Shown here: one piece after another, positions 1 through 64,000 of the stretch
Numbering within the stretch: the first letter of the stretch is position 1
Layout: each line of letters opens with the position of its first letter
Position numbers and translations under genes: made by a program
The notes under the pieces: model-generated
Database searches by the model: none
The model's input: only the letters and a program-made list of their open reading frames with translations
Told to the model about the DNA's origin: nothing
NCBI GenBank assembly: GCA_964565195.1
Contig: CAZMCQ010000002.1
Span: 82,161 to 146,160, forward strand
Direction: 5' to 3'
Origin: an uncultured Candidatus Saccharibacteria bacterium
GTDB taxonomy: Bacteria; Patescibacteriota; Doudnabacteria; UBA920; 2-01-FULL-46-14
DNA: 64,000 nucleotides

Positions 1-562
1 TCCCGGCACAACTGATAATTATCAGAAAAAATATCCGGACGTGAATTTTGCCTTCAATCCCGAATTTCTTCGCGACAAGACTGCCAACGAGGATTTCATT
101 AACAATGATCGGCAGATCGTGGGTTACACCAGCAAAACGAAAGGTAGCACACTGGTCTCTGAGCTCGCAGCCATCTTGCCACCCGCGCCGTACGCCAAGC
201 TGATGCGCGCGGTGGACGCGGAGATGATCAAGTATGCCGGCAATACTTTTTTGGCGCTTCAGGTCATCTTTGCCAACCAAATTTTTGACATCTGCCAGGC
301 CGCCGGGATCAGCTACGAGCTAGTTAAAGATGCCCTCAAAGCTGATAAACGAATCGGCAAGAGTCACTGGGAAATTTTTCACACTGAATCGAGCCTTTCT
401 TCCAATATCGGCGAAGCTTACCGCGGTTATGGCGGTAAGTGTTTTCCGAAAGACATTAATTCCCTGATCGCGCAGGGCCGGGCGCTCGGCGTCGATATGG
501 CGCTTTTTGAGGCAGGCCGCGAGATCAACCTGGAGCTTAACGGGGGTAGATATGATCAATAA
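1..562 (+). CDS. UDP-glucose/GDP-mannose dehydrogenase family protein, C-terminal part (5' end truncated by window edge)
   Basis: Reading frame is open back to position 2 (PGTTDNYQKKYPDVNFAFNPEFL matches the internal segment PGTTYTYQEKFPNMNLVFSPEFL of the downstream paralog). Contains the GYGGKCFPKD catalytic-Cys motif typical of UDP-glucose 6-dehydrogenases. Confidence 0.75.
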   Translation, partial: PGTTDNYQKKYPDVNFAFNPEFLRDKTANEDFINNDRQIVGYTSKTKGSTLVSELAAILPPAPYAKLMRAVDAEMIKYAGNTFLALQVIFANQIFDICQAAGISYELVKDALKADKRIGKSHWEIFHTESSLSSNIGEAYRGYGGKCFPKDINSLIAQGRALGVDMALFEAGREINLELNGGRYDQ

Positions 563-1406
563 ATTGCTGAAAACTCTCTCTGTTCATCCGCTTGCGGTGC
601 GGGATAAACCGTCTGTCGGCATAGTCGGCGGGGGAGCAGTCGGCAAAGCGATTGCCGCATTTTACGAAGGCACAAAAATTTACGATAAATACCATCCGGT
701 CGACGCGCTGGCTGAAGTGGCGAGTGCGGACTACATTTTTGTGGCGGTCCCGACGCCGTTTAATGACCGAACGGGTTCGGCTGATCTTGCCGAGATGGAT
801 GACGCGCTCACCACGCTTAACGAAAATTTGCCGCATCCGGGCGAACAAGTCGTGATCATCAAATCCACGGTTTTTCCGGGCACCACTTATACTTACCAGG
901 AAAAATTTCCAAATATGAATTTGGTCTTCAGCCCGGAATTTTTGACGGAAAAAACCGCGATCGAGGATTTCGCGCATCCCGATAAGCAGATTGTCGGACA
1001 TACTGCCAAAACCGCGGAGTTTGCGCCGCGGGTTTTGGCCATGCTGCCGCGCGCGCCGTACGAGAAGATTATGCATGCCCGTGCCGCCGAGATGGTCAAA
1101 TATACGATCAATACTTATTACGCTTTCAAGGTTATTTTCGCCAATACGCTCTATGATCTCTGCCAGAAGACCGGCGCTAATTACGATCAGGTCCACGAGT
1201 CGCTCGTTCGAGATCCGCGCATTCCGGATTCGCATCTTGATGTAATGCATGGCGGTTACCGCGGCTATGGCGGCAAGTGCCTGCCCAAAGATGTGCAAAC
1301 CCTGGCCTGGTACGCAAGGAAGCAGGGGAAACCGGCGGAGCTTATCGAGACGATCATTAGCATGAACGAGAGATTGCGGGCCCGACAATCGTTAAGCGAA
1401 TCATGA
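552..1406 (+). CDS. UDP-glucose 6-dehydrogenase-like protein, short form (about 284 aa, apparently lacking the C-terminal UDP-binding domain)
   Basis: Rossmann motif GIVGGGAVGKA, FVAVPTP and STVFPGTT motifs, GGKCLPKD catalytic Cys. ATG at 552 overlaps the upstream stop by 11 nt. Tandem paralog of the preceding gene. Confidence 0.65.
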   Translation: MINKLLKTLSVHPLAVRDKPSVGIVGGGAVGKAIAAFYEGTKIYDKYHPVDALAEVASADYIFVAVPTPFNDRTGSADLAEMDDALTTLNENLPHPGEQVVIIKSTVFPGTTYTYQEKFPNMNLVFSPEFLTEKTAIEDFAHPDKQIVGHTAKTAEFAPRVLAMLPRAPYEKIMHARAAEMVKYTINTYYAFKVIFANTLYDLCQKTGANYDQVHESLVRDPRIPDSHLDVMHGGYRGYGGKCLPKDVQTLAWYARKQGKPAELIETIISMNERLRARQSLSES

Positions 1407-1407
1407 T

Positions 1408-2325
1408 ATGGCAAAGCTTTTAGTTACCGGCGGAGCCGGATTTATCGGTTCGCATCTTGTGGACCGGCTCGTCACCCTCGGTCATGAGGTGGTGGTGACC
1501 GACAATCTCTCCACCGGCAAAAAGGAAAATTTGAATCCTGCCGCAAAATTTATCGAAGTCGACATCGCGGACTACGAAAAAATCGCGCCGCACTTTGCCG
1601 GAGTGGAAGCCGTTTTCCACTGCGCGGCTCTGGCGCGGATTGCGCCGTCGGTCAAAGATCCGTTGCCTTCGCACGCCGCCAATGTCACCGGAACGCTGAA
1701 TGTTTTATGGGCGGCCAAAAACTTTGGAGTTAAAAAACTAATTTATAGCGGCTCGTCATCTGCCTATGGGGATCAACCAACCTTGCCTTTGAAGGAAGAC
1801 AAGCCAGGAGGGTTGAACCCTAAAAGTCCTTACGCTCTTCAGAAGGTTTTTGGTGAGATGTATTGCAAGCTTTTCTCCATTCTTTACGGATTAGATACCG
1901 TAATCCTTCGATATTTTAATGTCTATGGACCAAGGCAATTAACAGAAGGGGCTTATGCAACTGTGATCGGAATTTTTTTGAAACAGCGGGAGCAAGGCAA
2001 GCCCATGACTGTAGTTGGTGATGCTTGGGATAGAAGGCGGGATTATACATATATTTCTGACGTAGTCGAAGCGAACATACTTGCTTGGAAGAAGACAATT
2101 AGCATAGATGAAATGGTAATTAATATAGGTACTAACCGTAATTTCAGTGTAAGAGAGATAACAGAAAGAATTGGTGGTCCTACAATTGCAATAGAAAAGC
2201 GACCCTGGGAATATCAGGAAACTAAAGCTGATAATTCTAAAGCCAAGCGGCTGCTAGGTTGGGAACCAAAAATGAGATTTGAAGACGGGATTGCCGAGTT
2301 GAAGAAACTTCACCATTTACAATGA
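1408..2325 (+). CDS. NAD-dependent epimerase/dehydratase (extended SDR; UDP-sugar 4-epimerase/decarboxylase-like)
   Basis: N-terminal VTGGAGFIGSHLV Rossmann motif, YxxxK catalytic motif (PYALQK), about 305 aa. Confidence 0.75.
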   Translation: MAKLLVTGGAGFIGSHLVDRLVTLGHEVVVTDNLSTGKKENLNPAAKFIEVDIADYEKIAPHFAGVEAVFHCAALARIAPSVKDPLPSHAANVTGTLNVLWAAKNFGVKKLIYSGSSSAYGDQPTLPLKEDKPGGLNPKSPYALQKVFGEMYCKLFSILYGLDTVILRYFNVYGPRQLTEGAYATVIGIFLKQREQGKPMTVVGDAWDRRRDYTYISDVVEANILAWKKTISIDEMVINIGTNRNFSVREITERIGGPTIAIEKRPWEYQETKADNSKAKRLLGWEPKMRFEDGIAELKKLHHLQ

Positions 2326-3473
2326 AAAAACGAGTCCTCATTTTCAGCATTGCCTATGAGCCGCTCTTAGGGGGAGCAGAACTCGCGGTCAGGAATATCA
2401 CTGACCGTTTGTCTGCTTATGAGTTTGATTTGATCACCGCGCGTTTTTCCCGGAAGCACGCCGAGCAGGAGAGGATCGGCAACGTTAATGTTTACCGTGT
2501 TGGTTTTGGGAGTCGCTTGGGGCGCTATCTTTATCCAATGTTGGCCTGGCGGCTGGCGAGCAAACTTCACAAGGGGCGTCCTTACCAATTAGTTTGGTCA
2601 ATTATGGCCGCCTATGCGGGTGCGGCGGCCCTGATGTTTCTGCGCCGGTTTCCGGCAGTTAATTATTTGCTCACGCTGCAGGAAGGCGATCCGATCGTGC
2701 ATATTCACCGGCGCGTGCGAGGGATGAAGAAGATGTGGCAGCGGATTTTCGGCCGCGCCGATTATGTGCAGGCGATCAGCCGGCACCTCGCAGAGTGGGC
2801 GCGTGCCGAAGGCGCGGCGTGTCCGATCGAAATTGTACCCAATGGCGTTGCCGTTGAGAAATTTACCCCCACTCTTTCTCCCCCTCATGAGGGGGAGAGG
2901 AAGAGGGGGTCACAATTTACGATAATTACGACTTCAAGGTTGGTGCCGAAGAACGGTTTAGATATTTTGATTCGCGCTCTTGCTGTCATCCTGGAGGGAG
3001 CGAAGCGACTGATAGGATCTCGAGATATAAAATTGCAAATCCTCGGTTCTGGTTCGGAAGAACAAAAGCTTAAAAAACTCGCTCACGATTTGAACGTGAG
3101 TGATTGTGTGGAGTTTCTGGGCGATATCACACCCGATAAAGTTCCGGAATATTTAGTTCGTGCCGATATTTTTGTGCGGCCATCGCGGAGCGAAGGTCTG
3201 GGCACCGCTTTTTTGGAGGCCATGGCCGCGGGCTTGCCGGTTATTGGCACGGCGGTCGGCGGCATTCCGGATTTTTTGCAAGACGGCGCGACTGGACTGT
3301 TTTGCAAAGTCGAGGAGCCAAACGATTTAGCTGCAAAAATCAAATTGTTGTTTGAAGACGCACCGCTTCGGCGCCGCCTCGGGGAAAATGGAAAGAAACT
3401 CGTCGAAGAGCGGTATTCCTGGGACGGCATTGCCGCGCGGATGAATAATATTTTTCAAAAGCTAAGTGTATGA
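2322..3473 (+). CDS. GT4-family glycosyltransferase (carries an in-frame palindromic element insert)
   Basis: C-terminal EGLGTAFLEAMAAGLPVIGTAVGGIPDF motif of GT-B/GT4 enzymes. 4-nt overlap with upstream gene. Insert PTLSPPHEGERKRGS sits in the interdomain linker. Confidence 0.8.
   Translation: MKKRVLIFSIAYEPLLGGAELAVRNITDRLSAYEFDLITARFSRKHAEQERIGNVNVYRVGFGSRLGRYLYPMLAWRLASKLHKGRPYQLVWSIMAAYAGAAALMFLRRFPAVNYLLTLQEGDPIVHIHRRVRGMKKMWQRIFGRADYVQAISRHLAEWARAEGAACPIEIVPNGVAVEKFTPTLSPPHEGERKRGSQFTIITTSRLVPKNGLDILIRALAVILEGAKRLIGSRDIKLQILGSGSEEQKLKKLAHDLNVSDCVEFLGDITPDKVPEYLVRADIFVRPSRSEGLGTAFLEAMAAGLPVIGTAVGGIPDFLQDGATGLFCKVEEPNDLAAKIKLLFEDAPLRRRLGENGKKLVEERYSWDGIAARMNNIFQKLSV
2867..2911. repeat. 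GC-rich palindromic element copy 1 (intragenic, in-frame in a GT4 gene)
   Basis: CCCCCACTCTTTCTCCCCC-tcat-GAGGGGGAGAGGAAGAGGGGG. The arms are reverse complements. Confidence 0.85.
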
Positions 3474-5146
3474 CTCGAAATCAGAAAGTTATTTTCGCAA
3501 TCATTCTGGTCGTGGCAGCATTTTTGATTTTCTTCCGTTTGGGCCGCCAGGATATGCTTGGCGATGACGCGCACTACAGCCTGCGGGCCTATGGCTACTT
3601 GGACTATATGGCCTCGCAGAAGCAGACCACGCCCCTGCAATGGTTCGGCGAGCGGCCGGGCTGGTCGTATCTGTCTTTTCACGACCATCCGCCAGTGTAT
3701 TTTTTTATTCAGCATATCTTTTTCAAACTTTTCGGCGATTCAGTAGTGGTCTCGCGGCTGACTTCGGCGCTGGCCGCTTTAGGGTCTGTGCTGGTGATAT
3801 TTTTTATCGGCAAACATTTGGGTAGCGTCCGGCTCGGCCTCGCGGCTATGGTTGCCCTGGTGCTCAACAATTTTTTTATCTTGAACGGCCGGATCGCGCA
3901 TATCGAATCGCTGCTCATTTTCTGGTTTCTGCTGGGACTGCTGTTCCTGCTGCGCGCTCTGCAGGATTCGCCGAGGGATTTCAAATGGGCGGGATTGTTC
4001 TTCGGCCTCGCGCTGCTGACCAAAGTTTCGCTGCTCTTTATGCTTCCCGCGCTTCTGCTTTATTTTGTCTGGCAAAGGCGGGACGTTTTGCAAAAAAAGG
4101 AATTTTGGCTTGGCCTGGCGATTTTTGTCCTGGCGAGTTCGCCGCTGCTCTTTTATAACCTCAAAATGTATCAGGCGCGTGGGCATTTTGATGTACAATT
4201 TGCCGACCTGTTCGGCCAAAGCAACCGCGACTGGTTCAATCTCGACGGTCGCGTTGGCGGCTTCCATTTGGCGGTGCGCGACACACTGGCTTATTTTTAT
4301 CGGGGGATGTCGTGGCCGTACTTTGTCGCTGCGTTAGGCGCTTTGCTTTTTGCCGTCTGGCAGGGGAAGAAGAATCCGTTATGGTGGCTCGTGGTTTTGG
4401 GGGCGGTTCTGACCGCAATGTTTCTGATGTATGTCGGCGGGGCGTCGCGGTGGCTCGCGATCGTCACGCCATTCACCGCGCTGGCTTTGGGTGGACTAAT
4501 AGATTTTCTCTGGGACACGAAACGGCTGCCGATCGCTTTCGCCAGTGGGGCTCTGGCCGTGTATTCTTTGGTTTTTATTTTCAATTCGAACCATGCCTTG
4601 GCGGCAAGCCGGAATGAATTTTTGACCTCGGCACTGCGCCTGGAAAATTATGGTTACAATCAGCTGGATAAATGGGTGGACAGACTTCTGGCCGGAAAAA
4701 CCGTTCCTTTGCAAACCCGCGATGCCGTAAGTTATATGTGGTTTTTGGGCATTGAGCAGGACGCCTTGCCGTTTTTGCGGGATAAAACCGAATCTGGAAA
4801 TTATAATTCCCTGATTATCTACGATGACGCGATGAACTGGTTTCCGGCAATCTGGGCGCTGGGACGGCATCGTATATACGATGGGGTGCCGAGCATGACC
4901 ACGACGGAGTTTGAGGACTGGATCTCAAATGCAGAGGCACTGAAGTTTCTCAATTCCCTTGACTTCGATAGATTTTATTTCATTCGCGCCAGCGAAGCGC
5001 TGCGCCAGAACGAGCCGGAGGGTCGCAAACCCGCAGAGCCACTCGAATTAATGTACAAGGACCAGAGCGTCAAACCGGAAGTGATCCATAATCTGCAAGG
5101 AGATGAAGCATTTTACATTTACGAGACAGAAGAAATTCGTTTATGA
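3470..5146 (+). CDS. GT-C superfamily membrane glycosyltransferase (ArnT/PMT-like, GT39/GT83-like)
   Basis: 558 aa polytopic membrane protein. N-terminal first-loop GDDAHY motif (DE-like) followed by many hydrophobic helices, typical of polyprenyl-phosphate-sugar dependent GT-C enzymes. Confidence 0.65.
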   Translation: MTRNQKVIFAIILVVAAFLIFFRLGRQDMLGDDAHYSLRAYGYLDYMASQKQTTPLQWFGERPGWSYLSFHDHPPVYFFIQHIFFKLFGDSVVVSRLTSALAALGSVLVIFFIGKHLGSVRLGLAAMVALVLNNFFILNGRIAHIESLLIFWFLLGLLFLLRALQDSPRDFKWAGLFFGLALLTKVSLLFMLPALLLYFVWQRRDVLQKKEFWLGLAIFVLASSPLLFYNLKMYQARGHFDVQFADLFGQSNRDWFNLDGRVGGFHLAVRDTLAYFYRGMSWPYFVAALGALLFAVWQGKKNPLWWLVVLGAVLTAMFLMYVGGASRWLAIVTPFTALALGGLIDFLWDTKRLPIAFASGALAVYSLVFIFNSNHALAASRNEFLTSALRLENYGYNQLDKWVDRLLAGKTVPLQTRDAVSYMWFLGIEQDALPFLRDKTESGNYNSLIIYDDAMNWFPAIWALGRHRIYDGVPSMTTTEFEDWISNAEALKFLNSLDFDRFYFIRASEALRQNEPEGRKPAEPLELMYKDQSVKPEVIHNLQGDEAFYIYETEEIRL

Positions 5147-6222
5147 AAATTTTGCTTTGCACCGGAATTTATCCGCCGGAACCGGGAGGGCCGGCGACCT
5201 ACACCAAGCTTCTGGCGGAAGAGTTAGTGAAGCGTGGGCATATGATTAAAGTGATTACTTATTCTACCCCCACTCTTTCTCCCCCTTATCAAGGGGGAGA
5301 TGAAGAGGGGGTTGTCCGTATTTCTCGTAGCTGGTTCAAACCACTGCACTATTTCAGATATTTCCGAATGGTGAAGAAATTAGGCAAAAATTTTGATGTG
5401 CTTTATGCCCAGGATCCGGTTTCCGCAGGGTATCCGACTTATCTTGCAGCGCGAGTTTTAAAAAAACCTTACGTTGTCAAAGCCACTGGCGACTACTCCT
5501 GGGAACAGGCCATGGGGCGCAAGTTAACGACCGTCTTAATTGATGAATTCCAAAAGCTGCCGCATTATCCCTTTTGGATCAAATTGATGCGTCGCATTCA
5601 AATTCAGGTTTGCAAGGAAGCCAATCTGGTCATCGTACCGTCAGAATATTTGCGGCGCCTGGTGATGGGCTGGGGTATCAAAGAGAAAAAGCTTCATGTA
5701 ATTTATAATGCTTCGCTAGATGTTCCATCCATTTCCCGCGAACTGCACGGGGGCTTTCGGACTGTTTCCGTAGGACGCGATGTAAAGTGGAAAGGATTTG
5801 AAATGTTGCGCGAGGCGGCAGCGGAATTGCAAAAAGAGATTCCCGATCTCAAGCTCGAAATTTTGCAGAATACCCCGCGCGAAATTGTCCTCGAACGTTT
5901 AGCGGCAGCCGACGTGTTCGTATTAAACAGCGCTTACGAGGGGACTTCTCATGTCATTTTGGAGGCCATGGCGCTGGGGACGCCGGTCGTCACGACGCGC
6001 GTCGGGGGCAATTCGGAAATCGTCACGCCCGGGGTTGGTATTCTTGTGGAATTTAACAACAAAGAAGAGATTAAAGAAGCAATTCGCGAACTTTATCATG
6101 ATCCGTCCTTGCGGCAAAGACTTGCGGCGGCAGCGACCCGAATGGTAAAACAGAAATTTTCGCTGGACGGAATGATCAGCGAGACGCTGGCCGTGCTAAA
6201 ATTCTTGATTCCTAATTCATGA
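5143..6222 (+). CDS. GT4-family glycosyltransferase (carries an in-frame palindromic element insert near the N-terminus)
   Basis: C-terminal EGTSHVILEAMALGTPVVTTRVGGNSEIV GT4 motif. Insert encodes PTLSPPYQGGDEEGV. Confidence 0.8.
   Translation: MKILLCTGIYPPEPGGPATYTKLLAEELVKRGHMIKVITYSTPTLSPPYQGGDEEGVVRISRSWFKPLHYFRYFRMVKKLGKNFDVLYAQDPVSAGYPTYLAARVLKKPYVVKATGDYSWEQAMGRKLTTVLIDEFQKLPHYPFWIKLMRRIQIQVCKEANLVIVPSEYLRRLVMGWGIKEKKLHVIYNASLDVPSISRELHGGFRTVSVGRDVKWKGFEMLREAAAELQKEIPDLKLEILQNTPREIVLERLAAADVFVLNSAYEGTSHVILEAMALGTPVVTTRVGGNSEIVTPGVGILVEFNNKEEIKEAIRELYHDPSLRQRLAAAATRMVKQKFSLDGMISETLAVLKFLIPNS
5267..5312. repeat. GC-rich palindromic element copy 2 (intragenic, in-frame in a GT4 gene)
   Basis: CCCCCACTCTTTCTCCCCC-ttatcaa-GGGGGAGATGAAGAGGGGG. 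Left arm identical to copy 1. Confidence 0.85.
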
Positions 6223-6238
6223 TCCTTGATTCTATTTT

Positions 6239-7363
6239 ATGCGTGTCTTGATGTTGAGCTTGGACCGCGGACTGCTCGGCGAGGGGTCTTCGGGTGATGT
6301 TGTGGAACGCCACAAAAAGTACGCGGATCTTGTCGGCACTTTGGATGTCATAGTTTTTTCCTCCAAAAAATATGCGCCGCGGCAGCACGCGGAAAATTTT
6401 CGGGTCTTTCCGACCAAGTCGCGAAAATTTTCGCACTGGGCGCGCGCGGTTGAAATTGCCATAAAGCTTCATCGCGAGCAGCCTTATGATTTGCTTATTA
6501 CCCAGGAATTCGCGGCGCCGGCCGGAGCAAAAATCAAGCAAAAGACCGGCCTTCCCTGGCTCGTAAGCATTCATGGCATGTTTTTCAGTTCGGAATGGCT
6601 GCGCCTGCGGCCTTTGGAATGGTATCTCTACTTTCGTGTGAGGCGCGCCATAAAAGCGGCGGACGCTTTCCGGGTCAACAACGAAATTATTGAGGAGAAA
6701 CTGGAGGAGTGGGGGCTTCATAAACCGATTCTCGTACAGCCGACCGCAATAGACATAAAAAATTTTTTGAGCGCCGAGAAACCGGTAAATACAGTACCAA
6801 AAATTTTATACGTTGGCCGCCTTTCCCCGGAAAAGAATGTGGCGATGCTGATTGAGGCGGCCCGAGAAATCCGCCAGTGGTTTGAGCTGGAAATTGTCGG
6901 TTCAGGCCCCGAGGAAAAGCGGCTTAAAAAAATGGCGCGGGAGGCCGGGCGGATTTATTTTTTGGGCCGACAGAGCATGAAGCAGCTACCAGAGATCTAT
7001 CGCCGCGCGGATATTTTCGTTCTGCCTTCAAACACCGAAAGCTTCGGCCAAGTGCTGCTGCAGGCCGCAGCCGCTGGCTGCGCGATTATTGCCACGCGGA
7101 CGGCAGGGGCACGCAGCATTATTCAAGATGGTTTGGCTGGTATTCTCATTGCAGTTGGCGATCGCGAAGAATTAAAAAGCGCGATTGAGCGTTTGATAAC
7201 AGACCGGGAACTTCGCAGTCGCCTCTCGACTGCTGCGCGGAAAATGGCCGAGGATTACAATCAGGATGAGGCCGTTGGAAAGTTGATTGATTTTTGGAAA
7301 GAGATTGCTCGCAACCTCACCCCAACCCTCTCCGATATCGGAGAGGGAGAAAGGGTGAGGTAG
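6239..7363 (+). CDS. GT4-family glycosyltransferase (C-terminal 15 aa and stop codon supplied by a palindromic element)
   Basis: ESFGQVLLQAAAAGCAIIATRTAGARSII GT4 motif. Last residues LTPTLSDIGEGERVR are encoded by a palindrome at 7315-7360. Confidence 0.8.
   Translation: MRVLMLSLDRGLLGEGSSGDVVERHKKYADLVGTLDVIVFSSKKYAPRQHAENFRVFPTKSRKFSHWARAVEIAIKLHREQPYDLLITQEFAAPAGAKIKQKTGLPWLVSIHGMFFSSEWLRLRPLEWYLYFRVRRAIKAADAFRVNNEIIEEKLEEWGLHKPILVQPTAIDIKNFLSAEKPVNTVPKILYVGRLSPEKNVAMLIEAAREIRQWFELEIVGSGPEEKRLKKMAREAGRIYFLGRQSMKQLPEIYRRADIFVLPSNTESFGQVLLQAAAAGCAIIATRTAGARSIIQDGLAGILIAVGDREELKSAIERLITDRELRSRLSTAARKMAEDYNQDEAVGKLIDFWKEIARNLTPTLSDIGEGERVR
7315..7360. repeat. GC-rich palindromic element copy 3 (forms the 3' end of a GT4 gene)
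   Basis: CCTCACCCCAACCCTCTCC-gatatc-GGAGAGGGAGAAAGGGTGAGG. Confidence 0.8.
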
Positions 7364-7373
7364 GGAGCTCGTT

Positions 7374-8450
7374 ATGAAACTAATTTTTGTCACTCGAAAA
7401 GTTGACCGCGGCGATGCCATAACCGGCTTTGTTTTTGGGTGGATAAATGCTCTGGCGGCAAAGGTGGAAAAACTTTATGTTATCTGCCAGGAAAAAGGAG
7501 ACACATCAGGATTGCCAAGGAATGTTGAGGTTTATTCTTTTGGCAAAGAACTCGGCTACGGCAGGATTAGGCAAGGTTTGAAGCTTTGGAATTTGGTATT
7601 TGGAATTTGCAAAAACTCTGAAGGAGTTTTTGCCCATATGCATCCAATTTATGCGATCATTGCCGGTCTCGCTGCGCGTCTTCGTGGCAAGAGAGTAATT
7701 CTTTGGTACACGCACAAGGCCGTGGATTGGAAATTGAGAATTGCACACGCGCTGGTTAATGAAGTTTTGACAGCGAGTGCGGAAAGTTTTCGGTTGCCAT
7801 CGAAAAAAGTTAAGGTTGTCGGCCACGGCATTGACCTTGAAAAGTTCCACCCCCTCCCATCCCTCCCCCCTCGAGGGGGAGGAAAGGTGGGGGGGAAATT
7901 TAGAATAGCTTCCATTGGCCGCATCAGTCCGGTGAAAGATTATGAGACTCTGATCAAAGCCGCGGATATACTTCAAGAAAGTGGTATCAAGGATTTTGTC
8001 ATTGAGATCTATGGCCGGATCGGTTTGTCGGAGCATCAGGGCTATTACGATTCGCTTGTGGAATTTGTGAACAATGCCAATCTGGACGAGATTGTGAAGT
8101 TTCAGGGCGAACTTGATTATGGCTATGTTGATGAGATTTATAATGAAGCAGATCTTTTTGTAAATTTGAGTCAGACCGGCAGCATTGATAAAGCCGTGCT
8201 CGAAGCCGCAGCTTGTGAGACGCTGGTTTTGACTTCGAACGAAGCCTTTGAGAAGATTCTCAACGAGATTTCACCGCTTTTATTTTTTCGCCGCGATCAC
8301 CCCGAGGATTTAGCTGCGAAGATTGAGGGGATAAAATCATTATCCGGTGAAGTGCGCGTGAAGATTGGCAGGCAGCTTCGCAAAATGGTCGAGCAAAATC
8401 ATAATTTGAACAATTTGGCTGCGAAGATTGTCGAGGAGTTTAAATCATGA
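7374..8450 (+). CDS. GT4-family glycosyltransferase (carries an in-frame palindromic element insert in the interdomain linker)
   Basis: GT-B architecture. Insert HPLPSLPPRGGGKVGGK is at the same linker position as in the gene at 2322. Confidence 0.75.
   Translation: MKLIFVTRKVDRGDAITGFVFGWINALAAKVEKLYVICQEKGDTSGLPRNVEVYSFGKELGYGRIRQGLKLWNLVFGICKNSEGVFAHMHPIYAIIAGLAARLRGKRVILWYTHKAVDWKLRIAHALVNEVLTASAESFRLPSKKVKVVGHGIDLEKFHPLPSLPPRGGGKVGGKFRIASIGRISPVKDYETLIKAADILQESGIKDFVIEIYGRIGLSEHQGYYDSLVEFVNNANLDEIVKFQGELDYGYVDEIYNEADLFVNLSQTGSIDKAVLEAAACETLVLTSNEAFEKILNEISPLLFFRRDHPEDLAAKIEGIKSLSGEVRVKIGRQLRKMVEQNHNLNNLAAKIVEEFKS
7847..7895. repeat. GC-rich palindromic element copy 4 (intragenic, in-frame in a GT4 gene)
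   Basis: CCACCCCCTCCCATCCCTCCCCC-ctcgag-GGGGAGGAAAGGTGGGGGGG. Confidence 0.8.
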
Positions 8451-9847
8451 AGCTTTTGGCCAAAAACACCTTCGCCGGCGAAACCCTTATCTATTATGAC
8501 AGTCAGGGCCGGATCGCGTTCCACCCGGACGCGCTATGCGGACCACGCCCTCATTTAAACCCAGAAGCCATCTATGATTTTTTGCTGTTTGATACAATCC
8601 TTCCGCCGAACAGCATCTGGCAGGGGGTTGCTGCCCTGTTCCCGGGTGAGGAGCTGTGGCAGGACCGGGACGGTCAAATAATTCTGCAAAATAAAGAATA
8701 TCCCGCGCTCACAAGACTCGGGATAGTCGCCGGCACTCCCCGGGAACTGGCCGCGCATCTCGATAAAATGTTTGAAGAGTATTTCGCCCGCACCGTGTCC
8801 CGAGACAAACCGACTGCGCTCATGCTCTCGGGGGGAATTGATTCCGCGATCCTTGCCAGTTACCTGCCCAAAGACACTGTTTGTGTAACCTGGGCCGGGT
8901 GGGGGGAGGGGTCGTCAGATTTAAGATACGCGCGTCAAAATTTCCGCCAGTTTGCCCTGAAAAAACATCTGGTTTCCCATATTGACTATGCGGCCGATGA
9001 AAAAATTTTTGATGCAGCTTTGCGCAACCTCCGCCACCCTTTTTCGATTTCTTCAGGAGTTCCGTATTTACGGATGGCCGAACAGCTTCAGGAGTATTTT
9101 CAAGGCCGACCTTACCAGCTGTTCATGGGCGAGAATGCCGATACCATTGCGGGCGCGTACCACACCGGGGTTTATGTTTATTATTTTTCAAAAATAAACC
9201 GGCTGTGGGGTTTTGTGAGCATTCCGCCAAGCCTCATTGAAAAAAAAAGGAAGCTGTTTTTGCTGTCGAGCACCAATCCGGTAAAACTTTTTGCGTATTT
9301 CAGCTCCTTTGGCCTTTACCCCGGTTCGTGGATCAATCCGCCGCAGGGGTATTTTGAAACCAAGCTTGAGCAGATCAAAGTCCAGCTGGGGCGTTTGCGG
9401 AATTTTCGCGATCATATTCTCATGTTGGAACTTGCGATCGGGTCGCGTCGCAACCAGTTTCGGCAAGGCTATCTGCCGCCGCTCTATGGCGCAGAAATGA
9501 CTTTGCCTTATTATGACGAAGGCATTGTGAAATTTTTTTTACAAATTCCCCAGCGTATTCGCCGCCAGCAGTATTTTGGCAAAACTGTCTTGCAAGAGTT
9601 AGCGCGGCGCCGCGGTGTCCCGAATGAGGTGATTGAGAAAGGTAAAAAAGGACTCTCCTATGGATATGCGGATTTTTTGCAGCAGCATAGACACATTCCA
9701 ATTTGGGATCAAATGCAAAAAGATATTGTGCTCAACAAATTCGTGGATATCACGGCAGTACGTCAAAAACACGAGAGCAATTTTGCGCTGTTTGATATGC
9801 TGCGCAGCGCGCATAAATATCTGAAAGTTATTTTGGGTCCGGGCTAG
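8447..9847 (+). CDS. Asparagine synthetase (AsnB)-like PP-loop amidotransferase, lacking the N-terminal glutaminase domain
   Basis: PP-loop ATP pyrophosphatase motif LMLSGGIDSAILASYL. About 466 aa with no Cys2 Ntn-amidotransferase N-terminus. Confidence 0.65.
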   Translation: MKLLAKNTFAGETLIYYDSQGRIAFHPDALCGPRPHLNPEAIYDFLLFDTILPPNSIWQGVAALFPGEELWQDRDGQIILQNKEYPALTRLGIVAGTPRELAAHLDKMFEEYFARTVSRDKPTALMLSGGIDSAILASYLPKDTVCVTWAGWGEGSSDLRYARQNFRQFALKKHLVSHIDYAADEKIFDAALRNLRHPFSISSGVPYLRMAEQLQEYFQGRPYQLFMGENADTIAGAYHTGVYVYYFSKINRLWGFVSIPPSLIEKKRKLFLLSSTNPVKLFAYFSSFGLYPGSWINPPQGYFETKLEQIKVQLGRLRNFRDHILMLELAIGSRRNQFRQGYLPPLYGAEMTLPYYDEGIVKFFLQIPQRIRRQQYFGKTVLQELARRRGVPNEVIEKGKKGLSYGYADFLQQHRHIPIWDQMQKDIVLNKFVDITAVRQKHESNFALFDMLRSAHKYLKVILGPG

Positions 9848-10581
9848 CCTTTCTGCCTGAAATAGGCTTCCCGTATTCTTGCCTTATCATGGACAAGCCG
9901 CGGCCTGGTTACATTGCCATTCGTGTACCCAAGTTTTACCATAACGATATCAAAAATGACATCGAGGGCTTCTTTTTGAACACTCGCAGCCTTTCCACAC
10001 GTTGCACCGACAAGCGTTTCTGGTCCGATGTCGAGCACTATTTCATGGTCAACCTCTCCTCCCAGTTCCACGTTTTTCTGGCAAACCATTGCGATTGTGA
10101 ATGCACCACGCTGCCGAGCCACTGCCGCGGCTGTCCGAGTGTACGGGGTGCGCCCAGTCGCCGAAATGCAGATAAGCACATCGTTCTTAGAGAGGTGCAT
10201 CGCCTCAACATCCTTGCGACCTTCTTCCGGGCTGTCTTCAAGCTCCTCGCGGCCGAATTTTTCAAAGATTGCCGACCCGCCCGCAACGCAGTAAAAGAAT
10301 TGCTCCACTTTCGCATCTTGATGATTTTGGGGGAGCTCGCGCATAACTGACATGCCGGCCACGCCGCTTCCTCCGGCGCCAATGGTGATTACCCTTCCTC
10401 CCTGCCTGACCTTGTCAATGATCACTCTCGCAGCTGTTATAAGCTGTTCTGTGGCTTGTACCAGGGCTTTATGGATTTGCTGTGATTCCTTGATCCGGTA
10501 TTTCCCGATCTTCTCTTCGTCCCAGGTGTCGATACCCACGGTTTCTTGATTGAATTCCTTGTCCGGACTCCATTGTCTCAT
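9844..10581 (-). CDS. SIS-domain protein of the N-acetylmuramic acid 6-phosphate etherase (MurQ)/GckR family
   Basis: GGRVITIGAGGSGVAGM and ICISATGRTPYTRTAAAVARQRG align with the MurQ motifs GGRLIYLGAGTSGRLG and GIAASGRTPY. Convergent with the upstream gene, sharing a CTAG stop overlap. Confidence 0.6.
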   Translation of the reverse strand: MRQWSPDKEFNQETVGIDTWDEEKIGKYRIKESQQIHKALVQATEQLITAARVIIDKVRQGGRVITIGAGGSGVAGMSVMRELPQNHQDAKVEQFFYCVAGGSAIFEKFGREELEDSPEEGRKDVEAMHLSKNDVLICISATGRTPYTRTAAAVARQRGAFTIAMVCQKNVELGGEVDHEIVLDIGPETLVGATCGKAASVQKEALDVIFDIVMVKLGYTNGNVTRPRLVHDKARIREAYFRQKG

Positions 10582-10591
10582 AATTTTTTCC

Positions 10592-11251
10592 TTAAAATGC
10601 TGAATTTATTATTTCATGGATGCTCGGATCAGCGAAGGATTCCACCATAGCTATCGCTTTGGTAAAATCATGATCCGTATTGTAGTTGTGGCGAAATGCG
10701 ATTACTCGCAACCCTGCTTCTCGCGCGGCTGTCAGGCCCGTAGTGGAGTCTTCAATCGCAATTGCATTTTCTGGTTCGACGCCCATGCTTCTCAAGGCGA
10801 ACTGGTAGCTATCTGGGGCTGGTTTGGGTTTGCGGAAATGTTCTTTGGCAACAATTCTTTCAAATCCCGACCGCAAATTGGTGATCGCCAATATCTTTTC
10901 CGCTTGTTCTAGATAGTTTCCTGTTACGACCGCTTGTCTGTAACCTTTTGCATTCAACAAATTGATCAGTGAATGAATTCCCGGGGTTGGAAAAAGAGCA
11001 GCGAACAACAATTTGTAGAACACGTCGCTATAGTGTTGTTCATCAGTCTCGATTCCGCTTTCTCGAATGAACTCTTTTCGCACGTCCTCATGCGGCCTTC
11101 CAGTTCCGTCGATTTCAAGATAAAATCCAGGCGAGATAGTTCCGCCGAAATGTTTTACGGTTTCCTGATGGGCTTTGTCTCGCAGTGGTTCACTAGGAAC
11201 AAGAGGGCCATCCAGGTCCCATAATATTGTAGGCATCAAATAACTTCCCAA
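10592..11251 (-). CDS. HAD-superfamily hydrolase (beta-phosphoglucomutase/phosphatase-like)
   Basis: N-terminal ILWDLDGPL (DxDG) motif I and a C-terminal IAIEDSTTGLTAAREAGL motif IV region. Confidence 0.7.
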   Translation of the reverse strand: MGSYLMPTILWDLDGPLVPSEPLRDKAHQETVKHFGGTISPGFYLEIDGTGRPHEDVRKEFIRESGIETDEQHYSDVFYKLLFAALFPTPGIHSLINLLNAKGYRQAVVTGNYLEQAEKILAITNLRSGFERIVAKEHFRKPKPAPDSYQFALRSMGVEPENAIAIEDSTTGLTAAREAGLRVIAFRHNYNTDHDFTKAIAMVESFADPSIHEIINSAF

Positions 11252-11422
11252 TTAAAATAAACTTTAAACGTATCATAGATCAAAAACCCCTTTTTGTGAA
11301 GACCCAGTCTTGTACAATTATCCCGTGACGGTTTGGGGTAGTTGATTTTTTGTTGAATTCCGCCGCCGATATCAGCAGTGGATTTTTTGTTGTTTTTTTG
11401 CTATATTTAGTCGCGTATTTCA

Positions 11423-13228
11423 ATGACCGAAGACCGGAAACAATATATTGTGGGCATCAATCTGCCCATGAAGTCGCGTTGCCATGAAAGCGGGGTGGCG
11501 CTTTTGGATATGGAGGGCAGTATATTATTTGCAATCAATGAGGAGCGGCTGTCGAGAAAGAAGCAAGACGGCGATTTCCCGGAAAAATCCATAGCCGCGA
11601 TGTTTGCTCATACTGGGATAAAGAAAGAAGAGATTGCCGTGGTGGCGGTGCCGACACTGTCGTTTTGGGGCAAGGTCGGGCGTGTGATGCAATTTTTGTG
11701 GCGTGAGCGGCGAAGGAGAATGTTAAATCCGGCAACGTATTTCGCTATTTGGCGCGTGGCTTTTGGCAAAAAGAGATCAGGGAGATTGGGGAAATCGGGG
11801 GAAATAAACCAGGAGCAGGATCCGTTTATGATGCGCTACCAGTGGCGCGATTTCATAAAAAAGAATTTTCCGAACGCGAAGATAAAAATGATTGACCACC
11901 ATCTCTGCCACGCCGCCTCGGCATACTACACCAGCCCCTGGGAAAACGCCTTGATTATCACCGCTGACGGCGCGGGCAATATGCTTTCTTCAATCGTCGC
12001 CGTCGGAGAAAAAGGACGGATCAGAATTTTGGACAAAACCTTCGTCCCGCACTCGCCGGGAAGTTTTTGGGGGAGTATTACCAAGGTTTGCGGTTTCCGT
12101 TCCGGGACGCGCCACGGCGGCAAAACCACTGGTCTGGCCGCGGCCGGCGACCCAAATAAACTTATTTATAAAATGCGGCAGATTATCTCCTGCGATGGAA
12201 TTCGATTTCACGTTCGCGAAGAGTTGCTGTTTGATCCGCAGCGTCTCATCCCGAACTGGTCGAGTTATGAGCCAGAGCGGCTTAAGAATTTCCTGGGAGA
12301 AAATTCGCGCGAGGATGTGGCGGCGGCGGCGCAGAAACGGCTCGAAGAAATCATCGTGGAACTTGTGCGAAATGCTCGCAAGGTCGTGCCTTTTGACAAA
12401 GTCGTAATGGCTGGCGGCACTTTTGCCAACGTGCTTGTTAATGAAAAAGTTTTGGAACTTCCGGGAATTGACGATGTCTACATTTGCCCGGCCATGTCAG
12501 ATGGTGGTTTGGCCGTGGGTGCCGCGCTGTATACCCTTTCTAGGATTAAAAAATTTTTGCCGCGGCCGATTGGCAATGTTTATCTGGGGCCGAAATATTC
12601 GGAAGGTGCAATTAAGAATTATTTAGAAAAAATTGGCGCGAAATTCGAGCTGATGAATCGGCCAGCGACAAAAATTGCTGAGCTCATTCATAACAACAAG
12701 GTCGTCGCGTTCTACCAGGGCCGGATGGAGTGGGGGCCGCGCGCGCTGGGCAACCGTTCAATTCTTTACGCGGCCAAAGACCCGAAAGTAAATGACTGGC
12801 TCAATAAAAAGCTGCGGCGCAGCGAGTTTATGCCCTTTGCCCCGGTGACTCTGATTGAGCACATTAAAGACTGCTACATCGGCATTGCGGACGACCCCTT
12901 GGCGGCAAAATATATGACCATTACCTATCAGTGCACAGACCAAATGAAGCGCGAATCCCCGGCGTGCGCGCACCTCGACGGCACCGCGCGTCCGCAGGTG
13001 ATAAAGCGCGAGGATAATCCATATTATTACGACATTTTGAGCGAATACCACAAACTTTCCGGTATTCCGACCATCATAAATACGAGTTTCAATATGCACG
13101 AAGAGCCGATCGTCTGTCAGCCGGAAGACGCAGTCCGCGCCTTTCTTGACTCTGGGCTTGACTGCCTGGTAATGGAGAATTATCTTTTAAGACTGGAAGA
13201 AAATGAACCCCGTTCAATCCAACTTTGA
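11423..13228 (+). CDS. Carbamoyltransferase, NodU/CmcH family (O-carbamoylation of a sugar)
   Basis: 601 aa. N-terminal Kae1/YgjD-like fold (IVGINLPMKSRCHESGVALL, HHLCHAASAY) and a C-terminal carbamoyltransferase domain. Confidence 0.75.
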   Translation: MTEDRKQYIVGINLPMKSRCHESGVALLDMEGSILFAINEERLSRKKQDGDFPEKSIAAMFAHTGIKKEEIAVVAVPTLSFWGKVGRVMQFLWRERRRRMLNPATYFAIWRVAFGKKRSGRLGKSGEINQEQDPFMMRYQWRDFIKKNFPNAKIKMIDHHLCHAASAYYTSPWENALIITADGAGNMLSSIVAVGEKGRIRILDKTFVPHSPGSFWGSITKVCGFRSGTRHGGKTTGLAAAGDPNKLIYKMRQIISCDGIRFHVREELLFDPQRLIPNWSSYEPERLKNFLGENSREDVAAAAQKRLEEIIVELVRNARKVVPFDKVVMAGGTFANVLVNEKVLELPGIDDVYICPAMSDGGLAVGAALYTLSRIKKFLPRPIGNVYLGPKYSEGAIKNYLEKIGAKFELMNRPATKIAELIHNNKVVAFYQGRMEWGPRALGNRSILYAAKDPKVNDWLNKKLRRSEFMPFAPVTLIEHIKDCYIGIADDPLAAKYMTITYQCTDQMKRESPACAHLDGTARPQVIKREDNPYYYDILSEYHKLSGIPTIINTSFNMHEEPIVCQPEDAVRAFLDSGLDCLVMENYLLRLEENEPRSIQL

Positions 13229-13267
13229 TATAATGCTTACCATAATTAATTATAAGGATCGAACGAG

Positions 13268-14425
13268 GTGAAGATTTGCGTAGTCGCCTATAAATTTGGC
13301 ACGGAACAGGAAATCGGCGAGCATCTCGGCACTTATCACTATTTCATTGAGAAGATGCGCCGGCTGGCGCGGCTTGGAAATGAAGTCTATGTGATCGCGC
13401 CGTGGCTTTCGTATTTCAAAAAAGGCAGCACCGAAGTTGATGGCGTAAAAATTCTGCGCTATTATCCGCCATTTCAGAACCGCCCCAAGTTGAGAGTTTT
13501 GAATAATTTATTGCGCTGGTGGTATATCAAAGCAACGCAGATGCAAGTTTCAAAATTGGACAAACAAACTTCGTTGGATATTATCTACGTCTGGCAGGCG
13601 CGGGAGACTGGTTATGCCGTGGCACAAATTGTCGACAAGCTTCGCGCGCCCTTTGTTTTCCGGCAGATCACGGCTTGGGAGTGGCATTTCCAAAAAGGTA
13701 TGCCGGATCGCGCGGCGCAGATGAAATTTGCCAAAGTGATCTATGACACGGCAAAGAAAGTTGTGTTTGTGAGCCGCGCGGCTTCCGAAGAAGGGCGCCG
13801 TGCCGGACTTTCAGAAGAAAAAATTGCGATAATTGGCGTTGGAATAGAAACCGATTTTTTTCAGCCGCGGGATGTGAAAATAGAATGGGATGTTTCGTTC
13901 ATTGGGCGGATCAATTTTGCCGAGAAAGGCATTGGTTATCTGCTGGAGGCAATGCCGGAGATTGTTAAGATTATTCCCAGCGCCAAACTTGGCATTATCG
14001 GCGGCGGTGGCGAGACACCACGGATGCGGGAGTTTATTAAAGATTTAGGAATCGAAAAAAATGTGGAACTGCTCGGGCAACAGCCGTTTTCCAAGCTGCC
14101 TGCATATCTAAATTCCTCCAAAATTTTAGTTGTGCCTTCTGCGTGGGTCGAACATTTCGGCCAGGTGACGGTGGAGGGTATGGCTTCAGGAATTCCAGTC
14201 GTGAATACGAACATCGGCGGCAGTCCGGAGATAAATACCGACGGCCAGACCGGGCTCATCGTTCCGCCAAAAGATTCACATGCTTTGGCCGCAGCAATCA
14301 TAAAATTACTGACCGACGATGAATTAAGGCAAAGAATGGGCCGCGCGGCGCGCGAGCGCGTCCTGCAAAATTACACATATGATGTTTTGGTCAATAAATT
14401 CCTGGAGCTTGTAATAAATGTCTAA
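13268..14425 (+). CDS. GT4-family glycosyltransferase (GTG start)
   Basis: EHFGQVTVEGMASGIPVVNTNIGGSPEI GT4 motif, 385 aa. Confidence 0.75.
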   Translation: MKICVVAYKFGTEQEIGEHLGTYHYFIEKMRRLARLGNEVYVIAPWLSYFKKGSTEVDGVKILRYYPPFQNRPKLRVLNNLLRWWYIKATQMQVSKLDKQTSLDIIYVWQARETGYAVAQIVDKLRAPFVFRQITAWEWHFQKGMPDRAAQMKFAKVIYDTAKKVVFVSRAASEEGRRAGLSEEKIAIIGVGIETDFFQPRDVKIEWDVSFIGRINFAEKGIGYLLEAMPEIVKIIPSAKLGIIGGGGETPRMREFIKDLGIEKNVELLGQQPFSKLPAYLNSSKILVVPSAWVEHFGQVTVEGMASGIPVVNTNIGGSPEINTDGQTGLIVPPKDSHALAAAIIKLLTDDELRQRMGRAARERVLQNYTYDVLVNKFLELVINV

Positions 14426-15122
14426 AGTCGTCTTCATTTCCGGCGGCAGCCGCGGCATCGGCGCCGCGACCGTGCTACGTTTCGCGAGGGAGAAGTTTGA
14501 TATTGCCTTTACTTATAATGAAGGACAGGGCGAAGCTTCGGCGGTTGCGGAAAAAGCAAAAAGTTTGGGATCGCCTGAAGTTTTGACCATGCGACTTGAT
14601 ATGGAAAATGACGAAAATATCAGAAACGTTGTAAAAATCGCCCACGAGAAGTTTGGCAAGATCGACATTCTGATAAACAATGCGGGAACTTTTGAACGGG
14701 GAACGCTTTCCGAGCAGACTTTTGCTGTCATCCATCGCCAGATTGCGGCCAATCTCGAAGGTATGATCAAGCTCACCCACGAATTTTTGCCCTACGTCAA
14801 AGAAGCCATCATAAATATTGCAAGTGTGGTTGGGTTTCTCGGCAAACCTCGAATTTCCGTCTACACAGCGACCAAATGGGGCGTGCGCGGTTTTACCAAA
14901 TCCCTCGCCAGAGAGTACCCAGATCTACGCATATACGTCGTTAATCCCGGGCTGACCGATACCCGAATGGGCCGGCCCGAGGGCATGCCGGCGGAAAAAG
15001 TGGCCGAAACAATTTTTGACGCGGCGACTGGGAAACGCCGCCTTGCCAGCGGCAGTGATATTGCGGTAAAATCAAATCTTTACTTCTTAAAGTCGTTGAT
15101 GAAAAAATTATTGGGACGATGA
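14418..15122 (+). CDS. Short-chain dehydrogenase/reductase (SDR) family oxidoreductase
   Basis: VVFISGGSRGIGAAT glycine-rich NAD(P)-binding motif, NNAG, YTATKWGVRG (YxxxK). Confidence 0.8.
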   Translation: MSKVVFISGGSRGIGAATVLRFAREKFDIAFTYNEGQGEASAVAEKAKSLGSPEVLTMRLDMENDENIRNVVKIAHEKFGKIDILINNAGTFERGTLSEQTFAVIHRQIAANLEGMIKLTHEFLPYVKEAIINIASVVGFLGKPRISVYTATKWGVRGFTKSLAREYPDLRIYVVNPGLTDTRMGRPEGMPAEKVAETIFDAATGKRRLASGSDIAVKSNLYFLKSLMKKLLGR

Positions 15123-16291
15123 GGATCATCTATTTAGATAGTGGACGACTACCGACCGAAAAAGCGCACGGCCTGCAGATCATGAAGATGTGCGAAGCGT
15201 TTGCGGCAGGTGGCGCGGAAGTGGAGCTCGTCATTTCTTCCAGAAAAAACCCTGGAGCCGGCGATCCGTTTGAGTATTATCAAGTCAAGCGCAATTTCGA
15301 AATTACCAGGCTTTGGTCGCTGGATCTGGTCAATATTGTTTCAAAATACGGCAGTTGGCTGTCGCGATTAAGTTTTATTTTCACAGCGAAGCGATATTTG
15401 AAATCTCAAAGGTATGATGTTTTGTATCTTCGTGAACATATGAGTGGCCTGTTTTTCCGAAACTTTGTTTTGGAACTCCACATTCTCCCGCAAAAAATCC
15501 GACGTGCGGATTTAAAAATTTGGCAGAAGGCGAGAAAGCTCGTTGTGCTTACCAGCCACACGAAGAAGTTGCTCGTCGAGCACGGAATTCCTGAAGGAAA
15601 AATTCTGGTCGCACCGGATGCGGTTGAAGCCGCAAAATTCGAAATTCGAAATTCGAAATTCGAAACGAGGACAGCATTGGGACTGCCGCAGGATAAAAAG
15701 ATCGTGATGTACACTGGGCATGTCTATGAGTGGAAAGGCGCAGATGTATTGCTGGAAGCCGCTCGATTGTCGTCATTGCGAGCGCCAGCGAAGCAATCCC
15801 AAAGTGGCGAGATTGCTTCGTCGACCGAGGCTCCTCGCAATGACCAAGATATGCTTTTCATCTTCGTCGGCGGCACGGACTGGGATATGCAGAGATTCCG
15901 GCCGCTGGCCGAAGGGCTTGCCAATGTTTTGTTGCTCGGCCAGAAACCCCATGACTTGATTCCAAAATATCTGGGCGCAGCGGATATTTTAGTTTTGCCC
16001 AATTCCGGCAAATCCGATATTTCCAAATACTACACCTCGCCGCTGAAAATGTTTGAATACATGGCTGCTGGCAAACCAATCGTGGCCTCGGATCTGCCGG
16101 CTATCCGGGAGGTTTTAAATGAAAATAATGCTGTCTTGGTCAGGCCGGACGACCCGCAAGCTCTGGCACAAGGCATAAAAAGAATTTTGGAAAATCCGGA
16201 TTTGGGGACGAAACTGGCCAATCAGGCGCGTCTTGACGTGGCCAGCTACAACTGGCCAGCTCGCGCGCAAAAGATTATGATGTCATTATGA
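15119..16291 (+). CDS. GT4-family glycosyltransferase carrying a 7-bp tandem repeat and a 73-bp palindromic insert inside the CDS
   Basis: GT-B C-terminal motif (TSPLKMFEYMAAGKPIVASDLPAIREV). Internal segments FEIRNSKFET (from the AAATTCG x4 repeat) and SSLRAPAKQSQSGEIASSTEAPRNDQDM (from the palindrome). Confidence 0.7.
   Translation: MRIIYLDSGRLPTEKAHGLQIMKMCEAFAAGGAEVELVISSRKNPGAGDPFEYYQVKRNFEITRLWSLDLVNIVSKYGSWLSRLSFIFTAKRYLKSQRYDVLYLREHMSGLFFRNFVLELHILPQKIRRADLKIWQKARKLVVLTSHTKKLLVEHGIPEGKILVAPDAVEAAKFEIRNSKFETRTALGLPQDKKIVMYTGHVYEWKGADVLLEAARLSSLRAPAKQSQSGEIASSTEAPRNDQDMLFIFVGGTDWDMQRFRPLAEGLANVLLLGQKPHDLIPKYLGAADILVLPNSGKSDISKYYTSPLKMFEYMAAGKPIVASDLPAIREVLNENNAVLVRPDDPQALAQGIKRILENPDLGTKLANQARLDVASYNWPARAQKIMMSL
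15635..15667. repeat. Heptanucleotide tandem repeat (AAATTCG)x4 plus a partial unit, inside a GT4 CDS
   Basis: Four perfect 7-bp units at 15635-15662 followed by AAACG. The unit length is not a multiple of 3. Confidence 0.85.
15772..15844. repeat. 73-bp imperfect palindrome of a second type, in-frame inside a GT4 gene
   Basis: GTCATTGCGAG...CGAAGCAATC..(center)..GATTGCTTCG...CTCGCAATGAC. Outer and inner arm pairs are reverse complements. Confidence 0.7.
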
Positions 16292-17226
16292 AAATTTTAA
16301 TTACGGGCGGGGCCGGTTTTATCGGCTCCAATTTGGTCAATGTGTTAATAAAAAAAGACAAGGTTGTGGTTATCGACAATATGTTTTTGGGCAAGAAAGA
16401 ATTTATTCAATCAGCGATTGATGGTGGGCGGGTGGAATTTTATGAGCAGGATCTTTTGGATTTCCCCAAGACGCTCGAGGTATTTGAGAAGCATAAGTTT
16501 GATTTGGTTTTTCATATGTCCGCGAATTCCGACATCTCCTATGGCACGAAAAACACGGATTGGGATTTAAAGCAGGAGACGCTGGTAACCTACAATGTTT
16601 TGGAGAGCATGCGCCGGACCGGGGTGCAAAAGATAGTTTTTGCCTCCACTTCGGCAATCTACGGAGAAGCGCCGGTCAAACCGATTGCCGAAGATTACGG
16701 GCCGCTTTTGCCGATCTCTTTTTATGGCGCCGGCAAGCTCGCCAGCGAGGGACTGATCACCGCGTTTTGCCATAATTACGATTTGCAGGCGTGGCTGTTC
16801 CGCTTTGCCAATATTGTCGGCCGCAATGGTACGCACGGCGTGCTCGTGGACTTTATCAAAAAATTGCGGGCGAATCCGAAAGTTCTGGAAGTCTTAGGCG
16901 ACGGGAGGCAGGCGAAACCCTATCTGCATGTGGACGACTGCGTGGCTGGGATGCTCTTTGGGTATACCAATTCGCGCGAAAAGGTAAACTACTACAATTT
17001 AGCTTGCGAGGGGGCAACGCCAGTAGCAAAAATTGCCGAGCTGGTGATTGCAGCTATGAAGCTGGAAAACGTCGCGATTCATTACACCGGCGGCGCGCGC
17101 GGCTGGGCCGGCGACGTGCCGCAGGTGCGGCTTGATGCAGACAAACTTGCGCGCCTTGGCTGGAAGGCCAGTATGAGTTCCGACGAGGCAGTGAACAGAG
17201 CGATTAACGATCTCTTGAAGCAATGA
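16288..17226 (+). CDS. NAD-dependent epimerase/dehydratase (extended SDR)
   Basis: ILITGGAGFIGSNLV Rossmann motif and YGAGKLASE YxxxK motif. Confidence 0.75.
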   Translation: MKILITGGAGFIGSNLVNVLIKKDKVVVIDNMFLGKKEFIQSAIDGGRVEFYEQDLLDFPKTLEVFEKHKFDLVFHMSANSDISYGTKNTDWDLKQETLVTYNVLESMRRTGVQKIVFASTSAIYGEAPVKPIAEDYGPLLPISFYGAGKLASEGLITAFCHNYDLQAWLFRFANIVGRNGTHGVLVDFIKKLRANPKVLEVLGDGRQAKPYLHVDDCVAGMLFGYTNSREKVNYYNLACEGATPVAKIAELVIAAMKLENVAIHYTGGARGWAGDVPQVRLDADKLARLGWKASMSSDEAVNRAINDLLKQ

Positions 17227-18545
17227 AAGCAGTGATTGTCGCGGGCGGCAAAGGCACGCGCATGGCCAAACTTGGAGCAGTTATTCCCAAAGCGCTCATT
17301 CCGATCGCGGGCAAGCCGCTGATTGCTTACCAGATTGAAAATCTAAAAAGGCATGGATTGAGAGATGTCCTCCTCATCATCAATCACTTAGGTGAGCAGA
17401 TAAAAAAATACTGCGGCAACGGCCGGCGGTTCGGCGTAAAAATTACCTATTATGAGGAGCAAAAACCGCTCGGCACTGCCGGCGCGATCAAACTTCTCGA
17501 AAAAAAATTAAAAAATGATTTCATCGTCATCTATGGCGATGTTTTGATAAATGTCGATTTTACGCGCCTTATTAAGCAGCATAATCGAAACAAACTGACT
17601 GCAAAAAATTTGGCCGGCACCCTCGTCCTCCACCCCAATGACCACCCGTTCGACAGCGATCTCGTCGAGGCAGATGAAAACGGGCGCATTACCAGATTTA
17701 TTTCCAAACCCCATCGCGCAGGATTTTATTTTCGCAATCTCGTCAACGCGGGGTTGTATGTTTTGACGCCGCGTATTCACCGTTTTATTCCGAAAAATAA
17801 GGCGGCGGATTTTGGCAAACATATTTTCCCGCGCGTTTTAGAGCAAAACGGGGCGCTGTTCGCTTACAATACGCCGGAATACCTCAAAGATATGGGTACG
17901 CCCAAGCGGCGGAGAGAAGTCGAGATCGCCGTTCGGTCAGGCAAATTCAAAAGGAGCAATTTATCTCACAAACGGCCGGCGATTTTTATGGATCGCGATG
18001 GCGTGATCAATGAGGAGGTGGGCGACATTCGCCGCATAGAGGATTTCAAGCTGATTCCGAATTCCGCAAAGGCGATCAAACTCATCAATCAGCATAACTA
18101 TTTCGCGGTGGTGATTTCCAATCAGCCCCAGGTAGCCAAGGGTTTTTGTCGTTATGAGGATATTTTGGAATTCCATAAAAAAATGGAAACCCTGATTGCA
18201 GAGGGAGAGGGTGCCAAACTCGACGCCATCTATTTCTGTCCGCATCATCCAGACAAAGGCTTTCCCGGAGAAAATAAAAAATACAAGATTATCTGCGAGT
18301 GCCGAAAACCCAAAACCGGCCTGGCTCGCCGGGCCATTCGCGATCTCAACATTGCTCTCAAAAACAGCGTGATGATCGGCGACTCGACCCGCGATGCCAA
18401 GCTCGCGGAGAACCTCGGGATCCGATTTATCGGGGTCAAAACCGGCGAGGGAGTGAGGGACGGGATTTATAAGCTGAAAGCAAAGCCGAAAGTTTATAAA
18501 AATCTGCTCGCTGCAGTGCGCGTAATAGGCTTGCCTAAGTCCTGA
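17223..18545 (+). CDS. Bifunctional D-glycero-D-manno-heptose 1-phosphate guanylyltransferase (HddC-like) / D,D-heptose 1,7-bisphosphate phosphatase (GmhB-like)
   Basis: N-terminal sugar-phosphate nucleotidyltransferase motif (VIVAGGKGTRMAKLGAVIPKALIPIAGKPLI). C-terminal HAD-IIIA GmhB motifs (FMDRDGVIN, VISNQPQVAKG, YFCPHHPD, CECRKPKTG). Confidence 0.8.
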   Translation: MKAVIVAGGKGTRMAKLGAVIPKALIPIAGKPLIAYQIENLKRHGLRDVLLIINHLGEQIKKYCGNGRRFGVKITYYEEQKPLGTAGAIKLLEKKLKNDFIVIYGDVLINVDFTRLIKQHNRNKLTAKNLAGTLVLHPNDHPFDSDLVEADENGRITRFISKPHRAGFYFRNLVNAGLYVLTPRIHRFIPKNKAADFGKHIFPRVLEQNGALFAYNTPEYLKDMGTPKRRREVEIAVRSGKFKRSNLSHKRPAIFMDRDGVINEEVGDIRRIEDFKLIPNSAKAIKLINQHNYFAVVISNQPQVAKGFCRYEDILEFHKKMETLIAEGEGAKLDAIYFCPHHPDKGFPGENKKYKIICECRKPKTGLARRAIRDLNIALKNSVMIGDSTRDAKLAENLGIRFIGVKTGEGVRDGIYKLKAKPKVYKNLLAAVRVIGLPKS

Positions 18546-18568
18546 AAGGGTGTTAAATTATCTAGGTT

Positions 18569-19552
18569 ATGATTATCTCCAAAACGCCACTGCGGATCAG
18601 TTTTGTAGGCGGGGGCAGCGATTTGCGGTCCTTTTATGAACAGGCCGAAGAGGGTGGCGCAGTTGTTACCACAGCCATCAACAAACACATCTACGTCAGC
18701 GTCAATAAAAAATTTGACAACAGCATCCGCGTCAGTTACTCGAAGACCGAGGAGGTCGAGTACGCGGAAGATCTGGAACATCCGATCGTTCGCGAGGTGC
18801 TGAAGCTGCTGAATCTGTACGGTCTGGAGATTACGTCCGTTGCGGATATTCCCTCGCGGGGAACCGGCCTGGGCTCCTCGAGCGCGTTTACGGTCGGGCT
18901 GTTGCGCGCCCTTCACGCTTACCAGCGGAAATTTATCACGGCCGAGGAACTTGCGGAGCAGGCCGCCCGGATCGAAATTGAGATCTTGAAAGAGCCGATC
19001 GGCAAGCAGGATCAGTATGGCACGGCCATCGGGGGACTTAAGCTGTTGCGGTTTCATCGCGACGGACAGGTGAGCGTGGAGCCGATTTTTTGTCTGCGCG
19101 AGACCTGCCACGCGCTGGAAAAGAATATGATGCTCCTCTACACTGGCCTCACCCGCAGCGCTGGGGCGATTCTTTCGCGGCAGCAGGCCAACATGGCGGC
19201 GGATCAGAAAAAACATGAGCTTATGAAAAAGATGGTGCAGCTCGCGCACGATTTGCACCGCGAGTTAAAACAGAACCGACACGAAACCTTTGGCGACATT
19301 TTGCACGCCAACTGGATGTACAAAAAAGAACTGGCAGAAGGCATCACGAGTCCGGAGATTGACCTCTGGTACGAGACCGCGCGTCGCCATGGCGCCACCG
19401 GCGGCAAGCTCTTGGGCGCGGGCGGCGGCGGATTTTTGCTGATTTACGCGCCGCAGGAAAAACACGAAACGATCAAACGGGCGCTGCCTGACCTTCGCCG
19501 CGTGGATTTTCAGTTCGAGAATCAGGGCAGCCAGATTATTTTTATTCATTGA
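18569..19552 (+). CDS. GHMP-family kinase, D-glycero-alpha-D-manno-heptose 7-phosphate kinase (HddA)-like
   Basis: N-terminal KTPLRISFVGGGSDL motif and GHMP ATP-binding motif PSRGTGLGSSSA. Confidence 0.75.
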   Translation: MIISKTPLRISFVGGGSDLRSFYEQAEEGGAVVTTAINKHIYVSVNKKFDNSIRVSYSKTEEVEYAEDLEHPIVREVLKLLNLYGLEITSVADIPSRGTGLGSSSAFTVGLLRALHAYQRKFITAEELAEQAARIEIEILKEPIGKQDQYGTAIGGLKLLRFHRDGQVSVEPIFCLRETCHALEKNMMLLYTGLTRSAGAILSRQQANMAADQKKHELMKKMVQLAHDLHRELKQNRHETFGDILHANWMYKKELAEGITSPEIDLWYETARRHGATGGKLLGAGGGGFLLIYAPQEKHETIKRALPDLRRVDFQFENQGSQIIFIH

Positions 19553-19553
19553 T

Positions 19554-20141
19554 ATGGAAATAAAAGACCATCCGCAAAATTATTTATTCAGACTAGATAA
19601 GGTCCTTGCGAGCATTGACCGCGCCAAGCTGGCGACGCTTATCGAAAAGATCGCGTCCTTCAGCAAGACGGACCATACGATTTTTATCGCGGGCAATGGG
19701 GGCAGCGCTGGCACGGCCTCGCACATGGCCTGCGATCTCGGCAAGACCATCCTCATTGACAGTCTCGGCGAGCGGCCCTATCGTCTCCGCGCGATTTCCC
19801 TCACTGACAATGTCCCGCTCCTTACCGCATTGTCCAATGATTATGGCAATGAGTATATTTTTTCCGAGCAGCTGAAAAGCTTTGGCCGCGAGGGCGATAT
19901 GCTCATCGTCCTGACCGGCAGCGGCAACTCGCCGAATATCATCCAGGCCGTGCTCGCCGCCAAAGCCATGGGCATCCATACCTATGGACTGCTCGGATTT
20001 GGCGGCGGAAAAATTAGGGAAATTTTGGATGATATGCTGTTAATTGATTCAGACGATTATGGACCGGTGGAAGATGCCCATATGGTTATTAATCATCTCA
20101 TCACTGATTGGTTTCGGAATCAAAACCGTGGCGCAAGTTAA
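19554..20141 (+). CDS. gmhA: Phosphoheptose isomerase (GmhA, SIS domain)
   Basis: TIFIAGNGGSAGTASHMACDL SIS motif, about 195 aa. Confidence 0.8.
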   Translation: MEIKDHPQNYLFRLDKVLASIDRAKLATLIEKIASFSKTDHTIFIAGNGGSAGTASHMACDLGKTILIDSLGERPYRLRAISLTDNVPLLTALSNDYGNEYIFSEQLKSFGREGDMLIVLTGSGNSPNIIQAVLAAKAMGIHTYGLLGFGGGKIREILDDMLLIDSDDYGPVEDAHMVINHLITDWFRNQNRGAS

Positions 20142-21444
20142 AAAAAAGTTTGGCATTCTGGGTGGGGGTATTGCGGGATTGAGTTTGGCTCATTTTTTGC
20201 AGGACACCTCGGTCGCGATTATCGAGAAGGCGGACAAAGTCGGCGGACTTTGCCGTTCGTATGAAATAAACGGCCTGGCGTATGACGTGGGGCCGCATAT
20301 TATGTTTTCTAAAAACCCGCGCGTGCTTGAGTTTATGACGACCATCACGCCGACGCATCAGCTGCAGCGTTCCAATCAGATCTTTTTAAACGGGAAATTC
20401 ATCAAATACCCGTTTGAAAACTTCCTTGCCATGCTCGCGGATCCGGAAAAGATTGAGTATTGTCTCAACACCTTTTTGCATAACCCTTACAAAGATATGC
20501 CCGCGCAGAACATGCTGGCTTTTTTTCTCAAAACTTTCGGCGAAGGCATCACCAAGCTATACCTCCAGCCCTACAACGAAAAAATCTGGAAATTTGATCC
20601 AAGCATGTTGGATACGCAGATGGTGGAACGAATCCCGAAACCGCCCGAGGCGCATATCATCGAGTCGGCCAAGGGTAAATATTCCGAAGGATACACTCAC
20701 CAGCTGAATTTTTCTTACCCCGTTAAGGGCGGCTACCAAAGCATGGTGGACGCGGTGACGGCCAAAGACAAGGCCAAGGGCGTGGAGATCAAGACAGACG
20801 AGACGATTAAGGAAATTAGTAAGCAAGGTGAAGGTTGGCGCGTCGAGACTGCGAAAAATACCTATGAGTTTGATCGGCTTTTTAACTGCATGCCCATCCA
20901 CGAGCTTCTGCCGCTTCTCAAAGGCGTGCCGGAAGAAGTAAGCGCGGCAGTCCAACAGATGTATTACAACTCGATTTACATAGTTATCGTCAATGTGAAA
21001 AAAGACACGATTGGCGAGCACTTCGCGCTGATGGTGCCGCAATCTGACGTGATTTTCCACCGCATTTCCAAGCTGGACTTCCTGGGGGATAATTATCATC
21101 TGCCTGATTCCACATCCTTTCAGATCGAGGTCACGTTCCGCGCGGGGGACAAATACGACAAACTTTCGCGAGACGAGCTTATCTCGCGCTGTATTGAGGA
21201 TTTGGTCAGGATTGGTTTTATTTCCGGGCGCGACCAGGTGAACTTTACAGACCTGCACCGCGAGCAGTATGCTTATGTAATCTATGATTTAAATCACCGC
21301 CAGCATACGGATACGGTTCTCGACTACTTCCGAGGCTTAGGCATCGAGTCGAGCGGACGCTGGGCGGAGTTTGAATATATGAACTCGGATAAGGTTATCG
21401 AGCATTCTATGAATTTAGCAGATAAAATCAATGCCGGAAATTAA
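20128..21444 (+). CDS. NAD(P)/FAD-dependent oxidoreductase (amine oxidase/protoporphyrinogen oxidase-like fold); start uncertain (GTG 20128 or upstream ATG 20044/20074)
   Basis: GILGGGIAGLSLAHFL dinucleotide-binding motif immediately after the proposed GTG start. The open frame extends to 20044, overlapping gmhA. Confidence 0.55.
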   Translation: MAQVKKKFGILGGGIAGLSLAHFLQDTSVAIIEKADKVGGLCRSYEINGLAYDVGPHIMFSKNPRVLEFMTTITPTHQLQRSNQIFLNGKFIKYPFENFLAMLADPEKIEYCLNTFLHNPYKDMPAQNMLAFFLKTFGEGITKLYLQPYNEKIWKFDPSMLDTQMVERIPKPPEAHIIESAKGKYSEGYTHQLNFSYPVKGGYQSMVDAVTAKDKAKGVEIKTDETIKEISKQGEGWRVETAKNTYEFDRLFNCMPIHELLPLLKGVPEEVSAAVQQMYYNSIYIVIVNVKKDTIGEHFALMVPQSDVIFHRISKLDFLGDNYHLPDSTSFQIEVTFRAGDKYDKLSRDELISRCIEDLVRIGFISGRDQVNFTDLHREQYAYVIYDLNHRQHTDTVLDYFRGLGIESSGRWAEFEYMNSDKVIEHSMNLADKINAGN

Positions 21445-22162
21445 ACCCATTTCCCTCATTCTGGTTGTGCATCAGGAAGCCGAAACGCTGGAACGTGTGA
21501 TCACGGATTTTTATGGAAAAGTCATCGCAAAAATTCCCGGGTCAGAGTTCATCATCTGCGAGGATGGCAGCACGGACGGGACCAAGGAAATTTTGACGCG
21601 ACTGCGAGGGCCGTATGGTTTGACGCTTGACATGCGCGAAGGCAAGCGCGGATACACGCGCGCCATGCGCGACGGTTTTGCTCTGGCTAAAAATCCGGTG
21701 ATTTTTTTCAGCGACAGCGACGGCCAGCACGACCCAAATGATTTTTGGAAAATGTACCCGCTTCTGGAAAGCGCGGATATGGTAATTGGCTGGAAAACAG
21801 ACCGTAAGGATGTCTGGTATCGCCTGCTCCTGACGCGCGTGTTCAATTTTTTAATCCGCGTGTACTTCCGCTCGCGTCTGCACGACATCAATTGCGGCTT
21901 TCGTCTCATGAAAAAAGCAGTGGTGGATTTTATTCTTCAAAAAGAGTGGCGCCTCCGGCACTGCATCAATGCGGAATTCACAGTCAAAGCCGCGGCCGCG
22001 GGATTCAAAATCACAGAAACCCCGGTCGCGCACTCGTGGCGCGCGGTCGGCGAGTCGAGGGGTCTGCCGGTCAAAAAACTGCCGCAGGCCGTCTGGCACA
22101 TTTTGCGGGAATTTCCGCGGATCAAAAGGGACGCCAAAGTTATTCGCTCGCGGTCGCTTTGA
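21431..22162 (+). CDS. GT2-family glycosyltransferase (polyprenol-phosphate glycosyltransferase-like)
   Basis: ISLILVVHQEAETLERVI..CEDGSTDGT..FFSDSDGQHD motifs of GT-A/GT2 enzymes. Confidence 0.75.
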   Translation: MPEIKPISLILVVHQEAETLERVITDFYGKVIAKIPGSEFIICEDGSTDGTKEILTRLRGPYGLTLDMREGKRGYTRAMRDGFALAKNPVIFFSDSDGQHDPNDFWKMYPLLESADMVIGWKTDRKDVWYRLLLTRVFNFLIRVYFRSRLHDINCGFRLMKKAVVDFILQKEWRLRHCINAEFTVKAAAAGFKITETPVAHSWRAVGESRGLPVKKLPQAVWHILREFPRIKRDAKVIRSRSL

Positions 22163-22559
22163 AAGAATAGCGTTTGTTGAGCGTAAATTGGACGATAACG
22201 ACAAAGATAATGGTCACGGCTTTGGCGAGAAGCGGCACAATGTGCAGCCGGTCAATCAGGAGATAAAGCAGGAGAGCGCTCAAACCCAAACCTACGAAGC
22301 CGACCGCATAGAATTTGAAGAAGCGAATCAGCAGTCGGTCGGTGATGCGGAAATTGAGAAAGGCGTTGAGTAAAAAATTATTGGTAATACCGAGCGAGAC
22401 GCTCGCGAGATTGGCAAACTGGTAGTGAACGTGCAGCCGGCTGTTTAAGATGTAAAAGGCAAGGAAATCCAGAGTGACGCCGGATGCGCCAATGGCCGAG
22501 TACCAGATAAAAAGCCGGTACTTTTCGTAAAGCCCGCGTGCCTGAGATATAATGTCCAT
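22140..22559 (-). CDS. GtrA-family membrane protein (polyisoprenyl-sugar flippase-like); longer alternative start at 22754
   Basis: Four hydrophobic helices with YSAIGASGVTLDFLAFYIL and FKFYAVGFVGL GtrA-like segments. Start at the internal Met gives 139 aa, typical GtrA size. Confidence 0.6.
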   Translation of the reverse strand: MDIISQARGLYEKYRLFIWYSAIGASGVTLDFLAFYILNSRLHVHYQFANLASVSLGITNNFLLNAFLNFRITDRLLIRFFKFYAVGFVGLGLSALLLYLLIDRLHIVPLLAKAVTIIFVVIVQFTLNKRYSFKATASE

Positions 22560-24305
22560 ATGCAAAGGATAGCACAATTTTTTAGCCGGCATTATCTGGC
22601 TGTAGTTTTGGCAATTTTGGTTGGGGTGGCAGTGGTCTTTCCGCAGATACAGTTTATTTTTCAAGCCGGTGGTCAGTATCACGGCTTCAATATTTTTGAG
22701 ACGGACGGCGAATACTATTACGACGCGCGCATCCGCGAGATTTACGACGGACACTACCTGATGTCAAACCCGCTCCTTGCCGGAAAAGACCTGCCTTTTG
22801 TCTATTCGCCGCTTCCTGAATTTGTGATGGGCATGACCGGACGCATTTTGCATCTGAATTTAATCCAGATTTTGATCCTGTTTCGTTTTCTCGCCCCGGC
22901 CGGACTTTTTCTACTCATCTATTTTTTAATACTGCGCCTGACAAACGGGAGAAAACCCGTAGCACTGCTTGCCGCGACATTCATCCTGCTTGCCTCAAAC
23001 CTGGTTTCCTATCCGGGGCAACTTTTCTCGATGCTGCGCGGCACGTTTCATGCCGAGCAGTTCACGGATTTCGCGCGGCCTGTGAATCCGCAGCTGTCGG
23101 CTTTCTTTTTCTTCGGCTTTTTATATGCCTACTGGCGACTCATAGAAACTAACCAGAAGAAATATTTTTATTGGAGTTTGATTATTTATGGCCTGTCATT
23201 TTATGTCTATCAGTACTCGTGGACATTTTTGACTGTGTTTCTGGGGTTAAATGGAGCGCTGTTCCTTTGGCAGAAGAAAAAAGCACTATTCAAAAAAACC
23301 CTGCTCGTTTTCGGCGGAGGACTCGTGCTGGCCACACCATATTTTATAAATTTTTACAGAGCAACGCAGCATTTTTCATATCAGAACCTCGTTCTTTACA
23401 ATGGTTTGTATCAAAGCCATAAGTCGGTTTTCAGTCTGATCCTGCTTGCTGCAATAATTTTACTCGTTCCGCTTTATAAACTTGCTCAAAACAAAAATCT
23501 GTTTTGGTTTTTCGCGGCCTTAGTCGCAAGCGGATGGGTCGTCATAAACCAGCAGGTCATCACCGGCCAGGCCATCCAGCTCGGCCATTACCACTGGTAT
23601 TTCAACCGCCCTGTGTTCATTCTGCTTGCGGTGATTGTATTTTTTTCCCTTTTACGGCGCGCATCAGCCAAACAATTTTATCAATATGCTGCTCTCGGCA
23701 TCGCAGCCGCAGTCGCTTTCTTTAATGTTTATCAAGTTCAGGCCACTTCCTATCGCCATCATTTTGAGACCTATCTGAAGCTTCAGGATTACTATCCGGT
23801 CATTGACTGGCTGAATAAAAACGCGACCCGCGATCAGGTCGCATACATTCCGGAATCCAGACTTAACCAATTAGTACCAATGTATACCTCGCTCAATGTT
23901 TACTATGATGTCAAAGCGCCGTTAAGCCTGCAGCAATATAAGGACTATGACCGATATAATTTGTTTTTAAAGTTGAAATTGCAAAATGTTTCTCCGAAGG
24001 ATTTACCGGCGCACCTGCGCGCAAACGAGGCCCTCCTTGCGGAAACCTATGGAATATATTTCAAATCGCGGGGGTTGAATTATCAGGATGTTCCCGAGGA
24101 ATGGCTCGTGGCCTTACAAAAAGACTATGAAGAATTTTACAAAATATCTTGGGAAGATATTCTCACCAAATATCCGCTTGGTTACATTATTTGGGATAAA
24201 ACTGATCTGGCTGATTTGCCGCTAGAAAAAATTGTTCAGGAAGCGAACTTCAAACCAGTGTACGACAGCGGAGGAGTAGTCATCTACCAAAAAACGAGCG
24301 ATTGA
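22560..24305 (+). CDS. Large polytopic membrane protein, putative glycan polymerase or GT-C-like transferase
   Basis: 581 aa with more than 10 predicted hydrophobic helices. Located in the glycan locus next to GtrA and GT2. No diagnostic motif recognised. Confidence 0.35.
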   Translation: MQRIAQFFSRHYLAVVLAILVGVAVVFPQIQFIFQAGGQYHGFNIFETDGEYYYDARIREIYDGHYLMSNPLLAGKDLPFVYSPLPEFVMGMTGRILHLNLIQILILFRFLAPAGLFLLIYFLILRLTNGRKPVALLAATFILLASNLVSYPGQLFSMLRGTFHAEQFTDFARPVNPQLSAFFFFGFLYAYWRLIETNQKKYFYWSLIIYGLSFYVYQYSWTFLTVFLGLNGALFLWQKKKALFKKTLLVFGGGLVLATPYFINFYRATQHFSYQNLVLYNGLYQSHKSVFSLILLAAIILLVPLYKLAQNKNLFWFFAALVASGWVVINQQVITGQAIQLGHYHWYFNRPVFILLAVIVFFSLLRRASAKQFYQYAALGIAAAVAFFNVYQVQATSYRHHFETYLKLQDYYPVIDWLNKNATRDQVAYIPESRLNQLVPMYTSLNVYYDVKAPLSLQQYKDYDRYNLFLKLKLQNVSPKDLPAHLRANEALLAETYGIYFKSRGLNYQDVPEEWLVALQKDYEEFYKISWEDILTKYPLGYIIWDKTDLADLPLEKIVQEANFKPVYDSGGVVIYQKTSD

Positions 24306-24321
24306 CACGCTCGTTTTTTTT
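24289..24321 (+). terminator. Rho-independent terminator (A-tract, CGAGCG stem, 7-nt loop, T8) overlapping the stop codon of the large membrane protein gene
   Basis: AAAAAACGAGCG-attgaca-CGCTCG-TTTTTTTT. The TGA stop lies in the loop. Confidence 0.7.
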
Positions 24322-24390
24322 ATGATAATCTAATTAGTTCTTTTACAAACATACATAGTTTCGAAGCTACCTATCAAAGGAGGATTGGAA

Positions 24391-25134
24391 ATGAGCATAG
24401 CGCTGCTTACGATGACATACTATGCAAACGTCGAAGAGACGCGGTTCCATCTGGCTTGCCAAATGCTGGGCAATGCCAAAGCAGTGGGGTATATGACGGC
24501 GGTGCTGGATGGATCCCCAGATGATCTGGTTAGCTTAGCATTTGAACGGATCGGCACAGTGATTTTTAAACAGACTGCTCAAGGTATGGGTCCGGCGCGG
24601 CGGGAGTTATTCTTGAAGGCATCCGCCAACAAGCCGGGCATTTTTCTCTGGAGCGAAGAGAAGCCGGACATCGTGCGGCTGATTCCTCAAATTGTGGAAC
24701 CGATCGCGCGCGGATGGGCGGACATTGTCATCCCTTTTCGCACGGATAAGAGCTGGGAAAGCTACCCGGCTTACCAGGCCGAGTCAGAGAAGGCGGCGAA
24801 TGCGGTCTATGCGGAAGTAACCGGCAGACCGTTCGATGCAATGTTTGGTCCGGTCGCATTCCGGCGCGAGATGCTCCACTATTTTTACGAGTGCAATCCG
24901 GCAGAACAATTCGGCACGCACGACACCTACATCTATCACATCGCGCCTCTCGTGGCGATGGCAGCAGGAGCGCGGGTCGTTTCGGTTCCGGTGGATTTCT
25001 ATTATCCATCTGTTCAGAAGGCCGAAGAACTGGCGGCGTTGAATGATGCTATTCGCGAGAAGCGAAAGAGGCAGTTCGAAGAGTGCACCGCGAACTACCG
25101 CGCAGCCGCGGCAGCGTTAAATCTCAAATGGTAG
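24391..25134 (+). CDS. Hypothetical protein, possibly GT-A-like nucleotide-sugar transferase fold
   Basis: Strong SD AAGGAGG 7 nt upstream of ATG 24391. VLDGSPDD resembles a DXD-containing GT-A region. No firm family assignment. Confidence 0.3.
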   Translation: MSIALLTMTYYANVEETRFHLACQMLGNAKAVGYMTAVLDGSPDDLVSLAFERIGTVIFKQTAQGMGPARRELFLKASANKPGIFLWSEEKPDIVRLIPQIVEPIARGWADIVIPFRTDKSWESYPAYQAESEKAANAVYAEVTGRPFDAMFGPVAFRREMLHYFYECNPAEQFGTHDTYIYHIAPLVAMAAGARVVSVPVDFYYPSVQKAEELAALNDAIREKRKRQFEECTANYRAAAAALNLKW

Positions 25135-25139
25135 CTGTT

Positions 25140-25190
25140 CCGGAGAGTTGCTTTGCGAAAGCAGAGCGGCTCTCCGGGATTTTTTATTTT
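25140..25190 (+). terminator. Rho-independent terminator after the hypothetical gene ending at 25134
   Basis: CCGGAGAG...CTCTCCGG stem, followed by GATTTTTTATTTTTGG. Confidence 0.6.
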
Positions 25191-25208
25191 TGGCTTAAAT
25201 AAGCTAAA

Positions 25209-25252
25209 CTCCTTTCAATCTCCCCCTTATTAAGGGGGAGAAAAAGAGGGGG
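25209..25252. repeat. GC-rich palindromic element copy 5 (intergenic)
   Basis: CTCCTTTCAATCTCCCCC-ttattaa-GGGGGAGAAAAAGAGGGGG. Confidence 0.8.
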
Positions 25253-25329
25253 TTCTGATACCCCTTGACACTTTTTGACCCCTTTTGATATGATAGTTTT
25301 AGGTTTACGTATTTTTCATTCCTTTAGCA

Positions 25330-25370
25330 CCCCCACCTAACCTCCCCCATCAAGGGGGAGGAAAGGGGAG
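25330..25370. repeat. GC-rich palindromic element copy 6 (intergenic, just upstream of the HTH gene)
   Basis: CCCCCACCTAACCTCCCCC-atcaa-GGGGGAGGAAAGGGGAG. Confidence 0.75.
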
Positions 25371-25381
25371 AAAAAAGTAAA

Positions 25382-25630
25382 ATGCCACAAGAAATCATCG
25401 AAAACGCGGTTTACACGCGCGAGGAGGCGCAGGATCTGCTCAAAATCAGCACGAGCACGATCAAGCGCCTCTTAAAGCGCGGGCTTATCCGCGCGAACAA
25501 AGTCGGCGGGCAGTACCGGATCCTGGGCAAAGAGCTGCTGCGTCTGGTTTCGCCTGGGCTCGAGTCCAAAGCCGAAAAATCCTATCTCAAGCTCAAGAAG
25601 AAAGTCGTTGAAAAAATTAATCCCTGGTAA
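25382..25630 (+). CDS. Small excisionase-family helix-turn-helix DNA-binding protein
   Basis: 82 aa. YTREEAQDLLKISTSTIKRLLKRGLIRANKVGGQYRI matches the excisionase/MerR-like HTH pattern. Stop overlaps the start of the ABC gene (TAATG). Confidence 0.6.
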   Translation: MPQEIIENAVYTREEAQDLLKISTSTIKRLLKRGLIRANKVGGQYRILGKELLRLVSPGLESKAEKSYLKLKKKVVEKINPW

Positions 25631-27411
25631 TGACGCCTGCCTTTACCAATTTTTACCGCCTGTTCCGGGCGGCTTATGGCCGTTTTCGACCGCAGCTCAT
25701 CCTGCTCGTGGTTTTGGGTTTTTTAAGCGGCCTCCTCGAAGGTCTCGGCATCAACGCGCTCATCCCGCTGTTTTCTTTTGCGCCCGGCCAAGATCAGGCA
25801 GCGACCGATTTTATCACGCGGCAGTTGACCAATCTTTTTGCCTTTTTTGATCTCCACCTCTCGCTTACGGCCTTGGCTGTGTTCGTGGCCAGCGCGTTTT
25901 TTTTGAAGGCCGTCGTGAAGGTAATTCTGGATTATCTTAAATTCCGCATCACCGCAGATTATGAGTGGGAGACGAGGCAGGGTCTGTTCGCCAAAATTCT
26001 GGCCGCCGATTTCCGCCATCTGCTCAAACAGAAACTCGGCGTGCTGGAGACGATTTTGATGATTGATGTGCCGGTCAGCAGCAGCCTCTTGAATCAGTTA
26101 AGCGGCGGGATAATGTATGTTACCGGACTCCTGGTCTATGTGTTTGTGGCTTTGAATATTTCCGCGCGGATCACGATTTACACGCTGGCGCTCGGTCTGA
26201 TCTTTTTTTTCATTTTCCAGCCGATCCTGGTCCGGATCAAAAATTATGCGCAGCAGCGGAACCGCATCAACAAAGAGATGGCGCACCATATCAGCGAGAA
26301 CATTCTCGGCATGAAACGCGTAAAAACCATGCTGGTTGAGCCGAGCGTGGAGAAAAAGGCCCGCGAATATTTCTCGGCCCTCCGGGAGTTCGCCCAGAAG
26401 GTGCCCTTTCTCAAAAGCCTTCCGGCCACGGCCCTCGAGCCGGTCGCCGTGATTTTCGTCATCGCGGTCTATCTGGTCAACTACCAGGCGCCCGGTTTCA
26501 ATCTGATCGCGCTGGGCGCGATAATTTACCTGGTTAATAAAATTCTCAACTACGTGCAGCAGTTGCAGCGCGTCGGGCAGGCCATAACCGATTTTTCCCC
26601 GCACCTGCGCAGTATTTTGGAGTTCGAGCAGGACGCGCGTCGCGAGCGGGAGATTCGGCTTGCGGGCGAGCCGTTTGCCTTTTCGGACAAGCTGGTTTTC
26701 CAAAACGTCTCTTTTGCTTACGCGCCCGGCCGCCCCGTGCTGTCCGGGTTAACTTTTGAGATCCGCAAGGGTGAAATGGTGGGCTTGGTCGGTCCGTCCG
26801 GGGTCGGCAAAACCACGCTCGTGGATCTCCTGCTGCGGCTGTTTGCGCCCGACGGAGGGGAAATCCTGCTTGATGGACGAAGCGCGCGGGAAATTGATCT
26901 TGATGATTGGCGCCGTCACATCGGCTATGTTTCCCAGGATGTTTTTTTGATGAATGACACGATTGCGAATAATATCCGGTTTTATAGTCCAGCCATCACC
27001 CAGGACGAGATTGAAAACGCCGCGCAGATGGCGAACATACATGAATTCATCGAATCCTTGCCGCAGAAATACGAAACCCTGATCGGCGAACGGGGCGTGC
27101 GGCTTTCCGGCGGGGAACGCCAGCGCGTCGTGCTGGCCAGAATTTTCGCCCGCCGGCCGGAGATTTTGATTCTCGACGAGGCGACCAGCGCGCTCGACAA
27201 CGAATCCGAGCGCGAGATTCAGGAAGTTATCCGGAAGCTCAAAGGAAGAATGACGGTGATCGCCATCGCCCACCGGCTTACAACTGTCATGGATTCGGAC
27301 AAGCTTTTTATTCTCGAAGACGGCAAGCTTGTGGAGCAGGGCGAGCCGCAGGCGCTTTTGCAGGATAAAAATTCCTACTTTTTCAGGACTCTTCACATTG
27401 CCGGAACATGA
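25630..27411 (+). CDS. ABC transporter permease/ATP-binding fusion (MsbA/PglK-like exporter, putative lipid-linked glycan flippase)
   Basis: N-terminal 6-TM domain. Walker A GPSGVGKTT, signature LSGGERQRV, Walker B ILILDEATSALD. Confidence 0.85.
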   Translation: MTPAFTNFYRLFRAAYGRFRPQLILLVVLGFLSGLLEGLGINALIPLFSFAPGQDQAATDFITRQLTNLFAFFDLHLSLTALAVFVASAFFLKAVVKVILDYLKFRITADYEWETRQGLFAKILAADFRHLLKQKLGVLETILMIDVPVSSSLLNQLSGGIMYVTGLLVYVFVALNISARITIYTLALGLIFFFIFQPILVRIKNYAQQRNRINKEMAHHISENILGMKRVKTMLVEPSVEKKAREYFSALREFAQKVPFLKSLPATALEPVAVIFVIAVYLVNYQAPGFNLIALGAIIYLVNKILNYVQQLQRVGQAITDFSPHLRSILEFEQDARREREIRLAGEPFAFSDKLVFQNVSFAYAPGRPVLSGLTFEIRKGEMVGLVGPSGVGKTTLVDLLLRLFAPDGGEILLDGRSAREIDLDDWRRHIGYVSQDVFLMNDTIANNIRFYSPAITQDEIENAAQMANIHEFIESLPQKYETLIGERGVRLSGGERQRVVLARIFARRPEILILDEATSALDNESEREIQEVIRKLKGRMTVIAIAHRLTTVMDSDKLFILEDGKLVEQGEPQALLQDKNSYFFRTLHIAGT

Positions 27412-28364
27412 AACTTTTCAATGAGCGCAAGAAAATATTGATTACCGGCGGGGCTGGCTACATCGGTGGGTATTTAACCGACCTTTTGCTGAACAAGGGC
27501 TATGACGTTACGGTCTATGACAATCTGCTCTACGAATCGTCCTATCGCAAAAATGTGTCGTTTATCTATGGCGATGTGCGCGATCAGGAGAAGCTTGGCA
27601 GGATCATCAATGATTTTGACATTGTGATCTGGCTGGCGGCCATCGTCGGGGACCGCGCCTGCTCGTTCAATCCCGATCTCACCCGCGCGGTGAACGTTGA
27701 TTCCGTAGCGTGGCTTGTCAAAAATTTTCGAGGCAAGATCGTTTTTATGTCCACCTGTTCGGTCTACGGCGTTAACGAAAATCTGCTGGACGAAAATTCG
27801 CCGGTTAACCCGCTATCGCACTACGCTTCGTCAAAACTGGTCGCCGAGCAAATCCTGCTTGCGCAGGCGGACCAGCCGCTCGTCTTCCGCCTCGGCACGC
27901 TGTTCGGCCTTTCTGATTTTTATTCCCGGATCCGGCTCGATCTCGTGGCCAATATTTTGACCAAGCAGGCGGCCTTTGGCGAAACGCTTATCGCCTTTGG
28001 CGGCGGGCAGTGGCGGCCGCTTTTGCATGTGCGCGACGTGGCGCACGCGATTTTGTACGGCATCGAGCGCAAGATCGTGGGGCTTTATAACTTGAGCTAC
28101 AAAAATTACCAGATCCGCGAGATCGCCGAGGCGATCGTGAAACATATTCCGACCGTGCGCGTGAGCTATCATAATATTAAATTTGAGGACCTTCGGAATT
28201 ACAAAGTTAGCGCGGATAAATATCGCGCGCTTGGCTGGCAGCCACGCTTCACGCTTACGGACGGCATTACCGAGATCGCCGAGCTGTTCGGCAGCGGGCG
28301 CATCAAAAATCCTGATGATCCAGTTTATTCCAACGAGAAATTTATCAAGAATCGCATTATTTAA
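27408..28364 (+). CDS. NAD-dependent epimerase/dehydratase (nucleotide-sugar 4,6-dehydratase/epimerase-like)
   Basis: ILITGGAGYIGGYL Rossmann motif and YASSKLVAE YxxxK motif. Confidence 0.7.
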   Translation: MKLFNERKKILITGGAGYIGGYLTDLLLNKGYDVTVYDNLLYESSYRKNVSFIYGDVRDQEKLGRIINDFDIVIWLAAIVGDRACSFNPDLTRAVNVDSVAWLVKNFRGKIVFMSTCSVYGVNENLLDENSPVNPLSHYASSKLVAEQILLAQADQPLVFRLGTLFGLSDFYSRIRLDLVANILTKQAAFGETLIAFGGGQWRPLLHVRDVAHAILYGIERKIVGLYNLSYKNYQIREIAEAIVKHIPTVRVSYHNIKFEDLRNYKVSADKYRALGWQPRFTLTDGITEIAELFGSGRIKNPDDPVYSNEKFIKNRII

Positions 28365-28390
28365 TACCCCACAGGGGTGAAAGGAGAAAC

Positions 28391-28798
28391 ATGGCCAACA
28401 TTTTGACCGGAGACAGCATAGTTGACGAGTACGGAGCGATCCGCTTCGTCAATGATTTTGATTTCAAAAACGTCAAGCGGTTTTACCAGATGCAGACGAA
28501 CCGCGTCGGCGGAGTCCGCGCCTGGATGGGCAGTAAGACCGCAGATACTTATATCTACGTGCCGAGCGGCAGCGCCGAAATCGCGGTCGTAAATCTCGGT
28601 ACCGACGAGACCCAGAAAATCGTCCTATCCGATGTCAAACCACGCGTGATGTGGGTCGCGCCGAGCAATGCTTTCGGTTTCCGGTCCCTCGAGGAGAAGA
28701 CGATCCTGATCTTTTTCTCATCTGAAACCGAAAGCCAGAGCAAATTAAGCGAGCTCAAATTTCCGAAAGAGCAATGGGGAGTCTTCAAAAATGAGTGA
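28391..28798 (+). CDS. Cupin-fold sugar isomerase/epimerase (WxcM/FdtA-like, putative dTDP-4-keto-6-deoxyhexose 3,4-isomerase)
   Basis: 135 aa, SD AAAGGAG before the ATG. Small size and position directly upstream of an LbH acetyltransferase and a DegT aminotransferase (FdtA-FdtC-FdtB arrangement). Confidence 0.45.
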   Translation: MANILTGDSIVDEYGAIRFVNDFDFKNVKRFYQMQTNRVGGVRAWMGSKTADTYIYVPSGSAEIAVVNLGTDETQKIVLSDVKPRVMWVAPSNAFGFRSLEEKTILIFFSSETESQSKLSELKFPKEQWGVFKNE

Positions 28799-29186
28799 GC
28801 GCTTTAGAGCATGGGAGGCGCCAAAGATCGAGAGTGGCCGGCTCACCCGCTGGAACTGGCTCGTGCAGGATGCGGACAATTTGGAGCTGGGCACGCGCAC
28901 GGATATTGGGGCTTTTACGTATATCAATGCCAAATACGGAGTGGTGATCGAGGATGATGTGCAGATCGGCTCGCACTGCTCGATCTACAGCGCCTCCACG
29001 ATCGACAACAAGCAGGGCCGGGTGGTATTGAAAAAGAACTGCAAAATCGGCACGCACAGCGTGGTAATGCCGGGCGTTATAGTCGGCGAGAATTCGATCA
29101 TTGGCGCATTTTCATTCGTCAACCGCGATGTGCCGCCAAATTCTGTTGCCTATGGCATTCCGGCAAAGGTCAGGAGAAATCTATAA
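28791..29186 (+). CDS. Left-handed beta-helix (hexapeptide repeat) acetyltransferase, FdtC/WxcM-like sugar N-acetyltransferase
   Basis: Hexapeptide repeats IGAFTYINAKYGVVIEDDVQIGSHCSIYS..IGTHSVVMPGVIVGENSIIGAFSFV. Confidence 0.75.
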   Translation: MSERFRAWEAPKIESGRLTRWNWLVQDADNLELGTRTDIGAFTYINAKYGVVIEDDVQIGSHCSIYSASTIDNKQGRVVLKKNCKIGTHSVVMPGVIVGENSIIGAFSFVNRDVPPNSVAYGIPAKVRRNL

Positions 29187-29188
29187 CA

Positions 29189-30313
29189 ATGCCAACCTAC
29201 CAAATGGCTAAACCGCATATTGGCAAGGCCGAGATTGACGCGGTCAAGCGCGTGTTGGAGAGCGGCGTTTTGAGTCTGGGGCCGAAGCATCGCGAATTTG
29301 AACAGGCACTGGCAAAGCGAATCGGCACCAAATATGCCGCATCAGTTTCGAACGGCACCGCTGGGCTGCATTTGGCAATGATTGCCGCAGGAATCGGGCC
29401 GGGCGATGAAGTAATCACGACGCCGTTTTCTTTTGTGGCTTCCGCCAATTCGATCCTGTTTGTCGGCGCAAAGCCGATTTTCGTGGATATTGATCCGGTG
29501 ACTTACAATTTGGATCCGCGTTATATCGAGGAGGCGATTACGAAAAAGACTAAAGCCATTTTGGCGGTGCATATCTTCGGCCAGGGCGCGGATATGGATC
29601 CGATCATGAAAATCGCCAGAAAGCACAAGCTCATAGTTTTGGAAGATGCCTGCGAGTCGCTGGGAGCGACTTATAAAGGCAAAAAACTTGGCACATTTGG
29701 GCAGTCGTCGGTGTTCGCGTTTTACGCGAACAAGCAGATCACGACCGGTGAGGGCGGCATGGTCTGCACAAACAGCAAACGGGTTTATGATCTCTCAAAG
29801 AGTCTTTCCAATCAGGGCCGCAGCGGCAATATGCAGTGGCTTGACCACGCGCGGCTTGGCTATAACTACCGGCTCAATGAGATGAGCGCGGCTCTTGGGG
29901 TGGAGCAGCTGAAAAAACTTGATTTTCTGATTCAGGAGAGGAAAAAAATCGCGCGTTGGTATTCGAAATATTTAAAGAAATATTCGAAACTTGTGCAAAT
30001 CCCGAGGGTTGGCAAATACAATACTCATACTTGGCAAGTTTATGTGACCAAGATTTTGCGCCGCGATGTGAACCGCGACAGATTGATTGAGAACTTGGCC
30101 AAGTGCGGTATAAGCTCCAAACCGTATCTGCCGTCCATTCACCTTTTTAGTTTTTATCGCAAGCAGTTCGGCTATAAGCCCGGGTCTTATCCGATCGCCG
30201 AGGATTTGAGCCGCTATTCCCTGGCCCTGCCGTTCTATATCGGACTCAAAGAAAACGACGTCAAGCATATTTCTAATCAATTCATCAGCGCAATAGAGGA
30301 GTACAAAAAATGA
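29189..30313 (+). CDS. DegT/DnrJ/EryC1/StrS-family PLP-dependent sugar aminotransferase
   Basis: N-terminal KPHIGKAEIDAVKRVLESGVLSLGP and an internal NKQITTGEGGMV PLP-lysine region. 374 aa. Confidence 0.85.
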   Translation: MPTYQMAKPHIGKAEIDAVKRVLESGVLSLGPKHREFEQALAKRIGTKYAASVSNGTAGLHLAMIAAGIGPGDEVITTPFSFVASANSILFVGAKPIFVDIDPVTYNLDPRYIEEAITKKTKAILAVHIFGQGADMDPIMKIARKHKLIVLEDACESLGATYKGKKLGTFGQSSVFAFYANKQITTGEGGMVCTNSKRVYDLSKSLSNQGRSGNMQWLDHARLGYNYRLNEMSAALGVEQLKKLDFLIQERKKIARWYSKYLKKYSKLVQIPRVGKYNTHTWQVYVTKILRRDVNRDRLIENLAKCGISSKPYLPSIHLFSFYRKQFGYKPGSYPIAEDLSRYSLALPFYIGLKENDVKHISNQFISAIEEYKK

Positions 30314-31329
30314 CAATGTTCAAAAAGGACCGGACATTTATCATCGCGGAAGCCGGCATCAATCACAATGGCAGTTTTAATATTGCCAAGAAATTGATTG
30401 TCGCAGCGAAAGCGGTCGGCGCAGATGCCGTGAAATTCCAGGCCTTCAAAACCGGGGAGTTCATTATTAAGGAAGCGCGGAAGGCTGCGCACGTCAAAGG
30501 CCAGAAAAGTTTTTTTGAGCTCATCAAGAGCTGGGAGCTGAAAGAGCAGGATTATGTGAAGCTCGCTGCGTTCGCGAAGCGGCAGAAGATGATGTTCTTT
30601 GCCTCGGTCTTTGGTCCGAAGTCTATGAAAATGCTGGAAAAGATCCGCGTGCCGATTTACAAGATCGCGTCAATGGATCTTAATAACCACCCGTTCCTGC
30701 GCGCGGTAGCCAAAACGCGAAAGCCAGTCATAATTTCTACGGGTATGGGCAACCTGGTTGAGATCAGGCGCGCCGTTAAAATTTTAGAAAGTGGGCGCGG
30801 GGAAATCGGCATTCTGCACTGCGTCGCGCTTTATCCGCCGGAGGCCGGGGAATTTCATCTCGAAAAAATCGGAATTTTGAAAAAAATTTTCCCGCGCCAT
30901 ACCATCGGGTTCTCTGACCACAGCCTGGATATTTTAACGCCCGTTGCTGCGGCCGCTTTAGGCGCGCGAATCATCGAAAAGCATTTTACGCTGGATAAAA
31001 AAATGGCCGGTCCTGACCAGAGAAGCTCGGCTGATCCGAAGGAGTTTCGGAAAATGGTTGATCAGATTCGCTACCTCGAGAAAGCCATCACTGCTCCGGG
31101 CTCGAAGTTTGTGGCCGTGCCGCGCGAGCAGAAAATGAAAAGCGCCTTCCGCCGGAGCATTGTCACGGAAAGGGCAATAAAGAAGGGTGCGGTATTGCAC
31201 GAAAAAATGCTTGGCTTCAAGCGACCAGGCAGCGGCATCGCGCCTTCGGAGCTGCGGAAAATTGTGGGCAGAAAAGCCAAACGCGACCTTGCGCCGAACA
31301 CGATCATTAAATTTTCCGACTTAAGATGA
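30310..31329 (+). CDS. N-acetylneuraminate synthase family (NeuB/PseI/LegI-like nonulosonic acid synthase) with C-terminal SAF domain
   Basis: FIIAEAGINHNGSFNIAKKLIVAAKAVGADAVKFQ NeuB motif. SAF-like C-terminus (RSIVTERAIKKGAVL). Confidence 0.85.
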   Translation: MTMFKKDRTFIIAEAGINHNGSFNIAKKLIVAAKAVGADAVKFQAFKTGEFIIKEARKAAHVKGQKSFFELIKSWELKEQDYVKLAAFAKRQKMMFFASVFGPKSMKMLEKIRVPIYKIASMDLNNHPFLRAVAKTRKPVIISTGMGNLVEIRRAVKILESGRGEIGILHCVALYPPEAGEFHLEKIGILKKIFPRHTIGFSDHSLDILTPVAAAALGARIIEKHFTLDKKMAGPDQRSSADPKEFRKMVDQIRYLEKAITAPGSKFVAVPREQKMKSAFRRSIVTERAIKKGAVLHEKMLGFKRPGSGIAPSELRKIVGRKAKRDLAPNTIIKFSDLR

Positions 31330-32006
31330 GGAATATCTGTATCATTCCCGCCCGCGGCGGATCCAAACGCATTCCGAAAAAAAACATCGTGGATTTTCAC
31401 GGCCAGCCAATGATTGCCTACACGATCGGGGCAGCTCTGAAATCCGGCCTGTTCGGCAAGAACATATATATCAGTTCTGACTCAGAGAAAATATTGAAAG
31501 TCGCGCGGCGCTACAAAGGCGTCAGGACCATAAAGCGGCCATTGAAAATTTCTGATGATACAGCGTTGCTTGATTCGGTACTACTCCATTTTCTCGAGAA
31601 CGTTCCGGGCAAATTCGACAACTTGTGTCTACTCCTGCCGACATGCCCGCTTCGCAACGCCACTGATGTGAAAAGAGCTTACCGGCTCTTTTTGAAAAGC
31701 AAGGCGCCGGCGTTGATGAGTGTTGTGGCCTACAACTGGCTTTATCCGTTCTGGACCGTCGCGGAAAAGAACGGCATTGTCGATTTCTTCTTTGGTCGAA
31801 AGTATCTCGTGGACTCGAAACTTCTGCCCAAACACGTTTATTGCCCGGCGGGAGGCATTCGTTTCATGAAGGTCAAGAATTTTTTGCGCAAGCAGACATT
31901 CTACGGGCTGAAGGTCGCGAAATATGAGATCCCGTTCGAGCGCTCGGCGGATATAGATACTTACGACGATCTGGCCTTGGCCAAAAAACTTTTTGAACTT
32001 CAATGA
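31326..32006 (+). CDS. Acylneuraminate cytidylyltransferase family (CMP-nonulosonic acid synthetase, NeuA/PseF/LegF-like)
   Basis: ICIIPARGGSKRIPKKNI N-terminal motif. Confidence 0.8.
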   Translation: MRNICIIPARGGSKRIPKKNIVDFHGQPMIAYTIGAALKSGLFGKNIYISSDSEKILKVARRYKGVRTIKRPLKISDDTALLDSVLLHFLENVPGKFDNLCLLLPTCPLRNATDVKRAYRLFLKSKAPALMSVVAYNWLYPFWTVAEKNGIVDFFFGRKYLVDSKLLPKHVYCPAGGIRFMKVKNFLRKQTFYGLKVAKYEIPFERSADIDTYDDLALAKKLFELQ

Positions 32007-32740
32007 CAAACGGCAACTGGAAAGTCTGGAATAAAAATGAGGAATATGGGCAGTTGCTCTATCGCCGCGCGATTGGAGAAGAGGCGGAAATGGAATCAGC
32101 CAAAGCGCTTTGTGAAATTTTAAAACCGTTCTACAAAAGCGGGATGACCGTGCTCGATGTGGGTTGCGGTGCCGGGCATTATTTGCGCAGTTTACGGATG
32201 CGCCTTGATCCAAAGGTCAATTACACTGGCGTGGATGCTACGGAAAAATATGTGGCGCTTGCGCGACAGGCCTTTCCCGAGGCGCGGTTCATTGTCGGCG
32301 ATATTTTTGCCTTACCGTTTAGAGACCGAGAATTTGATATCGTGATGTGCAACAATGTCCTCTATCATCTCCCGCCGCCGCCCGGAAAACCACTTTCTGA
32401 ACTTACGCGTGTGGCCAAAAAGCACGCGGTGATTCGCACCGTATTTGGCGAGCGCAACTATATCATCCGCGAGCTTCCGTATGAAGGTGAGATCATCCAC
32501 GCGGATGGGGAGATACCGAGCTTCAATTTTTTTAATATGTATACCGAGGATTATTACCGGAAAGTTCTGTCGCAAGCTGCGCCGGACTGGAAGATTGAGA
32601 TCATCCCGGATACTTTCTGGAAGGATTTCGACGTGCGCCAAGAGATTGACAATCCCACGGCGACGCACATCGTGGACGGCAAGCAGGTTTCGGGAAATTT
32701 AATTCTTGATTTCCGATTTATCGTTCTGGAAAGGAAATAG
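32003..32740 (+). CDS. Class I SAM-dependent methyltransferase
   Basis: VLDVGCGAGHY motif I. Confidence 0.7.
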   Translation: MTNGNWKVWNKNEEYGQLLYRRAIGEEAEMESAKALCEILKPFYKSGMTVLDVGCGAGHYLRSLRMRLDPKVNYTGVDATEKYVALARQAFPEARFIVGDIFALPFRDREFDIVMCNNVLYHLPPPPGKPLSELTRVAKKHAVIRTVFGERNYIIRELPYEGEIIHADGEIPSFNFFNMYTEDYYRKVLSQAAPDWKIEIIPDTFWKDFDVRQEIDNPTATHIVDGKQVSGNLILDFRFIVLERK

Positions 32741-32741
32741 T

Positions 32742-34247
32742 ATGGAGCTGCAAGGCAAGCGAATCTTAATCTTTCAGCAGCGGGATTGGGGCCGCCGGAT
32801 CGGCCATTTTTTGGCGAAGAAGCTGCAAAGCGAGGGCGCGCGCCTGGCGGCTTTGACGTTCAAGAACGAATCGCACCAGTTTGTTCTGGCGCAGAAAGAT
32901 GTGCGATATGATCTTATCATCAGTAACGACGCCGTCATGGCCGATCCCTTCAAATTTTTAGGCGGTGACAAAATTTCTCTCGAGGAAATTTGCGCCGACT
33001 TGGGGGTGGCTTCGGTTTGGCCGTTTATTTATTCGCTGCGAAATCACGTCAAAAACTACGGCGAAAAGTATTTCTATAGCTTTCGCCAGAATGTTCCGGA
33101 CGAGGAGATCGTGGCATATGCCAAGGCCGCTTACAAATATTTAAAGCGTTTTTTTGACGAGTTCCGACCGGAGGTTATTCTCGCCCCGAATTACGCGGAT
33201 ATCACGCATATTATGTGCAATCTCATGGCCCGAAAGCGCGGGGCCGTGATGCTGGTGCCCGTGGACTGCAAGGTTCGCGGAATAAGCGTTTTTTCGCGCA
33301 GTTTTCATGACGACCAAAGCCGGTTTTGTGCGCGAGTGGACGAATTAAACGCTGGCGCGGCCAAGAGCGGAAACCGCGAACGAGCGCGGCAATATATTGC
33401 CGAGTTTCGGCAGCGCTTCAAAAATCCGAAATATGCCGAGCAGCTGCTGCGCAAAAAATCTCCTTGGAAAACCCTGCGGCATAATTTGTCGCCCCTGCGA
33501 AAAATTTTGCGCTGGTACACAAGGAGACAGACCAACTATGTGCCGAGTCTGGGTGCGACGATTGACTACAAGCCGCCACGGATTATTTTGCGGGATTTTT
33601 TCGCAAATCGCCGGTACAAAAAATTTGCGCAAAATTTTCCTTACCATCCGTTAGAAAAACTTGGTAAATTTATCTATTTTCCCTTGCAGTTCCAGCCAGA
33701 GGCCACAATTGATGTGCAGGCGCCGTATTTCTCGAACCAGCTTGAGACCGCGCGCCTGGTGGCGATGTCCCTGCCCGGCGACTATACCCTGGCAGTAAAA
33801 GAGCACCCGGCCATGGTCGGCCACCGTTCGCCTTCTTATCTGGACAAGTTCGCGCGAACGGCCAATGTGACACTCATCGATCACCGGATCTCCTCTGGAG
33901 AAGTTTTTAAACAAGCTGACCTGATCGTGAGCCCCTCGAGCACGAGCATCGCGGAAGCCGCTTTTTACAATAAACCAGCGATCCAGCTTGGCGACCTTGG
34001 AACGACCCTGAAGCTGCCCAATGTTTTTAAACATTCGGATATGCCGACCTTGCCGCAAAAGATCAAGGAGGTGCTGAAGATTGATTTGCAAACGCCGGAT
34101 TACGAGCGGCGGCTCGAGAATTATGTTGCGGCCGCTTATGACACGGGCTTTGATTTTGATTATTTCGGCGTCTGGTATCATGGCGAAAAAGAAGATCTGG
34201 AAAAATTGTGGCAAATTTACCGCCGAGGAATTTTAAACGAGTTATGA
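32742..34247 (+). CDS. GT-B fold protein of the capsule polysaccharide biosynthesis KpsS/KpsC (PF05159)/NeuC-like type, putative CMP-ulosonic acid transferase
   Basis: C-terminal half YFPLQFQPEATIDVQAPY...KEHP...DLIVSPSSTSIAEAAFYNKPAIQLG resembles the Capsule_synth/Epimerase_2 GT-B pattern. ATG 32742 lies 1 nt after the upstream stop. Confidence 0.4.
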   Translation: MELQGKRILIFQQRDWGRRIGHFLAKKLQSEGARLAALTFKNESHQFVLAQKDVRYDLIISNDAVMADPFKFLGGDKISLEEICADLGVASVWPFIYSLRNHVKNYGEKYFYSFRQNVPDEEIVAYAKAAYKYLKRFFDEFRPEVILAPNYADITHIMCNLMARKRGAVMLVPVDCKVRGISVFSRSFHDDQSRFCARVDELNAGAAKSGNRERARQYIAEFRQRFKNPKYAEQLLRKKSPWKTLRHNLSPLRKILRWYTRRQTNYVPSLGATIDYKPPRIILRDFFANRRYKKFAQNFPYHPLEKLGKFIYFPLQFQPEATIDVQAPYFSNQLETARLVAMSLPGDYTLAVKEHPAMVGHRSPSYLDKFARTANVTLIDHRISSGEVFKQADLIVSPSSTSIAEAAFYNKPAIQLGDLGTTLKLPNVFKHSDMPTLPQKIKEVLKIDLQTPDYERRLENYVAAAYDTGFDFDYFGVWYHGEKEDLEKLWQIYRRGILNEL

Positions 34248-35527
34248 TGAAGATTATCTCCCAAATAAAAAAACACCTGGCGCGACCGCTGCTGGCCCTG
34301 GCTCTGCTCTTGGGAAGCGCCAAGCTCGCGGCCTGGATTTTATCAGTCGTCGCCTGGACAGTCGGTCGGGCCGAGCAGCGGATTTTGTGTTTGGGCCGGA
34401 CGATTTTTGTTGACGACATCAAAGCCATGGTGAGCTATTCCGGCCGGTTGCAATATTATGTGATTCACCGCCACTATTTTGAGCAAATTTTCAGTTATTT
34501 TTTAGGAAACGAGCGGAAGGAGGTAACCGAGTACAATTATCATGTTTCAGAGATTGGGAAATCAGGCAAAGAAAAATATTATCAATTTTTGTTTGAGATG
34601 TTGCCGCAGCTTCGGCGTGCTTTGGGGTTTTCCGCCATCCTTTCAGGCAATTTCGGCTATGTTGAGCAACAGGAACTTGCCAAAGTCGCGGAGACACAAG
34701 GTGTGCCAGTTATTGTTTTTCACAAAGAAGGAATGGATGTCTTCAAGGATCCAAAGCTCGTGTATAAAGATCTGCGTTTTATTGGTAAGAAAATGCTTTT
34801 GTACAATGACAGAATAAAAAATGAGTTTTTAAAGATGCGAGTTCCAGGATTCACTGAAAAAAATTCGGTTGTGGTAGGGATACCGCGCCTTGATCAATAC
34901 TTTGCTGCCGCCAATCCTGGAAACGACCGCCGCCAGGTAGTTCTATTTTCTTTTTACCCCAAAAGCTATTTGAGCTTTCTGGGCGCTGCCCCGGCGAATT
35001 ATGCGGAAATAGAAAAGCGGATGAACGATTTTCATATCTGGGCCATGCAGTATGCCAAAGCGAATCCAGAGGTAAAAGTCGTTATAAAAACCAAAGTGCC
35101 GCAGTATTACGTGGACTATGTCGTCTCGATGCGCGATCGGAATTTTCCAGAAGTAATTTCCAACCTTGAGATCACGAGCGAAAGAAGTTCCACAATCCTT
35201 ATTCCGGAGTCTTACGCCGTGATGAGTTTCAACTCTACAACCTTGATTGAGGCCTTGATTGCTGGTAAAATAATCCTTAGTCCTGATTTGCGTGATCTAG
35301 TGCCAGGGAACAACTGGAACTATTTTGAAGATCATCCCGAACTCGTAAATTACGTGCATTCGCGCGAGGAGTTATTTGCTATTTTAGATAATCCGGGGCG
35401 GAAAAATTATGCCGACGAGCAGAAGAATGATTTTTTGGAGAGTCTTATATCCACGCCGGATGGGCAGGCCGGCAAACGAGCAGAAAGCGAGATCATTAAC
35501 ACCATAGCCAATGCCAAAACAGCTTGA
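34244..35527 (+). CDS. Second GT-B fold KpsS/KpsC-like protein (paralog type of the preceding gene)
   Basis: C-terminal AVMSFNSTTLIEALIAGKIILSPD motif. ATGA overlap with the upstream gene. Confidence 0.35.
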   Translation: MMKIISQIKKHLARPLLALALLLGSAKLAAWILSVVAWTVGRAEQRILCLGRTIFVDDIKAMVSYSGRLQYYVIHRHYFEQIFSYFLGNERKEVTEYNYHVSEIGKSGKEKYYQFLFEMLPQLRRALGFSAILSGNFGYVEQQELAKVAETQGVPVIVFHKEGMDVFKDPKLVYKDLRFIGKKMLLYNDRIKNEFLKMRVPGFTEKNSVVVGIPRLDQYFAAANPGNDRRQVVLFSFYPKSYLSFLGAAPANYAEIEKRMNDFHIWAMQYAKANPEVKVVIKTKVPQYYVDYVVSMRDRNFPEVISNLEITSERSSTILIPESYAVMSFNSTTLIEALIAGKIILSPDLRDLVPGNNWNYFEDHPELVNYVHSREELFAILDNPGRKNYADEQKNDFLESLISTPDGQAGKRAESEIINTIANAKTA

Positions 35528-36224
35528 AGTCAAAGTTCTTGGGATTATCCCGGCTCGTGGCGGATCGAAAAGCATCCCCTACAAAAATATTGTCCTCTTC
35601 CGCGGCAAGCCGCTTATTTACCATACCATCAAGGCGGCGAAGGCGGCAAAACTTCTTGATGCGGTTATCGTTTCAACAGATGACGAAAAAATTGCAGCAG
35701 TGGCGAGGTCGTTTGGCGCAGATGTGCCTTTCCTCCGGCCGAAGCGATTCGCCGGCGATAAATCGCCGGATTTGGAGTTTTTGCAACACGCACTATGGTG
35801 GCTGGAAAAGAACCGTGGTTGGCGGCCGGAAATTGTGGTCGTGCTCCGTCCTACCGCTCCGACGCGTCGCTCCGCGGATATCGACAAAGTGATCCGTATT
35901 ATACAGAACACTGGATGCGATTCCGTTCGGACGGTAACCATGCCCGACAAAAATCCTTTCAAAATGTGGTACTTTTCCGGGAAAGACGGGAGCGTCCTCC
36001 GGCCCTTCGCGCCGACCAAGCACTATTCCAAATGGGGAACTGACGTGCCGCGCCAGGCCCTGCCGAAGGTTTTCTGGCAGAACGCAATGGTGGACGCCAC
36101 GCGCGCGAAATTCATCAAGAAGGGGCGAGTGTACGGACGCGACATCCGCGGCGTGGTCGTTGATTCTGAACGCGCAATCGACATCGACACTTACCAAGAC
36201 TTAAAAGCGGTAAAGAGAAAGTAA
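35511..36224 (+). CDS. Second acylneuraminate cytidylyltransferase family protein (CMP-ulosonic/nonulosonic acid synthetase)
   Basis: VLGIIPARGGSKSIPYKNIV motif. 237 aa. Confidence 0.8.
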   Translation: MPKQLEVKVLGIIPARGGSKSIPYKNIVLFRGKPLIYHTIKAAKAAKLLDAVIVSTDDEKIAAVARSFGADVPFLRPKRFAGDKSPDLEFLQHALWWLEKNRGWRPEIVVVLRPTAPTRRSADIDKVIRIIQNTGCDSVRTVTMPDKNPFKMWYFSGKDGSVLRPFAPTKHYSKWGTDVPRQALPKVFWQNAMVDATRAKFIKKGRVYGRDIRGVVVDSERAIDIDTYQDLKAVKRK

Positions 36225-36228
36225 ATTT

Positions 36229-36894
36229 ATGGACAAATATCTCAATGTCTTCTACAATTTTAACCTCAAACCCAAGACTGACTACCCCGCCAAGCTTGCG
36301 AACTATTTGATCAACCGGTATAAAATCCAACCGGGCGCCGAAATTTTAGATGTCGGCTGCGGCCGCGGCGATTTGCTTCGCGCGTTCGCCAAAGAGGGCC
36401 TTCTGACACAGGGACTCGACCTCATGCCCTATGACATGGAACTCACGGCCGGACTTCCAATCAAACACGCCAATTTTGAAAGCGAGAGATTTCCGTTTGA
36501 AGATGAAAGTTTTGATTTGGTTTTTTCCAAATCAGTGATCGAGCATCTGCACAAGCCGGATAATTTTCTGCGCGAGGCGCGTCGTGTTCTAAAGACCGGC
36601 GGGAGGCTCATCATCATGACTCCTGATTGGCAGACTCAGCTCTATACTTTTTACAACGATCACACGCACGTTCAGCCATATATCGTCTCTGGCCTCATAA
36701 ACGCGTTGAAACTTTATGAGCTTAATGATGTTACGGCGGAACTTTTCTACCAGCTGCCGTCAGTCTGGAAATTTCCTTTTCTAAAAATTTTCTACAAACC
36801 ACTCCAGCTTCTTTTTCCGGTCAAAAAGGTGAGGAAAAGTAGCTGGTGGCGGTGGGCAAGAGAATTAATGATTTTGGGTTCGGCGATAAAATAA
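36229..36894 (+). CDS. Class I SAM-dependent methyltransferase
   Basis: ILDVGCGRGDLL motif I and LVFSKSVIEHL motif. Confidence 0.7.
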   Translation: MDKYLNVFYNFNLKPKTDYPAKLANYLINRYKIQPGAEILDVGCGRGDLLRAFAKEGLLTQGLDLMPYDMELTAGLPIKHANFESERFPFEDESFDLVFSKSVIEHLHKPDNFLREARRVLKTGGRLIIMTPDWQTQLYTFYNDHTHVQPYIVSGLINALKLYELNDVTAELFYQLPSVWKFPFLKIFYKPLQLLFPVKKVRKSSWWRWARELMILGSAIK

Positions 36895-36895
36895 T

Positions 36896-38452
36896 ATGAA
36901 CTTTATTTCCAGTAATAAAAAATACGATTTTGAAGGTTTGTTTATTTTCGATATGGCGAACAATCACCAGGGCAGCGTGGAGCATGGCCTGCGAATCATC
37001 CGCGAGTTTGCGCCGGTGATCCGCGCGGCGGGCGTCCGCGCGGCCATGAAGTTTCAACTTCGCAACCTGGATACCTTTATTCATCCCGTGCATCATGAGA
37101 ACAAAGAAAATAAACATATCAGTCGCTTCCTCTCGACGCGGCTTTCCGATGCGGAGTTTCAAACTTTGACTGATGAATGTCGCAAACACGGCTTTATCCC
37201 GATGGCCACACCGTTCGATGAAGATTCAGTGGAACTTGCGAAACAATTGAACGTGGAGATTCTAAAAGTTGCGAGTTGTTCGGCGCGAGATTGGCCACTC
37301 CTAGAAAAAATTTCTGAAACCGGAAAACCAGTTGTCATCTCCACCGCTGGTCTGTCCGTAGACGACGTCGATAACCTCGTGAGCTTTTTCGATCACCGCG
37401 CGGTGCAATACGCGCTCATGCACTGCGTCGCCATTTATCCAACGCCGAGCCATCTCATGAATCTAGGGCGCATCAGTTTTATGAGGAAGCGCTACCCGCA
37501 TGTTCCTCTTGGTTTTTCTACGCATGAAGATCCGGACGATACCCACGTTATTGCTCTGGCTTATGCCAAAGGCGCGCGACTGTTTGAGCGCCATGTTGGC
37601 GTAGAAACGGAGCGCGTGAAGCTCAATGCCTACTCTTCTCGTCCCGAACAGATCAGAAAGTGGCTCAAAGCTTATGCGGAGGGCGTGGCCATGACTGGCG
37701 CAGCTGGGGGCCAGGAATATTCGCAGGACCAGAGCGAACAAGCATCACTGCGATCCCTGCAGCGCGGGGTGTTTGCGAAAAAAGATATTAAAAAGGACGA
37801 AGTGATCAAGCGTGATGATGTGTTTTTTGCCATGCCGCATCTAGCAGGACAGCTGCACAGCGGTAAATTTAAAACTGGTCTGGTTGCCGATCAGGATTAC
37901 CCGGCGCTCGTCCCGCTCTCGGCCGTGCTTGTCCCGGAGCGCCTCACCAAGAAGCAGATCATCTACCGCGTCCTGCACAAAGTCAAAGGCATGCTCCGCG
38001 AAGCCAATGTCGCGGTCAATCATGACTCGAGCGTGGAACTCTCGCACCACAAAGGCCTCGAAAATTTACAAGAGGTTGGCGCGGTTATCATTACCTGTAT
38101 CAATCGCGAATACTGCAAGAAGATCATTGTCATCCTGCCCGGGCAGATCCACCCGCAGCATTATCACGATAAGAAAGAAGAGTCCTTTCAGGTTTTGTCA
38201 GGGGAGCTGCATGTTGAAGTAAATGACAAACCGAAGATATTATTCCCCGGAGACATCCTGCTTATCCCGCGCGGCGTCTGGCACAGTTTCGCCGCGCCGG
38301 ACGGGGCGATTTTTGAAGAAGTCTCCACTATGCACTTTATGAATGATTCGGCCTATTCAGACAAAGAGATTGCCGCCATGAAACCCGAACAGCGTAAGAC
38401 ACAATTAATCAACTGGGGAGAACACCAATTCGATAACGTTGACGATCTATGA
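36896..38452 (+). CDS. Second N-acetylneuraminate synthase family protein (NeuB-like) fused to a C-terminal cupin domain
   Basis: N-terminal FIFDMANNHQGSVEHGLRIIREFA..MKFQ NeuB-like domain. C-terminal about 110 aa with cupin motifs (HPQHYHDKKEESFQVLSGELHV...GDILLIPRGVWHSF). Confidence 0.7.
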   Translation: MNFISSNKKYDFEGLFIFDMANNHQGSVEHGLRIIREFAPVIRAAGVRAAMKFQLRNLDTFIHPVHHENKENKHISRFLSTRLSDAEFQTLTDECRKHGFIPMATPFDEDSVELAKQLNVEILKVASCSARDWPLLEKISETGKPVVISTAGLSVDDVDNLVSFFDHRAVQYALMHCVAIYPTPSHLMNLGRISFMRKRYPHVPLGFSTHEDPDDTHVIALAYAKGARLFERHVGVETERVKLNAYSSRPEQIRKWLKAYAEGVAMTGAAGGQEYSQDQSEQASLRSLQRGVFAKKDIKKDEVIKRDDVFFAMPHLAGQLHSGKFKTGLVADQDYPALVPLSAVLVPERLTKKQIIYRVLHKVKGMLREANVAVNHDSSVELSHHKGLENLQEVGAVIITCINREYCKKIIVILPGQIHPQHYHDKKEESFQVLSGELHVEVNDKPKILFPGDILLIPRGVWHSFAAPDGAIFEEVSTMHFMNDSAYSDKEIAAMKPEQRKTQLINWGEHQFDNVDDL

Positions 38453-38481
38453 GAGACTTAGTGATAAAAAAAGGAGGGAAT

Positions 38482-39963
38482 ATGGTGGATGTGTTTGACT
38501 TCGATGGGGTTCTAGCGGACTCGAATCAAATCAAGATTGATTCGTTTGTGGAGACTCTGCCCGAGAACGAACAGAAATTGCGACGGTTAATGAAAGAAAT
38601 GTATGATCCCGCTAAAGTTCGCGATGAAATGTTTGCCGCGGTTTTGAAAGCACAGGGACGATCGCCGGAAGCGGTGGCGCGTTTAGGCGCCCTCTACACA
38701 AAGCAGTATGGTCAAACCGTGCAGGACGCGATTGTCCGTCGCGGGGCGCGGCCGGAAGCCAAAGCAGTCCTCGAGAGACTCCTCGCAGCTGGCCACACTT
38801 TGTATATCAATTCTGATACGCCCGAGGACGCTCTCAAACAATGTGTTGAGGCCCTGGGTCTTGCGAGTTTTTTCAAAGCGGTCCTGGGCCGTCCGGCAAG
38901 CAAGGAGGAGAATTTAGAGAAGATCGCGCACGCAGAAGGCGTGGGGCCTGACAGAATTCTCTTTTTTGCGGACGGTGAAAGCGATTTGCGGGCCGCGCGC
39001 CACTTCGGTTGCCGTTTTATCGGGCTTCGAAATGAATTCAACCATTGGACCGATCATGAGGAGTTCACTACGGTTGGGAGCATCGAAGAGCTAGTGGGTC
39101 TGCTTATGACGGATCAGACGCAACATACAACCCATATATTCCCGAAAGCAAAGAATTTATATAAATTTTTTTTTCGTTCTCAGAGATTCAACAGGATCGT
39201 AAAAAGTTTTCTTTCTAGGTTTGCTAACTTCCTGGCCAAAATGAAAGGATTCGATTTCCCGCCGAAATTCCAGTGGGACTGGAAATTGGAGATGCTGCTT
39301 GGGAAATATGAGAAAGAGACTACCAAAGAGTTTAAGAAAATCATCAAACCAGGGATGACAGTCGTTGATATCGGAGGCCATATTGGCTATTTTACCATCC
39401 TGTTCTCGAAACTGGTGGGAAAGCGCGGCCGCGTCTTGGCTTTCGAAGCAGATGCTGAAAATTATCAGCTGCTCAAAAAAAATACAACGGGCAGAAAAAA
39501 CGTAAATATTTACAATGTCGCCGTGTCGGACAAAAGCGGCGAGATGAATTTTTTTAAGACGATCAATAAAACAGGATCACACAGTTTGTTTCCCTCAGAT
39601 TTTCGTCCTATCAGTATAACCGTCAAGGCCGACACTCTCGATCATCTGTTGGAAGAGCTGGCAGTTCCCAAAGTTGACGTGATCAAAATGGATATTGAGG
39701 GGGGCGAACCGCTTGCCCTGCAGGGCATGGCTAAAATTTTGGAGCAAAATCCTGATATTGTCATCATCATGGAATTTTCTGTAATGAATCTGAAGGTGGC
39801 AGGCTACGACCCGCTGCAAATCCTGCAGTCTTTGTCAGACAAGGGGTTTGCCGTGAGAGCGATAGAAGATAACAAATTGCTTGCAGTAACACGCGAAACA
39901 ATAGCATGGGTAGAAGCAAAAAATAACAGCTATGTGAATATCTTAGTTTCGAGGAAAGTCTAA
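38482..39963 (+). CDS. HAD-like hydrolase fused to an FkbM-family methyltransferase
   Basis: Strong SD AAGGAGGG before ATG 38482. N-terminal VFDFDGVLADS (DxD) and FFADGESDL HAD motifs. C-terminal VVDIGGHIGYFT FkbM methyltransferase motif. Confidence 0.65.
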   Translation: MVDVFDFDGVLADSNQIKIDSFVETLPENEQKLRRLMKEMYDPAKVRDEMFAAVLKAQGRSPEAVARLGALYTKQYGQTVQDAIVRRGARPEAKAVLERLLAAGHTLYINSDTPEDALKQCVEALGLASFFKAVLGRPASKEENLEKIAHAEGVGPDRILFFADGESDLRAARHFGCRFIGLRNEFNHWTDHEEFTTVGSIEELVGLLMTDQTQHTTHIFPKAKNLYKFFFRSQRFNRIVKSFLSRFANFLAKMKGFDFPPKFQWDWKLEMLLGKYEKETTKEFKKIIKPGMTVVDIGGHIGYFTILFSKLVGKRGRVLAFEADAENYQLLKKNTTGRKNVNIYNVAVSDKSGEMNFFKTINKTGSHSLFPSDFRPISITVKADTLDHLLEELAVPKVDVIKMDIEGGEPLALQGMAKILEQNPDIVIIMEFSVMNLKVAGYDPLQILQSLSDKGFAVRAIEDNKLLAVTRETIAWVEAKNNSYVNILVSRKV

Positions 39964-39966
39964 GGT

Positions 39967-41151
39967 ATGCGAATCATTCTCGTTACTTCAAAGTTAAATT
40001 TTCTCACTTCCGGAGGTTCTATCACTGATACTGACCTGAAAGCCGAAAACCTCAAGGCAATGGGCCACGATGTCAGCGCGCTGACGGTTTATTCCCAGAA
40101 TAATATTATCAACAAAACACTTACTTATCGTCTGATCGAGGAGCGGTTCCAGACGCGCTATCAGCTTCGTGTGCAATATCATATTTGGAAAGTTTTAAAG
40201 AAATACTCTGCCGAAGCAGATATCTTCCATGTGGAGGGCCAGTACATGCTCGGAGCAGGTTTATATCGCTGGTTCGGCGGTGAGAAGCCGGTGGTTCTGC
40301 ATTTTAATCGCGAATATTTTGCCTGGCGAATGGGATCTTTTTGGAAAAATCCGGTGCGGTTCTTTAAGCAGCGCATTCGTTATTTGCTGGAAAGAATACT
40401 AGTCCCGCTGATCGCGAACAAAAATGATCATTTTATGTTCAATACCCCTTTTTTGAGGGATGCGTTCGAGCGATTTGGACTGCGCTATGATTCTCCTGCG
40501 ACCGTCATGCCGGATTTTGTGGATGAAAAGCGACTATTCACAGGAGCTGGCACGAATGCAGATGAGGCACTCAAGCTACGCCGCGAACGAAACGATACCG
40601 TCCAGCTTTATGCAACCGGCAGGCTGATTTCTGAAAAAGGATTTGATATCCTCATCAGAGCGCTCGCTACTTTGTCAGGAAAACCGGATGTTCATCTAAC
40701 GCTCGGCGGTCAGGGACCGGAAATGGACCGACTCAAAAAATTGGCCGAGGATCTTGGGGTGGGCAATCTGGTCTCATTTCCGGGCTGGGTGACTTATGAA
40801 CAAATGGCAAAGTTTTTGTCTGCCTCAGATGTCTTTATTCTGCCACGCTGGTTTCATGAGGTAGGCTCTGTGATCTTGCTCGAAGCCATGGCATTCGGTC
40901 TTCCCTGCGTGGTTATGGGAGGCGGCGCGCTAGAGTGGCTGGTTGGCCGCGATGACCTGACTTTTAATCCGGGTGATCCACGTGACCTTGCAAAAAAAAT
41001 TGAGGTGCTCGTCGCTGATAGAGAACGCCGCCTCGAGTTTTCGCAGTATTGCCGCGACCGTTTCGTTGGAACTTTCCACATAAGAACGCTTGCACCGCAA
41101 CTCGAGTCAGTATTTACTAAAGTTGTAGCAGGAAGTATTATTGACGCATGA
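39967..41151 (+). CDS. GT4-family glycosyltransferase
   Basis: GT-B pattern with C-terminal HEVGSVILLEAMAFGLPCVVMGGGALEWL motif. Confidence 0.75.
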   Translation: MRIILVTSKLNFLTSGGSITDTDLKAENLKAMGHDVSALTVYSQNNIINKTLTYRLIEERFQTRYQLRVQYHIWKVLKKYSAEADIFHVEGQYMLGAGLYRWFGGEKPVVLHFNREYFAWRMGSFWKNPVRFFKQRIRYLLERILVPLIANKNDHFMFNTPFLRDAFERFGLRYDSPATVMPDFVDEKRLFTGAGTNADEALKLRRERNDTVQLYATGRLISEKGFDILIRALATLSGKPDVHLTLGGQGPEMDRLKKLAEDLGVGNLVSFPGWVTYEQMAKFLSASDVFILPRWFHEVGSVILLEAMAFGLPCVVMGGGALEWLVGRDDLTFNPGDPRDLAKKIEVLVADRERRLEFSQYCRDRFVGTFHIRTLAPQLESVFTKVVAGSIIDA

Positions 41152-42320
41152 TCCAGAGAGAGAAGTTGGGCGTTGGCTGCGTGGAGATCAGCCCGACTGC
41201 CGTTAAATACCTCAATCAAGCCCTGAAAAACAAACGGCTTTCCTATGGGCCATTTGTCAAGAAATTCGAGCGGGGTTTCGCGCGAATGCATCAGGCGAAA
41301 TTTGCTGTCATGGTAAACAGCGGGACATCCGCGCTGCGCATCGCGGTCGCTGCTCTCAAAGAGCTTGAGCGATGGAAAGAGGGTGATGAGGTTATTGTTC
41401 CTGCTGTGACGTTCGTGGCCACTGCCAACGTTGTCCTCCAGCAGGGATTGAAACCGGTTTTTGTTGATGTGGATAGCCGGACTTATAATATTGACCCCGA
41501 AAAGATCGCGGCCAAGATCACCAAGCGCACGCGTGCCATCATTCCGGTGCATCTTTTCGGCCAGAGCGCGGACATAGTGCCGATCGTAAAAATTGCGAGA
41601 AAGCACGGCTTGAAGATCATCGAAGACTCCTGCGAAACGATGGGGGTCAATTATCGAGGCAAACGAGTCGGCAGCTTTGGCGATATCTCCTGTTTTTCCA
41701 CTTATGCCGCGCATCTGATCGTCACCGGTGTTGGTGGACTTGCCGTGACAAGCAGCCGCAAATATGCGGAAGTGCTGCGTTCCCTTGCCAATCACGGACG
41801 TGACGGAATCTATTTTACTGACAAAAAAGGCAGCAGGGAACTCATTGCGCGGCGGTTTCGCTTCATCCGGCCGGGTTTTAGCTTCCGCGTCACCGAAATG
41901 GAAGGCGCGCTTGGACTCGCGCAGCTGTCTCGGCTCCCTATTATTCTTCGCAAGCGCCGTCGCAATGCCAGGTATTTGATTTCTAAACTCAAGCCATTTG
42001 AAAAATTTTTGCAACTTCCTTCGCATCCCGCTTACATCGAACACGCCTTTATGATGTTCCCGATCGTGATCCGGAAAAACGCAAGAATAAAAAAAGAAAT
42101 CCTGGTAAATTATCTCGAAAAACAGGGCATTGAGACGCGCGACATGCTGCCCCTTATCAACCAGCCATATTTGCTAAAAAGCTATAAGCTACAAGCAAAT
42201 TCCTACCCAGTGGCCGACTGGATTAACAATTATGGCTTTTATATCGGCTGCCACCAGTTGATGGGGAGGCCGGAGTTGGATTATATTATTAAGATGTTTA
42301 AGAAGTTTTTTAAGATATGA
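41148..42320 (+). CDS. DegT/DnrJ/EryC1/StrS-family aminotransferase (GDP-perosamine synthase-like, placed directly before gmd)
   Basis: PLP-dependent aminotransferase fold motifs ([31 protein letters not shown]). ATGA overlap both sides. Confidence 0.7.
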
Positions 42321-43381
42321 AAAAAGCGTTGATTACCGGTATCAACGGACAGGACGGCTCATACCTCGCGGAGCTTTTGCTCGCCCGCGGCTATGAGGTC
42401 CACGGCATTGTGCGGCGCGCCTCGACTTTTAACCGCTGGCGTATTGATCATCTTCACCGGCACCTTTTCCAGCGGCATCCCAATTTTCACCTCGAGTATG
42501 GGGATCTCACTGACTCGTCCAATCTGCTCCGCATTATGAAAAAGGTGGAGCCGGACGAGATTTATAATCTCGGCGCGCAGTCCCATGTGCAGGTCTCCTT
42601 TGAGACCCCGGAATACACGGCCAATGTTGATGCGCTCGGCACGCTCCGCCTCATTGAGGCGATGCGCATCTTGGGCCTGGAAAAAAAGACGAAATTTTAC
42701 CAGGCCTCGACGAGTGAGATTTATGGCAATACCCCGATTGTGCCGCAAAATGAGGAGACGCCGTTTCTGCCGCGCAATCCCTATGGCGTGGCTAAACTTT
42801 ATGGCTACTGGATCATCCGTACGTACCGCGAGGCGTATGGCATGTTTTTGGTCAACGGTGTTTTGTTTAATCATGAATCTCCGCGGCGCGGCGAAAATTT
42901 TGTCAGCAAAAAGATCACCCAGAGTTTGGCGCGCGTGAAACTGGGACTCCAGGATAAACTCGTTTTGGGCAACCTCGATGCGAAGCGTGACTGGGGGTAT
43001 GCCAAGGAATATGTCGAGGCCATGTGGCTGATGTTGCAGCAGAACAAGCCGCAGGATCTTGTCATTGCCACGGGCGAGGCGCACACCGTGCGAGAATTCG
43101 TGGAGGAGACCGCCAAAGTTTTGGAAATTCCCCTTAAGTGGGAGGGCGCGGGACGCGAGGAATGCGGTATTGATGAGAAAACCGGGCAAGTGATCGTGGC
43201 GCTGGATGCCTTTTTTCTGCGTCCGACAGAAATAAATATTCTCCAAGGCGACGCGCGCCGCGCAAAAAAAATGCTCGGCTGGGAACCGAAGGTGAAATTC
43301 AAAGAACTCGTCCGCCTCATGGCCACGTATGATCTCGAACGTTTCAAGAAAGGTGACGATAAAATCTTCATCGATGAATGA
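42317..43381 (+). CDS. gmd: GDP-mannose 4,6-dehydratase
   Basis: [36 protein letters not shown] and the internal [11 protein letters not shown] catalytic motif. Classic Gmd. Confidence 0.9.
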
Positions 43382-45632
43382 GGTTTTAGTTATCGTCCCG
43401 ACTTATAAGGAACGGGATAATATCGAAAAACTGGTCAATACGTTATTCTCCCTAGGAAAGGGCCTGGACGTTTTGATCGTGGATGATGGCAGCGATGGAA
43501 CGGACGAACTGATCCGTGAGATGCAGCGCGGGAATTCGCGCCTGTACCTTATTAAAAGGGAAGGCAAGGGCGGCCGCGGGAGCGCGGTGAATGAAGGGCT
43601 GCAATGGGGTTTGAAAAAGAACTATGATTATCTTGTGGAAATGGATGCGGATATTTCCCATGATCCCGAAGAGCTTCCTAAGCTTTTGGAAAGGGCGGCG
43701 CCTGATACCGTGGTGATCGGCTCGCGGTACGCGCGGGGCAGCCAGATCATTAGCTGGCCTTTGAAACGCCGCGTGTTCAGCAAACTCGCCAATGTCTACG
43801 CCAGCCTGGTTTTGGGACTTGGCATTCATGATTATACCAACGGCTTCCGGGTCTATCCGCGCGCTTTGATTGCGCGAATGGATTTTGAAAAGACCAGGTC
43901 GCGCGGATTTATCGCGCTTTCCGAGATTGCTTACGAACTGGCGGGACTTGGCGCAAAGTTTGTCGAAGTGCCGATCCGGTTTGTGAACCGCAAGCGCGGG
44001 GCCTCCAGCTTCTCGTTGAAAGAAATCAAAGAATCATTTTTATCTGTACTCAAAATAAAATTCAGCGTTTTGGAAATCGTTGCTTTGGGTTTGTTGGCTT
44101 TAAGTTTTTTCATCGGGCTGACCCATGGTTTTCCGCTCACGCGCGTCATCGGCGACGAGGCGCCCAATGTCGGCGGCGTCCTGCGGGCGCTGGAGGCCAA
44201 AACATTGCTGCCGGCCGTGGGCGACGTGCCGTATGCAACGGTCACGTATCTTTTGAGCTATTTCTTCATTGTCGTTTATCTTCTCCTGGCTTTCCCTTTG
44301 TTTGGTTTCAATATGGCGGCTTTAAAGCTGCATTTTCTCGAAAACCCGCATGAACTTTATTTTGTCGTGCGGCTAGGAAGTGCGCTACTGGCCATTGCCA
44401 CGATCGTCTTGCTCGAAAGGATGGCGAGGAAGAGCGGTGCGGCGCGCGGCGAGCGGTTAAGCATCATCCTGCTCGTGATGACCAACCTGCTTATCGCCTC
44501 GCATTTCCGCACCACCAAGGTCTGGGTGCTCTCCACTTTTTTGGTGCTGCTTTCCATTTATTATTTGTATCGCGCGCAAAAGGCGTCGGCGCCGCAAAGC
44601 AGAAGAGCGGCAATCGTTCGGGCGATTTTTTTTGCCTGTCTCTCCCTGGCCAACTTTCCTCTTAACCTTTATAGTGTGGCGGCGGTTTTGCTGTTGGTGT
44701 TTGTGTTTTTCCGCAAAGAAGAGGGCTTTTATCAAACCGTTTTTTGGGGATTGTTTTGGGGCGGTTTGGCCATCGGGGCGGTGTCGGCCCTGAATTGGCA
44801 AAACATTTTGGATCAGGCGCAAACCATGCTCGTTGAGGCCGGCGCCGGCTCGCAGTTTTCGCTCGTGCCTAAAATCCTGCTCAATAATTTGCAGCGCATT
44901 CTGTTGCTCTTTCCGCTGCTGCTCATTCCGGTGTTGTTTGTCCGGCGGATCCGCGACCAAAAACTGTTCACAATCGCGCTGGTCTGTCTGTTTCTGTATT
45001 TGGGCGCGATCAGCTTCACCGCGACCTGGATAAGCGGCACAGCCATTTTCTTGCGCTACCTCATTCCTTTTGGTTTATTTCTGGGTTTGCTGCTTATGAG
45101 CCTGGAGTTTCGTCCCAGGTTTGTTTTGCCAGTGCTGGCGGGATTGTCAGTGGTGTATTATCTGTTTTTGGTAGTTTATTTAAGTCGGCCCACAACTTAC
45201 AATCTCGTCAATGATTGGACGTATAAAAATTTAAATTCCGAACAAACGGTCATCATCAGCGACGCGCAATGGCTCGAGCTGCCGCTGAACAAAAAGTCGG
45301 CGCAGTATTTGCAGAACCGCTATTGCGGTACGCTTTGTCGCGAGACTATTCGCGGTGATCTCAAAGCCGAGTTCAAGCCGCTGGTTTTTGATGCGCGGCG
45401 GAGCGAAATGGAGGTTTATAAAAATTTGCTGAAAAATCCGGCGGGAATGGAATTTTATCTTTATACCGACACAGAGCGGCCGGAATTTTCCGACCGCCTG
45501 GTCGTGGCCGTGGGCCAGCTTTCTACCAAGGAGTATTTCGGCGTGGACCACCGCCTCGGGACATATTTCGATCCGCGCTATTTTACCGCCAAAAACTTCG
45601 GCGAGCGGATCTACGTCTATCGTTTTCAATGA
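43374..45632 (+). CDS. GT2 glycosyltransferase (Dpm1-like polyprenol-phosphate sugar synthase domain) fused to a large C-terminal polytopic membrane domain
   Basis: N-terminal [37 protein letters not shown]2 motifs. About 500 aa of hydrophobic helices follow. ATG 43374 overlaps the gmd stop. Confidence 0.7.
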
Positions 45633-47012
45633 TTACCGGCCTTTGCCGCCGAGCATAATATTGACGGTCTTCAAAATAATCCCGAAATCGAGTGGCAGGG
45701 ACCGGTTTTTGATGTAGAAAAGATCATATTGCAGTTTTTTCAGGGCGTCTTTGGGCGAGTCGCCATATTGAAAGTTGATCTGCGCCCAACCCGTAAGGCC
45801 TGGTTTGATCAAGTGCCGCTCATTGTAAAAGGGGATGATTTTTTGGAGCTCGCGGACAAATTCGGGCCGTTCCGGGCGCGGGCCAACGAGCGACATCTCG
45901 CCTTTCAAAACATTTAGAAGCTGCGGGATCTCGTCAATGCGCGTCAGTCGCATAAAGTGACCAAAGCGCGTCACGCGCGGGTCTCCTGGCTTCGCCCACT
46001 GCGGTTCGCCCTCTTTTTCCGCGCCAACGACCATGCTGCGAAATTTAATCGCGCGAAACGGCCGGCCGAGCTCGCCAATGCGGGTTTGGGAAAAAAGAAT
46101 CGGGCCCGGACTGTCCAGGCGGATGAGCAGCGTGATGAGCGGGATGAAGGGCAAAGAAATGGCCAGGCCAAGCGTGGCAATGACTATGTCCAGGACGCGC
46201 TTCGTCGTCTGGTAGACGCTTTTTTCACTCTCCGCAAGATTTTCCAGAAACCAGATATGGCCGATGTTGGTGATTGGGATTTTGCCGGTGAGGCGCTCGT
46301 AGAAAGATGGCAGGTCGCGGATCTCCAGACGCAGCGAAAGACTCTCAAAAAGCTGGGCGACAAGATTCGAGTCAGTCCGCGGATCGAGCACGGTCAGCAC
46401 GGTGCTGATATTTTTTTCCCGGATAAGTTTTTTGAAATTGGGAATGTCCGCGTAAACCGCGACCCCGGGAAATTCCTGGCCGCCTTTGTAGCTCCCGTGG
46501 ACAATGGCCGCCACGCGGTAGCCGAGCTGGGGTTTGCGGATGATTTCCGCGATGAGCTCGTGCGCCTCGTCATTCATGCCGATGACGAGTACGCTGCGGG
46601 TTAAGCGGTCGCGAACGATAAAGCCATTGTACCAGTAGCGCCACAGGGAATAAAAAACCGTGAAGACGGCGAGGTAGATGAAAAAGACAAGCTGCGGCTT
46701 GATGTTGAAAAGCTTGTCCGTCAGAAAATAGAAATAAGCCGCGGCCAGCCCGTAGCTAACGAGAATCGTGCCGAGGATTTTGTTGTAAAAGGCGAAATCG
46801 TTTTTGCTGATGGCAATATCGTAAAGCCCATTGATATAGAAAACGACCAGCCAGAGCAGGAAGAGCAGGGAAAAAGGCAGAAGGTGAAGGCCCCATTCTT
46901 TGTCGTTGGGTAAGGACTGGAAACGGAGCAACAGCGTAGCATAGAGCGCGGCATACATCGCCAAAATATCCCCGCCCACGAGCAAAATTTTTTTAAAACG
47001 GCTTAAGAGCAT
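45633..47012 (-). CDS. Polyprenyl-phosphate sugar phosphotransferase (bacterial sugar transferase, WbaP/PssY-like initiating enzyme)
   Basis: C-terminal RLTRIDEIPQLLNVLKGEMSLVGPRPERPEF motif and N-terminal TM helices. Stop abuts the stop of the convergent upstream gene. Confidence 0.85.
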   Translation of the reverse strand: MLLSRFKKILLVGGDILAMYAALYATLLLRFQSLPNDKEWGLHLLPFSLLFLLWLVVFYINGLYDIAISKNDFAFYNKILGTILVSYGLAAAYFYFLTDKLFNIKPQLVFFIYLAVFTVFYSLWRYWYNGFIVRDRLTRSVLVIGMNDEAHELIAEIIRKPQLGYRVAAIVHGSYKGGQEFPGVAVYADIPNFKKLIREKNISTVLTVLDPRTDSNLVAQLFESLSLRLEIRDLPSFYERLTGKIPITNIGHIWFLENLAESEKSVYQTTKRVLDIVIATLGLAISLPFIPLITLLIRLDSPGPILFSQTRIGELGRPFRAIKFRSMVVGAEKEGEPQWAKPGDPRVTRFGHFMRLTRIDEIPQLLNVLKGEMSLVGPRPERPEFVRELQKIIPFYNERHLIKPGLTGWAQINFQYGDSPKDALKKLQYDLFYIKNRSLPLDFGIILKTVNIMLGGKGR

Positions 47013-47056
47013 CGCTTTCGCTTGATAAAGCCCAGTATAGCAGCTAAAATTGATTT

Positions 47057-49204
47057 ATGCCAGTCATCTACCGTCTTTTGAAGTGGAACCTGTACGCGTT
47101 GCTCATCCTGCCGCTTCTGGTGTGGGGCATTTTTTTATTTCCCTTTATCACTACAAAAGTTCTCTATTTCCGTCTCCTCGTGGAAGCGGCCTTGGTGTTG
47201 TACCTTCCGCTTGCCATCCGTTACCGGGAGCTACGCCCAAAATTCGATCTAATCACCAAAATGGTCTTTGCGTATTTTGCCGTTCTCATCGTGAGCGCGC
47301 TTTTTGGCGTGGACGTTTACCGGAGCTTTTGGGGCACGATTGAGCGCGGCGAGGGGCTCATCACCATTGCGCATTATGTCGCCTATTTTGTGATCCTCAC
47401 CGCGGTTTTTCGAACCAAAGAAGACTGGCATCGTTATTTACGCGCGGCCGTCATCTCGACGCTGCTCGTGGCGCTCTACGCCTTCGCGCAAATTTTGAAT
47501 CTGTCCTTCGTAATGAACGCAGCCGGTGTCCGGATTTCCGGCACGGTTGGCAATGCCTTGTTTTTCGCTGCCCTGATGATGTTCGGCATGTTTCTCTCCC
47601 TGTACCTGGTCGGCGCGAGCCGGACCGGGGAACGTTTTTTTCTTTACGGAGTTTTCGCCTTTGAGTTCTTCCTGCTGTACAAGTCGGCTTCGCGCGGCGC
47701 GATTTTGGCGACTGCCCTGGCCATATTTTTTTATTTGGTCCTTAAATTTTTTAGAAGTGGCGGCTGGCGCCTCAAAATTGCGACTGGCGCTCTCGCCCTG
47801 CTTCTTCTGCTCGGCGCGGGGCTGGTTTATTTTAGCCGCGAGCGCGCGTGGGTGAAGCAAAACAGCACGCTGCTTCGCTTTGCGTCCATTTCGACGCGCG
47901 ATGTGACGACCCAGTCGCGGCTTGACACTTGGCAGGCCTCCTGGAAAGGTTGGCAGGAGCGTTTTTTCCTCGGCTATGGTTATGAAAATTACAACATTGC
48001 CTTTAACAAATATTTTCCGGCGCGAATTTTCAAAAAGCCCGGCAGCCAGATCTGGTTCGACCGCGCGCATAATACCGTCTTTGACGTTGCCGTGGCGTCC
48101 GGGATTTTCGGCCTCGTCGCTTATCTTGGCATTTTTGCCGCGGCCAGCATTGTGCTTATCCGCCAACGCGGCCGAAGTCTAATTCTCCTCTTTGGCCTGG
48201 CCGCCTATTTTGTGCAGAACCTGTTTGTGTTCGACACGCACGCCACGCACCTGATGTTCTACCTCGTTCTCGCCCACATTGTGTTTCTCGGTCGCGTCGA
48301 GCAGGGTACGTCCGCGTTTGCGCGACGGCGGGTGTGGTGGCTCGCCGTACCAGTCGCGTTATTTTTTTTAGTCTTTGCGTATTTTGTCAACGTCCAGCCA
48401 CTTTTGGCGAACTACAATGCCGTTGCCGCGCTGAAAGGTCTGCGGGGCGGGGATGCAAACGCCGGTTTGGATTATTTTCGGCGCGCCTTGTCTTACGGCA
48501 CTTATATGGATGCGGAGATCCGCCAGCATTTTGCTGACGCAGTGCTGCAGACCCAGGCCAAGACGTTGTATGGGTTGATCGCCATGGAAATGCGGAAAAA
48601 CGTCCTCGCCGCCCCGCGGGATGTCAAAAACTACCTCTATCTTATGAACATTCTCAATCGACTGCCGAACGAAGCGAGCAGCTATCAGGAAATCCTGTCC
48701 TTGGCCGAGCGGGCCATCCGGCTTTCCCCAACCCGGCCGCAAATCTATTCCGAGCTTGGCCAGGCCATGTTTTTCCGAAAGGAGTTCAGCGCGGGACTAG
48801 AAAATTTCCGCAAGGCCATCGAACTTTCTCCGGAGCCGTATATTTCGCATTTTAACTATCTGCTGGCTGGTATCATGGCGGGCGAAGCAAAAATTATCGC
48901 TGAGGAAACGGCGATTATCGAAAGGCAGTATAAGCATAAATTTACCGGCGAGGAGTACGCGCAGATTGCGCGCGCCTATCAGACCGCTGGTGACAGGGAT
49001 GCGGCTTTGGCAAATTATCGCACCGCCATTGCAATTGAGCCGACGCGGGTGGAATTCCGCATCAATCTGGTTTCTTTCTTTGGCGAACAGTGCGACCTTA
49101 CGGCGGTCCGGGACGAAATCAATGAAATCATCCGTTTAAATCGCGCCTACCAAAACGACGCGGTTGCCTATTTGAGCCAGGTGGAAAAAAACTGCAAGAA
49201 ATGA
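47057..49204 (+). CDS. O-antigen ligase/Wzy_C-domain membrane protein with C-terminal TPR repeats (putative O-oligosaccharyltransferase or polymerase)
   Basis: Polytopic N-terminal half with a Wzy_C-like segment WFDRAHNTVFDVAVASGIFGLVAYL. C-terminal TPR-like helical repeats. Confidence 0.65.
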   Translation: MPVIYRLLKWNLYALLILPLLVWGIFLFPFITTKVLYFRLLVEAALVLYLPLAIRYRELRPKFDLITKMVFAYFAVLIVSALFGVDVYRSFWGTIERGEGLITIAHYVAYFVILTAVFRTKEDWHRYLRAAVISTLLVALYAFAQILNLSFVMNAAGVRISGTVGNALFFAALMMFGMFLSLYLVGASRTGERFFLYGVFAFEFFLLYKSASRGAILATALAIFFYLVLKFFRSGGWRLKIATGALALLLLLGAGLVYFSRERAWVKQNSTLLRFASISTRDVTTQSRLDTWQASWKGWQERFFLGYGYENYNIAFNKYFPARIFKKPGSQIWFDRAHNTVFDVAVASGIFGLVAYLGIFAAASIVLIRQRGRSLILLFGLAAYFVQNLFVFDTHATHLMFYLVLAHIVFLGRVEQGTSAFARRRVWWLAVPVALFFLVFAYFVNVQPLLANYNAVAALKGLRGGDANAGLDYFRRALSYGTYMDAEIRQHFADAVLQTQAKTLYGLIAMEMRKNVLAAPRDVKNYLYLMNILNRLPNEASSYQEILSLAERAIRLSPTRPQIYSELGQAMFFRKEFSAGLENFRKAIELSPEPYISHFNYLLAGIMAGEAKIIAEETAIIERQYKHKFTGEEYAQIARAYQTAGDRDAALANYRTAIAIEPTRVEFRINLVSFFGEQCDLTAVRDEINEIIRLNRAYQNDAVAYLSQVEKNCKK

Positions 49205-49240
49205 TACAATAAACACAAATTCGAAGCACGAAATCCTAAA

Positions 49241-49312
49241 TCCGAAACAAATTTAAATGTTCAAAATTCAAAATTCTAAACGTTTCGAATTTCGAAATTC
49301 GAATTTCGGATT
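49241..49312. repeat. AAATTC/TTCGAAA-type repeats including a perfect 20-nt palindrome TTCGAATTTCGAAATTCGAA, upstream of pilB
   Basis: Seen directly in the 117-bp pilB upstream region. Sequence-related to the heptamer repeat at 15635. Confidence 0.7.
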
Positions 49313-49321
49313 TTAACGCTT

Positions 49322-51067
49322 ATGGCACTCGCATCCACTGATTTAAAAAAAATTCTCGTCGGTCAGAGTGTCTTGAGCGAAGGCGATTTTGACAAACTCG
49401 AACGGGAAGCGCGCGACAAGAAACAAAGTCTGGCGAATTACCTGGTCTTCCGCAAGATTATTCCCGAGGAGCGTTTGGCGAAAATGGTCAGCGATTTTCT
49501 GTCCGTACCCATCGTTGATCTTTCCTCTCTCAAAATCCCGCAGGAAGTTTTGAAGATCATTCCCGAGCCGATCGCGCGGCGCCATCAGGTCGTCGCCTTC
49601 AACAAGAAGGGCAACGAGCTGGATCTCGCCATGACTGACCCCGAGGATTTGCAGACGCGCGAGTTTGTCAAAAAGAAAACCGGCTTTGTAATCGTGCCTT
49701 TTCTTGCGACCAAGACCGGCATGGATAACGCCCTAGCGCAATACCACTCGAGTTTAAAAGCCGAATTCGAAAAGATTCTGGAGGACAAAAAACAAGAGCA
49801 GCCAAAAAGCTCCACGGAGCCCGGAGCCGAGCTCAAAAAAATGGCGGAAGAGATTCCGGTCGTGCGGGTTGTGGATACGCTGCTTGAGTACGCAATTTTT
49901 GAAAACGCTTCGGACATCCACATCGAGCCGCAGGAGAAAGAGGTAACGGTGCGCTACCGCATTGATGGCATTCTTCATGACGTGATGACGCTGCCCAAAG
50001 TGATCCAGCCCGCGCTGGTCGCCCGGCTCAAAGTGCTTTCCAGCCTCAAGATTGACGAGCATCGCCTTCCCCAGGACGGCCGATTCAAATTGCAGACCGA
50101 ACAGTACAACATTTCCTTCCGCGTTTCGACCATTCCAGTTTTTGACGGGGAAAAAGTCGTGCTGCGGCTCCTTGACGAGGGCGCGCGGGCCCTTACCTTT
50201 GAGGAGCTCGGGTTTGCCCGGTCAGCGCTCGATATTATCAAACGCAACCTCACGCGCTCGCACGGCATGACGCTCATCACCGGCCCGACCGGCTCGGGAA
50301 AATCCACCACGCTTTATACCATTCTCACGAAGCTCAATGTGAAGGGCGTCAACATCAGCACGATTGAGGATCCGATCGAATACCGCATTCCCGGCGTGAA
50401 TCAGATGCAGGTCAACCCAAAAATCGGACTGACGTTTGCCGTGGGTCTGCGCGCGCTCCTGCGCCAGGACCCGAACATCATCATGATCGGCGAAATCCGC
50501 GACCTCGAAACCAGTGAGGAGGCCATCCACGCCGCGATGACCGGCCACATCGTGCTCTCCACGCTGCACACGAACAACGCGGCCGGCGCGATTCCGCGCC
50601 TCCTCGACATGGGCGTCGAGCCATACCTTATTGCCTCTACAGTGAATACCGTCGTCGGGCAGCGCCTGGTCCGCAAGGTTTGCCAGGATTGCAAAGTGGC
50701 GAAAAACCTTGACGGCGAGACGTTCGCCAGTCTCAAGCGCGACTTTGATCTGGACAATCTGATTGCCATCATGAAAAAGGAAGGCGTGCTCGAGCCGGCC
50801 GTTGCCTCCCTGGAACAAGTTGAGTTTTACGAAGGGCAGGGTTGTGAAAAATGCGGCCGGTCCGGCTTCCGTGGCCGGATGGGGATCTATGAGGTGCTCG
50901 ATATTACCGAGGCCGTTGCGAGATTAATCCTGGAACGCGGTACGACCAGCCAGATTGAGAATACGGCCGTGAAGAGTGGCATGGTCCTCATGTGGCAGGA
51001 CGGCTTTCTCAAAGCCCATTTGGGTTTTACCACAATCGCCGAGGTTCTCCGGGTTTCCAAAGAGTAA
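49322..51067 (+). CDS. pilB: Type IV pilus assembly ATPase PilB (GspE family)
   Basis: N-terminal GspII domain, Walker A GPTGSGKSTT, the tetracysteine-like CQDC..CEKCGRSG motif, Walker B and His box. Confidence 0.9.
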   Translation: MALASTDLKKILVGQSVLSEGDFDKLEREARDKKQSLANYLVFRKIIPEERLAKMVSDFLSVPIVDLSSLKIPQEVLKIIPEPIARRHQVVAFNKKGNELDLAMTDPEDLQTREFVKKKTGFVIVPFLATKTGMDNALAQYHSSLKAEFEKILEDKKQEQPKSSTEPGAELKKMAEEIPVVRVVDTLLEYAIFENASDIHIEPQEKEVTVRYRIDGILHDVMTLPKVIQPALVARLKVLSSLKIDEHRLPQDGRFKLQTEQYNISFRVSTIPVFDGEKVVLRLLDEGARALTFEELGFARSALDIIKRNLTRSHGMTLITGPTGSGKSTTLYTILTKLNVKGVNISTIEDPIEYRIPGVNQMQVNPKIGLTFAVGLRALLRQDPNIIMIGEIRDLETSEEAIHAAMTGHIVLSTLHTNNAAGAIPRLLDMGVEPYLIASTVNTVVGQRLVRKVCQDCKVAKNLDGETFASLKRDFDLDNLIAIMKKEGVLEPAVASLEQVEFYEGQGCEKCGRSGFRGRMGIYEVLDITEAVARLILERGTTSQIENTAVKSGMVLMWQDGFLKAHLGFTTIAEVLRVSKE

Positions 51068-51078
51068 TTGGATTTATT

Positions 51079-52293
51079 ATGCCAGAGTTTAATTATACTG
51101 CGCGAAATAAAAACGGCGAAATCGTCAGCGAAACCATGACCGCCAGCTCTCGTGAGGCCTTGGCTGCGAGTTTGCGCGCGCGCGGGCTTCTGCCGACCGC
51201 GATTCGGGAAAAGCGACGGCCGTTTTGGAATTTCAAAAACCTCGGTACCACGATCCACCACGTGTCGCTGCTCGAGAAGCTCACATTTATAAAAAATCTT
51301 TCGGTAACCATCCGGGCCGGACTGCCGGTTTCCCGCGCGCTCAAAGTTCTCGCCAGGCAAATGGACAATGCGTATTTTCAGCAGGTGATTTCCGAGATCG
51401 CGCAGTCCGTGGAGAGCGGCAAGACACTTTCGGAAAGCATGGCGCGCTACGATCGGATCTTCTCGCCGATCACGGTAAGCATGGTGCGGGTCGGCGAGTC
51501 AAGCGGGGAATTGGACAACATTCTTGAATATCTGGGTGCCCAGATCGCGCGCGATTATAACCTCATCCGCCGGACGCGTGGCGCCATGATCTATCCGGCC
51601 GTGGTGCTGGTGGCTTTGGCCGGCATCGGGTACCTCATGTTCACTTTTGTCCTGCCGCGGCTTACGGAATCATTTAAGGAGTTCAATACCGAACTGCCGG
51701 CCCTGACGCGCGCCATTATCCGGACGGTGGATATTTTTTCCCATTATTCGGCCTTTATACTCTTTGGTTTCATCGCGCTCATCATCGGCTTTGTCATCTG
51801 GCACCGGACGCCCTCCGGCCGTCGCGTGGTGCACAAGCTTTTCCTCACCGCACCGATCGTCAAAGGCATCGTGAAAAAACTGAACCTGGCGCGGTTCACG
51901 ATTATCTTCGGCGGGCTCCTCAAAAGCGGGATGCCGATCGTGGAGGCCCTCAAAATCACCAGCGAAACCATGACCAATGTTTATTACCAGGACGCGATTG
52001 CGGACGCTTCGGAGAAAGTCCGCATCGGCGTGGACCTGGTCGCGGCCATTGACAAATACCCGCACCTGTTCACCCCGATGGTGAGCCAGATGATTGCTGT
52101 GGGTGAGGAGTCCGGAACCATGGAAAAAGTCCTGGCCGAAGTCGCGGCCTTTTATGAAACCGAGGTGGACGAGACGGTGAGCAATCTTTCGTCGATCATC
52201 GAGCCGGTGCTGATCATGGTTATTGGCGCGGTCGTCGGCGTGCTGGCAATCGGCCTGATCCTGCCGATTTATAATTTAAGCCAAAGCTTTTAG
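51079..52293 (+). CDS. pilC: Type IV pilus platform protein PilC (GspF family)
   Basis: Two T2SS-F domain repeats and 3 predicted TM segments. 404 aa. Confidence 0.85.
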   Translation: MPEFNYTARNKNGEIVSETMTASSREALAASLRARGLLPTAIREKRRPFWNFKNLGTTIHHVSLLEKLTFIKNLSVTIRAGLPVSRALKVLARQMDNAYFQQVISEIAQSVESGKTLSESMARYDRIFSPITVSMVRVGESSGELDNILEYLGAQIARDYNLIRRTRGAMIYPAVVLVALAGIGYLMFTFVLPRLTESFKEFNTELPALTRAIIRTVDIFSHYSAFILFGFIALIIGFVIWHRTPSGRRVVHKLFLTAPIVKGIVKKLNLARFTIIFGGLLKSGMPIVEALKITSETMTNVYYQDAIADASEKVRIGVDLVAAIDKYPHLFTPMVSQMIAVGEESGTMEKVLAEVAAFYETEVDETVSNLSSIIEPVLIMVIGAVVGVLAIGLILPIYNLSQSF

Positions 52294-52309
52294 TACTACG
52301 AAATACGAA

Positions 52310-52711
52310 ATGGTACGAAAGTACGAAAAAAATTCAGGGTTTTCACTCATCGAGGTGATTATAGCGTTGTTTGTGATTTCGGCCGCGCTTTTGCTTTATG
52401 CCGGATCATATGCCACAGTGCGTCTCACGCGGGCCACACGCGACGAGACGCAGGCTTATCGGATCGCGGCGCGGCAGCTCGAACTGCTGCGCTCCACAGC
52501 GTTTAGCGCCCTGCCGGCCTCGGGGCAGATCTTTGATACCAATTTGGCAGCTCTACCTTCCGGCAGCGGCAGCTACACGGTCGCGGATTATCCCGATACA
52601 AGCAGCCGTCTGAAGGTCGCCTCGAGCACAGTGAGCTGGACTCGCGATGGGACCGGGCGGTCAGTGAATCTGCAAACGTTGATTGGCGAGACCGGTTTCA
52701 ATCCACCATGA
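52310..52711 (+). CDS. Prepilin-type N-terminal cleavage/methylation domain protein (pilin or minor pilin)
   Basis: Class III signal KNSG/FSLIEVIIALFVISAALLLYAG with a conserved Glu at +5. Confidence 0.7.
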   Translation: MVRKYEKNSGFSLIEVIIALFVISAALLLYAGSYATVRLTRATRDETQAYRIAARQLELLRSTAFSALPASGQIFDTNLAALPSGSGSYTVADYPDTSSRLKVASSTVSWTRDGTGRSVNLQTLIGETGFNPP

Positions 52712-53274
52712 GAAACGCCGCGTTTACGATCGTCGAAATCGTAGTTGTAATTGGCCTATTTGCTTTGCTGATGCTGTTCGCGAGCGGAATTTTTTTGAGC
52801 CACAACAGTCTTTATTACGCGCAGCGAGCCGAAATCAATGCTGTTGGTACGGCTCGCTCGGCTTTGGATGACATCACGGACGAAATCCGCGAAGCTGCCG
52901 CGGTCGCAGCCTCCACCGATTACCAGGGCGCTACTTACACCACCGACGCCGATACGCTCGTGCTCTCCTTGCCGGCCGTTGATGCCGCGAATGTGGTGCT
53001 CGGCAATGTCTACGACTATGTGGTCTACTATATTGACGCGGCGAACCCAAAGCAATTGCGCAAAATCGCGGCTCCAAACGCTGCCTCGTTTCGCCGCGCC
53101 GAGGATCGGAAACTGCTCTCCGAGCACCTGTTCGCCTTGAGTTTCACCTACAATGATCCTGACCCAACCAATGCCAGCCGAATTATCATTAATCTGACCG
53201 CGGAAGATACCGCGCGTCTCGCGAGCCGAAAAATCACCCTCGTTGAAGACGTGTATCTTCGCAACCGCGACTAA
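52708..53274 (+). CDS. Prepilin-type N-terminal domain protein (minor pilin)
   Basis: N-terminal RNAAFTIVEIVVVIGLFALLMLF hydrophobic segment with Glu at +5. Atypical Ala at -1. Confidence 0.55.
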   Translation: MRNAAFTIVEIVVVIGLFALLMLFASGIFLSHNSLYYAQRAEINAVGTARSALDDITDEIREAAAVAASTDYQGATYTTDADTLVLSLPAVDAANVVLGNVYDYVVYYIDAANPKQLRKIAAPNAASFRRAEDRKLLSEHLFALSFTYNDPDPTNASRIIINLTAEDTARLASRKITLVEDVYLRNRD

Positions 53275-53275
53275 T

Positions 53276-54625
53276 ATGCGCGCCCAAAACGGACAAATTC
53301 TCATCATCGCTCTCATCTTTATGGTAATTATTCTGGTGCTCTCCGGCATCCTGGTAAGCTTGACCGTTCTGCACACGGCCGGCGAGCGTCAGGGCAAAGC
53401 CCGTGAGCAGGCGATGAATCTGGCCGAAGCCGGGGTGGAGCGGGCGCTTTATCAGCTCAACTATGGCGCGGGCTCTGGTTATGTCGGAGAAACTGATTTC
53501 AGCTTCGGCGGCGGAGTGACAGACATCGCGGTCGTGGCGATCTCCGCAAGTTTGAAACGAGTGACTGCCACTGCCTATGTGCCGGACAAAGGTGTCCCTC
53601 GCGCGAAGCGGAGCGTTCAGGCGGATCTGGACACCGGCGGGCCGATCATCGTTTTTAGTTTTGCGGTGCAGGTTGGCGAGGGGGGACTCGAGATGGCCAA
53701 AGACGCGCAGGTCGTCGGCAATATTTATTCCAATGGCCCGATTAAAGGCACCGAGGACGGCGCGCGCGCCACCGGCGACGCTATTTCCGCCGGCACCGTG
53801 GGCAGGATCGAAAAGCTGCAGGTGGACGGCACGGCGACCGCGCACACAATTAAAAATTCCGAGATTGGCGGGAGCGCATACGGTTATGTCTTGGATGACA
53901 CGACGGTCGGCGGGAGTGTTTTGGCCTATTCGCTCAAGAACTGCACGATTGGCGGCAATGCCGATTATACGACCAAAACCAACTGCACTATCGGCGGGGC
54001 GCAGACTACGCCGTACGCCGGCTATCCCGACCAGCCCGCGCAGGATTTTCCCATCACCGACCAACAGATCACGGACTGGAAAAATGCCGCCGAGGCCGGG
54101 GGCGTCATTTCTGGAAATTACACTTTGAATAACGGCCAGAGCGCTTCGCTCGGTCCAAAGAAGATCACCGGTGATTTGAAGATGAAAGAAAATTCCACCT
54201 TGACCCTCACGGGTCCGATTTGGGTTGAGGGAAAAATTGATATTGACAAAGATGGAACGATAGCATTGGATACGGCCTATGGCTCATCGAGTGAAGTTTT
54301 AATCACTGATGAACAGGCCGATCTCTCCAAAGAAGTTAATTTCCAGCGCGCGGGTGCTGACAGCTACGTTCTGCTGATTAGCCTCTCGGTTGCAGGTGAT
54401 GCCATCAAGATCGCGAAAAATTCCGATGCACTTGTGGCCTATGCTCCAAACGGCACAGTGACTATCCAGAAGTCCGTAACTTTGCGGGAAGTGACTGCGA
54501 ATAAACTGAAATTGGAAAAAGACGCTCAAGTGATTTATGAGTCAGGACTTGCGAGTGTGGAATTTACCTCTGGTCCTTCTGGCGGCTGGCGATTAAAGCG
54601 CGGCACCAGGGTTGAAAAAAAATGA
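53276..54625 (+). CDS. PilX-like minor pilin/tip protein with a large beta-helix-like extracellular domain
   Basis: N-terminal QNGQILIIALIFMVIILVLSGILV PilX_N-like segment. C-terminal repetitive GG/IGG-containing strands (NSEIGGSAYGYVLDDTTVGGSVLAYSLKNCTIGGNADY) suggesting a parallel beta-helix. Confidence 0.55.
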   Translation: MRAQNGQILIIALIFMVIILVLSGILVSLTVLHTAGERQGKAREQAMNLAEAGVERALYQLNYGAGSGYVGETDFSFGGGVTDIAVVAISASLKRVTATAYVPDKGVPRAKRSVQADLDTGGPIIVFSFAVQVGEGGLEMAKDAQVVGNIYSNGPIKGTEDGARATGDAISAGTVGRIEKLQVDGTATAHTIKNSEIGGSAYGYVLDDTTVGGSVLAYSLKNCTIGGNADYTTKTNCTIGGAQTTPYAGYPDQPAQDFPITDQQITDWKNAAEAGGVISGNYTLNNGQSASLGPKKITGDLKMKENSTLTLTGPIWVEGKIDIDKDGTIALDTAYGSSSEVLITDEQADLSKEVNFQRAGADSYVLLISLSVAGDAIKIAKNSDALVAYAPNGTVTIQKSVTLREVTANKLKLEKDAQVIYESGLASVEFTSGPSGGWRLKRGTRVEKK

Positions 54626-54640
54626 GATTTGTGCTATAAT
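54612..54640 (+). promoter_or_regulatory. Sigma70-like promoter TTGAAA-17-TATAAT for the pilMNO operon, embedded in the 3' end of the PilX-like gene
   Basis: Consensus-like -35 and -10 hexamers with a 17-bp spacer. About 100 nt upstream of the pilM ATG. Confidence 0.55.
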
Positions 54641-54741
54641 AATAAGTGTGTTGGAAGTCCAGCATAGAAACAAAAATTAAGAGGCTCCGCCTCTTCGGCG
54701 GATGGGCCGAGGAGGCCCAAAAAACCAAAATAAAATCTACA

Positions 54742-55833
54742 ATGTTTGGCCTGAAAAAAAGGCGGCGCGAGCCGATTGGTTTGGATATCAGCGACGTCTC
54801 CCTGAAACTCGCGATGCTTTCTGGTACCCGAGGAAATATCGCGCTCTCGGCTTACGCGCAAGCAAAAATCGGCCCAGATATTCTCGCCCAGGACAATATC
54901 AAAAATCCGGGGGAGCTTTCGGGGTTGATCAAGGCGGCCCTGCTCCGGCCGCAATTTGGCCAGATCAATTCCCGACAGGTGATTGCCTCTATCCCGGAGA
55001 CAAAATCTTTTGTGCGCGTTATCCAGGTGCCGGTGATAACCGCGGAGGAGGCGGCCGAGGCGGTTCCCTTTGAAGCCGAAGCCTACATCCCAATGCCGAT
55101 CAGCCAGGTTTATTTGGATTGGGTAATCTTGTCGTCGCTCGAGCCGGGCACGCCCGGCGGCCCTGAGGCAGGGAAGATGACGGTGTTGATTACGGCCTCA
55201 CCCAGGGATTATGTGGATACTTATGTGGCGGTATTGAAGGGGGCCGGGCTCGAGCCGGTTGCGCTCGAGGTCGAATCACAAGCGACGGCGCGCGCACTCG
55301 TGCCGCTTCAAGAGTTTAGCGAAGCCGTGCTCATCGCCGACCTGGGCGGCACACGAACGAGTCTGACGATTGTTGATCGCGGAGTGCTGCAGTTTACTTC
55401 GTCAGTGCCGGTCGGAGGCAATTCGCTAACCGAGAGTATTGGCCGCGCGCTCTCGCTGGATGCGGATAAAGCCGAAGAACTGAAACGTAAAGTGGGCCTT
55501 GATGAGGCACAGGATCAGCGCGGCGCGGAAGTGAAAAATGCGCTCTTGCCTCTCTTGAATAATTTGGTTGAGGAAATAAAAAACACCATGCGGTTTTATG
55601 AGGAGCATACCGGGCCGCAGGCCAAAATTTCACGTCTCCTGCTCGCCGGCGGCGCGAGCAAACTCCGGAACTTGTCCGAATTTTTGTCGGCGAGCCTTTC
55701 CGGCCTTAAAGTGGAACTGGGCAACCCCTGGCTCAATCTTGTCCGTGGTCAGGGAACTTCCGCCGCAGCGAGTCAGGACTCATTAAATTTTGCCACGGCC
55801 ATTGGCCTGGCCTTGCGGGGGTTTGAAGAATGA
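54742..55833 (+). CDS. pilM: Type IV pilus assembly protein PilM (actin-like ATPase fold)
   Basis: N-terminal IGLDISDVSLKLAML, an internal DLGGTRTSLTIV motif and position upstream of pilN/pilO. Confidence 0.75.
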   Translation: MFGLKKRRREPIGLDISDVSLKLAMLSGTRGNIALSAYAQAKIGPDILAQDNIKNPGELSGLIKAALLRPQFGQINSRQVIASIPETKSFVRVIQVPVITAEEAAEAVPFEAEAYIPMPISQVYLDWVILSSLEPGTPGGPEAGKMTVLITASPRDYVDTYVAVLKGAGLEPVALEVESQATARALVPLQEFSEAVLIADLGGTRTSLTIVDRGVLQFTSSVPVGGNSLTESIGRALSLDADKAEELKRKVGLDEAQDQRGAEVKNALLPLLNNLVEEIKNTMRFYEEHTGPQAKISRLLLAGGASKLRNLSEFLSASLSGLKVELGNPWLNLVRGQGTSAAASQDSLNFATAIGLALRGFEE

Positions 55834-56376
55834 ATGATTAAAAAATACATAAATTTACTGCCGCCTGAGGAGCTGAAGTTTAAGGCGCAAAGAGAATTCG
55901 CGCGGCAGCTTTGGTTGTTCGGCGTGGTGTTTCTGGCGAGTTTGGTTGCGTTAGCGGCCGTATTGTTTGGTGCGGAAGTTTATTTGCAAAGGCAGCTCCG
56001 CATGAAAAGCGAAGCTATTGCGGTGCGTTCGGCAGAACTCACAAGTCTCGAAGAATCGCAGCTTCAAGACGAGCTTGGGACCATCAACCGCAATTTGGAG
56101 AATTTTCAGATCCTGCAGAGAGAGCAGATGAAGTGGTCCGGGGCCTTCGAGGAGTTGGCGCAACTCTTGCCGCGCGGCTTGACGCTCGACAGTCTGATTT
56201 TTACCCGTGAGGAGAAAAAGATTGAAATCGCCGGCCGTGCGGCGACCCGTGAAGAGGTGCTGGCCCTCCGCGAAAATCTGCTTGCCTCGCAGCACTTCAA
56301 GGGCGTAAATTTTCCGCTGCAAAATCTGGAACGCGCTCGCGACGTACCTTGGCGATATCGGTTTTACCTCAAATGA
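55834..56376 (+). CDS. pilN: PilN-like pilus assembly protein
   Basis: N-terminal INLLPPEE motif followed by a single TM helix, then a periplasmic coiled coil. 180 aa. Confidence 0.6.
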   Translation: MIKKYINLLPPEELKFKAQREFARQLWLFGVVFLASLVALAAVLFGAEVYLQRQLRMKSEAIAVRSAELTSLEESQLQDELGTINRNLENFQILQREQMKWSGAFEELAQLLPRGLTLDSLIFTREEKKIEIAGRAATREEVLALRENLLASQHFKGVNFPLQNLERARDVPWRYRFYLK

Positions 56377-56377
56377 T

Positions 56378-57001
56378 ATGCAGAAAGTTTTAGCCGCAAA
56401 AAACCCTGGCATTTTTTTGACCTTGAGTGTGATGCTGCTTCTTGCTGGCGCGCTCCTTGTCTTTGTGATCTCGCCTTACTTGCGAAAAATCGGCGCGAGC
56501 CAAGCCGCCATCCGCTCGGCCGTGGCCGAGCTTTCTGCGCTCGAGCAGAAGATTGCAGGTTATAAAACCGCCATCGCGGAATTGGCGAAAATCGAGACCA
56601 ACAAAGAAGAGATTGTCGGCCTTTTTCCGAAACGCGAGAATATGGTCTCGCTCGTTTCCGGAATCGAGAGCGCGGTCGCCCGGGCGGGCGCGTTCTCGGA
56701 GCTAAAGATTATTGATAAAAAAGAGGATCCGCTCGCCGCGGATGTTGACCGGGCAGCCAGGCCCGTTGCCTCGAGCCTAAAAGGCGTGGAGGAAGTGCCC
56801 TATAAGCTTACGCTTTCAGGGAATTATCGGAGTTTTACGGATTTTTTGCTGTATTTCGAACACCAGCCCTTTATTTCAGAACTCAAAAAGATCGGCATCA
56901 CCGCGATCACGGTTCAGGATGAGACGAGCAAGGTGCTTCGGAATACGGGGCTGGCAACCGGCATTTTTGAAGGCGTATTTTTTATCGCGCGCGCGCCATG
57001 A
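56378..57001 (+). CDS. pilO: PilO-like pilus assembly protein
   Basis: Single N-terminal TM helix then a coiled coil. Gene order pilM-N-O. Confidence 0.55.
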   Translation: MQKVLAAKNPGIFLTLSVMLLLAGALLVFVISPYLRKIGASQAAIRSAVAELSALEQKIAGYKTAIAELAKIETNKEEIVGLFPKRENMVSLVSGIESAVARAGAFSELKIIDKKEDPLAADVDRAARPVASSLKGVEEVPYKLTLSGNYRSFTDFLLYFEHQPFISELKKIGITAITVQDETSKVLRNTGLATGIFEGVFFIARAP

Positions 57002-57297
57002 AAAAACTGCAGCTGCCAAAACTCAAAATCAGGATCAAGCCGGGCTGGATTCTCCTTGCCGTCTTGTTAGTGGCCTTGGCGCTTGAAGCCGCCGCGCTCT
57101 ATAAATATCTCTATCTGAATCCGCGCCAGGCGCCCGCGCCGGTGATGACGCAGCAAGAAGCGGAAAGCCCGCGCGTCAATCTACCGGTGTATCAAAACGC
57201 GGTGCAGTGGCTCGACGAGAACGCAAAATTTACTGTCCCGAATTATCAGCTGGAAAAAGAAACCACGGGCCGCGACAACCCGTTTACGGAATATTAA
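56998..57297 (+). CDS. Small membrane-anchored protein (possible PilP-like component)
   Basis: 99 aa, one N-terminal TM helix. ATGA overlap with pilO. Confidence 0.35.
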   Translation: MKKLQLPKLKIRIKPGWILLAVLLVALALEAAALYKYLYLNPRQAPAPVMTQQEAESPRVNLPVYQNAVQWLDENAKFTVPNYQLEKETTGRDNPFTEY

Positions 57298-57362
57298 ATA
57301 AATATTTGCGCTTGAAATTGGAGGATTTTTTTCGTATACTTACGAGGTCCTTGTGTAGTCGG

Positions 57363-57439
57363 GCGCCCGTAGCTCAGCGGATTAGAGCATCTGTCTTCGG
57401 AACAGAGGGTCGGGGGTTCGAATCCCTCCGGGCGCGCCA
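57363..57439 (+). tRNA. tRNA-Arg (anticodon TCG), CCA encoded
   Basis: Manual fold: acceptor GCGCCCG/CGGGCGC, D-arm GCTC-AGCGGATTA-GAGC, anticodon arm TCTGT-CTTCGGA-ACAGA, T-arm GGGGG-TTCGAAT-CCCTC, discriminator G, CCA. Confidence 0.85.
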
Positions 57440-57625
57440 AAGCAACTTTGTTGCTTTGGCGCAATCCCAAAAATGGGGCCCCCCAAAAATGCTTGCATTT
57501 TTTGGGGAGAGCGGGATGCGATTGGAGATTGCAGAAATCCCGACTTGTCGGGATTGCGAAAATCGCAGATCCGCATCACGCGAGGGTCGCTGGCTCAACT
57601 GGCAGACCTGCCCGCCAATGCCTAC

Positions 57626-57698
57626 GCCTCCATAGCTCAACTGGTAGAGCAGCTCCCTCTTAAGGAGAAGGTTGGGGGTTCGAGACCCTCTGGGGGCA
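57626..57698 (+). tRNA. tRNA-Lys (anticodon CTT), CCA not encoded
   Basis: Manual fold: acceptor GCCTCCA/TGGGGGC (one G-T pair), D-arm GCTC-AACTGGTA-GAGC, anticodon loop CTCTTAA, T-arm GGGGG-TTCGAGA-CCCTC. Confidence 0.75.
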
Positions 57699-57792
57699 TA
57701 GGCGTTGGCAGGCGGGGCAGGTCCCTCTTAAGGACAAGATTGACACTTGTTTTCATTAGGCATAAACTTTGAGCATAACGTAAGGAGGGGGT

Positions 57793-57900
57793 ATGAGATA
57801 TGAAGAAGCGGTGAGCAAAGGTTTCGATCTCGCAGGGTGGTTGGTCGCAGTTTTGGTCTTGGCGGCTCTTATGGCTTGGCTGTCGACATTCTTTTTTTGA
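57793..57900 (+). CDS. Small hydrophobic peptide (35 aa) not in the ORF track
   Basis: Strong SD AAGGAGGGGG 5 nt upstream of the ATG. Translates to MRYEEAVSKGFDLAGWLVAVLVLAALMAWLSTFFF. Confidence 0.4.
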   Translation: MRYEEAVSKGFDLAGWLVAVLVLAALMAWLSTFFF

Positions 57901-57909
57901 GGAGGTGTT

Positions 57910-58008
57910 ATGAATTGGGAATTCATCGGCGCGGTCGTCGTGATTTCTTTGGGAATTCTTGCTTTCATGTTCTGCATTGTGGCGAGTTTTCTCAAGCAAC
58001 CGAATTGA
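57910..58008 (+). CDS. Small hydrophobic peptide (32 aa) not in the ORF track
   Basis: SD GAGGAGGTG before the ATG. Translates to MNWEFIGAVVVISLGILAFMFCIVASFLKQPN. Followed by a rho-independent terminator. Confidence 0.4.
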   Translation: MNWEFIGAVVVISLGILAFMFCIVASFLKQPN

Positions 58009-58033
58009 ACAGCCCCGTTTTACTGACGCTGCG

Positions 58034-58064
58034 GTGCCCGGGCTTATAGCAGGGCACTTTTTTA
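58034..58064 (+). terminator. Rho-independent terminator after the two small peptide genes
   Basis: Stem GTGCCC...GGGCAC followed by a run of 7 T. Confidence 0.6.
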
Positions 58065-58094
58065 TTTGCCTTGAGGGGGTTATAATAAAGCCAT

Positions 58095-58307
58095 ATGGCA
58101 GGGGAAAGCGATAAAATTTACGGGGCGCCGGAGCTCGCGAAATTCTTCGGTGTGACAGTGAAAACCATCTGGGAGTGGTGTAAAAAAGGCCGTCTTCCTG
58201 CCTTTAAAATTGGCAAGGAGTGGAAAGTAAGAGTAAGCGATTTGAATAAGACGATTAGTCAAAAGGTTAATGTTAATCGTGATGAACCAGGGAGTAGACT
58301 GTTCTAA
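58095..58307 (+). CDS. Small excisionase-family helix-turn-helix DNA-binding protein
   Basis: 70 aa. APELAKFFGVTVKTIWEWCKKGRLPAFKIGKEWKV is an HTH_17-like pattern. Confidence 0.6.
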   Translation: MAGESDKIYGAPELAKFFGVTVKTIWEWCKKGRLPAFKIGKEWKVRVSDLNKTISQKVNVNRDEPGSRLF

Positions 58308-58311
58308 ATTT

Positions 58312-59292
58312 ATGATCCATCTTCTTTACGGTCCTGACACTTATACTATGTCGCAAGACCTGGCCGCGTTCCGCGCGGATTTTAAAACACACGCGCCGCA
58401 AGGGGCGGTGGAGGATTTAAATGCCGCGGCCGAAAATTTTACGACTCGCTTGCGCGAAGCTTTGGAAAGTCAGGGATTGTTCGCCCGCGAAAAACTGATT
58501 ATCATTCGCGATTTCGTTTCCGAAGCTGCCAGGCTTGTCGAGGAAGAAAAATTTCTGTCCCGCGCCATGGAGGCATTGCCGGAGAATTATGGACTCGTAT
58601 TCGTTGAAGCGGGGGAGGTGGATGAGCGGCGGGTGTTTTTTAAAAAATTAAAAAAGATCGCCAAGGTTAAGAGTTATCCGCTTCTGGAGGGGAAGGATTT
58701 GGAAGTTTGGATCGGAGCATATTTGCACAAGCAGGGATTTAGGATTGAAAAGGCCGCTTCGATTAGATTTTTTGAACTTCTGGGTGGTAGCGCGGATCTT
58801 TGGCAGGTGACTTCGGAATTGGAGAAGCTGATGCTTTATCGGGAGGGAGGCAGGGTGGGGGGGGCAATTAGGCTTTCTGATGTTACAGCGTTGGTCCCGC
58901 CAAATGTCAGCCAAACCGTCTTCGACCTCACTAACCTCTTTGCGGAAAAGCGTCAGCCGGAAGCCCTGCGCGTTTTGGAAAATCTGCTCCGCGACGGCCC
59001 GGCGTATGAAGTTAAAAATCAAGCGATCCAGATCATTGGCGCGCTGGCTGGCCAGATCCGCTCTCTGCTCCTGCTTAAAGGGTTTGCGAATAAGGACAAC
59101 GATGCCGTTGCGGCAGAGCTTGGCTGGAAATCAGGCCGTGTCTGGATCAACCGCAAACTTGCTGCCAGGTTTTCGGAGACACGCCTTTCGCAGATGTTGC
59201 GCGATCTGCGCGCGATTGATCTGCGGCTCAAAACCAGCGAAGAACCGCCGAAGCTTTTACTCGCGTTGTTCCTGCAAAAAGCCGCGCATTAG
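58312..59292 (+). CDS. holA: DNA polymerase III delta subunit (HolA)-like
   Basis: N-terminal IHLLYGPDTY and a later VFVEAGEVDERRVFFKKL region consistent with the clamp-loader delta fold. 326 aa. Confidence 0.6.
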   Translation: MIHLLYGPDTYTMSQDLAAFRADFKTHAPQGAVEDLNAAAENFTTRLREALESQGLFAREKLIIIRDFVSEAARLVEEEKFLSRAMEALPENYGLVFVEAGEVDERRVFFKKLKKIAKVKSYPLLEGKDLEVWIGAYLHKQGFRIEKAASIRFFELLGGSADLWQVTSELEKLMLYREGGRVGGAIRLSDVTALVPPNVSQTVFDLTNLFAEKRQPEALRVLENLLRDGPAYEVKNQAIQIIGALAGQIRSLLLLKGFANKDNDAVAAELGWKSGRVWINRKLAARFSETRLSQMLRDLRAIDLRLKTSEEPPKLLLALFLQKAAH

Positions 59293-59368
59293 ACAAACAC
59301 GCGTTTTTTTGCTATAATGATATTGAATGTGAAGTTATGGGCCATCAAATATTTTGATATTTGATGGC
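59290..59368 (+). promoter_or_regulatory. Putative promoter (TTAGAC-18-TATAAT) followed by a perfect 12-4-12 inverted-repeat operator GCCATCAAATAT-tttg-ATATTTGATGGC
   Basis: Seen directly. -10 at 59313-59318, palindrome at 59341-59368, 28 nt upstream of the HTH gene start. Confidence 0.55.
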
Positions 59369-59396
59369 TAGAAACCAAAATAAAAATCAATAAAAA

Positions 59397-60662
59397 ATGG
59401 ATATTGCTTCAGAGCAGCTGATGCCGCTGGCGCAGGCCGCGCGGTATGCGGGCGTAACCGCGGAACATTTGAATTTGCTCGCGCGCCGCGGCAAACTTCT
59501 GGCCAGAAAGATCGGCCGGAACTGGTTTACCACGCGTCAGTGGCTGGACGCGTATTTTCGCAATGAAACAACTGGCACGGCCGAACAGAATCCCGATATT
59601 CAGCTTGAGCTTCGTCGTATCGAAAAGGAGGAAAAACTGGAGCTGGCCAAAATTCAGGCGCAGCTTGAGTTTCGCCGCATTGAGGTGCAGGAAAAGCTGG
59701 AGCGCATGCGCGCGCCTGCTGCTCCTTCCGCGCCGCTGCCGATCAATATTGAGATTCGTTCGCGCGAGCGCGAAGCCGATCCGGTGATGACCCGGGCCGC
59801 CGGCTTTGCCGCCGAGCTTTTCAAAGAAGAGCTTGACAAAATCGCGCGGCAGGCCGAGGCGCAGATCGCCGAGCTGCAGAACGAGAAGCAGCTCATGGCC
59901 GAGTTTTTTACGCGCGAGCTGGATGAAATCCGGACGCATCTCGTGGCCGAACAGGAGCAGAAGCAGATGCTCATCAGCGAGTTGCAGGCCGCGGCGCAGA
60001 GCGCGCAACGAAACCGCGTCGTCACGGAACTGGAGACGCTCAAGGAAAGTTTTGCGAAGAATTTGACTTTACTCGCAGCGAATTTTGAAGAAGCGCCAGT
60101 TGCAGTTCTGCCGGAGCTTGTCAGCATTGAGCCAGATCAATCCGAGTGGCAACATGAACCCCTTCACCGGGAGGGCGTTTATTATCTGGCCAAAAATATG
60201 CCGCTGGCGCGCCGCAGAATGGCGAAAAAAATTGGCGCGTCGGCTTTCGCGGCGGGTATTCTCGGCTTTATGGGAATGTGGGCGGCGCCGCATCTCTCTT
60301 CATTGGGAACTGAACAGTTGTTCGCGGCCGAGGTCGGCGAGCGGATGGGGGCGGCGATGATCATCAGCACTCGCGATCTTTACGAAAAATTTGCGCCAAG
60401 CTTTGCCTATCACTTTACGGACTTTTCATTCGCGGCCGAGCCGTTTCGTGAATTTTACGAACCGGCCGTGGAACGGGGACTGGCGCTCTACGAAAAAACC
60501 GTGAGCACGCCGGTTGATCTGTCGCCATTTACGGATGAGTTTCGAGAAGTTTTAGCTTCATTTACGCAAACCACAGACCGCCTTGGCGAGGTAGCCGGCG
60601 CCACGACATTCCGGCCGATTCCCTGGCAGGGCGGGGCGAGCACCGCGGCCCCGCCAGAGTAG
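59397..60662 (+). CDS. Hypothetical protein with an N-terminal excisionase-family HTH, a long coiled-coil region and a C-terminal domain of unknown function
   Basis: N-terminal LAQAARYAGVTAEHLNLLARRGKLLARKIGRNWF HTH. Repeated heptad-like segments ELRRIEKEEKLELAKIQAQLEFRRIEVQEKLERMR. Confidence 0.4.
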   Translation: MDIASEQLMPLAQAARYAGVTAEHLNLLARRGKLLARKIGRNWFTTRQWLDAYFRNETTGTAEQNPDIQLELRRIEKEEKLELAKIQAQLEFRRIEVQEKLERMRAPAAPSAPLPINIEIRSREREADPVMTRAAGFAAELFKEELDKIARQAEAQIAELQNEKQLMAEFFTRELDEIRTHLVAEQEQKQMLISELQAAAQSAQRNRVVTELETLKESFAKNLTLLAANFEEAPVAVLPELVSIEPDQSEWQHEPLHREGVYYLAKNMPLARRRMAKKIGASAFAAGILGFMGMWAAPHLSSLGTEQLFAAEVGERMGAAMIISTRDLYEKFAPSFAYHFTDFSFAAEPFREFYEPAVERGLALYEKTVSTPVDLSPFTDEFREVLASFTQTTDRLGEVAGATTFRPIPWQGGASTAAPPE

Positions 60663-60676
60663 GGTATAATCAGTTT

Positions 60677-61315
60677 ATGCGTTATTGGGATATCTCAATG
60701 TCGCTTGAGAGCGGCATGGTGACTTGGGCGGGACAAGAAAAGTTTAAGCGCAAAGAAATAGTGGCCGGCGAGGCAATCGTCTCGCTACTTTCTATGACCA
60801 CGCATACCGGCACGCACGTGGACGCGCCGAAGCATTTTCTCGGCAGAAAAGCCGGCAGCGTGGATAAATTGGACTTAAGCAAGTTGATCGGGCCGTGTGA
60901 GGTGATTGAATTACCCCCCCACCTTTCCTCCCCCTCGAGGGGGGAGGGATGGGAGGGGATATTCCGTCGACTGAACAAAGGGGATAGGGTTCTTTTCAAG
61001 ACTTCAAATTCCCGCCGCCGCCTTTTGGAAAAGAAAAACTTCGTGACTGATTATGTTTCGCTAAATCTTGAACAGGCGAAATTATTGGCTGCAAAAAAGA
61101 TCGCGCTTGTTGGCGTGGACTACCTTGGCGTGGAAGCAAAAGGCAGCCAGGGGCGGGGGCACCCGGTGCACAAAACCCTGCTCAAAGCCGGTATCGTCGT
61201 GGTGGAGGGATTAAATCTCTCAAAAATAAAGCCAGGTCATTACAACCTGGCTGTGTTGCCTTTGAAAATTGTGAATGGCGACGGCGCCCCGGCGCGGGCT
61301 ATTCTTTATAAGTAA
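60677..61315 (+). CDS. Putative cyclase family protein (kynurenine formamidase-like) with an in-frame palindromic insert
   Basis: HTGTHVDAPKHF metal-binding motif. TATAAT is only 6 nt upstream of the ATG (possibly leaderless). Insert LPPHLSSPSRGEGWEGI. Confidence 0.7.
   Translation: MRYWDISMSLESGMVTWAGQEKFKRKEIVAGEAIVSLLSMTTHTGTHVDAPKHFLGRKAGSVDKLDLSKLIGPCEVIELPPHLSSPSRGEGWEGIFRRLNKGDRVLFKTSNSRRRLLEKKNFVTDYVSLNLEQAKLLAAKKIALVGVDYLGVEAKGSQGRGHPVHKTLLKAGIVVVEGLNLSKIKPGHYNLAVLPLKIVNGDGAPARAILYK
60914..60958. repeat. GC-rich palindromic element copy 7 (intragenic, in-frame in the cyclase gene)
   Basis: CCCCCCCACCTTTCCTCCCCC-tcgag-GGGGGGAGGGATGGGAGGGG. Near-identical peptide to copy 4 (PPHLSSPSRGEGWEG). 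Confidence 0.8.
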
Positions 61316-62330
61316 CGTCGTGACCACCAAATTGCTTCCTTAATAATGCTACGATCTTGTTGGAAAATTTTTCCTGGTTTTTGGGGTCGGCCGATTCCTG
61401 ACGGACCTTAAACGAATCTTCTATGACTCGGGCGTCTATCCCGAGTTTTTTTGCTTCTTTGATAGTCCACTCGCCCTCGCCTGTTGAATGGATTTCGCCG
61501 ATGACTTTGTTCAAATTTTCCGTATCCAAAGCGTTCTTGGCGAGATCAATAAGCCATGATGAGACGACTGATCCTTTGCGCCAGATTTGAGCAATTTGCG
61601 AGAGATGAAGCTGGAAGGGTGAGGCCTTGAGCACTGCGAATCCCTCGGCAATGGCTTCCATCATTCCGTACTCAATGCCGTTGTGCACCATTTTTACGAA
61701 ATGCCCGGCGCCAGAAGGGCCGACGAGGCCATAATGCGACCCCTCCCGGCCTTCGGCCACCCTCCCCTCGCCAGGAGAGGGAGTAGCGGAAGGGGCAGCC
61801 AATGCTTTGAACACTGGTTCAACCCGGGGCCAGACTTTTTTGGGACCGCCGACCATGAGCGAGAAGCCGTTTTTCTCACCATGCACGCCCCCAGAAGTTC
61901 CGGCGTCAAAAAAGTGAATACCTTTTTCGGCGAGCTTTTTCGCGCGCTCCTGTGAGTCGCGGTAAAAAGAATTGCCGCCGTCAATAATGATGTCTCCAGC
62001 CGATAATTTTTTGGAGACAGTCCTAATGAACTCATCTACGAGTTCACCAGAGGGCAGCATCAGCCAGATGATCTTGGGGAGAGGGAGGGCTGCGATTAAA
62101 CTTTCAACAGTTTCGTAAGTCGCACTCGCGCCCCCTCTTCTTTTATTCCTCTCCACCGAGTTCGGGGGAGAGGAGGGAGGTGAGGGGGGTGTCTCCGCAG
62201 TGAAAAACTTTTGCAATTCTTCTCGCGGTTCGGCAGAACGATTCCAGGCAAGTACCCGAAATCCTTTCGAATGCAGGCGCCGCGCGATCTGCGACCCCAT
62301 CCGGCCCAGACCAATTATTCCTATGGTCAT
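61299..62330 (-). CDS. gnd: 6-phosphogluconate dehydrogenase, decarboxylating (short NAD-binding Gnd/YqeC type) with two in-frame palindromic inserts
   Basis: N-terminal MTIGIIGLGRMGSQIARRL Rossmann motif and 6PGDH C-terminal domain motifs (MVHNGIEYGMMEAIAEGF). ATGA overlap with the upstream zwf. Confidence 0.8.
   Translation of the reverse strand: MTIGIIGLGRMGSQIARRLHSKGFRVLAWNRSAEPREELQKFFTAETPPSPPSSPPNSVERNKRRGGASATYETVESLIAALPLPKIIWLMLPSGELVDEFIRTVSKKLSAGDIIIDGGNSFYRDSQERAKKLAEKGIHFFDAGTSGGVHGEKNGFSLMVGGPKKVWPRVEPVFKALAAPSATPSPGEGRVAEGREGSHYGLVGPSGAGHFVKMVHNGIEYGMMEAIAEGFAVLKASPFQLHLSQIAQIWRKGSVVSSWLIDLAKNALDTENLNKVIGEIHSTGEGEWTIKEAKKLGIDARVIEDSFKVRQESADPKNQEKFSNKIVALLRKQFGGHDVTYKE
61739..61798. 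repeat. Diverged GC-rich palindromic element copy 8 (intragenic, in-frame in gnd)
   Basis: CCCCTCCCGGCCTTCGGCCACCCTCCCCTC-gccagg-AGAGGGAGTAGCGGAAGGGGCAGCC. Imperfect arms. Encodes TPSPGEGRVAEGREG on the - strand. Confidence 0.55.
62131..62190. repeat. GC-rich palindromic element copy 9 (intragenic, in-frame in gnd)
   Basis: CCCCCTCTTCTTTTATTCCTCTCCACCGAG-TTCGGGGGAGAGGAGGGAGGTGAGGGGGG. Encodes PPSPPSSPPNSVERNKRRGG on the - strand. Confidence 0.7.
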
Positions 62331-63802
62331 ATGTGCCAACTCCTTTCGTCTTTTTCAATTAATTTTTGCGCGCTGTCCGGACCCATGCCGCCCGCGTCGT
62401 AGTTGGGAAACTTTGGGCGGTTGCGCGATAGATAAGCCATCAAAACGTCGATATATTTCCAGGCAGATTCGATCTCTTCGGTCGAGGCAAACAGCCGCTG
62501 GTCGCCCTGCATGAAATCGAGGAGCAGCCGCTCGTGCGCGTCAGGGATTTCCGTGCCAAATGCCACCCGGTAGCCGAGTTCCATTTTGACCGGATGCAGG
62601 CGAATGCCAAAGCCCGGATATTTGGCCAGGATCTCAAAAAACACGCCTTCATTGGGCTGGATTTGAAAGGTCAAAACGTTTGGCATTAATTTTTCCTTGA
62701 ACAAAGAGCGCGCCAAGGGCTTGAAATGAATTGAGATTTCCGTGCATTTTTTCGCCAGTTTTTTGCCGGTGCGCAGATAAAACGGCACGCCGCGCCAGCG
62801 TTCGGCATGAACGTATAGTTTTACGGCGGCAAAGGTTTCCGTTTGGGAACGGGGCGAGACATTTGCTTCTTGGCGGTAGCCGCGGTACTGGCCGACCGCT
62901 AAAGAATTTTTGAGGCTCTGCATTTTTGGCGGTTTGATCGCAGCGACCACCGCGGCCCGCGCACTTCTGATGGAGTAAGTTGAGAGATCACTCGGCCGTT
63001 CCATAGCCACGAGCGAGAGCAGCTGAAGGAGATGATTTTGGATGAAGTCGCGCAGCGCGCCGGTTTGTTCATAGAAACTGCCGCGGCTGCCCACGCCGTT
63101 TTCTTCCAGCGCGGCAATCTGGATGTGGTCAATGAATTTGTGATTCCAGATCGGTTCGAAGACGCTGTTCGCAAAGCGGGTGGCGAGTATATTCTGGACA
63201 GTTTCTTTGCCGAGATAGTGGTCAATGCGGTAGATTTGGTCTTCGGCGAAGTAGCGCGCAAGCATGGCATCGAGTTTGCGCGCCGAGCTCGCATCGGCCC
63301 CGAACGGCTTTTCCACGATCACGCGCGTGGTGCGTTCAATCGTCCCGGTTTTGTTTGTGCAGGCTATGAGCAGGCCGGAGCGGGAGAGCTCGCCCGAGAT
63401 TGTTTCATAGTGGCGTGGCAGGGTTGCGAAATAAAACAGCCGCTGCGGGCAGAGATTTTGCGCGACCACTTTTTTTTCGAGGCCATGCAGAAGTGTGGCA
63501 AGTTTTTTGAAATCCGCCCCGGCCATAAAATTGCCGCGATGATAGTGAAGTTTTTCGGCAAAACTCTGCCAGATTTTTTCCGAGAAAGGTGGCCGTGCGT
63601 TTTTTTTGACGCCGGCCTTCACCATCGCCTGAAAAGCGGCGGCAGTAAACTGTTTGCGGCCAAAACCCACGGCCGCAAAATTTTCCGGCAGGATGCCGTG
63701 TCTTTCGAGATGATAAAGCGCCGGGAAAAGGCGCTCCAGGGCCAGATCGCCGGTTGCGCCAAAGATGACGAGCGTGGTCGGGCCGATATCCTGCGTTTCC
63801 AT
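62327..63802 (-). CDS. zwf: Glucose-6-phosphate 1-dehydrogenase
   Basis: TLVIFGATGDLALERLFPALYHL NADP-binding motif, the IDHYLGKE catalytic motif and the RDFIQNHLLQLLSLVAME motif. Confidence 0.9.
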   Translation of the reverse strand: METQDIGPTTLVIFGATGDLALERLFPALYHLERHGILPENFAAVGFGRKQFTAAAFQAMVKAGVKKNARPPFSEKIWQSFAEKLHYHRGNFMAGADFKKLATLLHGLEKKVVAQNLCPQRLFYFATLPRHYETISGELSRSGLLIACTNKTGTIERTTRVIVEKPFGADASSARKLDAMLARYFAEDQIYRIDHYLGKETVQNILATRFANSVFEPIWNHKFIDHIQIAALEENGVGSRGSFYEQTGALRDFIQNHLLQLLSLVAMERPSDLSTYSIRSARAAVVAAIKPPKMQSLKNSLAVGQYRGYRQEANVSPRSQTETFAAVKLYVHAERWRGVPFYLRTGKKLAKKCTEISIHFKPLARSLFKEKLMPNVLTFQIQPNEGVFFEILAKYPGFGIRLHPVKMELGYRVAFGTEIPDAHERLLLDFMQGDQRLFASTEEIESAWKYIDVLMAYLSRNRPKFPNYDAGGMGPDSAQKLIEKDERSWHI

Positions 63803-63844
63803 GGGTTTATTATAACATGATTTTTGGTTATAATAAGCGCACGC

Positions 63845-63919
63845 GGCCCCGTAGTTCAATGGATAGAATAGGGGACTTCTAATCCCTAGATGCAGGTTCG
63901 ATTCCTGCCGGGGTCACCA
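63845..63919 (+). tRNA. tRNA-Arg (anticodon TCT), CCA encoded
   Basis: Manual fold: acceptor GGCCCCG/CGGGGTC, D-arm GTTC-AATGGATA-GAAT, anticodon arm GGGGA-CTTCTAA-TCCCT, T-arm GCAGG-TTCGATT-CCTGC, A, CCA. Confidence 0.75.
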
Positions 63920-63923
63920 AAGT

Positions 63924-64000
63924 ATGTTGAAAAAACTCTTGGCAGTTTTTATTCTGGCATTCGTCCTCAACTGGATCTGGGAGATTTTGCACAGCCCGCT
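63924..64000 (+). CDS. Hypothetical membrane protein, N-terminal fragment (3' end truncated by window edge)
   Basis: ATG at 63924 with an open frame to the window end. MLKKLLAVFILAFVLNWIWEILHSP is hydrophobic. Confidence 0.3.
   Translation, partial: MLKKLLAVFILAFVLNWIWEILHSP

Follow-up and report, generated by a model that had tools for sequence, protein, structure and literature searches.

A Wzy_C/TPR membrane protein and its divergent initiating phosphotransferase in CPR bacteria, and their place before a type IV pilus operon in a Doudnabacteria-like lineage

Previously, WsfB of Paenibacillus alvei has been predicted to be an S-layer O-oligosaccharyltransferase; it contains Wzy_C and, at its C-terminus, a TPR motif. 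Its locus further encodes an asparagine-synthase homologue and an initiating enzyme similar to WbaP (PMC2943079). WsaB, the predicted S-layer O-oligosaccharyltransferase of Geobacillus stearothermophilus, contains Wzy_C, and a separate TPR protein (WsaA) is encoded adjacent to it (PMC2943079). For PglL, a TPR-like C-terminal motif has been reported in a review. The stretch of DNA analysed here in full (the window; 64,000 nucleotides) belongs to a Doudnabacteria-like CPR bacterium and shares with the P. alvei locus the union of Wzy_C and TPR, the WbaP-like enzyme and the asparagine-synthase homologue, as compared by described architecture.

Type IV pili are central to host attachment in CPR/Patescibacteria. 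Nanosynbacter lyticus TM7x has small major pilins and elaborate minor pilins, for which glycosylation is predicted only; pilin glycosylation in CPR bacteria has likewise been proposed from predictions only, and the one experimental study found calls CPR glycosylation unexplored (PMC11623550). In the literature, we found nothing relevant on CPR/Patescibacteria together with O-antigen ligases and no glycoprotein data for CPR bacteria. The present study reveals that a Wzy_C/TPR gene and an initiating phosphotransferase gene are a pair kept throughout a large CPR group, making them a candidate final step of surface glycosylation in many CPR classes.

The glycan locus and its initiating enzyme

An earlier note on this DNA had described a sugar locus of more than 45 kb ending in an initiating phosphotransferase on the minus strand, followed by the Wzy_C/TPR gene and a pilB-pilC-pilins-pilX-like-pilMNO operon. 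All of these genes are present by Pfam at the coordinates given there, and the locus including the phosphotransferase spans more than 46 kb (507-47012); it may continue past the window start. Its main features are the following.

507..45632, mostly plus strand: surface-glycan biosynthesis locus (Pfam, NCBIfam)
25630..27411, plus strand: fused ABC exporter of the MsbA/PglK/HepA type (Pfam ABC_membrane and ABC_tran)
43329..45632, plus strand: GT2 polyprenyl-phosphate-sugar-synthase-like domain with a membrane domain of about nine helices, GT-C-like (Pfam, NCBIfam)
45633..47012, minus strand: initiating polyprenyl-phosphate hexose-1-phosphate transferase, large WbaP/WcaJ type (Pfam, NCBIfam)
47013..47056: 44 bp between the two divergent genes, each of which has promoter-like hexamers

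The nucleotide-sugar pathways encoded in 507..45632 (Pfam, NCBIfam) are two nonulosonic-acid sets, a heptose-like pathway and a GDP-6-deoxyhexose/aminosugar pathway. Specifically, there are two sets of NeuB, CMP-transferase and DegT genes, a GDP-heptose-pathway-like gene set and a GDP-mannose dehydratase. The same interval encodes at least eight GT4 and three GT2 glycosyltransferases and a PMT_2 GT-C enzyme (Pfam), one carbamoyltransferase, several methyltransferases and the asparagine-synthase homologue, with BFO_1060-family glycosyltransferase matches at 32706-34247 and 34208-35527 (NCBIfam).

The ABC exporter scored 328 bits to HepA_fam, 304 to MsbA and 233 to PglK in NCBIfam, all under the respective cut-offs. 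It is the sole flippase candidate in the window, and its homologues adjoin the phosphotransferase gene in three surveyed loci (L029, L033 and L073). Pfam gave no match to Polysacc_synt/MOP (Wzx) or Wzz/PCP among the scanned window ORFs and none to LytR-CpsA-Psr within the window, where we also saw no MOP/Wzx-like 12-TM ORF and no lipid A-core/LPS pathway genes. The only multi-helix ORFs of the window encode the PMT_2 enzyme, a 581-aa protein, the ABC exporter, the GT2 fusion, the phosphotransferase, the Wzy_C/TPR protein and PilC. The GT2 fusion has Glycos_transf_2 at residues 21-181 (Pfam), nine hydrophobic stretches within residues 247-616, and weak NCBIfam matches to AglJ, ArnC, PpgS and PgfS; its ortholog was found in locus L007.

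The phosphotransferase matched Bac_transf with 215 bits (E 5e-64) together with CoA_binding_3 (Pfam), and TIGR03025 EPS_sugtrans with 398 bits, over the cut-off (NCBIfam). It is transcribed divergently from the Wzy_C/TPR gene. A promoter-like site at 47022-47050 on the plus strand (TTGATA-17-TAAAAT) points toward the latter, and another at 47063-47034 on the minus strand points toward the phosphotransferase gene.

A Wzy_C/TPR enzyme and its gene neighbourhoods

The Wzy_C/TPR protein (47057-49204, plus strand, 715 aa) scored 67.8 bits to Pfam Wzy_C (PF04932; cut-off 31.7) over residues 201-357 and also gave TPR matches. Two parts can be delimited.

47057..48412, plus strand: membrane domain, residues 1-452 (profile searches, AF2 model)
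48455..49192, plus strand: C-terminal TPR superhelix, residues 467-712 (AF2 model, TPR matches)

According to the AF2 model (pLDDT 88.5) and a topology count, the membrane domain consists of a 12-helix WaaL/PglL-like core and a 13th helix. A large loop (residues 260-339) between helices 9 and 10 is predicted to face outward, and the 13 helices and positive-inside counts predict an extracytoplasmic position for the loop and the TPR domain alike. The full-length profile retrieved TPR proteins only from the PDB; trimming to the membrane domain (alignment A2) exposed WaaL 7TPG (E 6.5e-13), the best solved-structure match, and 9RMK (E 2.4e-10 over 268 residues). Foldseek aligned the model with 7TPG over 432 columns at a TM-score of 0.66. 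Among 37 aligned family sequences, R213, R288 and D335-R336-A337-H338 are invariant, and the Arg/Arg/His residues align to the TRGA, R and HxHN motifs of 7TPG and 9RMK. R213/R288/H338 also align to R215/R288/H338 of E. coli WaaL, at an hhalign probability of only 81%. Furthermore, neither PglL_A (PF15864) nor Wzy_C_2 (PF11846) was reported by Pfam at E <= 0.01, and the hhalign probability was 0.1% to E. coli WbbH (Wzy) and WzyE, the two polymerases compared. Judged by sequence, the protein is a WaaL/PglL-superfamily enzyme with its predicted catalytic residues intact, which agrees with the O-antigen-ligase family membership assigned in the earlier note. The TPR region of the family keeps the motif LSPTRPQIY and other invariant residues; a conserved non-protein ligand could equally be the cause of this strong conservation across all CPR classes.

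Family members of about 720-810 aa occur in Doudna-, Kuenen-, Buchanan-, Falkow- and Parcubacteria, and the neighbourhoods of 83 Wzy_C/TPR loci were surveyed. In 42 of these, the gene immediately next to it, in divergent orientation, is that of the phosphotransferase. Downstream, the commonest gene encodes a secreted S8 and FG-GAP subtilase with a signal peptide (33/83 loci), usually after a gap of 0-20 bp (median about 10 bp; several 4-bp overlaps). Elsewhere, this position is taken by a 588-aa secreted protein, by other secreted proteins, or, in other lineages, by GtrA, GT2 and DUF2304 genes. Two paralogues per genome are found; the genes preceding a paralogue encode a secreted protein of 1202 aa and a separate TM-TPR protein. 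The window has no homologue of these two proteins, of the 588-aa secreted protein or of the subtilase.

The best reading of the Wzy_C/TPR gene and its divergent phosphotransferase is a core envelope-glycosylation module of CPR bacteria. At the inner membrane face, the phosphotransferase would begin glycan assembly on polyprenyl phosphate; the cytoplasmic GT4 and GT2 enzymes of the locus would elongate the glycan, and the MsbA/PglK-like ABC exporter would probably flip it. The Wzy_C/TPR enzyme would then transfer the glycan en bloc to an acceptor on the outer face by WaaL/PglL-type chemistry, with Arg213 and Arg288 presumably holding the pyrophosphate and His338 placed in the active site. Owing to the 13th helix, the TPR superhelix would lie on the cell exterior next to the catalytic loop, where it may dock the acceptor, probably a protein. 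Since the catalytic residues are intact, the TPR domain faces outward in the model, no likeness to the two E. coli Wzy polymerases compared is seen and Wzx and Wzz are missing from the window, a transfer role, including transfer onto protein, is reasonable.

We consider the chances about even that the enzyme is a WsfB-like O-oligosaccharyltransferase for surface proteins generally. Its acceptors would be S-layer proteins, secreted enzymes and possibly pilins. The downstream neighbours, which are mostly secreted or surface-structure genes, argue for such acceptors. Against them, the Pfam Wzy_C family also includes genuine lipid-directed ligases as well as some polymerases, and TPR domains also scaffold polysaccharide export machines. 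Besides, the similarity to WaaL and to 9RMK is about equal in sequence and in fold and therefore does not distinguish a protein from a lipid or polymer acceptor.

A serious rival, possible and yet on balance unlikely, is that the product is a non-protein polymer, namely a capsule, a secondary cell-wall polymer or a lipoglycan. The enzyme would then be a Wzy-like polymerase, or a WaaL-like ligase to a lipid or cell-wall anchor, and the TPR domain a scaffold. The Wzy_C assignment and the structural likeness to the lipid-directed ligase WaaL favour this, as do the pairing with an EPS-type initiating transferase (TIGR03025 is named 'exopolysaccharide biosynthesis') and the two paralogues per genome, which resemble multiple polysaccharide systems; the GtrA, GT2 and DUF2304 neighbours suggest a cell-wall polymer. 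The window, however, gave no match to Wzx, Wzz/PCP or LytR-CpsA-Psr and holds no lipid A-core pathway, and its pilus operon has no PilQ secretin. To our knowledge, fusion of an extracytoplasmic TPR domain to the enzyme has been reported among transferases that act on proteins (WsfB and, by analogy, TMTC and OGT) and not for Wzy or WaaL, which also speaks against a non-protein product. The Wzy polymerase variant was down-weighted on the lack of detectable likeness to WbbH and WzyE and of Wzx/Wzz in the window.

If the acceptors of the preferred WsfB-like transferase are proteins, the pair would represent a general O-glycosylation system for CPR bacteria and would help to find their S-layer and surface proteins. 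If a wall polymer is made instead, the pair would still stand at the heart of envelope glycan synthesis in CPR bacteria.

The type IV pilus operon downstream

The genes that follow encode a type IV pilus machinery with PilB, PilC, PilM, PilN, PilO and prepilin-motif proteins.

49205..49321: spacer before pilB, 117 bp, AT-rich, with three consecutive heptanucleotide arrays
49322..51067, plus strand: PilB assembly ATPase (Pfam T2SSE, 425 bits, and MshEN)
51079..52293, plus strand: PilC platform protein (Pfam T2SSF, two stretches); the ORF opens at 50992, and the start is probably 51079
52310..52711, plus strand: PilV-like minor pilin, 133 aa (Pfam N_methyl; leader KNSG/FSLIEV, predicted cleavage at the slash)
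52708..53274, plus strand: PilW-like minor pilin, 188 aa (Pfam, motif scan; short leader NAA/FTIVEI, predicted cleavage at the slash)
53276..54625, plus strand: PilX-like large minor pilin or adhesin, 460-aa ORF (N-terminus QNG/QILIIAL, putative cleavage at the slash); the ORF opens at 53243, and the start is probably 53276
54742..55833, plus strand: PilM (Pfam PilM_2, 164 bits); the ORF opens at 54646, the probable start is 54742, and a promoter-like site lies at 54612-54640
55834..56376, plus strand: PilN (Pfam PilN)
56378..57001, plus strand: PilO (Pfam PilO, E 2.7e-4, just under the cut-off; syntenic in related loci)
56998..57297, plus strand: 99-aa single-pass membrane protein closing the operon (one TM segment)

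The three pilin-like proteins look like the minor-pilin type (PilV/W/X-like), an assignment that follows from size order, leader motifs and conserved N-terminal regions; their PDB sequence searches gave no match. The PilX-like protein is without Glu5 and has one N-terminal TM segment, a repeat-rich C-terminal domain and a weak Pfam match to DUF5649, and it is kept in 7-8 related loci. The 99-aa protein had no Pfam match; its orthologs follow pilO in L002, L004-L007, L078 and L081. One heptamer repeat unit is common to a GT4 gene and the region upstream of pilB.

The earlier note had the glycan genes directly abutting the pilus operon. PilB is indeed encoded by the next gene, but the 117-bp spacer intervenes, and a promoter-like site ahead of pilB overlaps the end of the Wzy_C/TPR gene. 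Likewise, proteins with prepilin motifs are present, but the pilins of that note are a minor-pilin-type trio: the whole window has two prepilin motifs (at 52337 and 52720), both in minor-pilin-like genes, and we found no major pilin, PilD, PilT or PilQ within it. Ser/Thr-rich C-termini, which the note had named as a check on pilin glycosylation, turned out to be absent from the 133-aa and 188-aa pilins in the ortholog alignment; the last residue of these pilins and of their orthologs is P, Q, K or D (e.g., ...NPP, ...NRP, ...RNK, ...NRD).

A dedicated pilin O-glycosylation system, in which the Wzy_C/TPR gene functionally belongs to the pilus operon and its product places the glycan onto pilins as PglL or TfpO does, is quite improbable on these data. 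In its favour, the order from the Wzy_C/TPR gene to pilB is kept in about 11 of the 83 loci despite just 33-57% identity among the enzymes, and in L004-L007 the two genes are 0-25 bp apart. Within that clade, pilB adjacency is steadier than phosphotransferase adjacency, which has moved or been lost in L003-L006. The spacer in the window (49205-49321) has no terminator-like hairpin, the shared heptamer unit and the published predictions of CPR pilin glycosylation (PMC11623550) point the same way, and three further lineages (L027; L066 and L071) have pilus genes, in another arrangement, no farther off than about 2-5 kb, so that a looser recurrent link with pili is possible. However, the enzymes encoded next to pilB group into one or two neighbouring, related Doudnabacteria-like clades of the tree and thus reflect one or two historical events, and the unrelated gene holA is also syntenic downstream in that clade. 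Elsewhere in CPR bacteria, the orthologous phosphotransferase-paired gene is followed by the subtilase gene at much tighter spacing. The promoter-like site of pilB itself, the minor-pilin character of the operon pilins, the lack of a major pilin in the window, the C-termini of the 133-aa and 188-aa pilins and the lack of a PglL_A or Wzy_C_2 domain count further against it.

The position before pilB is a lineage-specific, Doudnabacteria-like arrangement, weak as evidence of function and no sign of dedicated pilin glycosylation. Since the pair is kept across a large CPR group and adjoins pilus genes in one lineage only, a sugar coat specific to the pilus is no more than possible. Of the pilin or S-layer glycan proposed in the earlier note, the transfer role is reasonable and the pilus link is lineage-limited; the evidence is at least as compatible with a glycan on S-layer or other surface proteins as with one on pilins. 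A broader scheme joins an undescribed CPR-wide protein O-glycosylation system (WaaL/PglL-type enzyme, TPR docking, own initiator) to pilus coupling in Doudnabacteria and a nonulosonic-acid coat on the pili. In that scheme, the coat might be phase-variable owing to the heptanucleotide repeats upstream of pilB and within glycosyltransferase genes. Taken as a whole, we regard it as improbable. Finally, PilF/PilW proteins are lipoprotein partners of the PilQ secretin, and the proposal that the TPR domain acts in pilus assembly as PilF/PilW/TadD-type factors do, suggested by JGI names of some homologues ('Tfp pilus assembly protein PilF', 'Flp pilus assembly protein TadD'), is scarcely credible and was rejected on an NCBIfam PilW score (TIGR02521) of 17.7 bits against a cut-off of 154, the operon being without PilQ and most family members among the 83 loci not lying near pilus genes.

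Comparison with known systems

TfpO/PilO and TfpM are enzymes of about 460 aa with no known TPR domain that are encoded right after the major pilin gene and modify a C-terminal Ser or Thr of the major pilin. The CPR enzyme shares with them the Wzy_C superfamily and the nearness to pilus genes. In contrast to TfpO/PilO, its gene precedes pilB and does not adjoin a major pilin gene, and the 133-aa and 188-aa pilins do not offer a C-terminal Ser/Thr acceptor. The pilus operon itself resembles T4P-1 and T4P-2 of TM7x in pilB, pilC, pilM, pilN, pilO, PilV/W/X-like minor pilins and the lack of a secretin, whereas the major pilin, PilT and PilD are missing from the window.

With WaaL, the enzyme shares the R/R/H triad, the 12-helix core and the large outward loop, to which it adds the 13th helix and the TPR domain. 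CPR cells are not known to have an outer membrane or LPS and are not expected to offer a lipid A-core acceptor. In the alignment with the 9RMK chain ('Oligosaccharyltransferase'), the catalytic His coincides with His349, which we take to be the essential His of N. meningitidis PglL, and 9RMK thereby to be PglL. Unlike PglL, the CPR enzyme continues through its 13th helix into a canonical TPR superhelix of about 250 residues, is without PglL_A/Wzy_C_2, and belongs to a host that appears to be of the monoderm type.

The hosts of WsfB and WsaB have a monoderm-type envelope, as the CPR bacterium also appears to have. The CPR locus has an MsbA/PglK-type ABC exporter, where G. stearothermophilus uses Wzm/Wzt (PMC2943079). 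In contrast to wsfB and wsaB, the CPR gene runs divergently from that of the initiating enzyme, and it often shares an operon with the subtilase gene. The context of the CPR paralogue, a TM-TPR protein and then a Wzy_C/TPR protein, is similar to that of WsaA and WsaB.

The junction and its Wzy_C/TPR enzyme

Window genes were assigned by ORF listing together with Pfam and NCBIfam scans. The earlier note had described a glycan locus that ends in an initiating phosphotransferase and a Wzy_C/TPR protein and directly abuts a type IV pilus operon, and every gene it named was confirmed in place.

Features at the glycan-pilus junction
45633-47012 (-): large polytopic initiating phosphotransferase; Bac_transf (215 bits) and CoA_binding_3, TIGR03025 at 398 bits, above its cut-off
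47057-49204 (+): Wzy_C/TPR protein, 715 aa; Wzy_C at 67.8 bits vs a cut-off of 31.7, C-terminal TPR repeats
49205-49321: 117-bp spacer before PilB
49322-51067: PilB
51079-52293 (likely): PilC
52310-52711: prepilin-leader protein, leader KNSG/FSLIEV
52708-53274: prepilin-leader protein, leader NAA/FTIVEI
53243/53276-54625: 460-aa protein with a PilX-like N-terminus, without Glu5
up to 57297: PilM, PilN, PilO, then a conserved 99-aa single-pass membrane protein
beyond 57297: tRNA-Arg, tRNA-Lys, holA

The pilus operon contains no PilQ secretin, and a CPR (Patescibacteria) cell, being without an outer membrane, is expected to lack one. The region's best promoter-like site, at 54612-54640, reads TTGAAA-17-TATAAT, has a TG upstream of it, and matches at 11 of 12 positions; it is found immediately 5′ of pilM, so pilMNO may have a promoter of their own inside the operon.

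Full-length relatives of the Wzy_C/TPR protein, about 720 to 810 aa long, number in the hundreds, and those that are named come nearly all from CPR/Patescibacteria (Candidatus Doudnabacteria, Kuenenbacteria, Buchananbacteria, Falkowbacteria, and Parcubacteria). Residues invariant in the membrane-domain alignment (n = 37) include R213, R288, and D335-R336-A337-H338. Exactly two solved structures were matched by the membrane-domain profile, namely the O-antigen ligase WaaL (7TPG; E 6.5e-13) and 9RMK, an 'Oligosaccharyltransferase' (E 2.4e-10). The TRGA, R, and HxHN motifs of both structures align to the three conserved positions of the enzyme. This triad also corresponds to R215, R288, and H338 of E. 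coli WaaL, and the conserved His aligns to residue 349 of 9RMK, the essential His of Neisseria PglL. Neither WbbH, the O-antigen polymerase of E. coli K-12, nor WzyE was related to the profile (probability 0.1%). The enzyme belongs to the WaaL/PglL (Wzy_C) superfamily; the Pfam domains PglL_A and Wzy_C_2 are absent from it. Identity with the PilW TPR family was also considered, and the score fell far below the NCBIfam cut-off.

An AlphaFold2 model based on 28 homologues was confident (pLDDT 88.5, pTM 0.85) and could be superposed on WaaL (432 columns; target-normalised TM-score 0.66). It comprises a 12-helix WaaL core, a 13th helix (430-452), and a TPR superhelix about 250 residues long. For the topology, helices were counted with the N-terminus placed inside; on this count all of the short 'inside' loops are rich in Lys/Arg, e.g., ARRR preceding helix 13, and both the catalytic loop (260-339) and the TPR domain are predicted to face outward. 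Since TPR residues are invariant across CPR classes, e.g., in the LSPTRPQIY motif, a specific and conserved binding function is suggested for this domain.

Gene neighbourhoods and the pilin question

Window proteins were mapped onto homologous CPR loci (83 in all: 80 from species-representative genomes, two found by exact look-up, and the window; the others bear handles up to L082), after which ORFs were called, neighbours were clustered de novo, and the commonest clusters were annotated. In 42 of the 83 loci, the gene directly upstream of Wzy_C/TPR is the divergent phosphotransferase; about 50 loci have it somewhere in the flank, and this pairing spans all major branches of the enzyme's family tree. 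The downstream neighbour, by comparison, varies by lineage. In 33 loci it is a secreted subtilase (Peptidase_S8 and FG-GAP, with signal peptide), followed by GtrA, an epimerase, GT2, DUF2304, and GT2; an example is L082 12263-14452, with the same position in L010, L012, L043, L073, and L079. The gap to the subtilase has a median of about 10 bp (mostly 0 to 20 bp, with several 4-bp overlaps). This coupling, seen in most CPR lineages, is much tighter than that to pilB, and the subtilase could be either a substrate of the enzyme or its partner in processing.

The pilB-pilC-...-pilMNO arrangement occurs in about 11 loci (the window, L001, L002, L004-L007, L026, L039, L078, and L081) with gaps of 0 to about 200 bp; in L003, the phosphotransferase sits between the enzyme and pilB. 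A third downstream neighbour is a 588-aa secreted protein, after which come MurB and, at a greater distance, SecA (immediate in three loci; the block within the flank in five). Furthermore, many genomes (about 13 loci) carry a second Wzy_C/TPR copy without a phosphotransferase, preceded in order by an ECF sigma factor, a DUF5667 protein, a 1202-aa secreted protein that has no Pfam match, and a 242-aa TM-TPR protein. Such a locus is exemplified by L076 3838-12127, with similar ones in L041, L044, L049, L051, L059, and L070; L041 and L051 hold a tandem pair of Wzy_C/TPR genes.

The earlier note took the proximity of the glycan locus to the pilus operon to mean that the glycan may decorate a pilin (or S-layer). 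The enzyme-pilB adjacency is real but lineage-specific, and it is the main ground for the claim of a pilin glycan. In a neighbour-joining tree, most pilB-adjacent enzymes group in a single main clade, and L026 and L039 make up a pair close by; therefore, the adjacency reflects one or two historical events. Within the clade, synteny extends to holA downstream as well, and each genome has its own set of glycan genes upstream of the phosphotransferase. The pattern is that of a hypervariable glycan locus between conserved anchors, which by itself is no pointer to function. Three observations count for some link, nevertheless: in the clade, the enzyme gene keeps its junction with pilB more stably than that with the phosphotransferase; the enzyme-pilB gap is only 0 to 25 bp in four genomes; and in three other lineages (L027; L066 and L071), pilus genes lie within about 2 to 5 kb in a different arrangement.

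The whole window has only two canonical prepilin motifs, and PDB sequence searches with the pilin-like proteins gave no match. We infer that the trio is a PilV/PilW/PilX-type minor-pilin set and not the major pilin, because of its size order (133, 188, and 460 aa), the missing Glu5 of the third protein, and the conserved N-terminal region of the 133-aa family. When the 133-aa and 188-aa proteins are aligned with their orthologues, none has a Ser/Thr-rich tail or ends in Ser/Thr, although Ser+Thr makes up 13 to 23% overall. Because known O-oligosaccharyltransferases do not require such tails, and because the window holds no major pilin, a lack of plausible glycosylation sites, which the earlier note named as speaking against a pilin glycan, is neither clearly evident nor clearly excluded.

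The sugar locus and a proposed glycan pathway

Pfam and NCBIfam scans revealed a dense sugar locus at 507-45632. It encodes UDP-glucose dehydrogenase, several epimerases/dehydratases, glycosyltransferases (at least eight GT4, at least three GT2, and one PMT_2 GT-C), an asparagine-synthase homologue, a carbamoyltransferase, several methyltransferases, and a GDP-mannose dehydratase adjoining a DegT aminotransferase. A GHMP kinase, SIS, and nucleotidyltransferase-HAD set is reminiscent of the GDP-heptose pathway. A fused ABC exporter has HepA, MsbA, and PglK as best matches, all sub-threshold.

The locus also holds two NeuB/CMP-transferase/DegT sets for nonulosonic acids. The NeuB/CMP-transferase sets are separate (29189-38452), one NeuB being fused to a cupin domain, and the adjoining proteins at 32706-34247 and 34208-35527 have sub-threshold matches to the BFO_1060 glycosyltransferase family. 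The prefix BFO marks the locus tags of a strain of Tannerella forsythia whose S-layer O-glycan carries a nonulosonic acid. The two sets and the BFO_1060-family matches thus suggest a glycan with two different nonulosonic acids.

A 767-aa fusion (43329-45632) joins a GT2 domain to a membrane domain of about nine helices and a C-terminal soluble part. Its GT2 domain resembles polyprenyl-phosphate-sugar synthases (ArnC/AglJ/PpgS/PgfS-like), and an ortholog is present in L007; it is possibly a donor synthase and a GT-C transferase in a single polypeptide. A 581-aa protein (22560-24305) carries at least six hydrophobic segments within the first two thirds of its sequence and ends in a soluble domain. 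It has no match in Pfam or NCBIfam and may be a further GT-C-type enzyme.

No MOP-type flippase, Wzz, or LytR-CpsA-Psr match was found in the window, and an MsbA/PglK-like ABC exporter is present, homologues of which adjoin the phosphotransferase in three other loci. This combination favours a pathway in which a completed glycan is flipped by the ABC exporter and transferred en bloc. The phosphotransferase would initiate the glycan on polyprenyl phosphate, completion would take place at the cytoplasmic face, and the Wzy_C/TPR enzyme would perform the transfer after flipping. GT-C-type enzymes (PMT_2, the 581-aa protein, and the fusion of GT2 with nine helices) could add sugars outside the cell, conceivably from polyprenyl-phosphate monosaccharides.

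Heptanucleotide arrays recur in the window. One GT4 ORF contains a perfect (AAATTCG)x4.4 array (15635-15665), in which a single unit gained or lost would change the reading frame, and another contains a (TTTGGAA)x3.6 array (7585-7609). Three consecutive heptamer arrays (49229-49313) fill the spacer before pilB; the last of them (49283-49313) repeats the 15635 unit in reverse complement. Across 1.38 Mb of related CPR loci, period-7 is by far the commonest tandem repeat with at least three copies (42 of 93 with TRF score of at least 40), often at 5′ ends of surface-protein genes or within GT4 genes (L004 15132-15165, L008 12186-12220, L058 6153-6183, L020 310-360, L052 8364-8393, and L072 11082-11113). 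Such arrays could serve slipped-strand phase variation or as a repeated operator.

The acceptor and known systems

The acceptor of the enzyme is most likely a protein, because of the outward-facing TPR domain, the recurrent secreted-protein gene neighbourhood, and the architecture shared with WsfB. The sole experimental paper on a CPR pilus that we found treats pilin glycosylation as a prediction still to be tested (PMC11623550). Our literature search found no description of the CPR Wzy_C/TPR family or of its phosphotransferase pairing, and the family is a good starting point for experiments on surface glycosylation in CPR bacteria.

By the membership tests applied, the enzyme falls outside the PglL type, the TfpO type, Wzy, and PilF/PilW. 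In contrast, enzyme architecture and locus content both agree with the WsfB type, a likeness drawn from its published description. In WsfB, Wzy_C and a TPR motif occur in one protein; next to WsaB, a separate protein, WsaA, provides the TPR. A WbaP-like initiator and an asparagine-synthase homologue are encoded in the P. alvei locus (PMC2943079).
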